A stretch of 64,000 nucleotides of DNA from Desulfuromonadales bacterium (GTDB lineage Bacteria > Desulfobacterota > Desulfuromonadia > Desulfuromonadales > SZUA-540): positions 1 through 64,000 of the forward strand of contig JAWSUS010000002.1 of the NCBI GenBank assembly GCA_033549025.1, written 5' to 3'. Position numbers and translations under genes: made by a program. This document shows positions 1 through 64,000 of the stretch, one piece after another. The notes beneath the pieces are model-generated. The model ran no database searches, had not been told where the DNA came from, and saw only the letters and a list, made by a program, of their open reading frames with translations. The stretch's first letter is position 1, and every line of letters starts with the position of its first letter.

Positions 1-77
1 AAGATTAAAAGTCAAAATTTGCTATTATTTATGTAATTTCAGCCACTTGTGTTTAATGTGTTTTTTGCGAGGCCATC

Positions 78-127
78 TTTCTTTTCGCCAAAAGAAAAGG
101 AACCCGGCTGTCGGGCCGGAACCCGAC
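78..127. repeat. Pair of short hairpins (TTTCTTTT-cgcc-AAAAGAAA and GTCGGG-ccggaa-CCCGAC), possible remnant of an intergenic repeat or terminator of the RND operon
   Basis: Two inverted repeats at 78-97 and 110-127, downstream of the RND gene stop. Confidence 0.35.
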
Positions 128-164
128 GGTTTATAAGATTTTTACCCCACCCCGAAAAACATTC

Positions 165-3100
165 TCACCCCAACAATCCCGAAAGCCGCCGCTTGCTGTC
201 CTCAATAATCATATAAAGACAGGGCACCAGCACCAGGACAACCGCAGTGGAGAAAAGAATCCCGAAACCGAGGGAGAGCGCCATGGGGATCATGAAGCGC
301 GCCTGCCGGGAGGTCTCGAAGATCATGGGGGCCAGACCGCCGAAGGTCGTCAACGTGGTCAGAATGATCGGGCGGAAACGGCGCTTGCCAGCGGCGTGAA
401 TGGCCGTGATGGCGTCCTCTTCTTCCTGCAAACGGCGGCGGTTGGCGTAGTCGATGAGCACCAGCGAGTCGTTGACCACCACCCCCGAGAGCGCGACGAT
501 CCCCATCATACTCATGAGACTGAGGTTGTAGCCCATGAACAGATGCCCCAGCACCGCGCCCACCATGCCGAAGGGGATGGCGACCATGACGATGAGCGGC
601 TGGGTATAGCTGCGAAAGGGGATGGCTAGCAGAAAATAGACGCAGAGCATGGCCATGACAAAGCCCAGCACGAGACTGCGCATGCTCTCCTTGAGGTCGG
701 CCTGCCGTCCTTCGTAGCCGATGCTCAGTCCGGGAAAATCCTGCTCCAGTTGCGGCAGTATCGTGCTGTTGAGGGTCGCCATAACCTGCCCCGTTTCGCC
801 GAGGGGCTCGACATTGGCGCTCACGGTCACGGTACGACGGGCATCCCGCCGGGTGATGGTCGTATAGGCCCGGCCACGCTCGACTTCGGCGATGTCCATC
901 AGAGGCACGAAGGTTCCGGCCGGCGTGCGGATCATCAAATGCTCCACGTCAAAAATTCGCTGGCGTTGCTCTTCCGGCAGACGGATACGGACGGTCACCT
1001 CGTTGCGCCCCCGCTGCTGACGCAGCGTCTCGACCCCGGAGAAAGCGTGCCGCACCTGGCGGGCCACCTCACGAGAGGTGAGCCCCAGACTCATCCCTTC
1101 CGGCTTGATGCGGAAATCGAACTGCTGCTTGCCGGGTGTGAACCCGTCATCGACATCGCTCACGTTGGAAAAATCTTCCAGCCGCAGGGCGAGAGCTGCG
1201 CTGGCCTCTTTGAGGACATCGATGTCGCGGTGCGACAGCTCGACGGTCAGGGCCGCACCCGAACCGGGCCCGCCGCGATCTGACTCAAACCGCAGGGATT
1301 CCAGGCCGACCAGAGCACCCACGTTCTCCCGCCACAGGCGCGTGACCTGCCCCGTATTGATGGGCCGCACCCCGGGGTCGGTGAGATAGGCCCGCACGAC
1401 CACCTGATTTTCGTCAATTTCGGCCAGAACCCCCTCAAGCAGACGCTCGCCGCCGTTGGCCGCCGCCACCTCTTCCATGGACGCGACCAGACGTCTCTGC
1501 ACATCCTGCGCCCGCTCCACCGGACTGCCGACGGGGAGCACCGCCGTGACCAGGGCCAGATCCGCTTCCACCCTCGGCATCAGGATCATGCCGATGCGCC
1601 CGCTCAGCGCGTACCCACCGATCAAAAGGAGGGTGGCCAGGCCGATGGCCAGGGTCAACGAGCGCCAGCGCAGGCAGAAGTCGAGGGAGGGTCCGTAAAC
1701 GCCATCGATAAAGCGCACGACCAACCGACTGAAGCTCTGCTGCCAGTCGTGCAGCCGGGCGGTCAGGCGGCTGGCAGGACGGCTGCCGGTATGGGCCAGA
1801 TGCGAAGGCAGGATAATCAAAGCCTCGACCAGAGAGACGAGAAAGACGGTGATAACCACCAGGGGAATGACCTTCCAGATTTTACCCATGACCCCCGGCA
1901 CGAAGTAGAGGGGCATAAAGGCCACCACGTTGGTGAGGATGGCGTAGGTGACAGGAACCGCCACATCCTGCGCCCCCTGGATGGCCGCCGTCATGAAATC
2001 CATCCCCTTCTGGCGGTATTCGTAGATGTTCTCCCCGGCGACGATAGCATCGTCGACGACAATCCCCAGGGCGATAATAAAGGCGAAGAGGGAGATCATA
2101 TTGATGGAGACCCCCAGCGCCGGCATAAACAGCAGCCCCCCGAGAAAGGAGATGGGGATACCCATGGTCACCCAGAAGGCCAGCTTGAATTCCAGGAAGA
2201 GCCCCAGGACGAAAAGCACCAGGCTGAGGCCGATGAATGCGTTCTTCAGCAGCAGTTCAAGGCGCTGGCGGTAGATGTCAGATCGGTCGTTATTGATGGT
2301 CCAGTCGATACCGTCGGGCAGATCGGCGGCAATATCCACCATGGCGGCGCGCACTTCGTCCGAAACGCCGATGGGCGTCTGTCGGCCGACACGGTAGACA
2401 TCCACCCCCATGCTCCGCTGGCCGTTGAAGAAGGCGCGGCGGTCGGTGTCTTCGAAACCCTCTTCCACCGAGGCGATGTCGCCGAGGGTCAGCACCGCCC
2501 CTTCGGCGGTGGTAATCAGGGGAATGTCGCGAAACTGCCGGGCCCAGTCGCGGCGGTCTTTGACGCGCAACAGGATATCCCCACCGGAGGTCTCGACGGT
2601 TCCTCCCGGCAGCTCAATGGAGGCGGCGCTGATCCGTGCCGCCACATCGGCCAGAGTCAGCGAGTAGGTACGCAGGTTCTCTCGGGGGACGTGGACCAGG
2701 ATTTCATAATCCCGCGCGCCGCTCAGATCCACCTGGGTTATACCGGGATTCTGCAGCAGCCGGTCCCGCACCTGCTCCACGGTCTCGCGCAGGGCCACTT
2801 CGCTCACGTCGCCGTAAAACTGCATATTGACCACTTCCCGGCGCCGAACAACCAACGAAACCTGCGGCTCCTCGGCATCCTCCGGGAAGGTGGTGATACG
2901 ATCGACCTCCTGCTTGATATCCTGATAGACCCGCTGCTGGTCCACATCTTCGAGGAGTTCAACCTGGACGGTCCCCACCCCCTCGGCGGCAGTCGCCTGC
3001 AGCTCCTTGATGCCGTCGATGCCGCGGACTCCTTCCTCCACGGCCAGGATGATCCCCTGCTCCACCTCTTCGGGGCTGGCTCCCGGGTAGGCAACGGTGA

Positions 3101-3266
3101 TCGTCACCAGGTCCAAGTCGAACTCGGGGAAGACCTCCTGCTTGATTCGCGAGGTCATAAGGAAGCCTCCCAGCAGGAGGAAAAGCATCAGCAGATTGGG
3201 CGTGACCCGGTTATACACCATCCAGGCGATGGGGCCACGCAGCCTGCGCTCCTTACCCTGGCTCAT
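165..3266 (-). CDS. RND efflux transporter permease (AcrB/AcrD/AcrF family)
   Basis: 1033 aa; YPGASPEEVE, GIVVDDAIV (TM4) and RFRPIILTTLTT motifs; follows MFP and OMF genes. Confidence 0.95.
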   Translation of the reverse strand: MSQGKERRLRGPIAWMVYNRVTPNLLMLFLLLGGFLMTSRIKQEVFPEFDLDLVTITVAYPGASPEEVEQGIILAVEEGVRGIDGIKELQATAAEGVGTVQVELLEDVDQQRVYQDIKQEVDRITTFPEDAEEPQVSLVVRRREVVNMQFYGDVSEVALRETVEQVRDRLLQNPGITQVDLSGARDYEILVHVPRENLRTYSLTLADVAARISAASIELPGGTVETSGGDILLRVKDRRDWARQFRDIPLITTAEGAVLTLGDIASVEEGFEDTDRRAFFNGQRSMGVDVYRVGRQTPIGVSDEVRAAMVDIAADLPDGIDWTINNDRSDIYRQRLELLLKNAFIGLSLVLFVLGLFLEFKLAFWVTMGIPISFLGGLLFMPALGVSINMISLFAFIIALGIVVDDAIVAGENIYEYRQKGMDFMTAAIQGAQDVAVPVTYAILTNVVAFMPLYFVPGVMGKIWKVIPLVVITVFLVSLVEALIILPSHLAHTGSRPASRLTARLHDWQQSFSRLVVRFIDGVYGPSLDFCLRWRSLTLAIGLATLLLIGGYALSGRIGMILMPRVEADLALVTAVLPVGSPVERAQDVQRRLVASMEEVAAANGGERLLEGVLAEIDENQVVVRAYLTDPGVRPINTGQVTRLWRENVGALVGLESLRFESDRGGPGSGAALTVELSHRDIDVLKEASAALALRLEDFSNVSDVDDGFTPGKQQFDFRIKPEGMSLGLTSREVARQVRHAFSGVETLRQQRGRNEVTVRIRLPEEQRQRIFDVEHLMIRTPAGTFVPLMDIAEVERGRAYTTITRRDARRTVTVSANVEPLGETGQVMATLNSTILPQLEQDFPGLSIGYEGRQADLKESMRSLVLGFVMAMLCVYFLLAIPFRSYTQPLIVMVAIPFGMVGAVLGHLFMGYNLSLMSMMGIVALSGVVVNDSLVLIDYANRRRLQEEEDAITAIHAAGKRRFRPIILTTLTTFGGLAPMIFETSRQARFMIPMALSLGFGILFSTAVVLVLVPCLYMIIEDSKRRLSGLLG

Positions 3267-4519
3267 GGTGTCGCCGCCTTGGCCGGGGAGGGGGCCGGCT
3301 CCTGCAGGCGCAGGCGCATGCCCTCTACCGCCGCCGACAGATCAGTAACCACCAGACGCTCATCCTCCCGCAGCCCCTGGGGGACAAGGACATCATCGGG
3401 GCCGCGAAAAAGAATCTCGATGGGGCGAATCTCCAGGCGGTCCTGTTCATTCATGATCCACACCGTATCGCCATCGCGAACCAGGCGGCGTGGAATCTTT
3501 GCCGCCGATTCAACGGCGCTCCCGACGATCTCCACCCGCACGTAGGAGTCGATCAGCATTCTCGGGCGACCGGCATTAGCCTGCCGCCGCGCCAGCGGAT
3601 CTGCGACCTCCACCAGGAGCCGGGCCATACGTCCCTCCGGTTCCACAGAGGCGGCCAGACGCAGGACATGTCCCTCGCGAAAGAGGTCTCCACCCCAGGC
3701 GGCCTCATCGTAAATGCGTACACTGCTCCCCTTTCCGCCTGTCCGGTCGGGCAGCTTGATCCAGCGCAGTTGACTGACCGGCACAGAGAGCTCTACCCAG
3801 TAGGCGTCGGTCCCCACCAGCTCGACCAGTGCCGTAGCCTGCGTAACCCGGGTACCCAGATTAACGTGGCGCGCCTGCACCACAGCGTTGAAGGGCGTCG
3901 TAATAGTCGTTCGTTCCAGGTCGATGCGGGCCTTCTGCACACGGGCGCGGGCCGCGTCGAGGGAGGCTTTCAGGGTATCGAGCTGGGGTTGCCGCAGCAT
4001 CAGCGCCTTCTCTGCGTCGCTGACGTCCTCCCCCAACAGTTCGTATTCGCGGCGGGCCACCATCTGGCGTCCCTGCTCCAGCTGAATCTCGGCCTCGACC
4101 CTGGCCACTTCACTCTCCAGTTGGGCCACGGCAATGCGGTAGTCGGTGGGATCGATCCGCAGGAACTCTTCCCCTTCGGCCAGCATGCCCCCCGGCATGA
4201 AATGGGGGTTGATGGCGATAACCTCGCCGCTGACCTGGGGCATGATCGCCACTTCGCGGGCCGGCTTGACGGTGCCCATGGCGTGGATGATGGTGCGCTG
4301 GGGCCCGACGTGAACCGGTTGGACCTCCACTAGGGTAGCCTGGCGCTCTTTCGGCTTCGGTTTGGCCTTAGGCCCGGTCTTCATCAGCCAGAAGGCGATC
4401 AGCACGGCTCCGACCAGGATCAGCAGCGGCAGCAGATAACGCAGCAGAAGGAAGCCCCGCCGTCCATGGCGGTCGGGGGAGATATCACGGTCAGGTGTGG
4501 GGGGTGTCTCTTTTTCCAT
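3263..4519 (-). CDS. RND efflux membrane fusion (periplasmic adaptor) protein
   Basis: 418 aa; N-terminal TM, PQVSGEV lipoyl half-motif, coiled-coil hairpin; 4-nt overlap with RND gene. Confidence 0.92.
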   Translation of the reverse strand: MEKETPPTPDRDISPDRHGRRGFLLLRYLLPLLILVGAVLIAFWLMKTGPKAKPKPKERQATLVEVQPVHVGPQRTIIHAMGTVKPAREVAIMPQVSGEVIAINPHFMPGGMLAEGEEFLRIDPTDYRIAVAQLESEVARVEAEIQLEQGRQMVARREYELLGEDVSDAEKALMLRQPQLDTLKASLDAARARVQKARIDLERTTITTPFNAVVQARHVNLGTRVTQATALVELVGTDAYWVELSVPVSQLRWIKLPDRTGGKGSSVRIYDEAAWGGDLFREGHVLRLAASVEPEGRMARLLVEVADPLARRQANAGRPRMLIDSYVRVEIVGSAVESAAKIPRRLVRDGDTVWIMNEQDRLEIRPIEILFRGPDDVLVPQGLREDERLVVTDLSAAVEGMRLRLQEPAPSPAKAATP

Positions 4520-4604
4520 CGATTCAGCCTGTCTTGGTGTAAAGGCTCAGCTACCTGTCATGGGTAGCAAGGATTCTTATGCGTCAAAAAGGTGCAAAAC
4601 CGGC

Positions 4605-6026
4605 TCAGCTCTCCGGCACGTACGCTGTCATGTCCCACCCCGTCCCGAGAGCGCGGCAGAGGTCGATACGGTACTGGATGAGGATACGCTGACCGGCCAG
4701 ATGGCTGCGCTGCAGCTGCTGGTAGGAAAACAGGGCGGAGAGGACCCGCTGGTAATCCTCGGCGCCGTTGAGGTAGCGGTCGCGTACGCGGTCGATGGCC
4801 TGCCCCGCCAGTTCGAGCTGGCGCTCGACGCTGTCGAGATATTCGAGCTGCCGGGCTTCCCCGCTCAGGGCATCTTCGACCTCGGCCACCGCCTGCAAAA
4901 CAGTCTGTCCATAAGTGTGCAGACGCTCACGGGCCTGGGCCTGACTGCGCTCCACCTCGGCCCGCCGCTGGCCGCCGTCGATGAGGGGCGCCACCAGGTT
5001 GGCCGCCAGCGAGGCCAGCCAGTTGTCAAAGAGGTCATCGATAGTCTCCGCCGACGTTGAGGCCCCGGCGGTAAGGCTCAAACGTGGAAAGCGTTCGCTG
5101 ACGGCCGCCGCCGTGCGCTCATCGGCAGCCCGCACCTGAAACCAGGCCCGGCGCACATCGGGACGGTGGCGGACCAGTTCGGCGGGGACACCGGTTTCCG
5201 GCAGAGCGGGCAGCGAGATCAGTCCGGCTTGCGGCAGGGCCAGCTGACCCGGCGCCAGCCCGGCCAGCAGATGTAGCCGGTTTTCGAGCACGCGAATCTG
5301 GGCGGCGACCTGAGCCCGTTCCCCCACATTGGCTTCGATAAGCTGGCGCTGCTGCAACACGTCGGCGATGCCCGTCTGCCCGGTGCGGAACTGCAAAGTG
5401 ACCAGCTCAAGCACCTTGCGGTTGGTCTCCATCTGTCCATCGAGCAGGTCGAGCTGGCCGTACTTCTCCATCAGCTCATACCAGCCCGCCGCCACCTGCG
5501 CCGACAGGGTCAGGGCCGCAGCCCGCAGATCCTCGGCGCTGGCGCCGGTATCGAAGCGGGCGGCGTCACGGGAAGAGCGGATACGCCCCCAGAGGTCGAT
5601 TTCGTAACTGGCGGCGAGGCCCAGGCTGTAGGTATGGTCGGTGCCGGAGCGGCTGTTATTGTCATAGCGGGTCGTAGAAGCGCCGGCCTCCCCTTGCAGG
5701 GACGGGATCAGTCCGGCCCCGGCCTTGCGCTGCAGGGCCTCGGCCTGCCGCAGTCGCTCCCAGGTGGCTTTCAGGCTGAGATTGCCGGCCAGAGCCCGCG
5801 CCATGAACGCGTCCAGAGCTGGATCGTCGAAGGAGCGCCACCACATCTCCGGCAGCACAGCCTCCCCCGTGGTGGTAAACGCCGGGGGCAACTCCACAGC
5901 GCCTTGCCCGCCAGAACGCACCGGTGCACAACCGGCCACAGCCAGCACGGCAGCGAGAAGGCAGGCGGCCAGTGTTTGCAGCCAGCGGGTCCCGAAGAAT
6001 AAAAAACACCGTCTATTCACACGCAT
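4605..6026 (-). CDS. Outer membrane efflux lipoprotein (NodT/OprM/TolC family)
   Basis: Lipobox LAVAGC, WWRSFDDPAL, YEIDLWGR, RPDVR, ALGTGW motifs. Confidence 0.92.
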   Translation of the reverse strand: MRVNRRCFLFFGTRWLQTLAACLLAAVLAVAGCAPVRSGGQGAVELPPAFTTTGEAVLPEMWWRSFDDPALDAFMARALAGNLSLKATWERLRQAEALQRKAGAGLIPSLQGEAGASTTRYDNNSRSGTDHTYSLGLAASYEIDLWGRIRSSRDAARFDTGASAEDLRAAALTLSAQVAAGWYELMEKYGQLDLLDGQMETNRKVLELVTLQFRTGQTGIADVLQQRQLIEANVGERAQVAAQIRVLENRLHLLAGLAPGQLALPQAGLISLPALPETGVPAELVRHRPDVRRAWFQVRAADERTAAAVSERFPRLSLTAGASTSAETIDDLFDNWLASLAANLVAPLIDGGQRRAEVERSQAQARERLHTYGQTVLQAVAEVEDALSGEARQLEYLDSVERQLELAGQAIDRVRDRYLNGAEDYQRVLSALFSYQQLQRSHLAGQRILIQYRIDLCRALGTGWDMTAYVPES

Positions 6027-6193
6027 TTTTTCCTGTCTCTGCCAGGCGCTGGCGCCCAGGGAAGCCTTTGCTCTTCGTCAGTCGTGGTAAAGGGCTTGAT
6101 TATATCGGTAAATATTTCAAATGGGAAGCCAGGGCAAGGAGACACCCTTAGAAAAGACGTCGACGGTGAATATCGCTCTTTGGTGATGGATCT

Positions 6194-7399
6194 TTATTCG
6201 TGGCGCAGAGCCTCGATAGGGTCAAGGCGGGCGGCCTTTTTAGCCGGGAAAAATCCGAAGACGACCCCCACCGCCGCCGAGAAGAGGAAGGCGACCAACA
6301 CGATAGCCGGGTTGAGGACAAAAGGAATCTGCAACAGGCTGGCCAGTCCGAAAGACCCCGCCATGGCCAGTACGATACCCACCAGCCCCCCCAGGGAGGA
6401 GAGAACCACCGCCTCGACCAGAAACTGAAGCAGCACCTCGCGCTCCAAAGCGCCGATGGCCAGACGGATGCCGATCTCGCGGGTACGCTCAGTGACCGAG
6501 ACCAGCATGATGTTCATGATGCCGATACCGCCGACCAGCAGGCTGACCGCCGCCACTGCCCCCAGCAGAGAGGTGAGGATGCGCGTGGTGCCCGTGAGCA
6601 TGCTGGCGATCTCCTTCATATCCATGACCTGAAAATCGTCATCTTCCGAAGGGGCGATGTGGCGCCGCTTGCGCAGCAGGTATTCAATCTCCTTCTTGGC
6701 CTGTTCCGTCGGCACTCCGTCGCGAACCGAGACCTGGATGAGGCGTACATCCTGACTTCCGGCCAGGCGGCGCTGAACAGTCCGCAGGGGCAGCAGGATC
6801 ATGTCGTCCTGATCACTCCCCATGGACGACTGCCCCTTGGCTTCGAGCAGACCGATGATCTGGCAGGAGACTTTTCCCAGGCGGATGTTGCTGTCAAGGG
6901 GGTTTTGGTTGCCGAACAGCTCTTTGCGAACCGTCTCTCCAATGACGCACACCGCCGCCCCCGAGCGCAGCTCACTGTCGGTGAAGGGGCGGCCGGAGCT
7001 CAAGGACCAGTTGCGCACCCTGAAATAGGCGTTGTCGCTGCCGTTGGCGCTGGTAGACCAGTTGCGATTGCCGTACACGGCGGTAACAGGTTGGGTCAAA
7101 GACGGGGCCACCGCTGCGGCGGCGGAGATATCCCTGACGATCGCTTCGGCGTCTGCCACTTTGAAGTTCGGCGCGGCGGAGACAGAGCCGGGGCCCATAC
7201 GCTGACCGGGCCGGATCATAAGCAGATTGCTGCCCAGACTGGCGATCTGGTCGGTGACCTGAGCGGTGGCGCCACCGCCCAGGGTGACCATGACGATGAC
7301 CGCCGCCACGCCGATGACGATCCCCAAAACAGTGAGGAAGGAGCGCATAACATTGCGGCGGATCTCCCGCAGAGCGAGGACAAAGGCGTTCCACAGCAT
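6194..7399 (-). CDS. MacB-like ABC transporter permease
   Basis: RSFLTVLGIVIGVAAV, GGIGIMNIMLVSVTERTREIGIR, PAKKAARLDPIEALR motifs. Confidence 0.93.
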   Translation of the reverse strand: MLWNAFVLALREIRRNVMRSFLTVLGIVIGVAAVIVMVTLGGGATAQVTDQIASLGSNLLMIRPGQRMGPGSVSAAPNFKVADAEAIVRDISAAAAVAPSLTQPVTAVYGNRNWSTSANGSDNAYFRVRNWSLSSGRPFTDSELRSGAAVCVIGETVRKELFGNQNPLDSNIRLGKVSCQIIGLLEAKGQSSMGSDQDDMILLPLRTVQRRLAGSQDVRLIQVSVRDGVPTEQAKKEIEYLLRKRRHIAPSEDDDFQVMDMKEIASMLTGTTRILTSLLGAVAAVSLLVGGIGIMNIMLVSVTERTREIGIRLAIGALEREVLLQFLVEAVVLSSLGGLVGIVLAMAGSFGLASLLQIPFVLNPAIVLVAFLFSAAVGVVFGFFPAKKAARLDPIEALRHE

Positions 7400-8130
7400 C
7401 AGGATTCTCCCCCCCCGGCCCGGTCGTCTTCCACCAGGCCATCACGAAAATGAATACTGCGGCGGGCATAGGCTGCCATTTCGGCTTCGTGGGTCACCAT
7501 CACCACCGTTATGCCCAAATCCCGATTGAAGCGGGTGAGCAGTTCCATGATTTCAAGGCTGCGGGCCGTATCGAGGTTCCCTGTCGGCTCATCAGCCAGC
7601 AGAACCTGGGGGTGGGTGACAATGGCCCGGGCAATGGCGACACGCTGCTGCTGGCCACCGGAGAGCTCACCGGGTGTGTGGTCAGCCCATTCCTTGAGCC
7701 CCACGGTCTCCAGCGCCTCATAGGCAAGGGCATGGCGCTGACCGGCGGGAAGGCCGCGATAGATCAGGGGCATTTCCACATTCTCCAACGCAGAGGTACG
7801 GTTGAGCAGGTTGAAGCCCTGAAAGACGAAGCCCAGATAATGCCGCCGCAGCAGGGCCCGCTTGTCCCGCGGGAGGGCTCCCACTTCCACCCCCTGAAAA
7901 AAATAGTGCCCGGAGCTGGGCGAATCGAGGCAGCCGAGGATATTCATGCAGGTGGACTTCCCCGAACCGCTCGGCCCCATGACCGCCACAAACTCCCCCT
8001 GCCGGATACAGAGATCGACGCCGCGCAGAGCCTGCATGGAGGCCTGCCCGCTGCCGTAAATGCGGGTCACCCCTTTTAGTTCGATGAGGGGGGCACCAGG
8101 CTCCCTGTCCGAAAGCGGCCGGCCCGTCAT
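7399..8130 (-). CDS. ABC transporter ATP-binding protein (MacB/LolD family)
   Basis: Walker A GPSGSGKST, LSGGQQQRV signature, LADEPTGNLD. Confidence 0.95.
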   Translation of the reverse strand: MTGRPLSDREPGAPLIELKGVTRIYGSGQASMQALRGVDLCIRQGEFVAVMGPSGSGKSTCMNILGCLDSPSSGHYFFQGVEVGALPRDKRALLRRHYLGFVFQGFNLLNRTSALENVEMPLIYRGLPAGQRHALAYEALETVGLKEWADHTPGELSGGQQQRVAIARAIVTHPQVLLADEPTGNLDTARSLEIMELLTRFNRDLGITVVMVTHEAEMAAYARRSIHFRDGLVEDDRAGGGES

Positions 8131-9425
8131 TTGAGACGCACCGTATCGACAATAACGGCTGTCCCCGATGCCAATTCGCCGCCGACGATTTCAGTTCGGA
8201 GACCGTCCGTAGCGCCAGTGACCACGGGCACGGCCACAGGCTGACCCTGCCGTAGCACCCAGACCTGAGCATTTTTACCCGCTGCGCTTGCCTTGTCGTT
8301 GTTCCGTTTGCCCGAACGGGCGGGTCGGGGCATCAGACTGCCCACAAGACTGCCGCCGCCCGCAGCGACTTTTTCTTCCGCCGCCGGCGGACTGAAACGC
8401 AGGGCGGCGTTGGAGACGAGCAAGGCCTGCTCGACCCTGTTGACAACAATATCCGCCGTCGCCGTCATGCCGGGCCGCAGGCGTAGATCGGTATTATCCA
8501 CGCCCAAAATCGCCTTGTAGGTCACGACCCCGTCGACCTCTTCGGAACCATAGCGCACCTGCAGGATATGGGCAGGGAAAGAATGCTCCGGATAGGCATC
8601 GACGGTAAATTGCGCCTGCTGCCCCTCCTGTATGTGTCCGACATCGGCTTCGTCCACATCGACCTGCAACTCCATCTGGGCCAGATCCTCGGCCAGGGTA
8701 AAGAGCACCGGTGCCTGCAAGGAGGCAGCTACCGTCTGACCGGGCTCAACGGAGCGCACGAGAACGATACCGTTAATAGGCGAAAGGATGGCCGCCTTGC
8801 CCAGATCGGTCTCATTCTCCTCCAGGATGGCTTCCGCTTGAGCAACGCTCGCACGGGCACTGGCCTCGTCTGCCCTGGCCCGGGCCAGAGCCGCCTCGGC
8901 CGCATCGATATCCTGCGGAGAAGGCACCTTGCCGCCACTGAGTTCATAGACCCGTCGCAGGCGCTCAAGATCGCTCAGAGAAACCTTCACCGTGGCCTGG
9001 GCCTGAAGCACCCGGGCCCTGGCCGCCTCTAAAGCCGCGCGGAACTGCAGAACCTGGGCCCTCAGCTTGGAGATGTCCAGGCGGGCCAGCACTTGCCCTA
9101 CCTTCACGCGGTCATTGTAATCGACCTCCACCGTCTCGATTATCCCCGAGAGTTCGCTGCCCACCTCGACCTTGTTGGTCGGCTGCAGATTGCCCGTGGC
9201 GGTGACGTTTACAACGAGATCGCCCCGTGTCATTTCCGCGGTTTTGTACTGCAGGCCGTCCGAATCCCTTCCCAGAGTCCAGAGCAGAATCAGGACTACC
9301 AGCAGGATGACGACCGTCCCCCAGACATACCAGCGCTGCCAGAAAGGTCTTTTCCGGAGTTCGTCCCCCAGTCCCAGGGTGGCGGCAATATCATTGCCCT
9401 CGCTCTTTTTCGCTATGTGGCTCAA
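8127..9425 (-). CDS. MacA-like membrane fusion protein
   Basis: VGSELSG, SPINGIV, GQTVAASLQAPVLF, VDEADVG motifs; start placed at the TTG overlapping the OMF stop (ORF track extends to 9473). Confidence 0.9.
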   Translation of the reverse strand: MSHIAKKSEGNDIAATLGLGDELRKRPFWQRWYVWGTVVILLVVLILLWTLGRDSDGLQYKTAEMTRGDLVVNVTATGNLQPTNKVEVGSELSGIIETVEVDYNDRVKVGQVLARLDISKLRAQVLQFRAALEAARARVLQAQATVKVSLSDLERLRRVYELSGGKVPSPQDIDAAEAALARARADEASARASVAQAEAILEENETDLGKAAILSPINGIVLVRSVEPGQTVAASLQAPVLFTLAEDLAQMELQVDVDEADVGHIQEGQQAQFTVDAYPEHSFPAHILQVRYGSEEVDGVVTYKAILGVDNTDLRLRPGMTATADIVVNRVEQALLVSNAALRFSPPAAEEKVAAGGGSLVGSLMPRPARSGKRNNDKASAAGKNAQVWVLRQGQPVAVPVVTGATDGLRTEIVGGELASGTAVIVDTVRLK

Positions 9426-10861
9426 GGCGTCACCCCTTCCTCGTTTGATAGTGTCCGGGACAATGGTTCCCACCCGCCCCCCAGCGACTTATAGAGTCGG
9501 ACCAAGTTCGCGGTTACCTGTCCTTCGCTACTGACCTGTTGGCTCTGCAGATTGAGCCGGGAGCGCTGGGATTCGATCACAACCTGAAAATCGACCAGGC
9601 CCGACGCATATTGCTGTTCGGCCAGCCCTGTGGCGCGTTCGGCGGCCTCGGCCGCCGCCGTGATGGCCTCCAGGCGCTGCCGCTCGTCGGCATAGGCGAC
9701 CAGGGCATCCTCTACCTCCTGCAGGGCGGTCAAGACGGCCTCTTCATAACGAAGCAGCGCCTGCTCCTGCAGGGCGTTCTGCACCTCGATATGGCTCCGG
9801 ATGCGTCCCGCGTCAAAAATGTTCCAGCTGAATCCCGGCGCGATACGGGCCCTTGAACTGTCTGAGTCCAGCAAACTGCCGAAGGAGAGGGCTTCAAAAC
9901 CGATAGAGCCGGGCAGAGTGAATTTGGGATAAAGATCCGCCGTGGCCACCCCGACCCTGGCTGTCTGGGCCGCCAACTGGCGCTCGGCCCGCCGCACATC
10001 GGGGCGTCGCCGTAGCATTTCTGCCGGAAGGCCGATGGTGATGCCCTCGGGAGGCAAGGGCACGGAACGTGTTTCGTCGAGCAGGCTGTTCAGGGTGCCT
10101 GGCCGAAGCGCCAGCAGGACGGCAAGGGTGTTTCGCGCTTTGCTCAGCGCCGTATGCAGGCTGGGTACCTGAGCCCGGGTCTGTTCCAGGGCATAGCGCG
10201 CCTGCTCTACATCTAATACCGAGACAAGGCCTGCTTCAGCCCGCCATTGCGTCAGTTGCGAGGAATCGCCCTGAATCGCCAGGTTGTCCGTCGCCACCGC
10301 AAGTTGTGCCTGGGTGGTGCGCAGGTCGATGTAGTTGAGTGCAACCTCGGCTGCCAGAGACACCAGCACATCACGCAGGTCCGCCTCGCTTGCCCCGATA
10401 CCGGCATCGGCCGCCTCGACCGCCCGTCGGGTGCCGCCAAACACATCAATCTCCCAGGCAGCATCGAGACCGGCCTGAAAAAGCTCGGCACTGGAGCCCG
10501 AACCGGTGCGGCTGCGGCTGTAGGAACCGGAGGCATTGACGCTGGGAAAGTAGCGGGCCCATTCTCCGCCGCGCTCTGCGCGCGCCTGCCGCAGGCGGGA
10601 CTCGGCCTGACGCAGTTCCAGATTGCCAAGTGCGGCCTTTTCGATAAGCTCGGCCAGAATAGGGTCATCAAGCTGCCGCCACCAGGCGGCCAGGGTTTCA
10701 TCCTGGACGGCCCGCGTTTCGACCCCGTCGGCGAGGGATGCGCTCCAGCCGGCGGGAACCTCCACCTCAGGGGTGCGGTAGTCCGGCCCCACGGCGGCAC
10801 AGCCGCTCAGCCACCACAGAGGCAGCAGGGCAAGTACCGTAAAAATCAATCTCGTCGCCAT
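9422..10861 (-). CDS. Outer membrane efflux lipoprotein (NodT family)
   Basis: Lipobox LSGC, VGPDY, WEIDVFGG, RRPDVRRAE, LYKSLGGGW. Confidence 0.93.
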   Translation of the reverse strand: MATRLIFTVLALLPLWWLSGCAAVGPDYRTPEVEVPAGWSASLADGVETRAVQDETLAAWWRQLDDPILAELIEKAALGNLELRQAESRLRQARAERGGEWARYFPSVNASGSYSRSRTGSGSSAELFQAGLDAAWEIDVFGGTRRAVEAADAGIGASEADLRDVLVSLAAEVALNYIDLRTTQAQLAVATDNLAIQGDSSQLTQWRAEAGLVSVLDVEQARYALEQTRAQVPSLHTALSKARNTLAVLLALRPGTLNSLLDETRSVPLPPEGITIGLPAEMLRRRPDVRRAERQLAAQTARVGVATADLYPKFTLPGSIGFEALSFGSLLDSDSSRARIAPGFSWNIFDAGRIRSHIEVQNALQEQALLRYEEAVLTALQEVEDALVAYADERQRLEAITAAAEAAERATGLAEQQYASGLVDFQVVIESQRSRLNLQSQQVSSEGQVTANLVRLYKSLGGGWEPLSRTLSNEEGVTP

Positions 10862-10948
10862 AATTCATCGCTTCCCAACGGGGAGGTGTGTTCCTGTGCA
10901 AGTATATCCCGCCTCCCCAAAATGTCAGAACCGCGTACAAAGATGCGA

Positions 10949-10995
10949 GTTAAGTTTTGTAAACTTGAGAACAGCCGGGATTTACACTTCTTTAC
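10949..10995. promoter_or_regulatory. CpxR/OmpR-family direct-repeat boxes in the divergent promoter region
   Basis: TTTAC-acttc-TTTAC at 10981-10995 (GTAAA-N5-GTAAA on the minus strand) and GTTAA-gtttt-GTAAA at 10949-10963. Confidence 0.65.
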
Positions 10996-11057
10996 AGCCC
11001 TGAGCTCGCTTTTGCATTATGATAGCGGAAATGTTAACACGCTGAACGGGATGGCTT

Positions 11058-11786
11058 ATGAATCGGCTGCTGGTCATTGACGACGATATCGAGCTCTGCG
11101 AACTGCTGGCGGACTACCTGGAACCCGAAGGCTTTTCCGTCGAGGCCGTGCACGATGGCGACAGCGGCGCCCGTCGGGCCGTGTCCGGCGAGCATGCCCT
11201 GGTGGTACTCGACGTCATGCTCCCTGGGCTGAACGGCTTTGAAGTACTACGCCGCGTCCGGGAGAAATCGCGCATTCCCATCCTCATGTTGACGGCCCGT
11301 GGCGACGATGTGGACCGCATCGTCGGCCTGGAAATGGGAGCCGACGATTACCTCGCCAAGCCCTTCAACCCAAGGGAACTGGTGGCTCGTATCCGGGCCA
11401 TCCAGAGACGGATGGAGACCGCGCCAGCGGCCGACCCTGAGGTGGCCGCACCCAAAACCCTGGCGGTCGGCGATGTGCAGCTCGATCCGGGTGCCCGTAC
11501 CGCGACCCTGAGGGGAGTCCCCGTCGAATTGACTTCCGTCGAGTTTTCCCTCCTGGAAGCGCTGCTGGCGCAGGCGGGACAGATCATTCCACGCGAAGAT
11601 CTGGTCAAAAAGGTCCTCGGGCGCCGGCTCTCACCTTACGACCGCAGTATCGACGTCCATATCAGCAGTCTGCGCAAAAAGCTCGGCCACCAGGGCCCCG
11701 ATGGCGACAGAATCAAAACCGTGCGAGGCATCGGCTACCTGTATGCCCTGCCCACCGAGCCGACCCCAGGATCTGCGGATGCATAA
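11058..11786 (+). CDS. cpxR: OmpR-family response regulator, CpxR-like
   Basis: LVIDDD, VLDVMLP, GADDYLAKPF, DRSIDVHISSLRKKL, KTVRGIGY. Confidence 0.85.
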   Translation: MNRLLVIDDDIELCELLADYLEPEGFSVEAVHDGDSGARRAVSGEHALVVLDVMLPGLNGFEVLRRVREKSRIPILMLTARGDDVDRIVGLEMGADDYLAKPFNPRELVARIRAIQRRMETAPAADPEVAAPKTLAVGDVQLDPGARTATLRGVPVELTSVEFSLLEALLAQAGQIIPREDLVKKVLGRRLSPYDRSIDVHISSLRKKLGHQGPDGDRIKTVRGIGYLYALPTEPTPGSADA

Positions 11787-13140
11787 ACTCTTCATCAAAA
11801 TTTTTCTGTGGTTCTGGCTGGCCATGACCCTCGTCGGCGCCTTCGGCATCGTCATGGCACTCACCAGCGATCCATTTCGCCTGGACGTCGAACGCAAACG
11901 AGAGGCCATCCGCGCCCTTGGCCTGGAACTTGTCGAAGCTCTGGAGCAGGGCGGGCAAAACGGTCTCCTGGCGAAATCCGCCGAACTGCGCCAAAAGAGC
12001 GGGCGGCAACTCTTTTTGCTGCAGAGTGAAGGCATTAGCGTCAGCGGCGAAAGGCTGCCGCCGCGCGTCCGGAACCTGGCCCTGCTGGCTGCCCAGACGG
12101 GTGAAATCCAGGTGCAGCCTATGAAAAAGGGGGTATGGGTGGCGCTGCCTGACATCGGCGATTACACTCTGCTGGTTCACAGCGCTCCCCCCAGCCGTCT
12201 GGAGCGCCTCCTCAATCCCTATCATCTAGCTCCACGGCTGCTCGCCACCTTTCTGATCACCGGGGTCATCTGTTATCTCCTCGCCCGCTCCCTGACGGCT
12301 CCCATCGAAAAACTGCGCCTGGCCACGCGCAAAATCGCGGCGGGCGACTTTTCGACGCGGGTGCGCGCTGAAGTGCCCGGGCAGAACGAACTGGCCGATC
12401 TTGCCGACGACTTCGACCGCATGACCGAACGCGTCGAGACCCTGGTCGATGCGCAGAAACGGCTGCTGCGCGACATTTCCCATGAACTGCGTTCACCGCT
12501 GGCCCGCCTCCACATCGCCCTGGAGCTGGCCCGGCAGAAATCCGGCCCGGCGGCCACATCCCCCCTCGACCGCATCGGTCGCGAGGCGGAACGGCTCAAC
12601 GAACTCATCGGGCAACTGCTGGCGCTGACCCAGGCCGAACGCGTCCTCCCCAAGGGTGAGCGGGTTCCCATCGACCTGCGGGATCTGGTCCTGGAGATTT
12701 CCGCCGATGCTGAGTTTGAGGCCAGAGGCCATGCCCGCTCCGTCAGGGCCAGGGCGACACAGGCGCTGCATACGGCAGGCAGCCCGGAAATTTTGCGCCG
12801 CGCCATTGAAAACGTGGTGCGCAACGCCATCCGCCATACCGTCGAAAACTCGGCGGTGGAAATCGATCTTCAGCAGGAAGTCGGCGGCGGCGCGTCCGCC
12901 GTCATCACCATCCGCGACCACGGCGCCGGCCTGGCGGAGAAAGACCTCACCCGTATTTTCGAACCCTTCTATCGGGTCAGCGACGCCCGTGACCGTCAGA
13001 GCGGCGGCACCGGCATTGGCCTCGCTATCGCCGAAAGGGCGGTACGCCTCCACAACGGCTCGGTCACGGCCGCGAACGCCCCGGGAGGCGGATTGCTCGT
13101 CACCATTCGGCTCCCCTTGGAACCGGCGGATCATGCTTAA
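11779..13140 (+). CDS. cpxA: HAMP-domain sensor histidine kinase, CpxA-like
   Basis: ATG at 11779 overlapping the regulator; two TMs, HAMP, ISHELRSPL H-box, ENVVRNAI, GGTGIGLAI. Confidence 0.85.
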   Translation: MHKLFIKIFLWFWLAMTLVGAFGIVMALTSDPFRLDVERKREAIRALGLELVEALEQGGQNGLLAKSAELRQKSGRQLFLLQSEGISVSGERLPPRVRNLALLAAQTGEIQVQPMKKGVWVALPDIGDYTLLVHSAPPSRLERLLNPYHLAPRLLATFLITGVICYLLARSLTAPIEKLRLATRKIAAGDFSTRVRAEVPGQNELADLADDFDRMTERVETLVDAQKRLLRDISHELRSPLARLHIALELARQKSGPAATSPLDRIGREAERLNELIGQLLALTQAERVLPKGERVPIDLRDLVLEISADAEFEARGHARSVRARATQALHTAGSPEILRRAIENVVRNAIRHTVENSAVEIDLQQEVGGGASAVITIRDHGAGLAEKDLTRIFEPFYRVSDARDRQSGGTGIGLAIAERAVRLHNGSVTAANAPGGGLLVTIRLPLEPADHA

Positions 13141-13145
13141 ACGTC

Positions 13146-13181
13146 CTTACAAAACTTTACATTTTTGCCGAATCTCTTTAC
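13146..13181. promoter_or_regulatory. CpxR-type box upstream of the Spy/CpxP gene
   Basis: CTTAC-aaaac-TTTAC at 13146-13160 plus a further TTTAC at 13177-13181. Confidence 0.6.
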
Positions 13182-13290
13182 CCCCTCTTCAGATTAAACA
13201 GGGTAAGGTGCAATCATCGACAGGCGGCAATCAAGCAGCCGCTCTCGCTATCTTTCAAAGGGCCATGCCCTGAACCCAAGGAGAATTCCC

Positions 13291-13818
13291 ATGAAAAAAA
13301 GACTGATTGCTCTCACCTTGCTGGCCACCGCCCTCGGCGGCTTCGTCGTCGCTCCCACTCTGGCTCTGGCCGCCGACCAGAATCCTGCCGCCGAAACGAA
13401 TCAGGAAGAGCGCCGCTGTGGCAAACGCGGTTCCTGCAACGGTCCCTTTGAAGGCCGGATGGCCGAAAAGCTCAATCTGACCAGCGAGCAACAGGCGCAG
13501 ATCAAAGGCATCGTCGAGGCAGAGCGGGAGCGGATTGCCCCGCTGCGGGAGCAGCAGCGTGAGCAGCGTGCCCAACTGCAGGCCGCCATGAAGGCACAGC
13601 CTTTCGATGAGAACACCGTGCGTCAACTGGCTGCCAGCCAGGCCGATGCACGTACCGAAATGATCGTGCATCGCGCTCGCGTACAGAACCAGATCAACGC
13701 CGTACTCACGGAAGAACAACGCGAGCAGGCCGAGCAACTGCGTGCCTCCAAGAAAGACCGGCGCTGCAACAAAGGTCATCGCGGATTTGGATTCGGCTTC
13801 GACCAGCAAAACTCCTAA
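13291..13818 (+). CDS. Spy/CpxP-family periplasmic chaperone
   Basis: Signal peptide, two LTxxQ motifs (LNLTSEQQ, VLTEEQR); AGGAG RBS. Confidence 0.9.
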   Translation: MKKRLIALTLLATALGGFVVAPTLALAADQNPAAETNQEERRCGKRGSCNGPFEGRMAEKLNLTSEQQAQIKGIVEAERERIAPLREQQREQRAQLQAAMKAQPFDENTVRQLAASQADARTEMIVHRARVQNQINAVLTEEQREQAEQLRASKKDRRCNKGHRGFGFGFDQQNS

Positions 13819-13840
13819 GCCGTCCTCTCCCCGACAGCCG

Positions 13841-13881
13841 ACGCCCCGTCACCCTTAATCAGGTGGCGGGGCGTTTTTTTT
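13841..13881 (+). terminator. Intrinsic terminator
   Basis: ACGCCCCGTCACC...GGTGGCGGGGCGT hairpin followed by a T-tract. Confidence 0.85.
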
Positions 13882-13984
13882 GAGCGCTTGCCATCCTCTT
13901 CCGCCGGTTGACAAGCAGGGGAGCGGTGTTAGACATGGAAGCAGGCCCAGCATACAGGGTCACTAACACGGGAAGGAGGCACTC

Positions 13985-16396
13985 ATGGCAACGGAGCAGG
14001 AATCCATCCGCTGGTTTGAAGATCTGTGCAACCGGGATGTTCCTCTGGTCGGGGGAAAGAACGCCTCCCTGGGCGAGATGATCGCCACCCTCAAGCCAAC
14101 GGGGATCCAGGTTCCCGATGGCTTCGCCACCACCGCCGCCGCTTACCGGCACTTTCTGGCGGCCAACGAACTGGAGGAGGCGATCCGGCGGCATCTGCAG
14201 GACTACAACCAGGGCAAGCGCAGCCTGCACCAGGCCGGCGACGCCATCCGCACCCTCATCCTCCGGGGCCGCTGGCCCGAAGAGATAGCCGGCGCCATCC
14301 GCAGCGCCTACGGGGAGCTGTCCCGCCGTTACGACAAGGACGAGGTCGACGTGGCCGTGCGCAGCAGCGCCACCGCTGAAGATCTGCCCGACGCCAGCTT
14401 TGCCGGCCAGCAGGAGACCTTTCTCAACATTACCGGCGCGGAGGAACTCCTCGACGCCTGCCGCCGCTGCTATGCCTCCCTCTTTACCGATCGGGCCATC
14501 GTCTACCGGGAGAACAAAGGCTTCGATCATCTGCAGATTGCCTTGTCCGTCGGCGTGCAGAAGATGGTGCGCTCGGACCTGGCCGGCGCCGGCGTGATGT
14601 TTTCCATCGACACGGAGACCGGCTTTCCTGACGTCGTCGTCATCGACGCCGCCTGGGGGCTGGGCGAAAACGTCGTGCAGGGGGCGGTCACCCCGGACAA
14701 CTACCTGGTCTTCAAACCCCTGCTCGACCAGGAAGACCTGCGGCCCATCCTGCACAAGAAACTCGGCACCAAAGAAAAGAAGATGGTCTACGCCCGCAGC
14801 GCCGGGCACACTACCCGCAACACCGAGACCTCAGCCAAAGAGCGCCATGCTTTCGTGCTGACCGACGCGGAGATCCTGCAGCTCGCCCGCTGGGCCGTCA
14901 TCATTGAAAAACACTATCAACGACCCATGGACATGGAATGGGCCAAGGATGGCGACAGCAACGAGCTCTTCATCGTGCAGGCCCGGCCGGAGACGGTGCA
15001 ATCCCGGCAGGAGGCCGGCGTCCTGCGCCGTTACACCTTGAAGGAGAAGGGAGAAGTCCTGCTCAGGGGGTTGGCCATCGGCGAGATGATCGCCGCCGGC
15101 AAGGTGCAGGTCATCAAGAGTGCCAGCGACATCGAGCGCTTCGAGGCCGGAAGCATCCTGGTCACGGGCATGACGGACCCGGACTGGGTGCCGGTAATGA
15201 AAAAGGCCGCCGGCATCATCACCGATCATGGCGGCCGCACCTCCCACGCCGCCATCGTCAGCCGCGAGCTCGGCATCGCCGCCGTGGTCGGCACCGGCAC
15301 CGGCACCTCTGACCTCAAAGACGGGCAGGAGGTCACCCTCAGCTGCGCCGAAGGGGATGTCGGTAAAATCTACGAGGGCCGCCTCGACTTCGAGCAAACG
15401 GAACTCAACCTGGAGAACCTGCCGCAAACCCGCACCCGCCTCATGATGAACATTGCCAGCCCCGCCGCCGCCTTCCGTTGGTGGCGCCTCCCCTGCAAAG
15501 GCATTGGCCTGGCCCGCATGGAGTTCATCATCAACGCCATCATCCAGGTGCATCCCATGGCCCTGGTTGAATTTGACCGCCTGGAAGACAAGGCCGCCAA
15601 AAAGCAGATCCGCGACCTGACCCGGCATTACGCCGACAAGAGCGAGTACTTCGTCGATCAGCTCAGTCAGGGGATCGCCACCATCGCCGCCAGCCAGTAT
15701 CCCGAGCCGGTCATCGTGCGCCTCTCCGACTTCAAGACCAACGAATACGCTGAACTCATCGGCGGCCGCCAGTTCGAGTTCGCCGAAGAAAACCCCATGC
15801 TCGGCTTCCGCGGCGCCTCGCGCTACTACAGCGAGCGCTACCAGGCCGGTTTTGCCCTCGAATGCGCCGCCCTCAAGCGGGTGCGCGAGAGCATCGGCCT
15901 CGACAACGTCATCGTCATGGTCCCCTTCTGCCGTACCCTCAATGAGGCCGACCGAGTGCTGGAAGTAATGGCCGCCAACGGCCTGGTGCAGGGGGAGAGA
16001 GGACTGGAGATCTACATGATGGTGGAAATTCCCGCCAATGTGGTGCTGGCGGAGAAGTTTGCCGAGCGCTTCGATGGCTTCTCCATCGGCAGCAACGACC
16101 TGACCCAGCTTGTCCTCGGGGTCGATCGCGACTCGGCCATTCTGCGGGAACTCTTCGATGAACGGGACGAAGCAGTCAAAACCACTATCGCCCAGGCCAT
16201 CCAGTCGGCGAAAAAGACCGCCACCAAAATCGGCATCTGCGGTCAGGCCCCCAGCGACTATCCTGAATTTGCCGCCTTTCTGGTCGAAGAGGGCATCGAC
16301 TCCATCTCCCTCAACCCCGACAGCGTTCTTGCCGCCCTGCAGAAGATCGCCGAAATGGAGGCCCGGCTCGGCATCTGTCCACGCCGGCCGGAATAA
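13985..16396 (+). CDS. ppsA: Phosphoenolpyruvate synthase
   Basis: VGGKNASLGEM, AVRSSATAEDLPDASFAGQQET, phospho-His motif GGRTSHAAI, SIGSNDLTQL. Confidence 0.97.
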   Translation: MATEQESIRWFEDLCNRDVPLVGGKNASLGEMIATLKPTGIQVPDGFATTAAAYRHFLAANELEEAIRRHLQDYNQGKRSLHQAGDAIRTLILRGRWPEEIAGAIRSAYGELSRRYDKDEVDVAVRSSATAEDLPDASFAGQQETFLNITGAEELLDACRRCYASLFTDRAIVYRENKGFDHLQIALSVGVQKMVRSDLAGAGVMFSIDTETGFPDVVVIDAAWGLGENVVQGAVTPDNYLVFKPLLDQEDLRPILHKKLGTKEKKMVYARSAGHTTRNTETSAKERHAFVLTDAEILQLARWAVIIEKHYQRPMDMEWAKDGDSNELFIVQARPETVQSRQEAGVLRRYTLKEKGEVLLRGLAIGEMIAAGKVQVIKSASDIERFEAGSILVTGMTDPDWVPVMKKAAGIITDHGGRTSHAAIVSRELGIAAVVGTGTGTSDLKDGQEVTLSCAEGDVGKIYEGRLDFEQTELNLENLPQTRTRLMMNIASPAAAFRWWRLPCKGIGLARMEFIINAIIQVHPMALVEFDRLEDKAAKKQIRDLTRHYADKSEYFVDQLSQGIATIAASQYPEPVIVRLSDFKTNEYAELIGGRQFEFAEENPMLGFRGASRYYSERYQAGFALECAALKRVRESIGLDNVIVMVPFCRTLNEADRVLEVMAANGLVQGERGLEIYMMVEIPANVVLAEKFAERFDGFSIGSNDLTQLVLGVDRDSAILRELFDERDEAVKTTIAQAIQSAKKTATKIGICGQAPSDYPEFAAFLVEEGIDSISLNPDSVLAALQKIAEMEARLGICPRRPE

Positions 16397-16450
16397 GCGG
16401 GGCCATGCTGGAAAACAATACTAGCGACTTCCCCTGTCGGCAGGTGGAAG

Positions 16451-16486
16451 AAAAAAAAAAGCGGCCTGAAATCCCTCAGGCCGCTT
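16451..16486 (-). terminator. Intrinsic terminator for bfr (possibly bidirectional)
   Basis: A10 + GCGGCCTGA-aatccc-TCAGGCCGC between convergent ppsA and bfr. Confidence 0.8.
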
Positions 16487-16523
16487 GTGTCAGGCTAATT
16501 CCCCAATCTTTTTGCCTCTTGCG

Positions 16524-16991
16524 CTAACCCATCTTTTCAGCCAGATAGCACTGGATACCCATTTGCTCGATTTGATCCTTCTGCTCTTCGAGCCAGTCGA
16601 TATGACTTTCTTCGTCCTTCAAGATCTCTTCTAGCATGGTCTTGGTACCGTTATCGCCAACTTCCGCAGCAAGACGAATGGTTTCGTTGTATTTCTTGAT
16701 CGCATCGTCCTCGGCCTTCCAGTCCTTCTGATGCATTTCTTCGACTTTTTTTCCAATGGAAATAGGTCCAAGCTTGGAGACAATGGGTCGCCCTTCCAGG
16801 AAAAGGATACGCTCGATCAATTTTTCAGCGTGCTTCATCTCCTGGATCGAACGCTGCTTGATGGCCTGATGCAAAGAATCGTAGCCCCAGTCTTCGCACA
16901 TTTCCCCATGAACAAAATACTGGTTAATGGCCCCAAGTTCTTCGGCAAGTCGTTCGTTGAGAGCGTCAAGTAATTTCGCATTTCCTTTCAT
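16524..16991 (-). CDS. bfr: Bacterioferritin
   Basis: 155 aa from ATG 16991 (GGAGG RBS); EELGAINQY, EMKHAEKLIERILFLEG, DEESHIDWLE ferroxidase motifs. Confidence 0.95.
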   Translation of the reverse strand: MKGNAKLLDALNERLAEELGAINQYFVHGEMCEDWGYDSLHQAIKQRSIQEMKHAEKLIERILFLEGRPIVSKLGPISIGKKVEEMHQKDWKAEDDAIKKYNETIRLAAEVGDNGTKTMLEEILKDEESHIDWLEEQKDQIEQMGIQCYLAEKMG

Positions 16992-17150
16992 GTGCACCTC
17001 CTGAAGCATAGATTGACCAACATTCCTTGACTCTGATTTGAACCGTAACAGGGATTCAGGAGATTTCAAGGTGGACCGAATTTGGGTTGATTGTACCCGT
17101 AAGGATGGTCGTTCGTTGCCAAATTAGGCTGATGTGCATAAATTCAACGA

Positions 17151-17184
17151 CTAAACCCCGCCAGGCGCACCGGGCGGGGTTTAG
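17151..17184. terminator. GC-rich hairpin downstream of the J-domain gene
   Basis: CTAAACCCCGCC...GGCGGGGTTTAG inverted repeat; weak U-tract. Confidence 0.5.
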
Positions 17185-17199
17185 GTCGCGGGTCGAGGG

Positions 17200-17490
17200 T
17201 TATTTGCCGCCCCAGATGGGATCATCGGCAAACTGGGCTTCGATTCTTGCCTCGGGATTCTGTTCGTAAAACTCCTGCTGCGTAAACGAAAAGCGATACC
17301 CCCCGACATACGCCATAAGCAGGCGATATGCGGCGTTGACCTGGCGAATGACCTCCGGATCTTCCCCGTTGCCCCTATCCGGGTGGTAGCGTTTCACCAG
17401 CTCTTTGTGACGCGCTTTAATTTCCGCCAGGGTGGCTTTCTCTCCCAGGCCCATGATTTCACAAGCATCCCGCAGTTCCGTAAAGGTCAT
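17200..17490 (-). CDS. Small DnaJ (J-domain) protein
   Basis: 96 aa; KRYHPD motif, VNAAYRLL helix; GAGG RBS. Confidence 0.85.
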   Translation of the reverse strand: MTFTELRDACEIMGLGEKATLAEIKARHKELVKRYHPDRGNGEDPEVIRQVNAAYRLLMAYVGGYRFSFTQQEFYEQNPEARIEAQFADDPIWGGK

Positions 17491-17511
17491 ATTACACCTC
17501 AGTTCGCCAGT

Positions 17512-18123
17512 TCATAGCTTGGTCCCTCGCAGAACGTAGAGGGCTGCTTGGCCGGGTTCATGGCTGGGAAAAATCTCCTGCCCATCGATGCCCAGAAAAT
17601 ATTCGCCCTGCACCGAAAACCTTGCCGCCATGGCCGCCTCCAGGGCGTTCAGGTCGGTGTGCCTGATTTTACGTACGTAGGAATCAGCTTCGGCGAGCTT
17701 GCCTTGAAAAAAGGAAGAAGCCGGATTGAGCAGCATGACGATGATTCTGCCCCCGGGGCGCAGCACCCGCGCGGCTTCGGACAGCGCCCGCCGGTAGTCC
17801 TCCATGAACTGCAAAGAGACTATGAAGAGGATGACATCGAAGCGGCCATCCTCAATCGGCATCTTCTCGGCCGGGGCGACGATGGTGCACAGGCTGTCCG
17901 GGGCACAGGCCAGGGCCTCCCTGGAGACATCCAGTCCCGTCACCGCAATACCCTGCTCACTCAGACCACTCTCGATGATGGCGGGTCCGCAGCCGACACT
18001 GAGAACACGATCCTCCGCACGAAGGTGCCTCAGCAGATAATCGAGTTCGGCGGCAAAGACCTTTCGCCAGAAGGGGCTCTGGCAGGAGGCCAGGTAACGC
18101 TCAGACTCCATGGAATGATTCAC
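17512..18123 (-). CDS. Class I SAM-dependent methyltransferase
   Basis: VLSVGCGP motif I, GLDVS, FDVI, RVLRPGG; GTG start after AAGGAG. Confidence 0.88.
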   Translation of the reverse strand: MNHSMESERYLASCQSPFWRKVFAAELDYLLRHLRAEDRVLSVGCGPAIIESGLSEQGIAVTGLDVSREALACAPDSLCTIVAPAEKMPIEDGRFDVILFIVSLQFMEDYRRALSEAARVLRPGGRIIVMLLNPASSFFQGKLAEADSYVRKIRHTDLNALEAAMAARFSVQGEYFLGIDGQEIFPSHEPGQAALYVLRGTKL

Positions 18124-18150
18124 AGCCAGCTCCTTGACGGATCGTCGCGG

Positions 18151-18381
18151 TCAACCAGCGGACCGACAAATGTCGAGCAGGTCTTCTATCTCGGGAAAAC
18201 GACGCGTTTCCAGACGGGAAAACTTCTGGGATTCATTAACGAAAATGGCGAATTCACTTTTTTGCTGGCCGACCACCATCTCAACATCGACCGCCGGCAG
18301 GCTTTTCTTCAATTCCGCAGCGAGACTCGCTGCACGGGGCTGATGCCCTCAAGACGCGCAATAAACAATTTTAACCTTCAT
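18151..18381 (-). CDS. Rdx-family (SelW/SelT/SelH-like) selenoprotein, 76 aa, CxxU motif; absent from the ORF track
   Basis: Manual translation MKVKIVYCAS-U-GHQPRAASLAAELKK...EFAIFVN...FSRLETRRFPEIEDLL; in-frame TGA at 18349-18351; hairpin 15 nt downstream. Confidence 0.88.
18317..18333 (-). promoter_or_regulatory. Putative bacterial SECIS element (Rdx gene)
   Basis: GCAGCGA-gtc-TCGCTGC perfect stem, G in the apical loop, shortly 3' of the UGA. Confidence 0.65.
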
Positions 18382-18411
18382 TGTACCAATCCTTTCCTTG
18401 TTAGACTGAAA

Positions 18412-18765
18412 TCACTCTTTCTCGTTTACCTCGGGTCGATGGGCGCTGAGGCAACACTGGCTTTGCACGACGGGAGGATTTTCCGCTTCTTCTCCCAGCA
18501 GCTTCAGAATGCCCGCCGCCAGCTCAGGCCGGCAGATAAAGTAGCAGCGCTGAGCCCCTTTTTGGGTAAAGTCAACGAGTTTCGCATGCCGCAGCACCGT
18601 CAAGTGTTGGGAAATGTTGGCCTGAGAAGCGGGAAGCAAATCCTGAATGTCATTTACGCATTTGGTCCCCTGGAGCAACTCCGCCACAATCTGAAGGCGA
18701 GTTGGATGCGCAAGAGCTTTTAGCGTGGCAGCGCCGTCATTGGCTTTTTTAAAATCCATCCCCAT
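18412..18765 (-). CDS. ArsR/SmtB-family metalloregulator
   Basis: LKALAHPTRLQI, KCVNDI, SQANISQHLTVLR; C-terminal CC pair. Confidence 0.92.
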   Translation of the reverse strand: MGMDFKKANDGAATLKALAHPTRLQIVAELLQGTKCVNDIQDLLPASQANISQHLTVLRHAKLVDFTQKGAQRCYFICRPELAAGILKLLGEEAENPPVVQSQCCLSAHRPEVNEKE

Positions 18766-18777
18766 CCCCCCTGGCTA

Positions 18778-18795
18778 TATTCGAATATTCTAATA
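18778..18795. promoter_or_regulatory. Putative ArsR operator
   Basis: AT-rich near-palindrome TATTCGAAT/ATTCTAATA (8 of 9 paired) immediately upstream of the ArsR gene. Confidence 0.55.
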
Positions 18796-19143
18796 ACATT
18801 TCAGAAGAATAGGTGCAAGAACAATTTTACGGTAGGTCACGGGGGTATCAACTTCGTACAGGCGCGAACACCAATCTCCAGCAGGTCGTGAAACTAACCG
18901 TTCGAAAAGCAATAAAAACGCACTAAACAGGCTGTGTTGCCGGCGCAGCGATGATTTCGGTTATCCTGAGCTCGGGTCCAAAAAGGGAATCCACCGCTGA
19001 TTTGCCCTTTCGGGTGACAATTGTGCCACAAGTCAGGTCAGTCGAAAATCGCCTGAATGAAGCACCTAACAGCCTGCAGTGACAGCCATTCCATGAAAAT
19101 CGGGGGAGGGCTGTTATGCTATACAAAAACCAAGGAGATAATC

Positions 19144-19803
19144 ATGACACTCCAAGACGAACTGAAAAAGGTCAAATCCGGATTTAAAAAGAACTCCGAC
19201 TCTGAAGCACAGGAGGTCATGGGGCGGGCGACGGAAGACCTGCGGAACTCAGGCATTCTTGACAGGGTTCTCAAAACAGGTGATCCCATTCCCGATTTTG
19301 TTCTGGAAACGCCAGAGGGCGAGAAAATAAGCTCTAGCAAATTGCTGTCCCGTGGCCCGCTGGTCATCCATTTTTTTCGAGGAGGCTGGTGACCTTTCTG
19401 CAGCGCGGAGCTGGACGCTCTGCAGGAAGCCCACGCCGAAATCAAGGGGACCGGCGCTCAACTGGTTGCCGTTTCACCCCTGCTTGCCGAACATGCCGCA
19501 CAAACCATTGAAAAACATAACCTGAGCTTTCCCTTGCTGCTCGACCCCGGCAACAGGCTGGCTCAAAAATTCCGTCTGGTTCACGTTCTTCCCCCTGACC
19601 TGCGCAAAGTGTATCTGCGCTTTGGGCTTGACCTGCCAAAATACAACGGTGATGACAGCTGGAGTCTGCCTCTGGCGGCCCGTTATATCGTGCGCCCCGA
19701 CGGCATCATCCACGACGTCAACGTCGACACGGATCACACGCGTCGTCCCGAGCCAGCGGAGGCCGTGGAGATTCTGCGGCAGTTGCCGACCACGACTATC
19801 TAG
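19144..19803 (+). CDS. Peroxiredoxin-like (AhpC/TSA, redoxin) selenoprotein, 219 aa, UxxC motif
   Basis: ORF-track fragments 19057-19392 and 19534-19803 are in one frame; reads FFRGGW-U-PFC-SAELDALQ with TGA at 19390-19392; AAGGAG RBS before ATG 19144. Confidence 0.88.
19398..19425 (+). promoter_or_regulatory. Putative bacterial SECIS element (peroxiredoxin-like gene)
   Basis: CTGCAG-c-GCG-gagctgga-CGC-t-CTGCAG stem-loop beginning 5 nt after the UGA. Confidence 0.55.
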
Positions 19804-19828
19804 GCTGAACACAACCAAGAATCGGGAT

Positions 19829-20611
19829 ATGCCAATGACACAAACCGATCCTGACGAAAACCAGACTGGCAACGACCTTGCCGGGAAGATACAGCAGCTT
19901 CTGCTGCCAAAGGCGCCTCCTCACTGCAACTGGTGTTGCATTGGCGTGAAAAACCTAATGGCCGTGGGCGTTGGCGGCGATTTCTTTGAATTCGCTCCCA
20001 CCCATGACGGCTGCCAAGTGGTAATGGTCGGTGACGTAACTGGCCATGATGTCGCCGCGGCTGTAGTAATGTCCCTGATTTACGGCTACATTCACCGCAG
20101 TATCGAGCAAGAATGTTCGCCCTTGGAGGTCGTCCAGCAGGTCAATCGCTTCCTCAACAAATTTGGCGCCCGTTCGGAAAAATACGACCATCTTTTTTCT
20201 TCGACGCTGTTTTTCGGTGTCATCGCACCGGAAACAATGGAGATGCTTTACGTCAACGCCGCCCATCCCTCGCCCCTGGTTCGGCGCGGCGATAGATTGT
20301 TCGAGCTTGAAGCCAGTGCGCCGCTGATCGGATTTTTCCCGGTGGAGGACGATGCCGTGCGATCTTTTCAGTTCGAAAAAAATGACCGTCTGTTTCTCTA
20401 CACCGACGGCATCAGCGAAACAACCAACCGGCAGGGGGAGATGTTTGGTACACAGCGTCTGAAAGCCCAACTGCAAGCCCATCAGGGCGACCAGGATGAG
20501 TTCCTGGACAACCTCTTTGTCTCGCTTAATCAATTCAACGGCTCCGCCCCTCCCCGTGATGACTGCACTGCCATTGTCATAGATTTTCATCGACCCCAAC
20601 CGACGGCCTGA
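19829..20611 (+). CDS. Stand-alone PP2C/SpoIIE (RsbU-like) phosphatase
   Basis: IQQLLLP, VGGDFFE, VGDVTGH, YVNAAHP, LYTDGISE, DDCTAI; start 19829 or 19835. Confidence 0.9.
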   Translation: MPMTQTDPDENQTGNDLAGKIQQLLLPKAPPHCNWCCIGVKNLMAVGVGGDFFEFAPTHDGCQVVMVGDVTGHDVAAAVVMSLIYGYIHRSIEQECSPLEVVQQVNRFLNKFGARSEKYDHLFSSTLFFGVIAPETMEMLYVNAAHPSPLVRRGDRLFELEASAPLIGFFPVEDDAVRSFQFEKNDRLFLYTDGISETTNRQGEMFGTQRLKAQLQAHQGDQDEFLDNLFVSLNQFNGSAPPRDDCTAIVIDFHRPQPTA

Positions 20612-20648
20612 AGCAGGTGCCCCTTACTTTTCGACTTCATCAGCGCCA

Positions 20649-20708
20649 TTGACAGCCGCGAAATTCGCGATACATTTAAAAACAAACCGACCGGTATGTT
20701 TTTAAATG
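20649..20708 (+). promoter_or_regulatory. Sigma70 promoter overlapped by a 36-bp palindromic TetR operator
   Basis: TTGACA at 20649-20654; CATTTAAAAACAAACCG-ac-CGGTATGTTTTTAAATG (17-bp arms, one mismatch) at 20673-20708. Confidence 0.75.
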
Positions 20709-20717
20709 GAGACGCTT

Positions 20718-21371
20718 ATGGGGTCAAAAGGGGAAAAAACCAGGCAGAGAATCCTGAACGATACCGCTGAACTCTTTAGGACTAAGGGCTTCGGTGCCAC
20801 CAGCATTAAGGATCTACTGGAAGCAACGGGCGTCACCAAAGGAAGCCTGTACTTTCATTTCCCGGGCAAGGACGAACTGGCGCTTGAATACCTGCGGCAG
20901 GAAGGTGAACGGTTCATGGCTTTTATCGAGGCAGGTCTCGAAGGAAAGACAGCCGTCGAAAAAATCGACCGTTTTCTGCACAAGGCCCTGGCCTATCATC
21001 GCGGCACCGGCTTCGTCGGCGGTTGCCTGTTCGGCAACACCGCCCTGGAAACCAGCGATACCTCGCCGGCTTTTGCCGCACTGACCGCAGACATTTTTAC
21101 GCAATGGAAAAAAAAACTGGCCGTCGTTATTGCCCAAGCACAGGCCGATGGCAGTATGCAGCCAGCGCACAAGGCTGAAGATGTCGCTGAGTTTATCATT
21201 GCCGTCCTTGAAGGGGGCATCATGCAGTCGCGCCTGCACAAAACAGAAAGGCCCATGAAAAACTGCATCAGGACCTTGCGTCTGATGCTTTATCCCAATC
21301 CCCCGAGTCGGGAAGCCAACTCTACTCACCAATCACAAGGAGAAAAACATGAGCCGCCTCAAGACTCTTGA
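20718..21371 (+). CDS. TetR/AcrR-family regulator (NemR/LmrA-like)
   Basis: KGFGATSIKDLLEATGVTKGSLYFHFPGK HTH; GCLFGN motif; ATG 20718 after GGAG (alternative 20706). Confidence 0.92.
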   Translation: MGSKGEKTRQRILNDTAELFRTKGFGATSIKDLLEATGVTKGSLYFHFPGKDELALEYLRQEGERFMAFIEAGLEGKTAVEKIDRFLHKALAYHRGTGFVGGCLFGNTALETSDTSPAFAALTADIFTQWKKKLAVVIAQAQADGSMQPAHKAEDVAEFIIAVLEGGIMQSRLHKTERPMKNCIRTLRLMLYPNPPSREANSTHQSQGEKHEPPQDS

Positions 21372-21879
21372 CCCGCAGTCGCCGCAAGCATCCACCGTTG
21401 AAATTTTTGCTGAAATCACAAACGCCTTTGGCATGGTACCCAACCTTTTTCGTGCCTACGCCAATCACCCCCCGCTGCTGGAGGCCAACTGGTTCAAGGT
21501 TAAAAAAGTGATGATGGAGGGGATTCTTCCCCGCAAGGTCAAGGAAACAATCGCCGTCGTGGTTTCCCGGGACAACAGTTGCAACTACTGCGTCGCCGCC
21601 CACGAAGGGGCATTGCGTTCCATCGGTGTCTCGAGCGAGGAGATCCGGGCCATCGAAACCGATCTGGGACAGGCCGACTTCAGCCCCAAGGAGCAGGCTC
21701 TTATTAAATTTGCCCGACAGGCCAACAGCGACCCTTTGCGTATCAAGGGTGCCGAAATCGAGGCCCTGCGCGACCTGGGCGCTGACGATGCCGAGCTTGT
21801 TGAAGCCTTGGGTGTCATGGAACTTTTTGTAGGGTTCAACAAGTTTCTTGAGGCCCTGCAGATCGAAATCGACTTTTAG
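21349..21879 (+). CDS. AhpD-like peroxidase-related protein (CMD family)
   Basis: GMVPNLFR, KETIAVVVSRDNSCNYCVAAH motif. Confidence 0.88.
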   Translation: MSRLKTLDPQSPQASTVEIFAEITNAFGMVPNLFRAYANHPPLLEANWFKVKKVMMEGILPRKVKETIAVVVSRDNSCNYCVAAHEGALRSIGVSSEEIRAIETDLGQADFSPKEQALIKFARQANSDPLRIKGAEIEALRDLGADDAELVEALGVMELFVGFNKFLEALQIEIDF

Positions 21880-21957
21880 AGGCATCATAAATAGTACGCG
21901 GATGCAGAGAAATGAATCGCCACCTAAAACCACTTAAATCAGTCAAGGGATGCCGCA

Positions 21958-22290
21958 ATGGATACTTATTACAACCCCAATGACCTGAATCTCTTCACGA
22001 ACATCGGCCAGGATGCCCCAGACCTGGCTCGCAAATTTTTTGACTACTACGGTGCCGTCTTTGCCGAAGGGGCCTTGAGTGAACGCGAAAAAGCCCTGAT
22101 CGCCCTGGCGGTAGCACACACGGTACAGTGTCCCTATTGCATCGATGCTTATACGAAGGCCTGCCTTGAAAAAGGCTCCGACTTGGAAGAGATGACCGAA
22201 GCTCTGCATGTGGCCGGGGCCATTCGCGGCGGGGCCTCCCTGGTGCACGGCGTACAGATGCGCAAAATTGCCGAAAAGTTGACCTTGTAA
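21958..22290 (+). CDS. Small CMD/AhpD-family protein of the type found beside ArsS-like radical SAM genes
   Basis: GALSEREKALIALAVAHTVQCPYCIDAY, IRGGASLVHGVQM. Confidence 0.85.
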   Translation: MDTYYNPNDLNLFTNIGQDAPDLARKFFDYYGAVFAEGALSEREKALIALAVAHTVQCPYCIDAYTKACLEKGSDLEEMTEALHVAGAIRGGASLVHGVQMRKIAEKLTL

Positions 22291-22302
22291 AAGGATGAGA
22301 CT

Positions 22303-23301
22303 ATGGGCTGTCCACAAAAACCGGCGCCGCAGCGACAAGCTGCCGGCCTTGAAAGTTTCTCCAGCACGTTGAGGCGACACGGACTAAGTCTGAGCCGCTC
22401 GACTTGCCGCATTTTTCAGATCAACGTCGGTCTGCTCTGTGACCTGTACTGCCGACATTGCCATTTGATGGCCGGCCCCGATCGTCATGAGGTCATGAGC
22501 GCGGAAACCATGCAAGAGGTGGTGGATTTCGCCCGACGCGGCGGTTTTGAGATGATCGACATCACGGGCGGCGCTCCCGAACTGGTGCCCGGCATCGAAG
22601 GGTTCGTTGCCGCTCTGGCCGAAGTAACACCACAGCTTATGTTGCGCTCCAACCTTACCGCTCTTAACTCGCCGGAAAGAGATGACCTGCTGAGCACCTG
22701 TGTCAGACATAAGGTCGCCCTGGTGGTTTCTTTTCCCGCCTTGCGCGAAGCCCAGGTGGCAGCGCAAAGGGGCGCAGGAGTCTGGGGAAAAAGTCTGGCG
22801 ATGCTGCACCGTCTCAACGAATTGGGTTACGGTTGCGAAGGTTCCGGGCTGGAGATTCACCTGGCAGTCAACCCGGGAGGAGCTTTTCTGCCAGCCAATC
22901 AGGCGGCCACGGAAAAACGCTATCGACGGGAACTGCAGGCGCGTTGGGGAATCGTTTTCAACAACCTCTTTACCCTGACCAACATCCCCTTGGGACGCTT
23001 CCGGCGCTGGCTGGAACGTTCTGGAAACTACGAAGACTATATGGAAAAACTGGCGGCTGCCTTTAATCCGGCCGTGATTGCGGGTCTGATGTGCCGCGAG
23101 CAGATCAGCGTATCCTGGGCCGGCTATGTGTTCGACTGCGATTTCCACCTGGCGGCCGGCATCTGCCAGGGCGAAAAATCGACTCATGTACGTGACCTGG
23201 CGACGGCGCCCCCCAAAGGCACCCCGATCGGCACCGCCGAGCACTGTTATGCCTGCACCGCTGGCGCCGGCTTTACCTGAGGGGGCGAAATCGCGACCTA
23301 G
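22303..23301 (+). CDS. ArsS-like radical SAM / Cys-rich (DUF3641-type) selenoprotein, Sec near the C-terminus
   Basis: CxxxCxxC (CDLYCRHC), DITGGAPE, DCDFH, HCYACTAGAGFT-U-GGEIAT-TAG; TGA at 23278-23280 sits where homologues have Cys (GxxCGG). Confidence 0.85.
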
Positions 23302-23310
23302 TTAGGTCGC
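23293..23310 (+). promoter_or_regulatory. Putative SECIS element (radical SAM gene)
   Basis: GCGACCT-agtt-AGGTCGC perfect stem 12 nt after the UGA, no U-tract. Confidence 0.65.
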
Positions 23311-23353
23311 ATGTGCTTTCAACGAGGTGGCCATTTCAGGAAGGGATTTCCCC

Positions 23354-25504
23354 ATGAAAGGCAACAGCAAAAAAATCCTCATCGTCCTGACCATTGCCAT
23401 ATTGGTCACGTTGTTCTTTGCTTTCGATCTGCAACGCTATCTGACCCTCGCTGAACTTAAAGCCCGGCAGGAAGCCTTCCAGCAATTTTACGCCAACAAC
23501 AAAACGCTGACCCTCGGGTTGTATTTTGTTTTCTACATCATCGTCATCGCCTTGTCCCTGCCCGGCGCGGCCGTCATGACTCTGGCCGCAGGCGCCCTGT
23601 TCAGCTTCCTTCCAGCCGTCATCGTGGTCTCCTTCGCCAGCACCATCGGCTCGACCCTGGCGTTTCTTGTCAGCCGCTTTTTGTTGCGCGACTGGGTCCA
23701 ATCCAGATTCCGCGAGCGCCTCAAAACGATTAACGCCGGCATTGAGCGAGACGGGCATTTTTACCTCTTTACCCTGCGACTGGTGCCGATTTTTCCTTTG
23801 TTCATAATCAACCTGGTCATGGGCCTCACCCCCATGAGTACCCTGACCTTTTACTGGGTCAGCCAGCTCGGCATGCTGGCCGGCACCGCCGTCTATGTGA
23901 ATGCCGGTGCCCAGCTCGGCCAGATAGAAAGTTTGGGCGGCATACTTTCCCCGGAACTGATCTTTTCCTTTGCCTTGCTGGGAATTTTTCCCTTGTTGGC
24001 CCGTAAAGGCGTCGACATCATGCAAAAACGTCGCAGTCTCAAAGACTTCCCCAAACCTGAATCCTTTGATTACAACGTCGTCGTTCTTGGAGCCGGCTCT
24101 GCCGGCCTGGTCAGCGCCTATATCGCGGCGGCGGTCAAGGCCAAGGTGGCCCTGATCGAAAAAGACAAGATGGGCGGGGATTGCCTCAACACCGGCTGTG
24201 TTCCGAGCAAGGCGCTGATCCGTTCAGCAAAAATGCTTGCCTACGCTCGCCGCGCCACAGAATTCGGTCTGCAGCAATCAATGACTGACTTTGATTTCGC
24301 CGAGGTCATGGCGCGGGTACACCGCGTGGTGAAAAAAGTCGAACCGCACGATTCGGTGGAACGCTACACGGCGCTTGGCGTGGAATGCATCAAGGGCGAG
24401 GCACGCATCACCTCACCCTACACCGTGCAGGTCGGCGAGCGAATCCTGTCCACACGCAACATCATTGTCGCTACCGGTGCCGAGCCCTTCATACCTCCCA
24501 TTCCTGGACTCGACCAGGTGGATTATCTGACCTCGGATAATCTCTGGCAATTGCGCGAATTACCTCGGCGGCTGGTGGTACTGGGCGGCGGCCCTATCGG
24601 CTGCGAAATGGCCCAGGCTTTTGCACGCTTTGGTGCCCAGGTGACCCAGGTAGAGATGGCGCCACAGCTCATGGGGCGCGAGGACTCTGATGTCGCGGCT
24701 TTTGTACGCGAGCGCTTCGAGGCCGAAGGGGTGCGGGTACTGACCGAACACGCCGCCAAGGAAGTTCAGGTCAAAGACCAGGAGAAGATCCTGGTGTGTG
24801 AGCATCAGGGGCAAAAAGTCGAGGTGCCTTTCGACGCTATCCTGGTTGCCGTGGGTCGGCGCGCTCGCACAACGGGGTTCGGCCTGGAGGAACTGGGGGT
24901 TCACCTCAGTCAGCGCGGCACCATCGAGGTCGATCCCTTCCTGCGCACCAACTTTCCCAACATCTTCTGCGCGGGCGATGTAGCCGGCCCCTACCAGTTT
25001 ACCCACACCGCCGCCCATCAGGCCTGGTATGCGGCGGTCAACGCCCTGTTCGGCGACTTCAAGAAGTTCCGTGCCGATTACCGCGTCATCCCCTGGTGTA
25101 CGTTTACCGACCCCGAAGTAGCGCGCGTCGGTCTCAACGAAGCTGAAGCCCGCGAGCAGAACATGGATCATGAAGTCACGCGATTTGAGCTGGCCGAATT
25201 GGATCGCGCCATCGCCGAGGGCGAGGAGCATGGCTGGATCAAGGTCATCACGCCGCCCGGACAGGATAAGATTCTCGGCGTAACCATCGTCGGCACTCAT
25301 GCCGGCGATCTGATCGCCGAATACATCCTGGCCATGAAGCACGGTCTCGGCCTCAACAAAATTCTCGGCACCATCCACCCCTATCCAACCCTGGCCGAAG
25401 CCAACAAAATGGCCGCTGGTGAGTGGAAAAAGGCCCATGTCCCGGAAAAACTGTTGGCATGGGTTGAAAAATACCACGCCTGGCGGCGGGGCCAGAAAGG
25501 GTAA
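23354..25504 (+). CDS. DedA/TVP38 membrane domain fused to a pyridine nucleotide-disulfide oxidoreductase
   Basis: N-terminal LSLPGA...LRLVPIFP; GAGSAG, GGDCLNTGCVPSK, GGGPIGCE, HPYPT; ATG 23354. Confidence 0.9.
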   Translation: MKGNSKKILIVLTIAILVTLFFAFDLQRYLTLAELKARQEAFQQFYANNKTLTLGLYFVFYIIVIALSLPGAAVMTLAAGALFSFLPAVIVVSFASTIGSTLAFLVSRFLLRDWVQSRFRERLKTINAGIERDGHFYLFTLRLVPIFPLFIINLVMGLTPMSTLTFYWVSQLGMLAGTAVYVNAGAQLGQIESLGGILSPELIFSFALLGIFPLLARKGVDIMQKRRSLKDFPKPESFDYNVVVLGAGSAGLVSAYIAAAVKAKVALIEKDKMGGDCLNTGCVPSKALIRSAKMLAYARRATEFGLQQSMTDFDFAEVMARVHRVVKKVEPHDSVERYTALGVECIKGEARITSPYTVQVGERILSTRNIIVATGAEPFIPPIPGLDQVDYLTSDNLWQLRELPRRLVVLGGGPIGCEMAQAFARFGAQVTQVEMAPQLMGREDSDVAAFVRERFEAEGVRVLTEHAAKEVQVKDQEKILVCEHQGQKVEVPFDAILVAVGRRARTTGFGLEELGVHLSQRGTIEVDPFLRTNFPNIFCAGDVAGPYQFTHTAAHQAWYAAVNALFGDFKKFRADYRVIPWCTFTDPEVARVGLNEAEAREQNMDHEVTRFELAELDRAIAEGEEHGWIKVITPPGQDKILGVTIVGTHAGDLIAEYILAMKHGLGLNKILGTIHPYPTLAEANKMAAGEWKKAHVPEKLLAWVEKYHAWRRGQKG

Positions 25505-25509
25505 CCGTC

Positions 25510-26343
25510 ATGAAACTAACGTCCTATGTACTACTGATAGCCCTTTTACTGATAACCACTCTTCCAGGCAAGGTAGCGGCCGCGCCCAAGGCTGAGCTCT
25601 GGGCGCGCTGGCAGGCACACGATTCGGCAAGCAAGAAGGTTGTGGACCACAGCGCCTGGGATCAATTTCTGTCGTATTATCTGGTAACCAATCATCCTTC
25701 GGGAATCAATCGAGTCCGGTACGGAGCAGTTAGTCCCGAGGATCGCCGGAATCTCCACGCCTACCTCGACCGTCTTCAGCAGACACGGGTCTCTGAACTG
25801 AATCGACCCGAGCAGATGGCCTACTGGATCAATCTGTACAATGCTCTGACTGTTCGGGTCGTACTGGAGCATTATCCTGTCAGCAGTATTCGGCACATCC
25901 ACATTTCACCGGGTTGGCTCAGCCGCGGCCCCTGGGGTGCTAAGCTGCTACGTATTGAAGATGAAGAATTGTCCCTCGACGATATCGAACACCGCATTTT
26001 ACGCCCTATCTGGCAGGACGCACGCATTCATTACGCCCTCAACTGCGCCAGCATCGGGTGCCCCGATTTACAGCCGCAAGCCTTTACCGCCGCCAATACG
26101 GATGCCTTACTCAACCAAGCAGCACATAATTACGTCAACCATCCGCGCGGTGTCACCGTTGGAGACCATCGACTGCATCTGTCTTCCATCTACGACTGGT
26201 TTCTGGCGGATTTTGGCGGCAACCGCGACGGCATCATGCACCATCTAAAAACATATGCCGAACCGACCTTGGTCCAGCAGTTGGAAATGTTCAGCGGGCG
26301 GTTTGTCTATGATTATGACTGGAGACTCAACGAAGCGCCTTGA
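25510..26343 (+). CDS. DUF547-domain exported protein
   Basis: Signal peptide; AYWINLYNA, LDDIEHRILR, RIHYALNCASIGCP, YDWRLN. Confidence 0.88.
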   Translation: MKLTSYVLLIALLLITTLPGKVAAAPKAELWARWQAHDSASKKVVDHSAWDQFLSYYLVTNHPSGINRVRYGAVSPEDRRNLHAYLDRLQQTRVSELNRPEQMAYWINLYNALTVRVVLEHYPVSSIRHIHISPGWLSRGPWGAKLLRIEDEELSLDDIEHRILRPIWQDARIHYALNCASIGCPDLQPQAFTAANTDALLNQAAHNYVNHPRGVTVGDHRLHLSSIYDWFLADFGGNRDGIMHHLKTYAEPTLVQQLEMFSGRFVYDYDWRLNEAP

Positions 26344-26376
26344 GCGCGGTACCTAGAAAAAGAAGTTTTGAGATAA

Positions 26377-26412
26377 GAAAGGCCCGCAACACATGCTGCG
26401 GGCCTTTGCTTT
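26377..26412. terminator. Bidirectional terminator
   Basis: AAAGGCCCGCA...TGCGGGCCTTT between convergent genes. Confidence 0.75.
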
Positions 26413-26451
26413 GGCCGTTTACGGCCGCTATTGGGAGGAAAGTCAGGCGGC

Positions 26452-29400
26452 CTAGTTCTCCTCGTCCGACTGCCGCCGACTGACCAGCAGATAGAGGCAG
26501 GGCAGCACGAAAAGGGTCAGCAGGGTTGAGGTGAGCACACCGCCGATGACCACGGTGGCCAGGGGTCGCTGCACTTCGGCGCCAACGCCGATGGAGAGGG
26601 CCATGGGCAGAAAACCGACAGCATCGGTAACGGCGGTGGCCAGTACCGGAACCAGGCGCTGCCTGGCCGCCCCGGTGACCGCTTCGAACAGCGGCAGTCC
26701 GTCGGCCAGAAGGTTCCGGATAGCCGACACCAGCACCTGGCCGTTGAGCACGGCGATACCCGACAGAGCGATAAAGCCGATGGCGGCGCTGACGCTGAAG
26801 GGGATGCCGCGCATATAGAGAGCGAAGATCCCCCCTACCGCCGCCAACGGGATGCCGGTGTAGATAATGAGCACATCGCGCAGGCGCTTCAGGCTGAAAT
26901 AGAGGAGCACGAAGATCAGCAGCAGGGTCAGGGGCACTACCAGCATCAGGCGTTTCTGGGAGCGCTCCAGGTTTTCGAACTGGCCGCCCCATTCGATCAT
27001 GGTGCCTTCCGGAAGCAAAACGCCCTCGGCGATTTTGGCCTTGGCCTCATCGACGAAGGAAGCGATATCACGGTCCCGCACATTGACCTGCACCTTGATC
27101 AGCCGGCGTCCCCACTCGCGGTTGATGGTCGAGGGCCGCTCGACCTCCCGCACTTCGGCCAGGGCGCCGAGGGGGAGGACCGCGCCGGTGCGGGTGGGGA
27201 TCAGGGTGTTCTCCAGCGCCTTCACATCATGGCGCTGCGCATCGGGCAAACGCAGCACCAGCGGGAAGGAGCGCTCCCCTTCGAAAACTTCGCCCACCCG
27301 GGGGGTACCGACGGCGGCGATGATGTCGAGGACATCGCGGGCAGCCACCCCGTAACGGGACAAGGCCTGCCGGTCGACGGCAATCTGCAGGGTCGGCTGG
27401 CCGGTGATCTGCTCAACGGCCACGTCGGCAGCGCCCGGGATATCGTGCAGCAGATGTTCGACCTGCTCGCCCAGGGATACCAGGGTGTCGAAATTTTCCC
27501 CGTAGATCTTGATCCCCACATCGCCGCGGATGCCCGAAAGCATCTCGTTGACCCGCAGTTCAATGGGCTGGGTCAGCACCGAGCGGATGCCCGGCAGTCC
27601 ATGCAGAGCCTCTTCCACCCGGGCGGCCAGGTCGCCCTGGCTGTCGGCCCGGGTCCATTGCCGGCGCGGATGCAGGGTCATGAAAATGTCCGTGAGTTCC
27701 GTCCCCATGGGGTCGGTGGCGACTTCGGCGCTGCCCAGACGGCTCCAGATGTGGCGTATTTCATTGGGGAAAGCCTTGAGCAGCAGCTTCTCCATCTCGG
27801 TATTGTAGGCAATGGACTCGTCCACGGATACACCCGCCAACCGCACCACGCTGACCACCAGCGAGCCTTCGGACAGGCGAGGCAGAAATTCGCCGCCCAG
27901 ACGGGTGGCCAGCAGGATGGAAGCGACCAGCACGACCGTGACCGCAACCAAAAAAGCCCGGCGCCAGCGCAACACCATCTCCAGCAAGGCGCCATAGCGG
28001 CTTTTGAGCCAGCCATCAACCTTGCGCTCCTCGACCCGCAGCTGCTTGGGCATGAACTGGAAAGAGAGAACGGGGGACAGGAAGATGGCCACCACCAGGG
28101 CGCCGAGCAGGGCGAAGATAAAGGTCCAGGCCATGGGCTTGAACATCTTCCCTTCGATCCCCTCCAGGGTCAGCACGGGCAGAAAAACCAGCACGATAAT
28201 GCCCAGGCCGAAGACGATGGGGCGCACGACTTCCTGGCTGGAAGCCAGAATGGCATCGAAGCGCTCCGCCGGGGTGAGTTGCCGCCCCAGCTGCATCTGG
28301 CGTTCAGTGAGGCGTCGCAGGTTGGCTTCGGTCATGACGACGGAGCCATCCACTAGAATGCCGAAATCGATGGCGCCCAGGGACAGCAGGCTGGCGGCAA
28401 TCCCCATCTCCTGCATACCGAAGGCGGCAAAGAGCATGGCCATGGGTATGGTGGCCGCCACCAGCAGTCCGGCCCGCAGATTGCCGAGCAGCAGGAAGAG
28501 CACGGCGATGACCAGCAGAGCGCCGGCCGCCAGGTTGTGCTTGACCGTGTCGATGACCTGGTCGACGAGCTCGGTGCGGTCGTAGACCGTTTCGAGCAAG
28601 ACGTCGTCGGGCAGGGCCTTCTTCACCCGTTCCAAGGCCAGCTTCAGGTCGCTGGTCACCTCGCGGCTGTTCTCGCCCATGAGCATGAACCCGAGGCCGA
28701 GGACCACCTCGCCCTTGCCCGCGGCCGAAACGGCGCCGCGACGCAGCTCATGGCCGATAGCCACCTCGGCCACATCGCCGACCTTGACGGCGGCGCCCTG
28801 ATAGGCGGTGATGACGATACCGGCGATCTCTTCAACACTCGCGACCCGGCCCAGGCCATGCACCAGCAGGGTCTGGCCGCCGGTGACCACCTGGCCGCCC
28901 CCCACGTTGGCGTTGTTTTCGCGTAGGGCGGTGGCGACATCGCCGTAGGTCAGGTTGTATTTGATAAGGGCGTCGGGAGAAACGATAACGTGGTACTGTT
29001 TCTCCAGGCCCCCCCAGGAGTTGACTTCCGCCACCCCCGGCACCTTGCGCAGCTCCGGCTTGACGACCCAGTCGTGCAGTGTGCGCAGCTCGTCGAGAGT
29101 CCGCTCCGGATGGTCAGAGCGCAGCACATAGTGAAAGACCTCCCCCAACCCGGTGGAAATGGGCCCCAGCTCGGGACGTTCGATCCCTTCCGGCAGCGAG
29201 ACGCTGGCCAGCCGCTCCATGATGAGCTGGCGGGAATCGAGAATCGGCATCTCGTCTTCAAAGATGGCCACGACCTGCGAGAGGCCGAACTTGGAAATGG
29301 ATCGGACATGCACCAGCCCCGGCAGGCCGGAGACGGCCAGCTCCACGGGCTGGGAAATCTGCATTTCAATTTCTTCCGGCCCCAGGGCCGGGGCGGTGGT

Positions 29401-29550
29401 GTTGATCTGCACCTGCACCGGGGTGGTGTCGGGAAAAGCATCGACGGGCAGGCGCAGCAGGGACCAGAGGCCGGCGGCAAAGGCCAGCACAAAGCAGAGG
29501 ACGACGACCAGGCGATTGCGCAGGGCCGCCGCGATGAGTTTTTCCAGCAT
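26452..29550 (-). CDS. czcA: Heavy-metal efflux RND permease, CzcA/CusA family
   Basis: LPVDAFPD, AIDFGILVDGSVVMTE, GAEVQRPLATVVIGG. Confidence 0.92.
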   Translation of the reverse strand: MLEKLIAAALRNRLVVVLCFVLAFAAGLWSLLRLPVDAFPDTTPVQVQINTTAPALGPEEIEMQISQPVELAVSGLPGLVHVRSISKFGLSQVVAIFEDEMPILDSRQLIMERLASVSLPEGIERPELGPISTGLGEVFHYVLRSDHPERTLDELRTLHDWVVKPELRKVPGVAEVNSWGGLEKQYHVIVSPDALIKYNLTYGDVATALRENNANVGGGQVVTGGQTLLVHGLGRVASVEEIAGIVITAYQGAAVKVGDVAEVAIGHELRRGAVSAAGKGEVVLGLGFMLMGENSREVTSDLKLALERVKKALPDDVLLETVYDRTELVDQVIDTVKHNLAAGALLVIAVLFLLLGNLRAGLLVAATIPMAMLFAAFGMQEMGIAASLLSLGAIDFGILVDGSVVMTEANLRRLTERQMQLGRQLTPAERFDAILASSQEVVRPIVFGLGIIVLVFLPVLTLEGIEGKMFKPMAWTFIFALLGALVVAIFLSPVLSFQFMPKQLRVEERKVDGWLKSRYGALLEMVLRWRRAFLVAVTVVLVASILLATRLGGEFLPRLSEGSLVVSVVRLAGVSVDESIAYNTEMEKLLLKAFPNEIRHIWSRLGSAEVATDPMGTELTDIFMTLHPRRQWTRADSQGDLAARVEEALHGLPGIRSVLTQPIELRVNEMLSGIRGDVGIKIYGENFDTLVSLGEQVEHLLHDIPGAADVAVEQITGQPTLQIAVDRQALSRYGVAARDVLDIIAAVGTPRVGEVFEGERSFPLVLRLPDAQRHDVKALENTLIPTRTGAVLPLGALAEVREVERPSTINREWGRRLIKVQVNVRDRDIASFVDEAKAKIAEGVLLPEGTMIEWGGQFENLERSQKRLMLVVPLTLLLIFVLLYFSLKRLRDVLIIYTGIPLAAVGGIFALYMRGIPFSVSAAIGFIALSGIAVLNGQVLVSAIRNLLADGLPLFEAVTGAARQRLVPVLATAVTDAVGFLPMALSIGVGAEVQRPLATVVIGGVLTSTLLTLFVLPCLYLLVSRRQSDEEN

Positions 29551-29562
29551 GGGACCCCCTTT

Positions 29563-31107
29563 CTAGTGATCGGCGCAGGACGCGCCCAGGCGCGCCTTGA
29601 GAACCTCGGATTTGAGTGCGAAACCCTGCCTCGACACCACCTGTTCCTCCGCCTGCAGACCGGCGGCGACCACGACGAGACCACTCTGCTGCGCCCCCGT
29701 GGCAATGCGGCGCAGTTCGAACAGGTCGGCATCCTCCTGAATGAACACATAGGGGAAACCGTCGATGTGCTGCACGGCCTCGGCGGGAATGGTCAGATTA
29801 AGGCCCTCGACCCCTTCGAGCAGGCGGACGTTGCCATACATGCCGGCCTTGAGGCGATGGTCGGGATTGGGCACTTCGGCCAGAGCAGTCAGGGTGCGAC
29901 TGCGCTCGTCCACCTGGGCGCCGACCTGAAAGAGTCGGCCGCTGAACACCGCGCCGGGCAGACCGTCGAAACGGGCCTGCACGGCGGCACCGGGCTGGGC
30001 CTGGGCGATGCGGGCCTCGGGAATGGCGAGTTCGACCCACAGGGTATCGAGGTCAGCCACCGTGAAGAGGGGGCTGCCAGCCTGGATGTTTTCCCCTGCC
30101 GCCGTGCGCACCTCGGTCACCACCCCGTTAAAGGGAGCCCGCAGGGCCAGGGTCGTGCTGGCCTCCGGCGACTGCATCAGGCGGTCGATGTCGCGGGTAG
30201 AGAGGCCAAATTGCCGCAGCTGCTGACGATGCTGTTCACTGAGGCTCTGCAGTACCCGGTACTCGGCTTCGGCCTGCTGAAACTCCTGACGGGAGGTGAT
30301 GCCGCGCTCCAGCAGATCCTTTTCCCGCAGATAGACGGCCTCGGCCTGCGCCAGTCGGGCCAGCGAACCGGAGAGCTCGGCCTGCAGGCGGGCAACCTCC
30401 GCCATGGCGACCTCGGCCAGCACATCTCCTTTGGCCACGGTGCTGCCCGGCTGCACGGGGACGCGCAGAACCACTCCCGTCGCCAGCGGGGCAATGGTGG
30501 CCAGCTTCGTGCGGTTGAAGACCGCCCGGCCGGGAACATCTACCCCGGCGGCCAGGGAGATCTCTTGGGGGCGGGTCAAGCGGATGCCGGCCTTGGCCGC
30601 CGCCTCCAGCGTCCCCAGACGAACCTTCATGCCCTGTCCCGGTTGCAGTTCAGCCAGATGGCTGCCCTGACAGAGGGCGCATTCTGACTCGATCACCTGG
30701 TGTTCGGGGCAGAGTTCGTCGCCGGAACCATGGTTGTGCCCGGCATGACTGTCCTCCGGCTCACGGCCGTGGTCATGGCCGGCGTGGGGATCGACGGCTT
30801 TGGCCTGGCCATGGTCATCCACAGCCTCCTTCACATGTTCGTCATGCTCAGCGTGGTCGTCGTGTTCAGCGTGTTCACCGTGATTCTCATGGTCATCACA
30901 AGCCTGGCCGTCGTCGCTGATCAGGGACATGGTCTCGAGGGCCGGTTGGCCATGGGAGTCTTCTTCAGCATGGTCATGGCCGGCATGAGAGCTGGCGTGC
31001 TCTTCGGCGGCGATGGCGCTGGGCGGAAGCTCGCCCCCCTTGAACAGCAGCAGACCGCCAAGCAGGGCCAGGGGCAATAAGAAAAAATAAGGACGTTTAT
31101 TCATCAC
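29563..31107 (-). CDS. czcB: Heavy-metal efflux MFP with His/acid-rich N-terminal domain
   Basis: MFP core (LRAPFNG, VDERSRT, LKAGM); His-rich tract and CPEH..EC..C; C-terminal CADH. Confidence 0.85.
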   Translation of the reverse strand: MMNKRPYFFLLPLALLGGLLLFKGGELPPSAIAAEEHASSHAGHDHAEEDSHGQPALETMSLISDDGQACDDHENHGEHAEHDDHAEHDEHVKEAVDDHGQAKAVDPHAGHDHGREPEDSHAGHNHGSGDELCPEHQVIESECALCQGSHLAELQPGQGMKVRLGTLEAAAKAGIRLTRPQEISLAAGVDVPGRAVFNRTKLATIAPLATGVVLRVPVQPGSTVAKGDVLAEVAMAEVARLQAELSGSLARLAQAEAVYLREKDLLERGITSRQEFQQAEAEYRVLQSLSEQHRQQLRQFGLSTRDIDRLMQSPEASTTLALRAPFNGVVTEVRTAAGENIQAGSPLFTVADLDTLWVELAIPEARIAQAQPGAAVQARFDGLPGAVFSGRLFQVGAQVDERSRTLTALAEVPNPDHRLKAGMYGNVRLLEGVEGLNLTIPAEAVQHIDGFPYVFIQEDADLFELRRIATGAQQSGLVVVAAGLQAEEQVVSRQGFALKSEVLKARLGASCADH

Positions 31108-32483
31108 TGACCTCTCTGGTTTGATACGGAGGTTAAGGTTTGGTCTTCATTGGCGGACAGGGGGTGACCGAGCTGCTTCTCCAGCTCGGCCCAGGCCTGA
31201 TGATAGGTTTCCAGACTGTCGATATAACGGCTGCGGGTCTGAAAGAGACTCTGTTCGGCCTCCAGAACCTCGAGAAATCCGAATTTGCCGGCCTTGTAGC
31301 CATAGGTGATCGCCTCAAAGCTCCGCTGCACCGCCGGGAGCAGGGTCTGGCGCAACATCTCGGCCTCGGCCTGCGCCGCCAGCAGCTGCTGGCGAAGCGC
31401 CCCCAATTCGGTTCGCAGCGCCATTCGCACCTCGCGGGCCTGGGCCGCAGCCTGGGCCTGACGGGAGCGCGCCGCGCCGATGGTTCCCTGTTGACGGTCA
31501 AAGAGGGGCAGACTGAAGGCAATGCCGGCCACCAGGGCCTGGTCGCCACTCTCTTCCATTTGCTTGGCGCCCAGGCTCAGGCTCAGATCGGGAATACGAC
31601 TGGCCCGGGCCAGTTCCAGATCGCGGCCGGCCCGCTGCCCGGCAAGACGTTGCCGCAGTACCGCCGGGCTCTGCTCCAGACGGGCCTCCATAGCGGCCTC
31701 GTCGGGCAGCGGCGGCATCTGCTCCAGATCGGCTTCAATAGCCCCGGCCACTGCCCCTCTGGCCTCATCTGCCCACAGGGCCCTCAGCGCCAGCCAGGCG
31801 GCCGCCTCTTCCTGCCGGGCCTGGACCTGGCGCAGCTGGGTTTCGGCGACCAGCGATTCCATCCGCACCCGCTCGATTGCGGCCGACTTACCGGCGGCGA
31901 TGCGGTTGTCAACGGCCGCGAGCAGCTGAAGAGCGAGTCCATGCTGCTCAGTCGCCAACGCCTGCCGCTGCTGGGCCGCGGCCACGGCGACAAAACGCCG
32001 GGTCGCCTCCGCCGCCACTTCGGCCCGGGCCGCGGCATAGTCGCTCTCGGCCAGGGCGACATCCGTACGCCCCAGGGCTTTGCGGCCCGCTCTTTTGCCG
32101 CCCAGTTCCACCTGTTGACTGAGCATGAGGGTCGTTTCGGCCCGCTGCGTGCCGGAAAACTCGCCGCTGCCGGCGAAATCCTCCATCTCGATGGCGAGTT
32201 CCGGGTTGGCCCACAACCCCGCCTGCCGCAGCTCTTGCTGCCGGACCTGAATTTCTTCCGAAAAGACCGCCAGGCGGGGATGGCTTTCCAAGGCCTTGGC
32301 CACCGCCGTCGACAGGGTCAGCGCCGCGGCGACATCGGATTCAAGGCCGACGGTTTCCTGAATGGATCGTGGTGTCTGGCCGGAAGCCTGGACGGCGGCA
32401 TCAGCCCCCCAGGCAATGGGGGCGATACCGATAAGGCCCAGCCCAAGCGCAGCACCGAAAGCAACCAGAGCCTTTTTGGGCAT
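31104..32483 (-). CDS. czcC: Heavy-metal efflux outer membrane protein (TolC family)
   Basis: SQQVELGGKR, LPLFDRQQG, YKAGKFGFLEVL; ATG 32483 after GGAGG. Confidence 0.85.
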   Translation of the reverse strand: MPKKALVAFGAALGLGLIGIAPIAWGADAAVQASGQTPRSIQETVGLESDVAAALTLSTAVAKALESHPRLAVFSEEIQVRQQELRQAGLWANPELAIEMEDFAGSGEFSGTQRAETTLMLSQQVELGGKRAGRKALGRTDVALAESDYAAARAEVAAEATRRFVAVAAAQQRQALATEQHGLALQLLAAVDNRIAAGKSAAIERVRMESLVAETQLRQVQARQEEAAAWLALRALWADEARGAVAGAIEADLEQMPPLPDEAAMEARLEQSPAVLRQRLAGQRAGRDLELARASRIPDLSLSLGAKQMEESGDQALVAGIAFSLPLFDRQQGTIGAARSRQAQAAAQAREVRMALRTELGALRQQLLAAQAEAEMLRQTLLPAVQRSFEAITYGYKAGKFGFLEVLEAEQSLFQTRSRYIDSLETYHQAWAELEKQLGHPLSANEDQTLTSVSNQRGQ

Positions 32484-32592
32484 GGTTGAACCTCCGTATT
32501 TTATTGTTGTTCTCACGATTTAAAGAAGGACGGACGAATCCCACAGGTTTCCTGGGAAACTGAGGGTACCGAGACTGAGCGGAAGGGGTGGT

Positions 32593-33045
32593 TTAATTCA
32601 GGAGGACAACGGTACGATGAATGAGAATGGCCTGGCTGAGTCGAGGGGGTGGATGAGGCCACAGATCGTTGGTGAGTATCTGGACAAAAACGGGAGCGGC
32701 AACAACGGATGCGGGCAGGGGAAGTTCGGCCGCGGTCAGATCATCCGACTGCTGCTGACGGGAGGAGGTCGCTTCAAGGGTGGCGGGAATATCCAGACAG
32801 GGGCCACAATGGCTGTCCGAATCAAAATGGTTGGCCTCGTCTTCACGATGCTCGGCATGATGATCAGGGCCAGCCTGCAGCTGACGCTTTTCCGTACCGC
32901 AGGCACTGGTGCCGGCATATTCCAGAGCGGCACGGCCATCCTTGCTCAGGCACCAGACATAGCCCTGCACACTGGTTTGCCCGGTCAGCAACAAGACCAG
33001 CAGGCAGACAATCGTCAGCAGATATCGGGAAGGAGACGTTTTCAT
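32593..33045 (-). CDS. Cys/His-rich exported protein leading the czc operon (CzcI-like position)
   Basis: Signal-like N-terminus; VWC, HHAEH, HCGPCLD, PPP near the C-terminus. Confidence 0.65.
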   Translation of the reverse strand: MKTSPSRYLLTIVCLLVLLLTGQTSVQGYVWCLSKDGRAALEYAGTSACGTEKRQLQAGPDHHAEHREDEANHFDSDSHCGPCLDIPATLEATSSRQQQSDDLTAAELPLPASVVAAPVFVQILTNDLWPHPPPRLSQAILIHRTVVLLN

Positions 33046-33170
33046 TAAATCGGATGATACCCGATGACCGGATTAAAATGCAACCGGCCAGCAAAGGATT
33101 TTATTCACCCCCTGCTTTTTTACGCTAAACTTGCAAGGCAAGTCATCATTACCGTATCGGAGGATTTGTC

Positions 33171-34088
33171 ATGAGCGATCTGATTTTTGAAGAGAGCCGC
33201 TGTAAAGAGCACCTTGAGCACCCCGGCGCCGCCATTCGTCTGCTGCTGGAGCCCAAAGACAAAGATCTCGGCGGCTTCAGCGTCCGCCGCCTGCTGCCGA
33301 CCGCCGATCTGCGCTCCGTCGGCCCCTTCATCTTTTTCGACCACCTGGGTCCGGCCGTTTTTGCTCCCGGCCAGGGCCTCGACGTGCGTCCCCACCCTCA
33401 CATCGGCCTGGCCACCATCACCACTGTCTTCGAGGGAGAGATCCTGCACCGCGACAGCCTCGGGCACGTGCAGCCCATCCGTCCCGACCAGATCAACTGG
33501 ATGACCGCCGGCAAGGGCATCGCCCATTCGGAGCGGACCCCGGCCGAGCTGCGCCGGCCGGGACACACCCTGCATCTTCTGCAGCTGTGGATTGCCCTGC
33601 CCGCAGCCGACGAAGAGACAGAGCCTTTTTTCACCCATTATGGTGAGGAAGCCCTGCCGGTGGTCGAGGACGGCAACACCCTGGTGCGGGTCCTGATCGG
33701 TGAAGCCTGCGGCGTCCGCTCGGCCGTCAAGACCCATTCATCGACCCTCTATCTGGACGTGAAGCTGGCCAAGGGAGAGCGCTTTACCCTTCCCGACGGG
33801 GTCGAAGAGCGTGCGGCCTACCTGATCGACGGGGAGGTTACCGTCGGCGGCTGCACCGTCCCCCCCCACCATCTCGCCGTGTTTGACCGCACCGCCGTCA
33901 TCGAGGTGACCGCCCACCAGGACAGTCATTTCGTGATCGTCGGCGGCGCCCCCCTGGGACGACGGACCATGTGGTGGAATCTCGTCGCCAGCCGCAAGGA
34001 GCTCATCGAAAAAGCCAAACAGGCCTGGCGGGACGGCTCCTTCCCTCAGGTGCCGGGCGAGACGGAGTTCATCCCCCTGCCCGAGTGA
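33171..34088 (+). CDS. Pirin family protein
   Basis: GPFIFFDH, VRPHPHIG, HRDSLG, MTAGKGIAHSE, LQLWIALP. Confidence 0.95.
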   Translation: MSDLIFEESRCKEHLEHPGAAIRLLLEPKDKDLGGFSVRRLLPTADLRSVGPFIFFDHLGPAVFAPGQGLDVRPHPHIGLATITTVFEGEILHRDSLGHVQPIRPDQINWMTAGKGIAHSERTPAELRRPGHTLHLLQLWIALPAADEETEPFFTHYGEEALPVVEDGNTLVRVLIGEACGVRSAVKTHSSTLYLDVKLAKGERFTLPDGVEERAAYLIDGEVTVGGCTVPPHHLAVFDRTAVIEVTAHQDSHFVIVGGAPLGRRTMWWNLVASRKELIEKAKQAWRDGSFPQVPGETEFIPLPE

Positions 34089-34103
34089 CGTCCCCATCTT
34101 TGT

Positions 34104-35270
34104 CTAGCCGGACAGGTCCTTCATGACCTGGTATAGATCGGCTTTCCCCTCGAAACCGATCCCGGGCAGGTCAGGCAGCACGATATGTCCTTTTTCGACC
34201 TGGACGCCATCGGGGAACCCTCCATAGGGTTGAAAGAGATCGGGGTAGGATTCGTTGCCTCCCAACCCCAAACCGGCCGCAATATTCAGAGACATCTGGT
34301 GCCCGCCGTGAGGAATGCAGCGGGATGGGGACCAGCCATAGCCTTTGAGCATCTCCAGCGTGCGCAAATACTCGACCAGACCATAGCTGAGGGCGCAGTC
34401 AAACTGCAGCCAGTCGCGGTCGGCGCGCATGCCGCCATAACGGATGAGATTGCGGGCATCCTGCATGGAGAACAGATTTTCACCGGTGGCCATGCTGCCC
34501 GGATAATGCTCGGCCAGCGCCGCCTGGATTTCATAGTCGAGAGGATCGCCGGCCTCTTCGTACCAGAAGAGATCATAGGGAGCCAGCGCCTTGGCGTATG
34601 CCACGGCGGTCTCCAGGTCAAAACGGCCGTTGGCGTCGACAGCCAGCCGCTCGCCGGATTTCAGGACGCCCAGCACGGCCTCGATACGCCGTAGATCTTC
34701 CGCCAAGGGAGCGCCGCCGATCTTCATCTTGACTACGGTGTAACCCCGCTCCGTATAACTGAGCATTTCCCGTTTCAGGGCTTCAAGATCCTTGCCGGGG
34801 TAATAGTATCCCCCCGCGGCATAGACGAATATCCTGGGGTCGGGTTCTCCGTTGCCATAGCGATCAGCGAGGAGGCGAAAAAGGGATTGGCCTTCGATTT
34901 TGGCCACGGCATCCCAAACGGCCATATCGATGGTTCCGACCGCTACCGACCGCTCCCCGTGGCCGCCCGGCTTTTCATTGGACATCATGCAATTCCAAAT
35001 CCGCTGCGGATCCAGGTTGTCCCGTTCCGGATCGAGCAGCGTCTTCGGATCGGCCTCCAGCAGCCGTGGCCGAAAGCGCTCCCTAATCAGACAGCCCTGG
35101 CCATAGCGGCCATTGGAATTGAAGCCGTAGCCGATAACGGGACGCCCATCGCGGATCACGTCCGTGACGACGGCCACCAGGCTCAGCGTCATTTTGCTGA
35201 AATCGATATAGGCATTGCGGATCGGGGAAGCAATCAGTTTCGTTTCTTCGCGGATATCGACAATCCTCAT
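34104..35270 (-). CDS. tarD: D-tartrate dehydratase-like enzyme (mandelate racemase subgroup, enolase superfamily)
   Basis: IRNAYIDF, NSNGRY, NEKPGGHGERS, KMKIGG, DANG, YEE, TGEN, HGGH motifs recalled from Bradyrhizobium TarD. Confidence 0.85.
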   Translation of the reverse strand: MRIVDIREETKLIASPIRNAYIDFSKMTLSLVAVVTDVIRDGRPVIGYGFNSNGRYGQGCLIRERFRPRLLEADPKTLLDPERDNLDPQRIWNCMMSNEKPGGHGERSVAVGTIDMAVWDAVAKIEGQSLFRLLADRYGNGEPDPRIFVYAAGGYYYPGKDLEALKREMLSYTERGYTVVKMKIGGAPLAEDLRRIEAVLGVLKSGERLAVDANGRFDLETAVAYAKALAPYDLFWYEEAGDPLDYEIQAALAEHYPGSMATGENLFSMQDARNLIRYGGMRADRDWLQFDCALSYGLVEYLRTLEMLKGYGWSPSRCIPHGGHQMSLNIAAGLGLGGNESYPDLFQPYGGFPDGVQVEKGHIVLPDLPGIGFEGKADLYQVMKDLSG

Positions 35271-35334
35271 ACAAACCTCTCTCTTAAAATGCTTTCCATC
35301 CTGCCGTGGGCTGGCGCCAATGCGGAGCTCCCGT

Positions 35335-35853
35335 TCAGGCGCCCCCTCCAGCCCCCTGTGCCATTCTTTTCTTCATCATCGGTTTGATCCCGCCATGGCG
35401 CAGGATCTCGAGGGGATAGCCGGCAAGGGGCTGGGCCTGGAGGACGGCCCCGGACCGCCGGTTGACCACCTTGCCTGACTCGATATCGACTTCCAGGGTG
35501 TCTCCGTCTTTGACATGGCTGCTGATCTGCGGACAGACCAGCAAGGGGACGCCGAGGTTGATGGCGTTGCGGTAAAAGATGCGCCCGAAGGACTCGGCCA
35601 GAATGGCCCCCACCCCCACCGCCTTAAGCGTGATGGCGGCGTGCTCCCGACTCGACCCGCAGCCGAAGTTGGTGGCGGCCACAACCAGGTCGCCAGGCCG
35701 GAACTTCTGCACGAACTCAGGGTCGGCTCCCGCCATGGCATATCGGGCGATATCCTCTTCCCTGGTCAGCTCTACAAAGCGGCCGGGATAAATCTGGTCG
35801 GTGTCGATATTCTTGCCAAAGACGAACGCGCGCCCCGCTACCGTTGTTTTCAT
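35335..35853 (-). CDS. LeuD/DmdB-like hydratase small subunit
   Basis: NIDTDQIYPG, NFGCGSSREHA, SFGRIFYRNAINLG; ATG 35853. Confidence 0.9.
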   Translation of the reverse strand: MKTTVAGRAFVFGKNIDTDQIYPGRFVELTREEDIARYAMAGADPEFVQKFRPGDLVVAATNFGCGSSREHAAITLKAVGVGAILAESFGRIFYRNAINLGVPLLVCPQISSHVKDGDTLEVDIESGKVVNRRSGAVLQAQPLAGYPLEILRHGGIKPMMKKRMAQGAGGGA

Positions 35854-35866
35854 GCACGAGCCTCCT

Positions 35867-37120
35867 TCAGGGAAGATAGAGAGCAGGATCGACGATTTCG
35901 CCGGCAGCCGCGGCCGCGGCAACGGCTGCCGGCGAGGCCAGATAAATCTCCGCTTCGGTATGCCCCATCCTTCCCGGAAAATTACGGTTGGCCGAGGTAA
36001 TGCAGGTCTCGCCGGCCGTCAGCATCCCCTGATGGGTCCCCAGACAGGCGGCACACCCGGGCGTGACAAAGGTGGCACCCGCCTGCACCAGCGTCTGGAC
36101 ATAACCGAGCGCCATCGCTTCCAGCAGAACATCGCGGGAAGCGGGCACCACCAGAAAGCGCGTGCGGGGATGCACCTTGCGGCCGGCGAGAATACGGGCG
36201 GCCACTTCGATATCGGCCACACGCCCGCCGGTACAGGTCCCAAGATAGGCCTGATCGACTTTCTTCCCAAGGTACTGATGCAGCGCGAAAACGTTATCGA
36301 CGCTATGGGGCGCCGCGACCTGGGGAGTCAGCCCCGTAACATCGAAGTGGTGCTCGGCAGCATAGCGGTAGCCGGGGTCGCTCTCGACGATCTCCAGATG
36401 CGTGATCCCTTTTTCCAGAAAAAAATCCTTCGTTATCTCATCCGGCTGGATATAACAGGTCTTGGCCCCCATCTCGGTCGTCATGTTGCACAGCGCCATC
36501 CGTTCGGATACCGAGAGGGAGGCCAGCAGGGGTCCGGTAAACTCCACCGCCTGATAGACCCCGTAGTCGGCACCCAGCTGGCCGATGACATGCAGGATGA
36601 CATCTTTGGCGAACACGCCGGGAGACAAGGTCCCCTCCAGGTGAATCCGCATAATTTCAGGGACGCGAAACCAGAGCTCCCCCGTGAGGAGGATAATGGC
36701 CATGTCCGTGGCGCCCACCCCTGTGCCAAAGGCCCCGAAGGCGCCGTGGGTGGTCGTATGAGAATCGGTCACCACGACAATCTCGCCCGGCCGATTGAGG
36801 CCGTGGTCGGCAATCACCTGATGGCAGACCCCCTGATTGATGTCCATGAGTTTGTCGATTTGCTGCTCTTCGCAAAACTTTCTGAAGTTCCGGTGATTTT
36901 CCGCCTGAACGATCGTGGAGGCCGGGGCGTAATGATCAAAAAAAACAACGACTTTTTCCGGGGCGCGAACCTTCTTGCCCCCCATTTCCTCAAAAGACCG
37001 CACCGTCTGCAGATAGAGGTCGTTGATTCCGGCCAGGTCGACTCGACAGTTGACGATCTCGCCGGTGACGACAGCCTCTTTCCCTGCCGCACGGGCCAGT
37101 ATCTTCTCGATGGCGTGCAT
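35867..37120 (-). CDS. LeuC/HacA/DmdA-like aconitase-family large subunit
   Basis: DSHTTT, GTCTGGR, PGCAACLG (three Fe-S Cys), NRNFPGRMG; ATG 37120. Confidence 0.9.
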   Translation of the reverse strand: MHAIEKILARAAGKEAVVTGEIVNCRVDLAGINDLYLQTVRSFEEMGGKKVRAPEKVVVFFDHYAPASTIVQAENHRNFRKFCEEQQIDKLMDINQGVCHQVIADHGLNRPGEIVVVTDSHTTTHGAFGAFGTGVGATDMAIILLTGELWFRVPEIMRIHLEGTLSPGVFAKDVILHVIGQLGADYGVYQAVEFTGPLLASLSVSERMALCNMTTEMGAKTCYIQPDEITKDFFLEKGITHLEIVESDPGYRYAAEHHFDVTGLTPQVAAPHSVDNVFALHQYLGKKVDQAYLGTCTGGRVADIEVAARILAGRKVHPRTRFLVVPASRDVLLEAMALGYVQTLVQAGATFVTPGCAACLGTHQGMLTAGETCITSANRNFPGRMGHTEAEIYLASPAAVAAAAAAGEIVDPALYLP

Positions 37121-37155
37121 TCCGGGTTCTCCTCTTCGACAGTGGCGTGAACGCA

Positions 37156-38223
37156 TTAATCCTGCAGAGCCTGGCAGACGGCATCCGTCACTTCGACGGT
37201 AGTCGCCTGTCCTCCCAAATCGCGCGGCATGACGAGACCGGCGCTGGTTACCTTTTCAATCGCCTGCATCAGACGGTCAGCCGCCTGCTGCTCCCCCAGA
37301 TGTTCGAGCATCAGAACGGCGGTCCAGAAGGTCCCGAGGGGGTTGGCGATACCCTGTCCCATAATGTCAAAAGCGGAGCCATGGATCGGCTCGAACATGG
37401 AGGGGAAGGTCTTTTCCGGATTGAGATTGGCGGTCGGTCCGATCCCCAGACTGCCGGAGAGGGCGGCGGCCAGGTCCGAAAGGATATCGGCGTGCAGATT
37501 GGTGGCGACCATCACATCCAGGCTCTCGGGTTTGAGGACCATGCGGGTGGTGACGGCATCGACCAGCATCTTGTCGGTGGTGACATCCGGATAGTCTTTG
37601 GCGACTTCGGCAAAGATTTCATCCCACATGACCAGGCCGTGGCGCTGGGCGTTGGACTTGGTCACCAGAGTCAACAGCTTGCGTGGCCTCTTTCGGGCCA
37701 GATCAAAAGCGAACTTCATGATGCGACGGACGCCGGTGCGGGTGAACACGGCAACTTCCATTCCCACCTCTTCCGGCAAACCTCGGTGGGCCCGTCCCCC
37801 CACCCCGGAATATTCCCCCTCGCTGTTTTCACGCACAATGATCCAATCGAGTTCTTTGCCATCGCGACCCCGCAGGGGGCCGGATATACCCGGAAGAATA
37901 CGGGCCGGGCGGACATTGGCGTATTGGTCGAAACTCTGGCAGATGGCCAGACGCAGTCCCCACAGGGTAATGTGATCGGGAACGGTGGGATGTCCGACCG
38001 ACCCGAAGAATATGGCATCGAATTTCTTCAGGGTCTCCAGGCCGTCATCGGCCATCATCTTGCCATGCTCATGATAATAATCGCAGCCCCAGGGCAAGGT
38101 TTCGAAACTCATCTGGAAGGTGCCCTCCACCTGAGCCAAGGCCTGCAACACACGGATACCGGCAGGGATCACCTCTTTGCCGATGCCATCGGCTGGTATG
38201 GCCGCAATCTTGTACTCACGCAT
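37156..38223 (-). CDS. Tartrate dehydrogenase / D-malate dehydrogenase (decarboxylating)
   Basis: IPADGIGKEV, PDHITLWGL, RENSEGEYSG, VTKSNAQ, FEPIHGSAFDI. Confidence 0.9.
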   Translation of the reverse strand: MREYKIAAIPADGIGKEVIPAGIRVLQALAQVEGTFQMSFETLPWGCDYYHEHGKMMADDGLETLKKFDAIFFGSVGHPTVPDHITLWGLRLAICQSFDQYANVRPARILPGISGPLRGRDGKELDWIIVRENSEGEYSGVGGRAHRGLPEEVGMEVAVFTRTGVRRIMKFAFDLARKRPRKLLTLVTKSNAQRHGLVMWDEIFAEVAKDYPDVTTDKMLVDAVTTRMVLKPESLDVMVATNLHADILSDLAAALSGSLGIGPTANLNPEKTFPSMFEPIHGSAFDIMGQGIANPLGTFWTAVLMLEHLGEQQAADRLMQAIEKVTSAGLVMPRDLGGQATTVEVTDAVCQALQD

Positions 38224-38369
38224 TTTTTTACTCCTGAAAGATGTATGAATTCTGGGGCAGGATGATTCTTTCCATCCCCCTTGCTTTCAGCTGCTGCCAG
38301 CTCCCCACCGTGGAGGCTGTTACCGCACTGCAGCAGCGTACATGGCCCTTACGATTTGGAATCGAGTCC

Positions 38370-38840
38370 TTATTCAAACCATTTGCCCGCTGGCAGGGGC
38401 ACTTTGAGCAGATGTTCGAAGACAAAAATCAGCAGAAAAGTCAGAGCCACAGCGATCACGGTGCTGAGCAGAATGTTCCGCCATGAGCCCCGATCTTCAC
38501 TGAGGAACCAGGAAATCCCGCCAAAACCGAGAATACCCGCCACGGCGAACCCCATATAACGCAGAAAGCCGCTCCAGATAAGCAGGACGATGGCCACCAC
38601 CAGCAGGTCGAACCACTGAAACGATGCGACGGCCTTTTTCTCCTCCTTCTCGTCCTTCATGGCGCGCCAGGGGGTGAAGGCCATTACAATGGTCAATACC
38701 ACCATCGCCGCCAGGCAGATCATCACGATATCCGGGAAGATACCGCCGAAAGGCGTCATGTAATCGCGCTGCACCCAGAGTACGGCAACGAAAATCAGCA
38801 TCAGGACAGAACCGAGCAGATCGCGAATCTTCGCACTCAT
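38370..38840 (-). CDS. tctB: Tripartite tricarboxylate transporter small subunit
   Basis: Four hydrophobic segments, IFP, F..LL.VPLP; ATG 38840. Confidence 0.85.
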   Translation of the reverse strand: MSAKIRDLLGSVLMLIFVAVLWVQRDYMTPFGGIFPDIVMICLAAMVVLTIVMAFTPWRAMKDEKEEKKAVASFQWFDLLVVAIVLLIWSGFLRYMGFAVAGILGFGGISWFLSEDRGSWRNILLSTVIAVALTFLLIFVFEHLLKVPLPAGKWFE

Positions 38841-38844
38841 AGGA

Positions 38845-40389
38845 TCAATCCTCCTCATCCACAACGTCGACAGGTTTCCCACCGGAAACTCTTCTCAGCA
38901 TCCGCTTCAGGTGACCGAAATAAGGCCACAGGAAGGAAAAAAGGCAGAGAACAATAAGGACCCACGACAGGGGATTGATGAACAGGGTCGTATAAGGCCA
39001 GGCATACCCCATGCCGGTAAGATAGGCCTGCACCAGCCCCTCTTCCATGATCGGCCCAAGGATGAGGCCAAGGACGATCGGGGCGCCGTGGAAGCCGAGG
39101 TAGCGAAGGGCAAATCCAATGAGGCCGAACAGCAGCATCAGAATAACGTCCGTATAGTTGTTCCGGATGGCATAGGAGCCGACGATAGTCAGAATCCCGA
39201 TTCCCGGCACCAGAAAGCGCGGCGGCAGGGTGGCGACAAAGCGGGTGAGAATCCGCCCGCCATAGAGCCCCACGGGAATCATGACGAGGGCGGAGAGCCC
39301 CAGGGCCAGCATGAAGGTATAGGTAATATCGGCCCGCTCGGCAAAGAGCTCTGGACCGGGCCGCAACCCCTGCAGCATCAGCACGCCATAAATGATGGCA
39401 TCCGGCGGTGCCCCCGGAATTCCCAGCGTGACCAGAGGGATGATTCCCCCACCGACGACGGCGTTGTTGGCCGTCTCCGTCGCGACCACCCCATCCACGA
39501 TTCCTGTCCCGAACTTTTCCGGCTCTTTGGAGGCCCGCCGCGCCTCATTGTAGGCGACCAGATTGGCGATGTTACCGCCGGCTCCCGGCAGAATCCCCAC
39601 CACCGTCCCGATGATGGAAGAACGGATCAGGTTGCCCGGCTTGGAAAAAACTTTTCGGGTGGTCGACCACAAGACCCCCTTTGAGCGCTTGTATTCCACC
39701 GCCTGATGGTTTTTGACCCCCTTGAGCACCATCATCAGCAATTCGGGGACGCAGAACAGGCCGATGAGCATGACTATCAGATTAAAACCACCCTGAAGGG
39801 CAGGCTCACCAAAGGTAAATCGAACGTCGCCCCCGATCGGCGCGATGCCGATGGTCGAAATCAACACCCCGAAGGCCGCCCCCGTCATCCCCTTGAGAAA
39901 AGAACCCGCCGCCAGACTTGAGATGATGGTCAATCCGAACACGCCCACCCAGAAATATTCGGCCGGCCCGAAACGCAGAGCCAGCTCGGCCAGGGGCGGA
40001 CTGAGAAAAATCAGGGCGACAACACCGACGATGCCGCCAAAGGCCGAACCAAGGGTCGCGCCGACAATCGCCTCTTCCCCGCGCCCCTGCCTGGCCATGG
40101 GATAGCCGTCAAAGGTGGTTCCTATGGAGCTGGGGGTGCCCGGCGTATTGATGAGAATGGCGCTAAAGGCCCCCCCATAAATGCATCCCATATAGATCGC
40201 ACCCAGGGTAACCAGGCCCGCCACCGCGCTCATGGTATAGGTAAAAGGCACCAGAAGGGCCACGGCCATGGTCGCGGTCAGTCCCGGCAGCGAACCGACC
40301 ACCATGCCCGCCACCGTTCCGGCCAGCACGAGGAGCAGGTTTTCAAAGGAAAGGACATGGGTCATACCCACGAGAAGATGTTCCAGCAC
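38845..40389 (-). CDS. tctA: Tripartite tricarboxylate transporter large subunit
   Basis: GSLPGL, ILINTPGTP, DGYPMA, ETANNA, LGIPG. Confidence 0.93.
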   Translation of the reverse strand: MLEHLLVGMTHVLSFENLLLVLAGTVAGMVVGSLPGLTATMAVALLVPFTYTMSAVAGLVTLGAIYMGCIYGGAFSAILINTPGTPSSIGTTFDGYPMARQGRGEEAIVGATLGSAFGGIVGVVALIFLSPPLAELALRFGPAEYFWVGVFGLTIISSLAAGSFLKGMTGAAFGVLISTIGIAPIGGDVRFTFGEPALQGGFNLIVMLIGLFCVPELLMMVLKGVKNHQAVEYKRSKGVLWSTTRKVFSKPGNLIRSSIIGTVVGILPGAGGNIANLVAYNEARRASKEPEKFGTGIVDGVVATETANNAVVGGGIIPLVTLGIPGAPPDAIIYGVLMLQGLRPGPELFAERADITYTFMLALGLSALVMIPVGLYGGRILTRFVATLPPRFLVPGIGILTIVGSYAIRNNYTDVILMLLFGLIGFALRYLGFHGAPIVLGLILGPIMEEGLVQAYLTGMGYAWPYTTLFINPLSWVLIVLCLFSFLWPYFGHLKRMLRRVSGGKPVDVVDEED

Positions 40390-40420
40390 AACCGACGCTC
40401 CTTTCAGAAAGTGGTTATGA

Positions 40421-40451
40421 CCGGGCGGCTACCAGGGAGGCAGCCACCCGG
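40421..40451. other. Intercistronic hairpin after tctC (possible mRNA-stabilising structure)
   Basis: CCGGGCGGCTACC...GGCAGCCACCCGG, pairs on the minus strand with G-U; no U-tract. Confidence 0.5.
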
Positions 40452-40478
40452 CGAAGACCGACGAAGCAATCCAGCAAA

Positions 40479-41444
40479 CTACTTCTTCAACATGCCCAAT
40501 TCACCCAGGAGCGCTTCGTATTCAACCATCTTTTCCTTGATAAAGGCTTCTGATTCCGCAGGTCCCATCGTTTCTTTTTTGAAGCCGTTTTCGTTCATTT
40601 TCTTGATAACTTCCGGCTCTTCCATCACCTTGGCAAAGGACTCGGCGATGTACTGAATCCGGTCGTCAGGCGTTCCGGGAGGGGCCGCCACCCCACGGTA
40701 GGCGCCTTCGACGATGTCGTAGCCCAGCTCTTTAAAGGTGGGTACGTCCGGGAGAATAGCCATGCGCTCTTCCGTCATAATGGCCAGCGGCCGGAATTTG
40801 TCCTGGTACTGCACCGCCATGGTCGAATAGGTCATGAGCGAGCCGACATGGCCGCCAAGAAGAGCAGGCGTCGCCGCCCCGGAGCCGGTGAAGGGGATAT
40901 AGGTGATTTTGATGCCGGCGGCCTTGTTGAGCAGCTGAACGCCCAGTTCGTTGGCGGAACTGCTGCCGCTGCCGCCAGCCGTCACGACGTTGGGATGCTC
41001 TTTGGCATAGTCAATGAAATCCTTCAATGTCTTGAAGGGGCTGTCCTTTCTTACGACCAGGATATTGGGGGTGCTCTGGAAGAAACAGATCGGTTTCAGG
41101 TCCAGTGTTTGGTAGCCGGCATTGCCGCGGGTGAGAGGCTGGAGAACGATGTGGGGGAGATTGTTACCGGCGATGGTATAGCCGTCAGGCTTGCTCTGGA
41201 TGAGCTCCGACCAGCCTACCGAGCCGCCGCCGCCGATCTTGTAGGAAATGACCACACCGTCGGGAAAATACTTTTTCAGAGGAGCTTCCTGAATGCGCGC
41301 AGTTATGTCCGACTCGCCTCCCGGGTTAAAGCAGAGGATGTAATTGAGGGGCTTTTCAGGAAACTTTTCTGCGCGCGCATACATCGGCGACAGAGCCAGT
41401 GTCGTGACCAGGGCCAGGAAAATGCCAATCTTCAGTCCTTTCAT
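40479..41444 (-). CDS. tctC: Tripartite tricarboxylate transporter substrate-binding protein
   Basis: Signal peptide, FPEKP, PGGESD, KPDGYT, PDVPTFKELG; ATG 41444. Confidence 0.92.
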   Translation of the reverse strand: MKGLKIGIFLALVTTLALSPMYARAEKFPEKPLNYILCFNPGGESDITARIQEAPLKKYFPDGVVISYKIGGGGSVGWSELIQSKPDGYTIAGNNLPHIVLQPLTRGNAGYQTLDLKPICFFQSTPNILVVRKDSPFKTLKDFIDYAKEHPNVVTAGGSGSSSANELGVQLLNKAAGIKITYIPFTGSGAATPALLGGHVGSLMTYSTMAVQYQDKFRPLAIMTEERMAILPDVPTFKELGYDIVEGAYRGVAAPPGTPDDRIQYIAESFAKVMEEPEVIKKMNENGFKKETMGPAESEAFIKEKMVEYEALLGELGMLKK

Positions 41445-41594
41445 CCCTTTTCTCCTTTTCGTTGCAGGCCAATAAAAAATGCGGGCAGCACATGCTTCCC
41501 AGCACAGACATCTGTGAGAAGTTCTATCCCCTATCATCTCCCGGTGGATCGGGCCCGTTCCAAACTCTCAACATCTCCTGCAGAAGACACAGAT

Positions 41595-41610
41595 AGCGAC
41601 TTCCGTGCCA
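41595..41610 (-). promoter_or_regulatory. Sigma54 promoter of the tct operon
   Basis: TGGCACGGAAGTCGCT (GG-N10-GC). Confidence 0.75.
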
Positions 41611-41650
41611 AAATAAAAAGCCTTGCGATATCGGATACTTAAAAATTCAA

Positions 41651-41708
41651 TGTTTCAAGTTGTTTGACAGTGTCGCAGAATCGCTTCATTATGTTTCAAA
41701 TTGTCGCA
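41651..41708. repeat. Six phased TGTTTCA/TGTCGCA-like heptamers, candidate activator-binding region
   Basis: Starts at 41651, 41661, 41671, 41682, 41692, 41702. Confidence 0.6.
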
Positions 41709-41719
41709 AGGAGGCTCCC

Positions 41720-43579
41720 GTGTCCAAAATCGCCTGCATTCTGCCCGATGGTCGCCTGCTGGAAGGCGCACGAAATGTTTACAGGGACTGTTTCAGCGAG
41801 ATCCGAATCGAGAAAGGACTTCTGCAGGAAGCGGTGGAAGTGGCCATGGCGTTAGCCAGAGAGGATTATGAGGTCTTTATAAGTCGTGGCAGGACAGCGG
41901 CCATCATTCGGGAGGCGGGACTGGAGGCGTCCGTGGTGGAAATCCCGATCACGGCGATAGACGTCATCCAGACCATTGAACGGGCCAAGTTCCAGGGGAA
42001 GCACATCGGGGTGGTGGCCTTTGCCCCCATGATTCCAGGCATCGATTATCTCGGAACCATTCTGGGCGGCGGCATTCGCTTCTATCCCCTCGAACATGAA
42101 TCCAAGGTGGAAGAACTCGTGATCAGAGCCATCGGGGACAAGGCCGATGTCATTGTGGGAGGCGCGATTACGGGCAAGGTCGCCAAGAAACACGGGCTCC
42201 CCTTCGCCCTTATCGAAAACAGCCCGGAAAGCATGCTGCAGGCGGCCCAGGAAGCCCGAAACATCGCCTTTGCCCGCAAACAGGAGAAAGCCAGGGGGAA
42301 TCTCTTCAAAGCGGTCCTCGACTACGCCTATGACGGCATTATCTCCATCAATCGCGAAGGGAAGGTCACGTCCTTCAATCCCGTCGCCGAAAGGATGCTG
42401 CACATAAGTGAAGCCAACGCTCTCGGCCGCCCCATACGCCACATCTGGCCCGAGATCGAGTTGGAAGCCGTGCTGGACAATGCCCAGGAGGATCTCGGCC
42501 AACTGGCGAAGATCAACGACCACTACCTGGTCTGCAACAAGGCCCCCATTTGCGTCAACGGGAATGTCGTGGGAGCGGTGGCCACCTTTCAGGAAGCCAG
42601 CCACATCCAGCAGATGGAAGCAAAGGTACGTCGCCGCCTCTTTGCCTCCGGGCATCGGGCCACCTTCTGCTTCGACGATATCGTCGGCACCAGCGCCATC
42701 CTGAAAAAGCACATGGCCCTGGCCCGGGATTTCGCCAAAACCGACTCTTCGATCCTGATTCAGGGCGAAACCGGCACCGGCAAGGAGGTCTTTGCCCAGA
42801 GCATCCACAACTTCAGCAGTCGCCAGCAGGGCCCTTTCGTGGCCCTCAACTGTGCCGCCCTGCCGGCGCACATTCTCGAAAGCGAACTGTTCGGCTACGT
42901 CAGCGGGGCCTTTACCGGCGCCAGCAGCAAAGGGAAGCCCGGCCTTTTTGAAATAGCACACGGAGGAACCCTTTTTCTGGATGAAATCGCCGAGATGGAA
43001 TATGCCACCCAGGGAAAGCTGCTCCGTGTCCTGCAGGAAAAAAAGGTCATGCGTCTGGGCAGCGACAAAGTCACTCCTGTCAATGTGCGCATCATCGCGG
43101 CAACCAATCAGAACCTCAAAAGCCTGGTGAATGACAACAAGTTTCGGGCCGATCTTTACTACCGCCTGAACGTCCTGCAGTTGAGGCTCTTTCCTTTACG
43201 GGAAAGAAAGGAAGACATTCTTGCCCTCAGCCAGTTTTTTCTCGACAAGCACTCCCTGGCCTCCGGCCGCAAACTGACCTTAACCCCCAGAGCACTTCAA
43301 GCGTTGACAGAATACGGTTGGGCCGGAAATGTGCGCGAACTGCAGAACATTCTGGAAAGAATCCTCGCCACCCTCAAACAGGCGAAAATCGATGCCGACA
43401 TCGTTGGGCAGCACCTGGAGGATCATCATGAGCCGGAAATCCGTGCCCAGATTCTGCAGGACGAATGGGAGGAGATCAGGCGGGCCCTGGCCGAAGCCAG
43501 GGGCAAGCATGCGGAAGCAGCCAAAATACTGGGCATCAGCCGCTCAACGCTGTGGCGGAAGCTCAAAAAGATGCCCTGA
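41720..43579 (+). CDS. PrpR-like sigma54-dependent activator (PrpR_N-PAS-AAA+-HTH)
   Basis: ISRGRTA, PAS, GETGTGKE, ESELFG, GAFTGA, ISRSTLWRKL; GTG 41720 after AAGGAGG. Confidence 0.92.
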   Translation: MSKIACILPDGRLLEGARNVYRDCFSEIRIEKGLLQEAVEVAMALAREDYEVFISRGRTAAIIREAGLEASVVEIPITAIDVIQTIERAKFQGKHIGVVAFAPMIPGIDYLGTILGGGIRFYPLEHESKVEELVIRAIGDKADVIVGGAITGKVAKKHGLPFALIENSPESMLQAAQEARNIAFARKQEKARGNLFKAVLDYAYDGIISINREGKVTSFNPVAERMLHISEANALGRPIRHIWPEIELEAVLDNAQEDLGQLAKINDHYLVCNKAPICVNGNVVGAVATFQEASHIQQMEAKVRRRLFASGHRATFCFDDIVGTSAILKKHMALARDFAKTDSSILIQGETGTGKEVFAQSIHNFSSRQQGPFVALNCAALPAHILESELFGYVSGAFTGASSKGKPGLFEIAHGGTLFLDEIAEMEYATQGKLLRVLQEKKVMRLGSDKVTPVNVRIIAATNQNLKSLVNDNKFRADLYYRLNVLQLRLFPLRERKEDILALSQFFLDKHSLASGRKLTLTPRALQALTEYGWAGNVRELQNILERILATLKQAKIDADIVGQHLEDHHEPEIRAQILQDEWEEIRRALAEARGKHAEAAKILGISRSTLWRKLKKMP

Positions 43580-43696
43580 CCCCGACAAGCCCTGGACCCC
43601 GTCGCAATAATTAGCGTCAGGTTGCTTGCGGACCCACCATCTATTGATAAAGTCAAGACATGGGGGAAAGGGCAGCAAAAAAGAAAGGGGCCCTAA

Positions 43697-43936
43697 ATGA
43701 AAAAGATGCTGGGAATAACTTTTCTTTCGCTCCTTCTGGCAGCCTGCGCAGGTCAGGGAGAAATGGAGAGAGCAAAAGCCCTGTATGACAAGTATGACGC
43801 CCACTGCCGAGCGCACGCCAAGGAGGTGTCCGCCGAAATGGACGTGGAAGCACGATACCATGAGTGCATGAACTACTTCATTGGAACAGATCCACTATGT
43901 CCCTACTGCAAAGTCGATCACCACATGAAGCACTAG
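43697..43936 (+). CDS. Small Cys/His-rich lipoprotein, hypothetical
   Basis: MKK...LLAAC lipobox; C-terminal CPYCKVDHHMKH. Confidence 0.7.
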   Translation: MKKMLGITFLSLLLAACAGQGEMERAKALYDKYDAHCRAHAKEVSAEMDVEARYHECMNYFIGTDPLCPYCKVDHHMKH

Positions 43937-44012
43937 ATTGGTCTCTGCCCTTTCCCCAGAGCACCAACAGCAAACGACCTTACTCCGCCTGTCCACTGAA
44001 TTTGCCTTTCCT

Positions 44013-44576
44013 TTAGCCCTCCATCAGCAGAATGGCCTCGGCGACCTCCTTGAGGCTCTTGCGCTTGTCCATGGCGATCTTCTGCAACTTGCGGTAAGCC
44101 TCGGCCTCGCTCATCCCCTTGGCCATAAGTACGCCCTTGGCCTTGTCCACCTGTTTGCGCGTCTCCAAGGTTTCCTTGAGCTTATGCACCTCGTCCTTGA
44201 GGGTGGACACTTCCACAAAATGGTGAATGGCCAGATCGACGGCGGCATAGACCTGTTCAGCCCGCAGGGGTTTGAGGACATAATTCATGACCCCGGCCCG
44301 GCGGGCGCGCTCGATCGTCGCGACATCGGCGGTAGCCGTCAGCAGCACCACCGGGATCGACCGAATCTTGCCTATTCTTTCGGCAGCCGTGATGCCATCC
44401 ATAACGGGCATGGACACATCCATCACGATGAGGAGGGGATTTTTTACCCGGGCCAGGTCGAGGGCCTGACTGCCGTTTTCCGCCTCGACAATCTCATCAA
44501 AGCCGTAGTCGGCCAGAATTTCCGCCACCTGGCGACGCAGCATCGGTTCGTCATCAACGACCAGAGCACATTTCAT
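44013..44576 (-). CDS. REC-ANTAR response regulator (RNA antiterminator, GnfR/NasT-like)
   Basis: LVVDDE, MDVSMP, KP receiver motifs; RKQVDKAKGVLM...EAYRKLQKIAMD ANTAR domain. Confidence 0.93.
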   Translation of the reverse strand: MKCALVVDDEPMLRRQVAEILADYGFDEIVEAENGSQALDLARVKNPLLIVMDVSMPVMDGITAAERIGKIRSIPVVLLTATADVATIERARRAGVMNYVLKPLRAEQVYAAVDLAIHHFVEVSTLKDEVHKLKETLETRKQVDKAKGVLMAKGMSEAEAYRKLQKIAMDKRKSLKEVAEAILLMEG

Positions 44577-44622
44577 AAGCGTGGCACCTCCTTGGGAATT
44601 GCTTTTCCGTTAATCTTTCAAC

Positions 44623-44638
44623 TGCATTAACAATGCCT
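44623..44638 (-). promoter_or_regulatory. Sigma54 promoter of the ANTAR regulator
   Basis: AGGCATTGTTAATGCA (GG-N10-GC). Confidence 0.65.
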
Positions 44639-44642
44639 AAAT

Positions 44643-45461
44643 CTACCCCAGACTCCCCAGGCTGGCCAGAGAAACAAGATGGCGGCTCAATTCAGCGGGG
44701 CGTTCCCCCTTGACCATAAGAGCTGTTGAGCCACAAGGACGAAAACCGGCCCGGCTGAACAGGGGCGACAGGCCACTTTCGACCAGAAGATCGGTATAGA
44801 GCGGAGCGGTAGTATTGACCGCGTCCAGAGCCAGCCGCAGGAGCCGGCCGTTTTCCTCCAGGCAACGGCTGGCCGAATACCAGGGCCCCAGAATCTGCAT
44901 ATCTTCACCCTCCTGCACATGGAGACAGGAGAGGCCGGCAGCAAAAGTCTGGCCCCGCTCCGACAGGAAGGACAGCAGAGGACTGCGGGCTTCCTCCCAG
45001 GCCAGGGCGTCAAGCTGGCACAGCGCCTCGCGGCCATCGTAGTCAAAGGGCGGGAGGCCATCCCGCCTGGGCTCCGGGTCGTGCCGCCAGCGCTCGATCG
45101 TGCCGATGGAGCGGAATCCGCGCTTCTCATAGAGGGGCCGGCCCAGCTCAGAGGCGGTCAGGATTATAGACGCTGAACCGCGCCGCTCCAGGTGTCCAAC
45201 GGCAAAGTCGAACAACCTGCCCCCGGTGCCCTTGCCTCTTTCTTCCGGGGCCAGAATGAGGTTCCCTATCCAGCCGCTGCGAGGATGAGCCACCGTGGTG
45301 ACGAAACCTCGGCAGACGCCCCCCTCAAGCAGGGCGAAGGCGCCGCCGCGCAGAGGACCGGCAAACAGGTCGATTTCGAGGCGGGGGACCTGCCAGCCTT
45401 CCTCCTTGGCCAGTGTCAGAAAAACCCGCCAATCGCTGGTGGTGGCGGAGCGGATCTCCAT
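44643..45461 (-). CDS. GNAT-family N-acetyltransferase (two-domain)
   Basis: WIGNLIL, ERGKGTG, LTASELGRPLYEKRGF; ATG 45461 just after the nifV stop. Confidence 0.85.
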   Translation of the reverse strand: MEIRSATTSDWRVFLTLAKEEGWQVPRLEIDLFAGPLRGGAFALLEGGVCRGFVTTVAHPRSGWIGNLILAPEERGKGTGGRLFDFAVGHLERRGSASIILTASELGRPLYEKRGFRSIGTIERWRHDPEPRRDGLPPFDYDGREALCQLDALAWEEARSPLLSFLSERGQTFAAGLSCLHVQEGEDMQILGPWYSASRCLEENGRLLRLALDAVNTTAPLYTDLLVESGLSPLFSRAGFRPCGSTALMVKGERPAELSRHLVSLASLGSLG

Positions 45462-45462
45462 T

Positions 45463-46611
45463 TCAGGCCACGGCCTGGCACGAGGGCCAGAGAGAAAGCA
45501 GCTCATGGTCGCTCAAGGGACGTTTGCGCTGCTGGCTCAGGCGGCGAACACTGGGCAGCAGGCTGTCCGCCTGCTGCCGCGTGGCACGGATGCCCAACTC
45601 CTGCAGGCGGTGAACGAGACCCTGACTCCCCGAATGCTTGCCGAGGACCAGGTAGCGTGACAGTCCCACCTCAGCCGGATCGAAGCCCTCATAGTTGCAG
45701 GGATTTTTAATGACGCCGTCGGCGTGGAGCCCTGATTCATGGGAGAAGACCCGCTCACCGACCACGGCCTTCCATTCCGGTACGGGACGATGGCTGGCCT
45801 GCCCGACAAACCGGCTGATCTCCACAAAACGGCGGGTGTCCATGTGCAGATCGATGCCGTTGGCGTGCTTGAGGGCCATGACCACCTCTTCCAGGGCGGC
45901 ATTGCCGGCGCGTTCGCCAAGCCCGTTCACCGTGGTGTTGACGAAGCGGGCGCCGGCCCGGATCCCGGCCAGAGCGTTGGCCGTGGCCATACCGAGATCA
46001 TTATGGGTATGGATCTCGAGATCAAGGTCGACCCGGTCCCGCAGGAACCGGATTTTCTCGTAGGTGGAGAACGGGTCGAGAAGACCCAGCGTATCGCAGA
46101 AACGGAAGCGGTCCGCCCCCATGGCGCGGCCGATCTCCATCAGTTCGACAACAAAGTCAAGGTCGGCCCGGCTGGCATCTTCGCCGCCGATGGACACATA
46201 CAGGCCATGCTCCTTGGCGAAACCCAGGGCCGTCTTCAGCTGTTCTTTCACCCAGTCGCGACTTTTGCCCAACTTGTGCCGGATGTGGATATCGGACACG
46301 GACAGGGACAGATCAACGGCCTGCACCCCGGTGGCCAATGAGGCCTCGATGTCGCTGATCAGGGCACGGTTCCAGGTGATCAGGCGGGCGCCAAGACCAA
46401 GGTCGACCAAGGCTCTCACGTCGGCCTGCTCTTCTTTCCCCATGGCGGGAATGCCGCACTCCAGCTCTCCCACGCCGATTTCATCCAGCATGCGGGCGAT
46501 GCGAATTTTCTCCTGCCGCGAGAAGACCACCCCGGCGGTCTGTTCCCCGTCGCGCAGCGTGGTGTCGTCGATGATGACCTCTCTGTGCTGGATATCCGTT
46601 TCAACCGTCAT
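45463..46611 (-). CDS. nifV: Homocitrate synthase
   Basis: DTTLRDGEQTAG, HTHNDLGMATAN, GLGERAGNA, HESGLH; nif context. Confidence 0.93.
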   Translation of the reverse strand: MTVETDIQHREVIIDDTTLRDGEQTAGVVFSRQEKIRIARMLDEIGVGELECGIPAMGKEEQADVRALVDLGLGARLITWNRALISDIEASLATGVQAVDLSLSVSDIHIRHKLGKSRDWVKEQLKTALGFAKEHGLYVSIGGEDASRADLDFVVELMEIGRAMGADRFRFCDTLGLLDPFSTYEKIRFLRDRVDLDLEIHTHNDLGMATANALAGIRAGARFVNTTVNGLGERAGNAALEEVVMALKHANGIDLHMDTRRFVEISRFVGQASHRPVPEWKAVVGERVFSHESGLHADGVIKNPCNYEGFDPAEVGLSRYLVLGKHSGSQGLVHRLQELGIRATRQQADSLLPSVRRLSQQRKRPLSDHELLSLWPSCQAVA

Positions 46612-46628
46612 GGCCGGCTCCTTCCCAC

Positions 46629-46696
46629 AAAAAAAGCCCCGGGAAGCCTGTGGCCCTCCCGGGGCGTCGTTGCCCGTTTCCAGCGTCCTCGCTGGA
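46629..46696 (-). promoter_or_regulatory. ANTAR dual hairpin and terminator in the nifV leader
   Basis: P1 TCCAGC-GAGGAC-GCTGGA, P2 GGGC-AACGAC-GCCC overlapping terminator GCCCCGGGA...TCCCGGGGC-T7. Confidence 0.85.
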
Positions 46697-46718
46697 GAGT
46701 GAGTTCACCATAGTGCTA

Positions 46719-46734
46719 AGCACAGGCTGTGCCA
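46719..46734 (-). promoter_or_regulatory. Sigma54 promoter of nifV
   Basis: TGGCACAGCCTGTGCT (GG-N10-GC). Confidence 0.8.
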
Positions 46735-46917
46735 TAAACGAATCCGAGTCTAAAAGTCCCTGAGCCGGCCAGCACGGGGAAAAGGTCCCTGATGAAAAGC
46801 GTCCTCCTCGCCTTAAGTGATCAAAAAAGAGGCAGCTGAAACGCCGGGTGCCATTGAATCAATCGGGTCGACTTAAAGAATGGGGGTCATTTCAGGCCGC
46901 AGGGGACCCTTCCGAGC

Positions 46918-46933
46918 TGGCCGAAGTCTTGCA
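46918..46933 (+). promoter_or_regulatory. Sigma54 promoter of nifEN
   Basis: TGGCCGAAGTCTTGCA (GG-N10-GC). Confidence 0.7.
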
Positions 46934-47061
46934 GAGGTTTTTCAGCATAGCGCTGTCAAGCGCCTTGCCCGCCAAGGCTGACGTGGCAGAAAAGTTCCAT
47001 CTCAACGAGGCGACGGGACTGATTTTAATCTGAAATCGCTGCTTTCAGAAAGGATCAGACT

Positions 47062-48414
47062 GTGGCCACCAAACCGAAGATCAGAGAGCTGCTCGAAGAG
47101 AGCGCCTGTTCCCACAACAAAACCAAAAAGACCTCCTGCAATGCCCCCACCCCCGGTGCAACCACGGGTGGATGTGCTTTCGAAGGGGCCCAGATTTCCC
47201 TCTTCCCCTATGCCGATGCCGCCCATCTGGTGCATGGGCCGATCACCTGCCTGGCGGTATCCTGGGAAACCCGCGCCACCAAAACCAGCCATACCGGGCG
47301 GGATTTCACCCAGATGGGCTTCACCACCGATATTTCCAACACGGACGTCGTCTTCGGAGGCGAGGAGAAGCTGCTCGCCTCCATCGATTACATCCTGAAA
47401 CACTACTCCCCGGAAGCGATTTTCGTGTACGCCACCTGCGTCACAGCCCTCATCGGCGACGATATCGACGCTGTGTGCCGGCAGGCGGCGGAGAAATATG
47501 GCCTTCCGGTGGTGCCCGTGCACGCTCCCGGTTTCGTTGGGAGCAAGAACCTTGGCAGCCGTCTGGGGGGAGAAGCGGCGCTGATGCACCTGATCGGCAC
47601 CCTGGAGCCGGAGACCACCACCCCCTTCGACATCAACCTGATCGGCGAGTACAACGTCACCGGCGACATGTGGCAGTACTCGCACCTGCTCGACGAGCTG
47701 GGCATCCGCATCCTCTCCACCCTGAGCGGCGACGGGCGGGTCCGCGCCATCCGCAGCGCCCATCGGGCCAGGCTCAACGTGATCGTCTGCGCCAAATCCC
47801 TGATCTCTTTGACCCGCAAGATGGAAGAGAAGTACGGTATCCCCCATATTTCCCTCTCTTTCTATGGCAAGCGTGACACCAGCGCGGGGCTGCTGGCCAT
47901 CGCCGAGGCTCTCGGCGACACGGACCTGATCGAACGAACCAAACGACTTATTGTCCGCGAAGAGGCCGCCCTCGAGGAAAAACTCACTCCTTACCGCGCG
48001 TTGTTTCGCGGCAAGAAAGCGGTGCTCAACACCGGGGGAAACAAAACCTGGTCCATTGCTGCGGCCCTGCAGGATCTGGGCATCGAGGTGGTGGCCACCG
48101 CCGTGAAGAAGGCGACCGAGGCCGACCGGGAGAAGGCGCGCGAGGTCCTCGGAGAAAAGGGGGTGCTGATGATGAATCCGGGCGCGGAGCAGGCCAGGAT
48201 CATTGAGGAGAGGGGAGCACATCTGCTGCTGGCCGGAGGCCGCAGCCTTTACACCGCCATCAAGAAAGGGATCGCCTTCGCCGACGTCAACCAGGAGAAG
48301 AAAAAGAGCTATGGCGGCTACAACGGCCTGCTCAATCTGGCCGAAGATCTGAAGAACGCCTTGGGAAATCCGGTCTTCAAAAACGCCGCACGGAGGGCCC
48401 CATGGGAGAAATAA
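47062..48414 (+). CDS. nifE: FeMo-cofactor scaffold NifE
   Basis: GGCAFEGA, HLVHGPITC, YATCVTALIGDD, NTGGNKTWS, APWE. Confidence 0.93.
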   Translation: MATKPKIRELLEESACSHNKTKKTSCNAPTPGATTGGCAFEGAQISLFPYADAAHLVHGPITCLAVSWETRATKTSHTGRDFTQMGFTTDISNTDVVFGGEEKLLASIDYILKHYSPEAIFVYATCVTALIGDDIDAVCRQAAEKYGLPVVPVHAPGFVGSKNLGSRLGGEAALMHLIGTLEPETTTPFDINLIGEYNVTGDMWQYSHLLDELGIRILSTLSGDGRVRAIRSAHRARLNVIVCAKSLISLTRKMEEKYGIPHISLSFYGKRDTSAGLLAIAEALGDTDLIERTKRLIVREEAALEEKLTPYRALFRGKKAVLNTGGNKTWSIAAALQDLGIEVVATAVKKATEADREKAREVLGEKGVLMMNPGAEQARIIEERGAHLLLAGGRSLYTAIKKGIAFADVNQEKKKSYGGYNGLLNLAEDLKNALGNPVFKNAARRAPWEK

Positions 48415-49688
48415 GTCACCGAAACACCAAACCGCTGCAGGTCAATCCCTTCAAGCTGTCTCAGCCGATGGGAGCGACTCTCGCTTTTCTGGGAGTGGAC
48501 AGGTGCATGCCCCTGATGCACGGCGCCATGGGCTGCACCTCCTTCACCAAGGTCTACACCACCCGCCATTTCTGCGAGCCGATCGCCATCCAGACGACAG
48601 CCGTCACCGACATTACGGCGATTCTCGACGGCGGCGACACCAGCATCGTCGAATCGGTCAAGAATATCACCGCCAAGGTCAGCCCCAGCCTCATCGGCCT
48701 GCACAGCACCGGCCTCACCGAAACCAAGGGGGACGATCTGCGCGCCGTCGCCGCCCAGGTCGACTTTCCCCTGGTTTACGTCAACACCCCCGACTACGAA
48801 GGGGGGCTGGAGAGCGGTTGGGCCCTGGCCACCAGGGCGCTGATCGAACAGCTGGTCGCGCCGACCGAAGCCATCGACGACGACAAGGTGGTGCTGATCC
48901 CCCACGTCAGCCTGACCCCCATCGAGGTGGAAAAGATCAAAGACTTTATTGCCGCTTTCGGCTACGACGTCCTGGCGCTACCCGACCTGTCGACCTCCCT
49001 CGACGGCCATCTGGGAGAGAAGCAGGCGGCTCTCTCCAGCGGTGGCATCGAAGTGGAGCAGATTCGTATCCTGGGAGACGCCGGGCTCGTCGTGAGCGTC
49101 GGCGACTCCATGCGGGCCTGCGCCGAGGCGTTGCAGAAGAAAAACCCCTTCATGCGTCATCGACACTTCTCCCATCTCAGTGGACTGGAGGGAACTGATG
49201 CCCTGGCGGCCTGGCTGCTCGCCGAGACAGGCCGGGAGTGTCCACCCGAAGCTATCGTCCGCTGGCGCCGACGCCTGCAGGACGCTATGCTCGATGGCCA
49301 CTTCTCCCTCGGTCAGACCCGCGTGCTGGTTCTCGGCGAACCGGATCACCTGATCGGGCTCTGTCACTCGCTGCTTGAAGCAGGCGCCAAAGTTACCGTC
49401 GCCATCAGTACCGTCGCCTCCCCCCAGTTGGAAAAAATCCCTGCTGGCAGGGTGCTGGTCGGCGACCTGGAGGATGCCGAGAACCTGTGTGACGCCTATG
49501 ACCTGATCATCGGCAACGGCCACTGCGAGGCGCTGGCCCATCGGCTACACAAAGCCCTGGTGCTGCGAGGATTTCCCAATTGGGAGGAGGTAGGCAATCC
49601 GCTAAAACAGGATGTGCTGTATGAAGGCGGCGCCTACTTTCTGTGCGAGTGCGCCAACGCAGCGGAGAAGCTGCGGGGGCATGGGTAA
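48402..49688 (+). CDS. nifN: FeMo-cofactor scaffold NifN
   Basis: VNPFKLSQPMGA, HGAMGCTSF, TGLTETKGDD, PDLSTSLDGH. Confidence 0.93.
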   Translation: MGEISHRNTKPLQVNPFKLSQPMGATLAFLGVDRCMPLMHGAMGCTSFTKVYTTRHFCEPIAIQTTAVTDITAILDGGDTSIVESVKNITAKVSPSLIGLHSTGLTETKGDDLRAVAAQVDFPLVYVNTPDYEGGLESGWALATRALIEQLVAPTEAIDDDKVVLIPHVSLTPIEVEKIKDFIAAFGYDVLALPDLSTSLDGHLGEKQAALSSGGIEVEQIRILGDAGLVVSVGDSMRACAEALQKKNPFMRHRHFSHLSGLEGTDALAAWLLAETGRECPPEAIVRWRRRLQDAMLDGHFSLGQTRVLVLGEPDHLIGLCHSLLEAGAKVTVAISTVASPQLEKIPAGRVLVGDLEDAENLCDAYDLIIGNGHCEALAHRLHKALVLRGFPNWEEVGNPLKQDVLYEGGAYFLCECANAAEKLRGHG

Positions 49689-49734
49689 GCGGGAAAAGCG
49701 GAACACACCCATACTGTTTAGTGGCAGTCTGCCG

Positions 49735-50790
49735 TCAATAAAGCGGCCGAAAGGCCGACGCCTTCACAATCGCGTAAATTTCCGATCCCTCCTTGATTTC
49801 CAGTTCCCTGACCGCCTCGCGCACCAGTTGCGAAACGAGGGGGCGACCGCCGCAATCCAGTTCGACACCGATACGGTTGCCGCTCTCGAAAATCCGCCCA
49901 ACTCGGCACGGCAGCAGATTACGAGCGCTGCTCGCCTCGGGCCGGCCTTTGAAAAGAGTGACATCCTTGGAGGATAGCTGGAAGAGGGCCGATTCTTGGG
50001 AGGCACGCTCGGTGAGAATCAGCCGTTGTCCGCCCCAGTCGTAAGCCCAGAGATCATCCACCGGCCGGGGACGTTCCAGGGTCAGCAGGTTGATGTAGCC
50101 TGCCTGCCGGCTCCCCATCAGGCTTCGGGCCAACTCCTCCGCTGAAGACTGGGAGAGCAGCCGCCCACCGTCGAAGAGCAGGACGTCATCGGTCATCAGG
50201 CGCATTTCGTTGAGGGAATGGCTGATAAAGATCAGGGGGATGCCGAATTCGTCGAAGACCGCCTTGAGGTAGGGGATGATCTGATACTTGCTATCCGCAT
50301 CGAGTCCGGTCAGAGGCTCGTCCATGAGAATCAGGCGCGGGCAGGAGAGTACCGCCCGCCCCAGGGCGACCCGCCGCCGTTCCCCACCGGAGAGGGTGGT
50401 GACGTCGCGCTCCAGCAGGGGGCCGAGACCCAGCATCTCGCCGAGGGCTTCGGGCGCGATGCGGCGGTCCCGCCGGGGAATGCGTTTGTAGCCATAGAGA
50501 AGATTGCGGCGCACGTTCAAGTGGGGAAAGAGATGAGCGTGCTGGAAAACCACGGCGAGGCGCCGCCGCTCCGGCGGGACCATCAGCTTGCGCCTTCCGT
50601 CGTAGAGGGGTTCCCCGTCGAGGCATATCAGGCCGGCGTCGGGGCGAATCAGACCGGCCAGCATCCCCATCAAGGTCGATTTACCACTCCCCGACTTGCC
50701 ATAGACACCGATGCGCTGACCTTCCACGGCAAAGCCGGCCGAAAAGTGAAAATCCCCCAGACGTTTTTCCAGCGCGACTTCCAGTTTCAT
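49735..50790 (-). CDS. modC: Molybdate ABC transporter ATPase
   Basis: GKSGSGKST, LFPHLNV, LSGGE, SSARN + TOBE; ATG 50790 overlapping the modB stop. Confidence 0.92.
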   Translation of the reverse strand: MKLEVALEKRLGDFHFSAGFAVEGQRIGVYGKSGSGKSTLMGMLAGLIRPDAGLICLDGEPLYDGRRKLMVPPERRRLAVVFQHAHLFPHLNVRRNLLYGYKRIPRRDRRIAPEALGEMLGLGPLLERDVTTLSGGERRRVALGRAVLSCPRLILMDEPLTGLDADSKYQIIPYLKAVFDEFGIPLIFISHSLNEMRLMTDDVLLFDGGRLLSQSSAEELARSLMGSRQAGYINLLTLERPRPVDDLWAYDWGGQRLILTERASQESALFQLSSKDVTLFKGRPEASSARNLLPCRVGRIFESGNRIGVELDCGGRPLVSQLVREAVRELEIKEGSEIYAIVKASAFRPLY

Positions 50791-51482
50791 GAGGACTTCT
50801 CCTTCCCGGCGCGCCGCCGGCCGACCAGGCGTTCGTTCCCCAGCAGCACAGCCAGGGAAAGGGCAATGGCGACCAGGCAGAGGGTCAAGGCCTGAGCATC
50901 CCCACCGGGAACGGCGGTGTAGTCGTAGATGGCCAGCGGGATAGTCCGGGTCGAGCCGGCGATGTTGCCGGCGATCATGATGGTAGCGCCAAATTCGCCA
51001 AGCCCGCGCGCAAACATCAGCGTCGCGCCAGCCAGCATTGAGCGCCAGGAGAGGGGAAGGATCATGGTGAAAAGCAGGTCGTGCCAGGGGGCGCCCAGGG
51101 TCCGTGCCGCCGCGAGCAGGTCCTTGTCGATGCTCTCCATGCCGATGCGCAGCGACCGCACCAGCAGGGGAAAGCCGACCACCAGGGCCGCCAGCACCGC
51201 CGCTTTCCAGGTGAAGATAACCCGGATGCCGAGGGTATTCAGCAGCCCGCCGAGCCAACTGTCCTGCCCCAGCAACAGCAGCAACAGATAGCCGACTACC
51301 ACCGGCGGCAGCACCAGCGGCAGATTGACCAGCCCTTCCAGCAGCGCCTTGCCCGGCAGGCGGGTGAAGACCAGCACGGCCGCAACGGCGAAGCCTGCCG
51401 GCAGGGCCAGCAGGGTCGCCAAGGTCGCCACCTGGGCCGAAAGCCAGATGGCCTGATAATCGTTGCCGGTCAATTCAAACAT
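50787..51482 (-). CDS. modB: Molybdate ABC transporter permease
   Basis: LPLVLPPVVVGY, FARGLGEFGATI, TIPLAIY. Confidence 0.95.
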   Translation of the reverse strand: MFELTGNDYQAIWLSAQVATLATLLALPAGFAVAAVLVFTRLPGKALLEGLVNLPLVLPPVVVGYLLLLLLGQDSWLGGLLNTLGIRVIFTWKAAVLAALVVGFPLLVRSLRIGMESIDKDLLAAARTLGAPWHDLLFTMILPLSWRSMLAGATLMFARGLGEFGATIMIAGNIAGSTRTIPLAIYDYTAVPGGDAQALTLCLVAIALSLAVLLGNERLVGRRRAGKEKSS

Positions 51483-51496
51483 CGGATCCTCTCCGG

Positions 51497-52246
51497 TCAG
51501 GGGCCTTTCGCTGTCACCAGGAAGCCGTGCCGCGCCAGGATTTGTCGCGCTGTTTCTCCCTGGAGAAAGTTGAAGAAGGCACCGGCCGCCGCATTTTCCC
51601 GTCCGCTCAGGGTCAGTGCCATGGGGTAGCTCACCGGAGCATGCAAAACCCCGGGAATTTCATAGAGAATCTGCGCCTTTTGAGCGAGGCGGGCGTCGGT
51701 GCGATAGACCAGGGCCGCGTCGACTTCGCCGCGCTCGGCGAGGACCACCGCCTGACCGACATCCTTAACCGGCACCAGGTGCTTTCGCAGGGCCTCATAG
51801 AGACCGGCGGTCGTGAGGGCCTGCTCGGCATACTCGCCGGCCGGGCCACTTTTCGGGTTGACCAGGGCGATGCGCTCCAGCTTCAACAGATCGTCCAGTC
51901 CGGTCAGGGGGGCCGAAGCCCGCCCGATAACCACCAGCTGATTACCGGCCAGAACAGCGGCAGCCTGGTCGAGCAGCCCCTTTTCCCCCAGATAGTCGAG
52001 CCATTTCCCGTTGGCCGAAACGAAGAGGTCAACGGGGGCTCCCTGCTCGATCTGTCGGGCCAGGGTACCGGAAGCGCCGAAGTTGCTCGCAAAACGGACC
52101 GCGTCAGCTTCTAATGCGTACTCTTCAGTCAAGGCTCCCATGACCTCGCGCAGGCTCGCGGCCACCGACAGCCGCACCTCGGCGGCCATGGCGGCTGAGC
52201 CAAGCAGGAGCCATCCCAGCAACCAGACCGACGCAAGAGTTTTCAT
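51497..52246 (-). CDS. modA: Molybdate-binding periplasmic protein
   Basis: VAASL, FGASGTLARQIEQGAP, SAN, VYRTDA; ATG 52246. Confidence 0.93.
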   Translation of the reverse strand: MKTLASVWLLGWLLLGSAAMAAEVRLSVAASLREVMGALTEEYALEADAVRFASNFGASGTLARQIEQGAPVDLFVSANGKWLDYLGEKGLLDQAAAVLAGNQLVVIGRASAPLTGLDDLLKLERIALVNPKSGPAGEYAEQALTTAGLYEALRKHLVPVKDVGQAVVLAERGEVDAALVYRTDARLAQKAQILYEIPGVLHAPVSYPMALTLSGRENAAAGAFFNFLQGETARQILARHGFLVTAKGP

Positions 52247-52256
52247 GCTACCTCCT

Positions 52257-53132
52257 TCAAACGGCCTGGGCGTGCAGGGCTTCCAGATCGATGTCCCGTC
52301 CCACCACCCCGGCGGCATCGGCGCGGCACTGTTTGCAGTGGCGAGCCTGGGAGAGGATCAGCTCGGCCTGGTTGCGGACCATCTCCATAACCGCTTCGGA
52401 AGGGGGCTCGATATCCTGGAAGAGCCCGATGGGGATCACGGGAATAATGTTCATCATAGTCGCCCCAAGCTCCCTCACCTTGACGGCCAGTTCCAGGGTT
52501 TCGTGGTCATTGACTCCCGGGATGTACACGTGGTTAATCTTGACCATCAGCCCGGCCTTCGCTGCCATCTCCACCCCTATGAGCTGCTGCCTGAGGAGGA
52601 TCTCCGCTGCTTCCTGGCCGCTGAGACGCTGACCGTCAAACCTGATCCATTCGGTGATCTTGGCGCCGGTTTCAGGGCTCAGGGCATTAATGGTGACGGT
52701 CAGACTGTGGATGTCGGCCTCAAGGAGCTGGTCCAGCATCTCGGGCAGGCGCAGACCGTTGGTTGACAGGCACAGGGTCATCTCGGGGAAGGCTTCCCGT
52801 ACCAGCGTAAACGTTTCAAAAGTCTTGGGATTGGCCAGCGGATCGCCGGGGCCGGCAATACCGACCACCTTGAGTTGAGCCCCTCCGGCTTTCTCCATGT
52901 GGGCCTTGACAAGACGTACCCTCTCGACGCCCTGGGCCGGAGTGAGCACCCTGCTGGTAACACCGGGGCGGCTTTCATTGGCGCAGTCGAACTTGCGCTC
53001 GCAGAATCCACACTTGATATTGCAGCCCGGAGCGACGGGGAGGTGAATACGGCCAGCCTTGCTGTGGTCACCGCCGAAGCAGGGGTGGTCGGACTGAACT
53101 TTGGCTTTCATCATCGGGCACTGCTTGGCCAT
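52257..53132 (-). CDS. nifB: NifB radical SAM protein (no C-terminal NifX-like domain)
   Basis: HPC, HLPVAPGCNIKCGFC, NESRPG, AGPGDPL, LSTNG, CKQCRADA; ATG 53132 after AAGGAG. Confidence 0.92.
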   Translation of the reverse strand: MAKQCPMMKAKVQSDHPCFGGDHSKAGRIHLPVAPGCNIKCGFCERKFDCANESRPGVTSRVLTPAQGVERVRLVKAHMEKAGGAQLKVVGIAGPGDPLANPKTFETFTLVREAFPEMTLCLSTNGLRLPEMLDQLLEADIHSLTVTINALSPETGAKITEWIRFDGQRLSGQEAAEILLRQQLIGVEMAAKAGLMVKINHVYIPGVNDHETLELAVKVRELGATMMNIIPVIPIGLFQDIEPPSEAVMEMVRNQAELILSQARHCKQCRADAAGVVGRDIDLEALHAQAV

Positions 53133-53157
53133 AACGGGTCTCCTTGGCTGGGGACGC

Positions 53158-53277
53158 AAAAAGAGCGCTCCCTGTTGTTGGTAAGCGCCCTTGCTGATTC
53201 CACAGCGTAATAAAACCCCGGGGTCGATGCCCCGAGGCTTCATTGCCGAGAGAGAAAAACCGGTACGTCCTTGTACC
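53158..53277 (-). promoter_or_regulatory. Tandem ANTAR hairpins and terminators in the nifB-modABC leader
   Basis: P1 GGTAC-AAGGAC-GTACC, P2 GGC-AATGAA-GCC overlapping terminator 1, P3 AGC-AAGGGC-GCT overlapping terminator 2. Confidence 0.8.
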
Positions 53278-53302
53278 TGTAAATTGATTTAATCCATAGA
53301 AT

Positions 53303-53318
53303 TGCGAATTGCATGCCA
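53303..53318 (-). promoter_or_regulatory. Sigma54 promoter of nifB
   Basis: TGGCATGCAATTCGCA (GG-N10-GC). Confidence 0.8.
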
Positions 53319-53441
53319 AGCTGTGGGGGGCTAAAACAGGGGATGGAAAGTCCTATCCCGGGTTTTTCTGCCCATACCAGAGGCAACAACGACAAAAAGC
53401 GATCGCTTTTTGTGCAGCAGCACAGAGAGCTCCTTTCGAGC

Positions 53442-53813
53442 TCAGCTGGAACACCCGGATGAACGACAATGGCAATGGTTGCCGGCATGCAACGCGGAAC
53501 AGATGGCCTCCTCGATCGGTCCGGAGGCACTGACGTGACGGATACCGGCCTTTTCCAGTTCCTGGCGGGGATAATCGCCGATCTGCGCGGTGACCATCAG
53601 GGTACAGCCATCCAGCGCGGCCAGGATGCCGGCCATGCGGCTGTGACTGAAGACATGATCAGGGTCAGCGGAGCAGAACTTGACCACCGGCACCTCGGAG
53701 ATCTTGGCAGGTGAAGCACAGGATTCCCCGATTTCATAAATGTGAAATTTTTCGGCGTGACCGAAGTGTTGGTCGACTTCGGTTCCGCTTTTGGATGCTA
53801 CCGCAATACGCAT
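53442..53813 (-). CDS. NifB/NifX-family FeMo-co precursor-binding protein
   Basis: IAVASKSG.EVDQHFGHA, QIG; Cys-rich tail. Confidence 0.88.
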   Translation of the reverse strand: MRIAVASKSGTEVDQHFGHAEKFHIYEIGESCASPAKISEVPVVKFCSADPDHVFSHSRMAGILAALDGCTLMVTAQIGDYPRQELEKAGIRHVSASGPIEEAICSALHAGNHCHCRSSGCSS

Positions 53814-53894
53814 TTCAACCTCCTGAGTTCTACCGGAGTGAGGTCTTCCGGCACCTTGTCCGGAAGACCCGAGAGAACCCCCGTGCAGCGTTTC

Positions 53895-54164
53895 CTAAAC
53901 TTCCATGGTCGTAAAAGTGAAACACTTTTTGGGGCAGGTGACGCCGCAACCGGCGCAGCCGATACAGTCACCTGAGTTGACGATGGTCATGACCATACGG
54001 GTAGAATCCGTCTCTTCGTCAACAAGGTCTTCAGGACCCAGTACCTTGCGCGAGCAGGCCTTGAAGCAGCGGCCGCAGCCGATGCATTTTTCGGGGTCGA
54101 TCGTCTCGGCGAAGGTTGGCGTCCAGTCTCTGCCCCCCCGGGTTTTACCGGTCAGCAATGGCAT
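53895..54164 (-). CDS. fdxB: Nif-specific ferredoxin III, 2x[4Fe-4S]
   Basis: WTP, CIGCGRCFKAC, CIGCAGCGVTCP. Confidence 0.9.
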   Translation of the reverse strand: MPLLTGKTRGGRDWTPTFAETIDPEKCIGCGRCFKACSRKVLGPEDLVDEETDSTRMVMTIVNSGDCIGCAGCGVTCPKKCFTFTTMEV

Positions 54165-54213
54165 GGTGAATCTCCTTTATTGGGGAATCGTGTTTTCCTG
54201 AATGGATCCGGTC

Positions 54214-54594
54214 TCAAGCTAACCCGGGACGTTCGCCCTTGAGCATAGCCTTCTGGAGCCAGGGTGGCGGGCTGCCGCGCAGAACCTCCTGCAATTTTTC
54301 CACGACCGTGGTGATGGCCTCCTGGTCTTTGCTTTTGATCGGATGAATTTTTTTGGCAACGAGCCGAGCCGCAGCGGGCCCGCCGATCTCCGCCACATAG
54401 ACCAGCGCACAGTCCGAAAGTCCTGAGCAGCGCGCTTCGATACGGTCGGCTTCATCAGCGCCTTCGGTCTTGACCTGCACCACCCCACTGAACTCAGCGG
54501 CATCAGGACCGACTTCCCAGATGGTGAACTGCTCGGCGCGACCAAAGTGTTCATTTACGAAAACCTTGTCGGTACTGGCAAATGCTACTTTCAT
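54214..54594 (-). CDS. nifX: NifX
   Basis: MKVAFAS, VNEHFG, IGGPAAARLV, PPPWL; ATG 54594. Confidence 0.9.
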   Translation of the reverse strand: MKVAFASTDKVFVNEHFGRAEQFTIWEVGPDAAEFSGVVQVKTEGADEADRIEARCSGLSDCALVYVAEIGGPAAARLVAKKIHPIKSKDQEAITTVVEKLQEVLRGSPPPWLQKAMLKGERPGLA

Positions 54595-54663
54595 GGTCAA
54601 TCCCTCCCGGCCCGGTCGACCGACGATGACGAATCTGCTGGTGCGAATCATGGGGGTTCTCCC

Positions 54664-54712
54664 GTAGGGGCGTGATCCACCACGCCCTGGGCGCAAGGAA
54701 TGGCGCCCCTAC
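54664..54712. repeat. GTAG-type REP doublet (REPIN-like), copy 1
   Basis: GTAGGGGCGTGATCCACCACGCCC-T-GGGCGCAAGGAATGGCGCCCCTAC. Confidence 0.75.
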
Positions 54713-54720
54713 CATTCTGG

Positions 54721-56184
54721 CTACCGCATCATCTCGAACCACTGGTCCTCGCAGGTCTCATCTTTGATCTCGAGGAACTTATTGGCGATCATGGTCAGCA
54801 TACTGATCGCGCCGTTGTAACCGATCACCGGGGTGCGGTGCAGGTTGACGCGGTCGATGATGGGGAAGCCGATACGGAACAGGGGAATCCCGGCGTCACG
54901 TGCCGCCCACTTGGCGTGGGTGTCGCCGATGATGCCGTCGACCGGATCGGTGACCAGCAGGGAACGCATGTGCCAGAGATCCTTGTTGATGTAGCAGGTA
55001 CACCCTTCGCCGAACGGTGACGAGGCGAGCAGCGCGTCCATCTCCTTCTGGAACTTTTTGGTTGCCCGTGAGCAGAGCACATGCCAGGGACGGGCGCCCA
55101 TCTCGAGCAGGAAGCTGACGATACCGATGAGATAGTCGGGATCACCAGCCACGGCGAACTTTCGGCCGTGCAGGTACTGGTGGGCGTCGGTCATGGCGTC
55201 GACCGCCAGGGCGCGCTCCTTTTTGAGCACCTCCGGAATCGGCTTGTCGAACAGCGCACTCAGTTTGAGCAACAGCTCGTCGGTCTTCTTGATGCCGAAG
55301 GGCATCGGCAGCACCGCCTTCTCGCCAGTGTACTCGGATTCGATCCATTTCATGGTATTGACCGTTGCGTACTTCTGGAAGGCGATGGTCGCCTTGCCGT
55401 TGATCGACTCCGCGGCATCCTCGAGCTTGGTGCCGCCCGGGTAGAGCTTGTACTCGCCGTCGCAACCCGAATCGAAGACGTCGGAGACGTCGGCGAGCAT
55501 GGTGTAGGGGATCCCCATCAGTTCGCAGATCCGCTTGTACTCACGCAGGTTGCCGACGTTGCCGTCAAAACCGGGGATGATGTTGAGCTTGCCGGTACAC
55601 TTGCCTTCGACGCTCTTCCCCTCGGTGAGGGTCTGCAGGATACTCAGCAGCATCGCGTCGTAACCGTGGATGTGGGTGCCATTGAAGCTCGGGGTGTTGG
55701 CGTAGGGGGTCGGCACCTCTTCCGGCAGGTGCCCCTGCAGCTTGGCGTTCTTGATAAAGGCGGTCAGATCGTCGCCGATGACCTCCGGCATGCAGGTGGT
55801 ATAGATAGGGATCATCTTCGGCTTGTAGAGGGCGTAGGCGTTCGCCAGACCTTCGAACAGGTTGTTCTGGCCGCCAAACACGGCGCCGTCCTCGGTCATG
55901 GCGTCACAGGTCGCCGCCGCCGGTTCGCGGTAGTGGCGGGAAAAAGTGCTGCGGAAATAGGAGGCACAGCCCTGGGAGCCGTGCACGAACGGCAGGGCGC
56001 CCTCGAAGCCGGTGGCCACCATCTGTGCGCCGAGTGGCTGGCAGGCGTGGGCCGGGTTGACCACCAGGGCGGTGCGGGCAAAGTTCTTCTCTTTATACTC
56101 TTCCGAATTGATCCATTCCTTGACCCGGTCGATCTCTGACTCTGGGGTCTCGGTCACGAATTTGATGGCTGTTTCTGCGCTCAT
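54721..56184 (-). CDS. nifK: Nitrogenase MoFe protein beta chain
   Basis: NPAHACQPLGA, HGSQGCASYF, TTCMPEVIGDD; ATG 56184. Confidence 0.97.
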   Translation of the reverse strand: MSAETAIKFVTETPESEIDRVKEWINSEEYKEKNFARTALVVNPAHACQPLGAQMVATGFEGALPFVHGSQGCASYFRSTFSRHYREPAAATCDAMTEDGAVFGGQNNLFEGLANAYALYKPKMIPIYTTCMPEVIGDDLTAFIKNAKLQGHLPEEVPTPYANTPSFNGTHIHGYDAMLLSILQTLTEGKSVEGKCTGKLNIIPGFDGNVGNLREYKRICELMGIPYTMLADVSDVFDSGCDGEYKLYPGGTKLEDAAESINGKATIAFQKYATVNTMKWIESEYTGEKAVLPMPFGIKKTDELLLKLSALFDKPIPEVLKKERALAVDAMTDAHQYLHGRKFAVAGDPDYLIGIVSFLLEMGARPWHVLCSRATKKFQKEMDALLASSPFGEGCTCYINKDLWHMRSLLVTDPVDGIIGDTHAKWAARDAGIPLFRIGFPIIDRVNLHRTPVIGYNGAISMLTMIANKFLEIKDETCEDQWFEMMR

Positions 56185-56214
56185 GGCGTAAATCTCCTGT
56201 ATAACGGGGTGACT

Positions 56215-56279
56215 GTAGGGGCGCCATTCATTGCGCCCTTTTTGTTTTCGAAACCGGGCGTGATAAATCACGCCCCTAC
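56215..56279. repeat. GTAG-type REP doublet (REPIN-like), copy 2, inverted relative to copy 1
   Basis: Reverse complement reads GTAGGGGCGTGATTTATCACGCCC-N17-GGGCGCAATGAATGGCGCCCCTAC. Confidence 0.75.
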
Positions 56280-56292
56280 ATCGCGTCACGGT

Positions 56293-57735
56293 TTAAAAAG
56301 GGCTTTTGACCAATCCCCAGGTCGGGCTGTTGATCGCCATGTCGATATCGCGGGCGAAGATCTTGAACCCTTCGTAGCCGTGATACGGGCCGGAGTAGTC
56401 CCAGCTGTGCATCTGCCGGAAGGGGATGCCCGCTTTCTGGAACACGTACTTCTCCTTGATGCCGCTGCCGACCAGGTCGGGCTTGAACTCTTCGACGAAC
56501 TTCTCCAGCTCGAACTCGGAGACGTCGTCGTAGATCAGGGTTCCCTTGGCCATCTCCGGAGCGGTGCGATCGTAGTCGTCCTGGTGGGCGAACTCGTACC
56601 CCGCGCCGGTGATCTGGATGCCGAGGTCCTCGTAAGCGCCGATGGTGTGTCGCGGGCGCAGGCCGCCGACGAACAGCATGGCGGTCTTGCCGTCGAGGCG
56701 CGGCTTGTACTCGGCGATCACCTCGTCCATCTCCTTGCGGTACTTCTTGATCACTTTTTCGACGTTCTTCTTGATCTTGTCGTCGAAGCGCTCGGCGATG
56801 GCACGCAGGCTCTCCTCGATCTTGGTGGGGCCGAAGAAGTTGTACTCGAGCCAGGGGATACCCCACTTCTCTTCCATGACCTTGCACATATAGTTCATGG
56901 AGCGGTAGCAGTGGATCAGGTTGAGCTTCACCGCGTGAGTGGCGCCGATCTTCTCGACCTCGCCATCGCCGGTCCAGACCGACTTGACGTTGAGACCGAT
57001 CTCTTCAAGGATCGGCTTGGCCGCCCAGACGTCGCCGCCGATGTTGTAGTCGCCGATCAGGGCCACGTCGTAGGGCCCGGGCTCCTCCCGGTACTGATAC
57101 TTGCCGATGATGTGGTCACGGATCGAGTCGTTGGAGATGTGGTGCCCGAGGGACTGGGAGACGCCGCGAAAACCCTCGCAGTTACAGGGGACCACCAGCT
57201 TGTCGAGTTCGATTTCCATTTTTTTGGCGACGGCGTTGATGTCGTCACCGATCAGGCCGACCGGGCACTCGGAGAGGATCGACATCCCCTTGTTGAGCGG
57301 AAAGAGTTCATCGGCCTCACGCAGCAGGGTTTCAAGTTTCTTGTCGCCGCCATAGACGATGTCACGCTCCTGGAAGTCGGAGGTGAAGTCCATCGGGAAG
57401 GAGGTGACGCCCGGGATGCCCTGCATCAGGTTGCGACGGGTCCCCCAGCTGTAGACGCCGCAGCCGATCGGGCCGTGGGAGACGTGGACCATGTCACGGA
57501 TCGGTCCCCAGACCACGCCCTTGGCACCGGCGTAGGCGCAGCCGCGCTGGCTCATAACGCCCGGAACGACCTTCTTGTTCGACTTGACCGCGCAGGGGGA
57601 GGCACTCGGCTCGTTGGCGCCGAGGTGCGGCGCTCGCTTCTTGGCGGCCTTGGCCGGCATTTCGGCCAGGGTCTCCGCGATCAGTTTTTCGGTTTTTTCT
57701 TTTGTCACGCCCTTGATGGGCTTTCTCTCAGCCAT
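56293..57735 (-). CDS. nifD: Nitrogenase MoFe protein alpha chain
   Basis: [45 protein letters not shown]. Confidence 0.98.
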
Positions 57736-57788
57736 AGGGTGTCTCCTTATTTACCTTAACGAAAAATGCTTCTAACACCTAACCTCTA

Positions 57789-57910
57789 GCGGCGGGCAAG
57801 TTGCCCTCAGATCAAGGCGCCGCCCTGGACGGCGGGGGAGGCGTAGCAGCGCTACGTCGAGCGTGCCGGCCGGGGCGGCAACGCCGAACTGGGGGCAAAT
57901 CGGCCGTTGC
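57789..57910. repeat. Long imperfect palindromic intergenic element (MITE-like)
   Basis: TTGCCCTCAG...CTGGGGGCAA outer arms, GCCGCCCTGG/CCGGGGCGGC inner arms, central GCGTAGC-agc-GCTACGT. Confidence 0.6.
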
Positions 57911-57913
57911 CGA

Positions 57914-58894
<981 letters not shown>

Positions 58895-58981
58895 CTAAAA
58901 TGACAGAGCCCCATACGGAAAATCCGGATGGGGCGCCAGTGCCCGGCGGCTCCGTCATGGGACCGCCATAAGTTCTTGCAG

Positions 58982-59057
58982 AAAAAATAAAACGCCCGGT
59001 GGGGATATCCCGCCGGGCGCCGTTGCCTGCTTTACTCAAGACACCGCTTTGTGTCTC
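58982..59057 (-). promoter_or_regulatory. ANTAR dual hairpin and terminator in the nifH leader
   Basis: P1 GAGACAC-AAAGCG-GTGTCTT, P2 GGC-AACGGC-GCC overlapping terminator CGCCCGG...CCGGGCG-TTTTATTTTTT. Confidence 0.88.
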
Positions 59058-59088
59058 GAAAAAAAGTTTTTGGTTTTGTTTATCTTTC

Positions 59089-59104
59089 TGCAGAAGGCAT
59101 GCCA
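59089..59104 (-). promoter_or_regulatory. Sigma54 promoter of nifH
   Basis: TGGCATGCCTTCTGCA (GG-N10-GC). Confidence 0.82.
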
Positions 59105-59328
59105 GATGTGCATCGGAGTCCCTCACCTCGGGTGGCTGATCCCTTCTGAACCGCTTTATTGCAAGCCATAGTCCAACCTTCACTCCCCGCTCGCGACCGC
59201 CAATTGTCCTGCGCGGTGGCCCTCGTCGCAGGGGCTACGTGCTTAAAAAACAAGCTATCCTGCCCAAAAAAACACCCCCGCCCCCGCTGCCTTCTCCTAT
59301 AAGTCCCCGTTTTTACGTCAATGCCCGG

Positions 59329-59344
59329 CGGCATGAAGATTGAA
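59329..59344 (+). promoter_or_regulatory. Possible variant sigma54 promoter of amt
   Basis: CGGCATGAAGATTGAA: -24 matches, -12 is GA rather than GC. Confidence 0.4.
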
Positions 59345-59403
59345 ATGGCTGAACCATCCGGAATCAATGACGCTCCGGCCCCTAAAAACAAGGAGGTTTT
59401 AAA

Positions 59404-60618
59404 ATGGACATGGCTGTCGAATCCCTGGTTCATAGCGGGGACATACTCTTTCTCATGCTCGGGGCGGTCATGGTCTTTGCCATGCACGCCGGATTTGCTT
59501 TTCTCGAAGTTGGCACCGTCCGGCGGAAAAGCCAGGTCAATGCCTTCGTTAAGATTCTTACCGACTGGTCGGTATCGACGGTGGTCTATTTTGCCGTCGG
59601 CTTTCCCATCGCCTATGGCATTCATTTCTTCCACCCGGCCGCGGATTTGCTTGCCGCGGATCAGGGCTACCAACTGGTACGATTCTTCTTTCTCCTCTGC
59701 TTCGCCGCCTGCATACCCGCCATCATTTCCGGCGGCATTGCCGAGCGGGCCAAGTTCTGGCCGCAGGTAGCGGCCGGAGCCGTTTTTGCCGCGGTGATCT
59801 ATCCCCTGTTCGAGTCGCTGATCTGGGGGCAGAACAGCTCTGGTCTTCAGGCTTTTTTCGAGCAGAATCTCGGAGCCCCTTTCCATGATTTTGCCGGCAG
59901 CGTGGTGGTTCATTCCATGGGAGGGTGGCTGGCCCTGCCCGCTATCATCATCCTTGGTGCCCGCAAGGGACGCTTTGTCAAAGGACAGAGCCGGGCCATT
60001 CCTATCAGCAACATTCCCTTTCTCGCTCTGGGGAGCTGGATTTTGGCCGTCGGCTGGTTCGGCTTCAACGTCATGAGCGCCCAATCCCTTACCGGCATAT
60101 CGGGGCTGGTCGCCCTGAACTCGCTGATGGCCATGGTTGGCGGCGTCCTCTTTGCCCTGGTTGCCGGCCGCAACGACCCCGGCTTCGCCCACAACGGCGC
60201 TCTGGCCGGCCTGATTGCCATCTGTGCCGGGTCGGACATTCTGCATCCGATCGCCGCCTTTGTGGTCGGTGGCATCGGCGCCCTGATCTTTGTTTACGGT
60301 TTCCAGTGGGAACAGGAAAAACTGCAGATCGATGACGTGCTCGGGGTCTGGCCGCTGCACGGCATCATCGGCACCTGGGGCGGCGTTGCCGCCGGCATTT
60401 TCGGCTACCCCTTGCTGGGCGGCCTGGGCGGCGTCAGTTTCCTGTCCCAGGTGGCGGGCAGTGCGCTGGCCATTCTCTGGGCTGTCTCCATGGGCACGTT
60501 GGTCTACGGGGCCATCAAGAAGATTTCCGGCATCCGCCTTCAGGAGGAGGAGGAGTTCCGTGGCGCCGACCTTTCGATTCACCGCATCGATGCCTATCCG
60601 GAAGAACACGTTAAATAA
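59404..60618 (+). CDS. amt: Ammonium transporter (Amt family)
   Basis: GFAFLEVG, ISGGIAER, DFAGSVVVH, GWFGFN, IDDVLGVWPLHG (twin His present). Confidence 0.95.
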   Translation: MDMAVESLVHSGDILFLMLGAVMVFAMHAGFAFLEVGTVRRKSQVNAFVKILTDWSVSTVVYFAVGFPIAYGIHFFHPAADLLAADQGYQLVRFFFLLCFAACIPAIISGGIAERAKFWPQVAAGAVFAAVIYPLFESLIWGQNSSGLQAFFEQNLGAPFHDFAGSVVVHSMGGWLALPAIIILGARKGRFVKGQSRAIPISNIPFLALGSWILAVGWFGFNVMSAQSLTGISGLVALNSLMAMVGGVLFALVAGRNDPGFAHNGALAGLIAICAGSDILHPIAAFVVGGIGALIFVYGFQWEQEKLQIDDVLGVWPLHGIIGTWGGVAAGIFGYPLLGGLGGVSFLSQVAGSALAILWAVSMGTLVYGAIKKISGIRLQEEEEFRGADLSIHRIDAYPEEHVK

Positions 60619-60654
60619 CGAGTTCGGGGGCAGGAGGGCTCGTCAGCTCTTCCC

Positions 60655-61086
60655 TCAGGAAATGGAATCCACCTTCAGGGCAAAGGTCAGATCGAGACCG
60701 GCCAGAGGGTGGTTGCCATCCAGCGTGATGCGGCCTTCCTGCACCTGGATCACGCGCATGGGGAGCAGGTCCCCGTTTTTCAGGGTGAGTTCCACCTGTT
60801 GCCCAGGCCTGGGTTGGGATCCGGCGGGGAGCTGATTCTCGCGCAAGGTCAGCAGATTCTCCTTGCGATGAGGACCGTAAGCCTTCTCGGCGGGGATGAG
60901 CAGGTTCTTCGCCTCGCCTGCGGCCATCCCTGCCACCGCCTCTTCCAGCGCGGCAAAGACCTCGCCGGCACCCAGCACGAAGGACAGGGGTTCACGGTCC
61001 GTGGTGCTGTCAAAAATGCGGCCGTTGTCGAGGGTGCCGATGTAGTGAATGGCCACCCGGTCGCCGCTGTGGGCTCTTTTCATCAT
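60655..61086 (-). CDS. FKBP-type peptidyl-prolyl isomerase (SlyD/FkpB-like)
   Basis: [35 protein letters not shown]. Confidence 0.93.
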
Positions 61087-61517
61087 GGCTCCTTTCGGCT
61101 GATGATCCAGAATCGATCATCGAAAAAACGTACGAGGAGAGGTCTGACCTCCTTCCACGACAACCCGCCACCTCCGCAACCAGGGCGCGGCACGATGATA
61201 CGGGTCCACCCCCTGCCATCGGCCAAGTCCCTGAGCTGCTGGCAGGAGCGCTCAATGATCTGGAGGTCGGGAACCTCGTAAGGGCTGTTCTCGACCGGAA
61301 AGCTCACCAACCCCTCCATCGGTTCGAAAACCCGGTTTCCGTTGTTACCAATAAGCAAACCCAGAGTGGCCGCAAGGCTCGGGAAGCGATCCCGGGCTTC
61401 ACGGGCGCATCCCCTCGGCATGGCGCACTCCCCTTTGGGGGTAACGAGCCCGCCGGTGGTGATGGCGATCACGCCGTTGCCGAAATAATCCCAGAGTTCC
61501 CCTTCGATCTCCTGCAT
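61083..61517 (-). CDS. Macrodomain protein (DarG/TARG1-like, predicted ADP-ribose binding)
   Basis: IEGELW, AMPRGCA...[23 protein letters not shown] motifs. Confidence 0.75.
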
Positions 61518-61522
61518 GCCGC

Positions 61523-61816
61523 CTACCCCTTGAGAATGTGACGCATGGTCTCGTAGAGGGCATCGTAGACCGCCTCGCGAGTGGAGATAAAGGCGGGGAT
61601 GTCGTTGTTGAGAATATCCTCAAGATGCTCGAGAACCAGCCCGTCATCGGACTGCAGGGCATCCATCACCGCCGTGAACATGGGGAGTACTTCGTACAGA
61701 TCATAGCGGTCAAAGGGCCGAGGATCCGGTTTGCCGTTGAACTTGGGTTGCTCCCGGGTTGCCTTTTTACGGGGATAGCGATACTTCAGGTCCGAGGGTT
61801 TGATCATAACGCCCAT
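61523..61816 (-). CDS. Hypothetical protein
   Basis: 97 aa, AAGGAGG RBS, tightly packed in the operon. Confidence 0.75.
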
Positions 61817-61834
61817 GGGAAATCCTCCTTGTGG

Positions 61835-62077
61835 TCAGGATCCGCAACCGGAGCAACCGGATTTCTTGCAATGCGGGACAATTTTTGGGGTGAGCCGGTC
61901 AGGATCACCAAGGCAGGCAGCGATGCTTTCGCGCGTCACCTGCCAGACGCCGTCGATTTCCTGGCCGGAAAGCAGGTTCTGTTTGAGCATCATCAGGATA
62001 CGCACCGGGGTGGTGTTCAGTTCCCGGGCGGCTTGAGCCACGGTCAGCCGGGAAGACGGACAGGATGTTTCGGTCAT
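61835..62077 (-). CDS. Small excisionase-like HTH protein with a Cys-rich tail
   Basis: LTVAQAARELNTTPVRILMMLKQ, G..I.G.W.V; C-terminal HCKKSGCSGCGS; AAGGAG RBS. Confidence 0.7.
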   Translation of the reverse strand: MTETSCPSSRLTVAQAARELNTTPVRILMMLKQNLLSGQEIDGVWQVTRESIAACLGDPDRLTPKIVPHCKKSGCSGCGS

Positions 62078-62100
62078 GGGTTATCTCCTTGTCAGGTGCT

Positions 62101-62174
62101 AAAAAAAAGCCTGCACGAAACCACAAAGGTCTCTGCAGGCGCCATTGCCTGTATCTCCGTTCGCCTTGACCGGA
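62101..62174 (-). promoter_or_regulatory. ANTAR-type hairpin overlapping an intrinsic terminator between draG and downstream genes
   Basis: P2 AGGC-AATGGC-GCCT overlapping GCCTGCA...TGCAGGC-T8; imperfect P1 at 62156-62174. Confidence 0.75.
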
Positions 62175-62205
62175 CTATTTTTCGAAGGAACCAGGGGGGG
62201 GCGGA

Positions 62206-63120
62206 CTAAAATCCCCGCTGGGCCAGAGGGGAGAGCAGCGTGAGTTTTTTGGCCTTCTCTTCCACCTCCATACGGGTGGCACGATCGAGCTGTTTAAGCC
62301 ACCTGGCGGGAATCGAGGTGGGCCCGTAGAAGGCTCCGGCGATCATGCCCGCGATAGCTCCCGTGGTGTCGGCATCCCCTCCCTGGTTGACCACGCCGAT
62401 CAGGCAGTCCTCAAAGGTGGCGGTGGTGAAGAGATAGTGGAACACCGTCTGCATCGTCTCCACCACATAGCCGCTGGCGCGTCCTCGGTAGGTACTGAAA
62501 CGGAAGGTGGGGAACTCGCTGCAGAGCTGCTGGGTTTCTCCGTGCATCTCAAAGCGGTCGGCCCCGAGCAAGGCATTCTGTACCATCCGGCCGGCAGCCA
62601 GGCACGCCGCGTCAGACAGCGGGTGGTGGTGAGTCAGATGGGCCTGTTCCAGGGTGCAGCGCCGAAACAGATCCTCGTCACCCAGGGTGTAGAGCGCGAC
62701 CGGAGCCATTCTCATCACCGCCCCGTTTCCGGCGTCCCAATCATTCTGCGGTCGCTGGATGGTGCCGTTGAGCATATAATCCCGGATCCCCTTACGCACC
62801 GTGGCGCCGATGTCCACCGGCTTGCCACGCATCCAGGCAACGAATTGGTCGGCAATTCCCGTCAGGTCCCAGGTCCCCGCTTCTTCGATGGCCCGGGCGA
62901 TACACAGGGACATCTCCGTATCGTCCGTCACCTGCCCCGCCTTGAGGCCGAGCCAGCCACCGCCAATAATTTTACGGTGCACCCCGTATCGGTGGGTGAT
63001 CTCCGCCGGGGTCATGAACTCGGTGGTAGCGCCCAGGGCGTCACCAATGGCCACCCCCAGAAAAGCCCCTCTGGCCCTCTCCAGGATCGCCTCCATGGCA
63101 CGGCTGCTCTGTTCCGTCAT
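62206..63120 (-). CDS. draG: ADP-ribosyl-[dinitrogenase reductase] glycohydrolase
   Basis: GDALGATTEF, GGGWL, TDDTEM, AGNGAVMR, VNQGGDADTTG. Confidence 0.95.
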   Translation of the reverse strand: MTEQSSRAMEAILERARGAFLGVAIGDALGATTEFMTPAEITHRYGVHRKIIGGGWLGLKAGQVTDDTEMSLCIARAIEEAGTWDLTGIADQFVAWMRGKPVDIGATVRKGIRDYMLNGTIQRPQNDWDAGNGAVMRMAPVALYTLGDEDLFRRCTLEQAHLTHHHPLSDAACLAAGRMVQNALLGADRFEMHGETQQLCSEFPTFRFSTYRGRASGYVVETMQTVFHYLFTTATFEDCLIGVVNQGGDADTTGAIAGMIAGAFYGPTSIPARWLKQLDRATRMEVEEKAKKLTLLSPLAQRGF

Positions 63121-63132
63121 GCGCTCCCCTGT

Positions 63133-63933
63133 TCAGCCGCCGGTAAGAATCTTGATCTCAAAGTCCCCGCCGATGACCAGGACTTCTTCTTCGCCCTTAA
63201 GCAGCGCCCTGGGAAGCAGATCACACCGGAAAAAGATTTTGGGCGTCGGCACCTCGACCTGCATGACCCGTGTACCAAACTCCCAGGCCCGCTCAAAATC
63301 GGTGGTGAAAGAGGTCAGGTTGTTCAACCGGATCAAATGCCGGTTCTTGCCCAGGGGCTTGAGAATGCGCTGCTCCGAAAAATCCTGTACGCCGCGAAAG
63401 AGGGTGCAGTGCCCCAGCCCGCCTTTTTCCCTCTCCAGCTCATATTGACTGAACTCATAGAGCAGGTCGAGCTGAAGCAACAGAGCGCTGGTGCGCGCCG
63501 AGCCCTTCATGCGCTCGGTCAGGTAACGGAAATAGGCCTCGCCATGGATATCCTCGATCGGCCCCTTGTGATACGTGGGAGGCAGACCGATGCGACTTTC
63601 CACCCAGCCTTTGAGAACGGCCCCTTCGATGGAGTTGGCGTCGAACATCCATCCCCGCAGAAAACGCAGATAGCTGTTTTTCAGGCTCTTACGTCCTCTT
63701 TCCGTCGCCTGTTGCTCCCATTGATGCAGCTGAAAGCTGACATCCATGTAGTCATGAAACTGCAGGCCGCGCTCTTCCCGGGTTTCCAGACAAGCCAACT
63801 GGTCAAAGAGCAGCCGGTGCGCCGCGCGCACTCCCTGAATCTCCAGCCGCTGCGGATGGCTGTTAAAAGCTGGGGAGGCGATCACCCAAGGAGGCAAATT
63901 GCACCGATTGATGGCTGCGGACGAAAAAGCCAC
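63133..63933 (-). CDS. draT: NAD+-dinitrogenase reductase ADP-ribosyltransferase
   Basis: NRCNLP, SYLRFLRGW.FD.NS.EGAVLKGWVESR, QLDLLYEF, GEEEVLVIGG; GTG 63933 after GGGAG. Confidence 0.93.
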   Translation of the reverse strand: MAFSSAAINRCNLPPWVIASPAFNSHPQRLEIQGVRAAHRLLFDQLACLETREERGLQFHDYMDVSFQLHQWEQQATERGRKSLKNSYLRFLRGWMFDANSIEGAVLKGWVESRIGLPPTYHKGPIEDIHGEAYFRYLTERMKGSARTSALLLQLDLLYEFSQYELEREKGGLGHCTLFRGVQDFSEQRILKPLGKNRHLIRLNNLTSFTTDFERAWEFGTRVMQVEVPTPKIFFRCDLLPRALLKGEEEVLVIGGDFEIKILTGG

Positions 63934-64000
63934 GGAACGCTCCCATGCGATAAAAAAACAGCCAGCAGCTGCTGATCCTTTAATCACTGTGACCCTGAAA

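Follow-up and report, generated by a model that had tools for sequence, protein, structure and literature searches.

A redox-enriched ArsS gene cluster beside a probable thiol-stress module, with three putative selenocysteine codons

Genes and features of the two blocks

The window, the whole 64,000-nt stretch of DNA analyzed here, contains two separately conserved gene blocks which lie head to head, each with its own regulator gene. Block A spans 17200-18796, with its genes on the minus strand, and block B spans 19144-26343, with its genes on the plus strand. All genes named in an earlier sequence-only reading of this DNA were recovered by ORF and profile searches. Inverted repeats that are likely terminators follow the final gene of block A (I6, 17151..17184, 15-nt arms, 93%) and separate the last gene of block B from czcA (I11, 26378..26407). 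An Rfam scan of the window gave no matches.

Block A begins with an ArsR/SmtB-family repressor of 117 aa (18412..18765; NF033788 80.4 > 55). Only C36 and C74 are invariant in this protein, and a C-terminal CC occurs in 3 of 10 alignment rows, several rows being incomplete. Arsenite-sensing ArsR proteins carry a three-cysteine As(III) site of the ELCVCDL type; this conserved site is absent here. A canonical arsR-arsC-acr3 operon lies 43 kb from the region. The palindrome ATATTCGAATAT with an overlapping degenerate copy (18777..18796) is the likely ArsR operator, since its core is found in 11/11 upstream regions; the palindrome is a single site in window and genome. The next gene encodes a SelW/Rdx selenoprotein of 76 aa (18151..18381; PF10262; TIGR02174 51 bits > 34.2, with U read as C), with U11 of its CxxU motif (YCASUG, 18349..18351) placed by homologue alignment and a SECIS-type hairpin with loop GUC (18317..18333) predicted by folding. 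It is followed by a class I SAM methyltransferase of 203 aa (17512..18123; PF08241), which has a GTG start after AAGGAG and invariant cysteines near the N-terminus and in motif I. This methyltransferase is not an ArsM, as it scores 27 against a cut-off of 263 with NF008823 and has Val at the position of the SNCV cysteine of ArsM. The final gene encodes a small J-domain protein of 96 aa (17200..17490; PF00226 36.5 bits > 27.8).

The first gene of block B encodes a Prx-like AhpC/TSA selenoprotein of 219 aa (19144..19803; PF00578 84.3 > 26; no NCBIfam model above cut-off) with UxxC at U83 (GWUPFC, 19390..19392) and a SECIS-type hairpin predicted by folding at 19405..19423. A stand-alone SpoIIE/PP2C phosphatase of 260 aa with an N-terminal C-x-W-x-C motif follows (19829..20611; PF07228 144 > 25). 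The TetR operon is preceded by a sigma70-like promoter, TTGACA-16-TACATT (20649..20676); the sigma70 scan was overall at chance level (4 found vs 4.1 expected), and a TTGAC -35 element precedes tetR in 8/8 regions. Downstream of it, AAACCGACCGGTATG (20684..20698) inside a 36-nt inverted repeat is the likely TetR operator, with the motif in 7/8 upstream regions. ArsR and TetR have one predicted conserved operator each, and none is common to both. The TetR repressor has an LmrA/YxaF-like C-terminal domain and an invariant cysteine in a GGC motif (20706..21371, start codon probably at 20718; PF00440, PF16925, PF21993). Next are an AhpD/CMD peroxidase-related protein with CNYC (21349..21879; TIGR01926 99.9 > 81.8) and an arsenosugar-biosynthesis-associated peroxidase-like protein with CPYC (21958..22290; TIGR04169 192 > 120).

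The radical SAM selenoprotein ArsS (332 aa, 22303..23301; TIGR04167 369.4 > 300) has its Sec codon U326 in GFTUGG (23278..23280), and its SECIS hairpin (23293..23310) runs across the stop codon with the 3' arm in non-coding DNA. Its structure model has a pLDDT of 90.4, with residues 323-332 below 50, and its nearest folds are SkfB, SuiB, EpeE and BlsE; a sequence search for a solved ArsS structure returned none and one distant radical SAM match. ArsS is followed by a DedA/VTT membrane domain fused to a flavoprotein disulfide reductase with CLNTGC (23354..25504; PF09335, PF07992, PF02852). Assignment of this fusion as MerA was rejected (TIGR02053 405.5 < 454.45, no C-terminal Cys pair). A DUF547 protein with a hydrophobic N-terminus resembling a signal peptide ends the block (25510..26343; PF04784 97.8 > 27).

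In-frame TGA codons and selenocysteine machinery

Three in-frame TGAs, at 18351, 19390 and 23278, fall on cysteine positions of homologues, and the first and last are 4.93 kb apart, close to the 5 kb estimated before. A plain ORF list misses SelW, splits Prx (19057-19392 / 19534-19803) and leaves ArsS seven residues short, as had been noted. The earlier description of all three as redox-cysteine positions fits CxxU and UxxC, but FT-U-GG is no redox motif of the thioredoxin type: its U occupies the last of eight Cys positions that are invariant in 79 ArsS sequences (C46, C50, C53, C264, C279, C315, C318 and C/U326), in which a CxxxCxxC motif is present. The proposed stem-loops were also found: a hairpin of 7 pairs starts 13-16 nt downstream of each TGA, carries G as the first or second loop nucleotide and is found again in homologues, these SECIS calls being from our own folding, not bSECISearch. 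The genome has selA, selB and selD above cut-off and tRNA-Sec (selC).

TGA is present in 22/22 SelW matches, 60/65 Prx matches and 32/98 ArsS matches, and sequence conservation continues past it in homologue alignments of all three genes. This argues against the TGAs being ordinary stops or pseudogene lesions, as does the full Sec machinery. Homologues of ArsS and Prx have Cys at the TGA column: for ArsS in 69 of 73 distant loci, and for Prx in 86 of 87 matches from a metagenome scan whose search pattern required Cys, so that Sec forms fall outside this sample, and in which many contigs are short. At the order level, all 11 excised Prx loci, that of the window among them, have TGA at this position. 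Among the SelW matches in relatives, none was a Cys-type orthologue. The ArsS hairpin, counted per sequence in the better of two registers under the same rule for Sec and Cys sets, is paired in 122/126 cells in 18 distinct TGA sequences vs 52/91 in 13 Cys homologues; the two-register rule raises both counts and related sequences are not independent. An ungapped alignment gives a pair count of 57.8%, since loops are 4 or 5 nt long. This partly non-coding hairpin is kept only in TGA homologues, with compensatory changes. Stops or lesions are therefore hardly credible, even though the island is decaying in sister species and the ArsS TGA costs only seven residues, and the sequence evidence makes it very likely that all three TGAs are decoded as selenocysteine.

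The Sec genes are clustered beyond uniform placement. When 13-25 Sec genes were placed at random in the 3.39-Mb assembly, three fell within 4.93 kb in 0.15-1.3% of simulations, a null that ignores ordinary clustering of redox genes. Of 20 candidates checked from a genome-wide TGA scan, 9 are false and 7 fall in known Sec families. Another 2 are open frames resembling cytochromes, and in the last 2 a domain continues across the TGA without a match to the Sec families checked; the resulting Sec count is a lower bound.

Gene order and decay in relatives

The Prx-PP2C genes and the TetR operon form a real block, which is found again, with some genes lost, in four genomes from a single related family. 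Prx-PP2C-TetR-AhpD adjoin ArsS in G086, while G052 keeps TetR through the reductase. G040 has all block B genes except PP2C, plus an intact arsM at the head, and G022 all except Prx, plus an arsM remnant at the head. Across 18 TGA-type ArsS loci, TIGR04169 is found in 16, the DedA-reductase in 10, DUF547 and TetR in 5 each, AhpD in 4, PP2C in 3, Prx in 2, and SelW and ArsR in none. A scan of genome contigs with ArsS yielded mostly distant Cys-type loci (TGA in 1/73), with TIGR04169 in 66 of the 73, DUF547 in 15 and the DedA-reductase fusion in 3. Prx adjoins ArsS in only 3/39 genomes having both; a metagenome contig (L130) has ArsS-Prx(Cys)-arsM consecutively.

SelW has different neighbors. 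A search of 220 relatives gave 21 SelW orthologues, all on contigs that have neither ArsS nor Prx, many of these relatives being fragmented assemblies that hide linkage. Only G009 and G040 have SelW, Prx and ArsS, and there the genes are on different contigs. Of the 21 SelW loci, 17 were cut out. The adjacent genes there are trxB (11 loci), an ArsR orthologue (10), the methyltransferase (7) and J (4); none of the 17 has ArsS, Prx, TIGR04169 or TetR as a neighbor. The usual partner trxB is missing from the block A copy described here. Of the three units, Prx-PP2C stays linked to the TetR unit in closely related genomes, but the separate ArsR-SelW unit does not. Across the 220 genomes, Prx and ArsS tend to occur together (39/21/53/107, Fisher p=3e-5). 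SelW is associated with neither ArsS (p=0.10) nor Prx (p=0.20), the trend being negative; kinship inflates these tests and we do not use them as evidence.

Elsewhere, some genes of A and B do come together. An orthologue of the block A ArsR heads an operon with Prx(U) in G062, 2.3 kb from ArsS and the DedA-reductase, and a J gene is near ArsS in G039 and G040. Block A next to block B was found in the source genus only, as far as searched. Remnants indicate that this adjacency dates back at least to the common ancestor of three genus members, and in two sister species, which still have selB, the island has eroded piece by piece. In a sequencing-run search, the best run contains 0.39 of the words; pieces that are 87-99% alike occur for both blocks, and none among the pieces listed bridges A and B. 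Two RNA runs gave short scattered contigs, which say nothing about expression or co-transcription.

Proposed roles and competing interpretations

The region is a redox-enriched variant of a known ArsS cluster beside an unrelated, likely thiol-stress module, and its three Sec proteins are members of catalogued families. We consider it probable that block B is a variant arsenosugar cluster and block A an autoregulated thiol-stress module, with three TGAs very likely encoding Sec. Sequence features, family scores, gene order, motif conservation and sister-species decay are the observations here, and from them we infer all chemistry and regulation. Block B is likely to function in arsenic-sugar chemistry. 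Its TetR has one invariant cysteine and likely keeps its promoter repressed until this thiol is oxidized or alkylated. By homology to the characterized enzyme, ArsS would then add the 5'-deoxyadenosyl radical from SAM to methylated arsenic(III) species; adenosylation of methylated arsenic by cyanobacterial ArsS is described in two preprints. C264, C279, C315 and C318 are likely ligands of an auxiliary Fe-S cluster, and the arsenic substrate is likely captured by U326, which lies in a flexible tail. Keeping these thiols and selenols reduced and removing peroxide are likely tasks of both AhpD-type proteins with CxxC, the Prx-like protein with UxxC and the membrane-bound flavin reductase. Block A likely serves in thiol stress, with a two-Cys ArsR, the SelW redoxin, the non-ArsM methyltransferase and the J protein.

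Like known arsenosugar clusters (ArsS, TIGR04169, TIGR04282/TIGR04283, ArsM), block B has ArsS and TIGR04169 adjacent and above cut-off, and its DUF547 and DedA/reductase neighbors also occur in distant Cys-type clusters. Unlike them, it lacks arsM and glycosyltransferase genes as neighbors; a Cys-bearing TetR leads it, an extra AhpD is present, and Prx(U) and a PP2C phosphatase come in front. TIGR04282 and TIGR04283 glycosyltransferases are on contigs C11 and C6, unlinked to ArsS. No stand-alone ArsM was found in the source genome (NF008823 and NF038099 below cut-off), where the best match lies within a 1016-aa fusion on C12, as one of its domains. This lack of an evident source of arsenic substrate counts against the arsenosugar reading, as does the unlinked position of the glycosyltransferases. 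The Sec form of TIGR04167 (GxxU) is already catalogued (PMC13188914 table). SelW resembles SelT/SelW/SelH (Rdx) proteins in the CxxU near its N-terminus and a TIGR02174 score above cut-off, but belongs to a distinct clade in an ArsR-trxB-SelW-methyltransferase module, a description of which was not found in the literature searched. The Prx-like protein shares PF00578, UxxC and abundant Cys homologues with 'Prx-like 1' selenoproteins (pfam00578, UxxC, PMC2398784; cd02970 family, PMC13188914), the subfamily being assigned from this resemblance only. Selenoprotein operons Tso and SAO, and Prx/SelW or Prx-like/AhpD pairs, are known (PMC13188914 section 9; PMC2398784) and share with this region clustered selenoprotein genes, a nearby ArsR-type regulator and a metalloid flavor. 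The three Sec genes here, unlike those operons, are in three transcription units that are not conserved together, and no Tso or Sao markers were found among the 12 proteins (TsoR model 29.3 < 115).

The sequence-only reading had all three units acting together as a Sec-dependent thiol/metalloid (As/Se) system. In a co-regulated system of this kind, A would methylate or sense the metalloid, ArsS would convert it and the redoxins would recycle the active sites. The rarity of three Sec genes in 4.93 kb under uniform placement, the adjacency of A and B in the genus ancestor, the position of block A in arsM's place relative to G040 and G022, and, in G062, the link of Prx(U) near ArsS with an ArsR of the block A clade are consistent with it. 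We nevertheless find it very unlikely, given the separation of SelW from ArsS and Prx in all 21 relatives having SelW (including G009 and G040, which have all three), the unit-specific predicted operators and piecemeal decay despite retained selB. The methyltransferase lacks the ArsM cysteine and the ArsR lacks the Cys triad, while a canonical ars operon is present elsewhere. A and B are probably not one new system; relatives keep the blocks apart. The suggested As/Se link holds in part: ArsS and TIGR04169 above curated cut-offs, and arsM or its remnant at the head in G040 and G022, tie the TetR unit to arsenic, but no evidence of selenium handling was found.

An unlikely alternative is that the whole region is a general oxidant/reactive-sulfur stress island, in which the Sec-tailed ArsS clade acts in vivo on another thiol, sulfur or selenium substrate, not arsenic. 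A G040-type arsM orthologue occurs in only 6/24 ArsS-bearing genomes (one query, E<=1e-40, which may miss other ArsM types), the glycosyltransferase genes GT4282 and GT4283 are adjacent in 0/31 order-level ArsS loci, and the operon is headed by a Cys-bearing TetR and not by an ars regulator. The G062 neighbors are an OsmC-like fusion, a cysteine-desulfurase-like gene and, by sequence look only, a catalase-peroxidase-like fragment. The arsenosugar-family scores, the presence of both glycosyltransferase families in the genome, arsM at the head of the block in G040 with its remnant in G022, and the L130 gene row favor the variant arsenosugar cluster instead.

The whole 'island' represents no new kind of system; three mis-annotated genes are corrected and two testable modules with predicted operators are defined. 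The useful part is the Sec-tailed ArsS, where a natural Cys/Sec swap at one invariant residue marks the residue likely to handle arsenic and makes the ArsS mechanism, and arsenosugar making by metal-reducing anaerobes, directly testable. It is quite unlikely that the Sec-tailed ArsS clade of these anaerobes, mostly with no arsM nearby, makes up a distinct pathway that oxidants induce, placed under a thiol-sensing TetR together with two AhpD proteins, a selenoperoxidase, a Cys-motif phosphatase and a membrane flavin reductase. The Sec tail would then take methylated arsenic or selenium from outside to form adenosyl-metalloid sugars, with the ArsR-SelW module co-induced as reductant supply. Such a pathway, if true, would be an anaerobic, selenium-dependent branch of arsenic cycling.

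Gene content and selenocysteine codons of the island

The source genome (G000) is 3.39 Mb in size, with 57.9% GC and 100% completeness, and the window covers positions 1-64000 of its contig C2. Positions 17200-26343 of the window hold twelve genes: block A on the minus strand (17200-18796), with a J-domain gene (J), a methyltransferase (MT), SelW and ArsR, and block B on the plus strand (19144-26343), with Prx-like, PP2C, TetR, AhpD, TIGR04169, ArsS, DedA-reductase and DUF547 genes. In-frame TGAs lie at 18351 in SelW (CxxU), 19390 in the Prx-like gene (UxxC) and 23278 in ArsS (FTUGG), and in a simple listing of ORFs the first of these genes is missed, the second split and the third truncated, as the sequence-only reading had described. 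SelW passes the HMM cut-off of TIGR02174 and ArsS that of TIGR04167, "arsenosugar biosynthesis radical SAM (seleno)protein", while the neighbour of ArsS passes that of TIGR04169. The nearest named ArsS match, at 80% identity, is from a Geoalkalibacter MAG. Bacterioferritin and ppsA border the island on one side, CzcCBA heavy-metal efflux genes on the other (16524-17069 and 26452-32516), and GC content is 52-58% across 16-24 kb versus 60-66% in the flanks. The sister species G002 has no bfr at the bacterioferritin position and carries a FeoB-like gene, named by resemblance, instead.

The three TGAs are very likely selenocysteine (Sec) codons. Genes selA, selB and selD are grouped on contig C5, all above cut-offs, tRNA-Sec was found on C3, and selD carries one TGA of its own. 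In the 221 genomes searched from this order, matches containing a TGA number 22/22 for SelW, 60/65 for Prx and 32/98 for ArsS; among cut-out loci the TGA occupies the same codon in 18/18, 11/11 and 19/32, respectively, and the other 13 ArsS loci have a Cys codon there. Distant homologues bear Cys at these positions. The strongest evidence for the Sec reading is the ArsS hairpin, which is paired in 122/126 cells across 18 distinct TGA sequences, versus 52/91 in 13 Cys homologues. Three of the 18 TGA sequences show changes on both sides of pairs, and the 3' arm lies beyond the stop codon and is therefore free of protein constraint. The source genome has at least 13 Sec genes, so that three within 4.93 kb would occur with P = 0.0015-0.013 under uniform placement.

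The three genes very likely encode real selenoproteins, all of known families. SelW-like CxxU and Prx-like UxxC proteins are among abundant selenoproteins (PMC2398784), and a 2026 review (PMC13188914) counts TIGR04167 (GxxU) and an AhpC/TSA Prx-like family as selenoproteins and also covers paired genes (Prx/SelW and Prx-like/AhpD) along with the larger SAO and Tso operons; selenoprotein gene clusters are thus a known kind of thing. No description of the island gene order was found in the literature searched, which also included PMC9312934, bioRxiv 10.1101/2022.07.06.499078 and 10.1101/2024.02.01.577332; block B may already be covered in work on the gene neighbourhoods of selenoproteins (Haft and Tolstoy 2025), in the primary publications on ArsS or in the supplements to these. 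The same literature yielded nothing on selenodomain, on a DUF547/DedA/arsenosugar combination or on a selenoprotein, arsenosugar and radical SAM combination.

Blocks A and B among relatives

The three units had been proposed to act together as a system, and their distribution speaks against this. The SelW clade is present in 21 of 220 other genomes, of which five have ArsS and three Prx, never on a common contig, most assemblies being fragmented. Block A is a module separate from block B: of the 17 of 21 SelW loci that were cut out, 11 have trxB as a neighbour, 10 the ArsR orthologue, 7 MT and 4 J, and none has a block B gene. The ArsR clade, found in 20/221 genomes, also heads other cargo, which by sequence resemblance comprises a second methyltransferase as well as CGGC-motif and cysteine-desulfurase-like genes. 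Two observations run counter to a clean split. One is a locus in G062 (L204, G062:C193:1-10726), where the ArsR orthologue heads an operon of methyltransferase, cysteine-desulfurase-like, CGGC-motif and Sec-type Prx genes, which faces DedA-reductase, Cys-type ArsS and an OsmC-like fusion; the other is J near ArsS in G039 and G040. Genes of both blocks look like members of a common pool of recombining thiol-stress genes.

Close relatives share a conserved block B. In family f20, Prx-PP2C-TetR-AhpD share a contig with ArsS in G086, PP2C is missing from the block in G040, where an intact arsM-like gene lies upstream, Prx is missing in G022, which has an upstream arsM 5' remnant, and TetR through DedA-reductase is kept in G052. 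Locus L051, given no separate count beside G086, has the whole order as far as DedA-reductase and then a DUF547 remnant. TetR, DedA-reductase, PP2C and ArsS occur in differing orders in G068 and G019. Neighbours of the 18 TGA-type ArsS loci (spanning 4-20 kb, several of them truncated where the contig stops) are TIGR04169 (16), DedA-reductase (10), DUF547 (5), TetR (5), AhpD (4), PP2C (3) and Prx (2), with SelW and ArsR at 0. Prx lies within 5 kb of ArsS in three of 39 other genomes having both (G040, G086 and G062), and one of 80 loci, on a metagenome contig (L130), has ArsS, Cys-type Prx and arsM consecutively. Block B is a variant of the ArsS cluster enriched in redox genes, beside an independent ArsR-SelW module.

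G002, complete and of the same genus (91-94% nucleotide identity), retains J, MT, Sec-type ArsS and DedA-reductase, with remnants only of the SelW 3' end, the TIGR04169 3' end and the divergent intergenic region (alignment score 77 versus a shuffled maximum of 59). G001 retains J, PP2C and DedA-reductase, with MT and ArsS as fragments, and selB is kept in both. These remnants indicate that the whole arrangement is ancestral in the genus and was eroded in two of three species examined, cutting through units. Such piecemeal erosion is not the pattern of an obligate system.

Regulation and ArsS chemistry

Motif occurrence predicts regulation specific to each unit. The putative ArsR operator TATTCGAATAT was found upstream of ArsR orthologues in 11/11 and at a single place in the genome (≤1 mismatch). 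The putative TetR operator AAACC-N3-CGGT precedes TetR orthologues in 7/8 and occurs in the genome (≤1 mismatch) before tetR and once on C3 (G000:C3:112522, 1 mismatch); neither motif lies near the Prx start in the window (≤2 mismatches). ArsR retains C36 and C74 and lacks the arsenite triad; its nearest solved structures include the 6o8k series, HlyU and BigR-type repressors, and C2 carries a canonical arsR-arsC-acr3-permease operon elsewhere, at 68.9-72.3 kb. The GGC cysteine of TetR is invariant; in NemR-like TetRs such cysteines sense oxidants or electrophiles. PP2C (19829-20611) belongs to a stand-alone family present in 101/221 genomes, often beside DUF547, DUF3179 or flavin reductase, with a C-x-W-x-C motif in the N-terminal region of 4/5 aligned sequences; it is possibly a redox-gated phosphatase.

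ArsS has eight invariant Cys/Sec positions (79 sequences), and its predicted model is confident save residues 323-332, where the Sec residue U326 sits. The nearest folds are SkfB, SuiB, EpeE and BlsE, which carry Twitch or SPASM auxiliary clusters. C264, C279, C315 and C318 are probably the auxiliary cluster ligands of ArsS, and As(III) is probably captured by U326 on a mobile tail. Alternatively, C315, C318 and U326 may together form the As site. ArsL, a related enzyme, binds arsenic by three C-terminal cysteines (bioRxiv 10.64898/2026.04.29.721666). Working on the ArsM product, ArsS converts methylated arsenic to DDMAA by addition of a 5'-deoxyadenosyl radical (same source and 10.1101/2022.09.23.509062).

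No stand-alone ArsM was found in the source genome, and the ArsM cysteine is missing from the block A MT. Substrate might be supplied as external methylarsenicals, or by a fusion protein on C12 or MduS. The C12 fusion (L044:5517-8567, minus strand, 1016 aa) combines radical SAM, ArsM-like methyltransferase and DUF5714 and is the top ArsM-like match of the genome; long frames like it occur in 8 other genomes of the arsM search. MduS, a methyltransferase/AhpD selenoprotein on C42 (L230; NF045649 389.6 > 380, on part of the gene), is a candidate partner of ArsS, as methyl donor. Arsenosugar glycosyltransferases sit on C6 and C11. The TIGR04283 glycosyltransferase on C6 (L045:5290-10437) lies between metK-like and ArsR-methyltransferase/ahcY-like genes, neighbours named by resemblance, in a SAM-cycle neighbourhood.

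Other in-frame TGA genes in the source genome

In-frame TGAs were also found in a second SelW (G000:C21:29580-29843, L242), in a tandem HesB-like pair (G000:C25:12947-13618), in a GSU3128-family AhpD (G000:C5:65206-65502) and in two cytochrome-like frames (G000:C17:11661-18565). A 62-aa DUF6132 protein (G000:C23:19272-19457, L243), whose domain contains the TGA (CVGNT-U-G) and whose gene has a hairpin, is a candidate selenoprotein. On the same contig, an in-frame TGA also interrupts the HEPN_AbiV-like domain of another gene (G000:C23:49123-49437, L239), which may be a pseudogene instead of a Sec gene.
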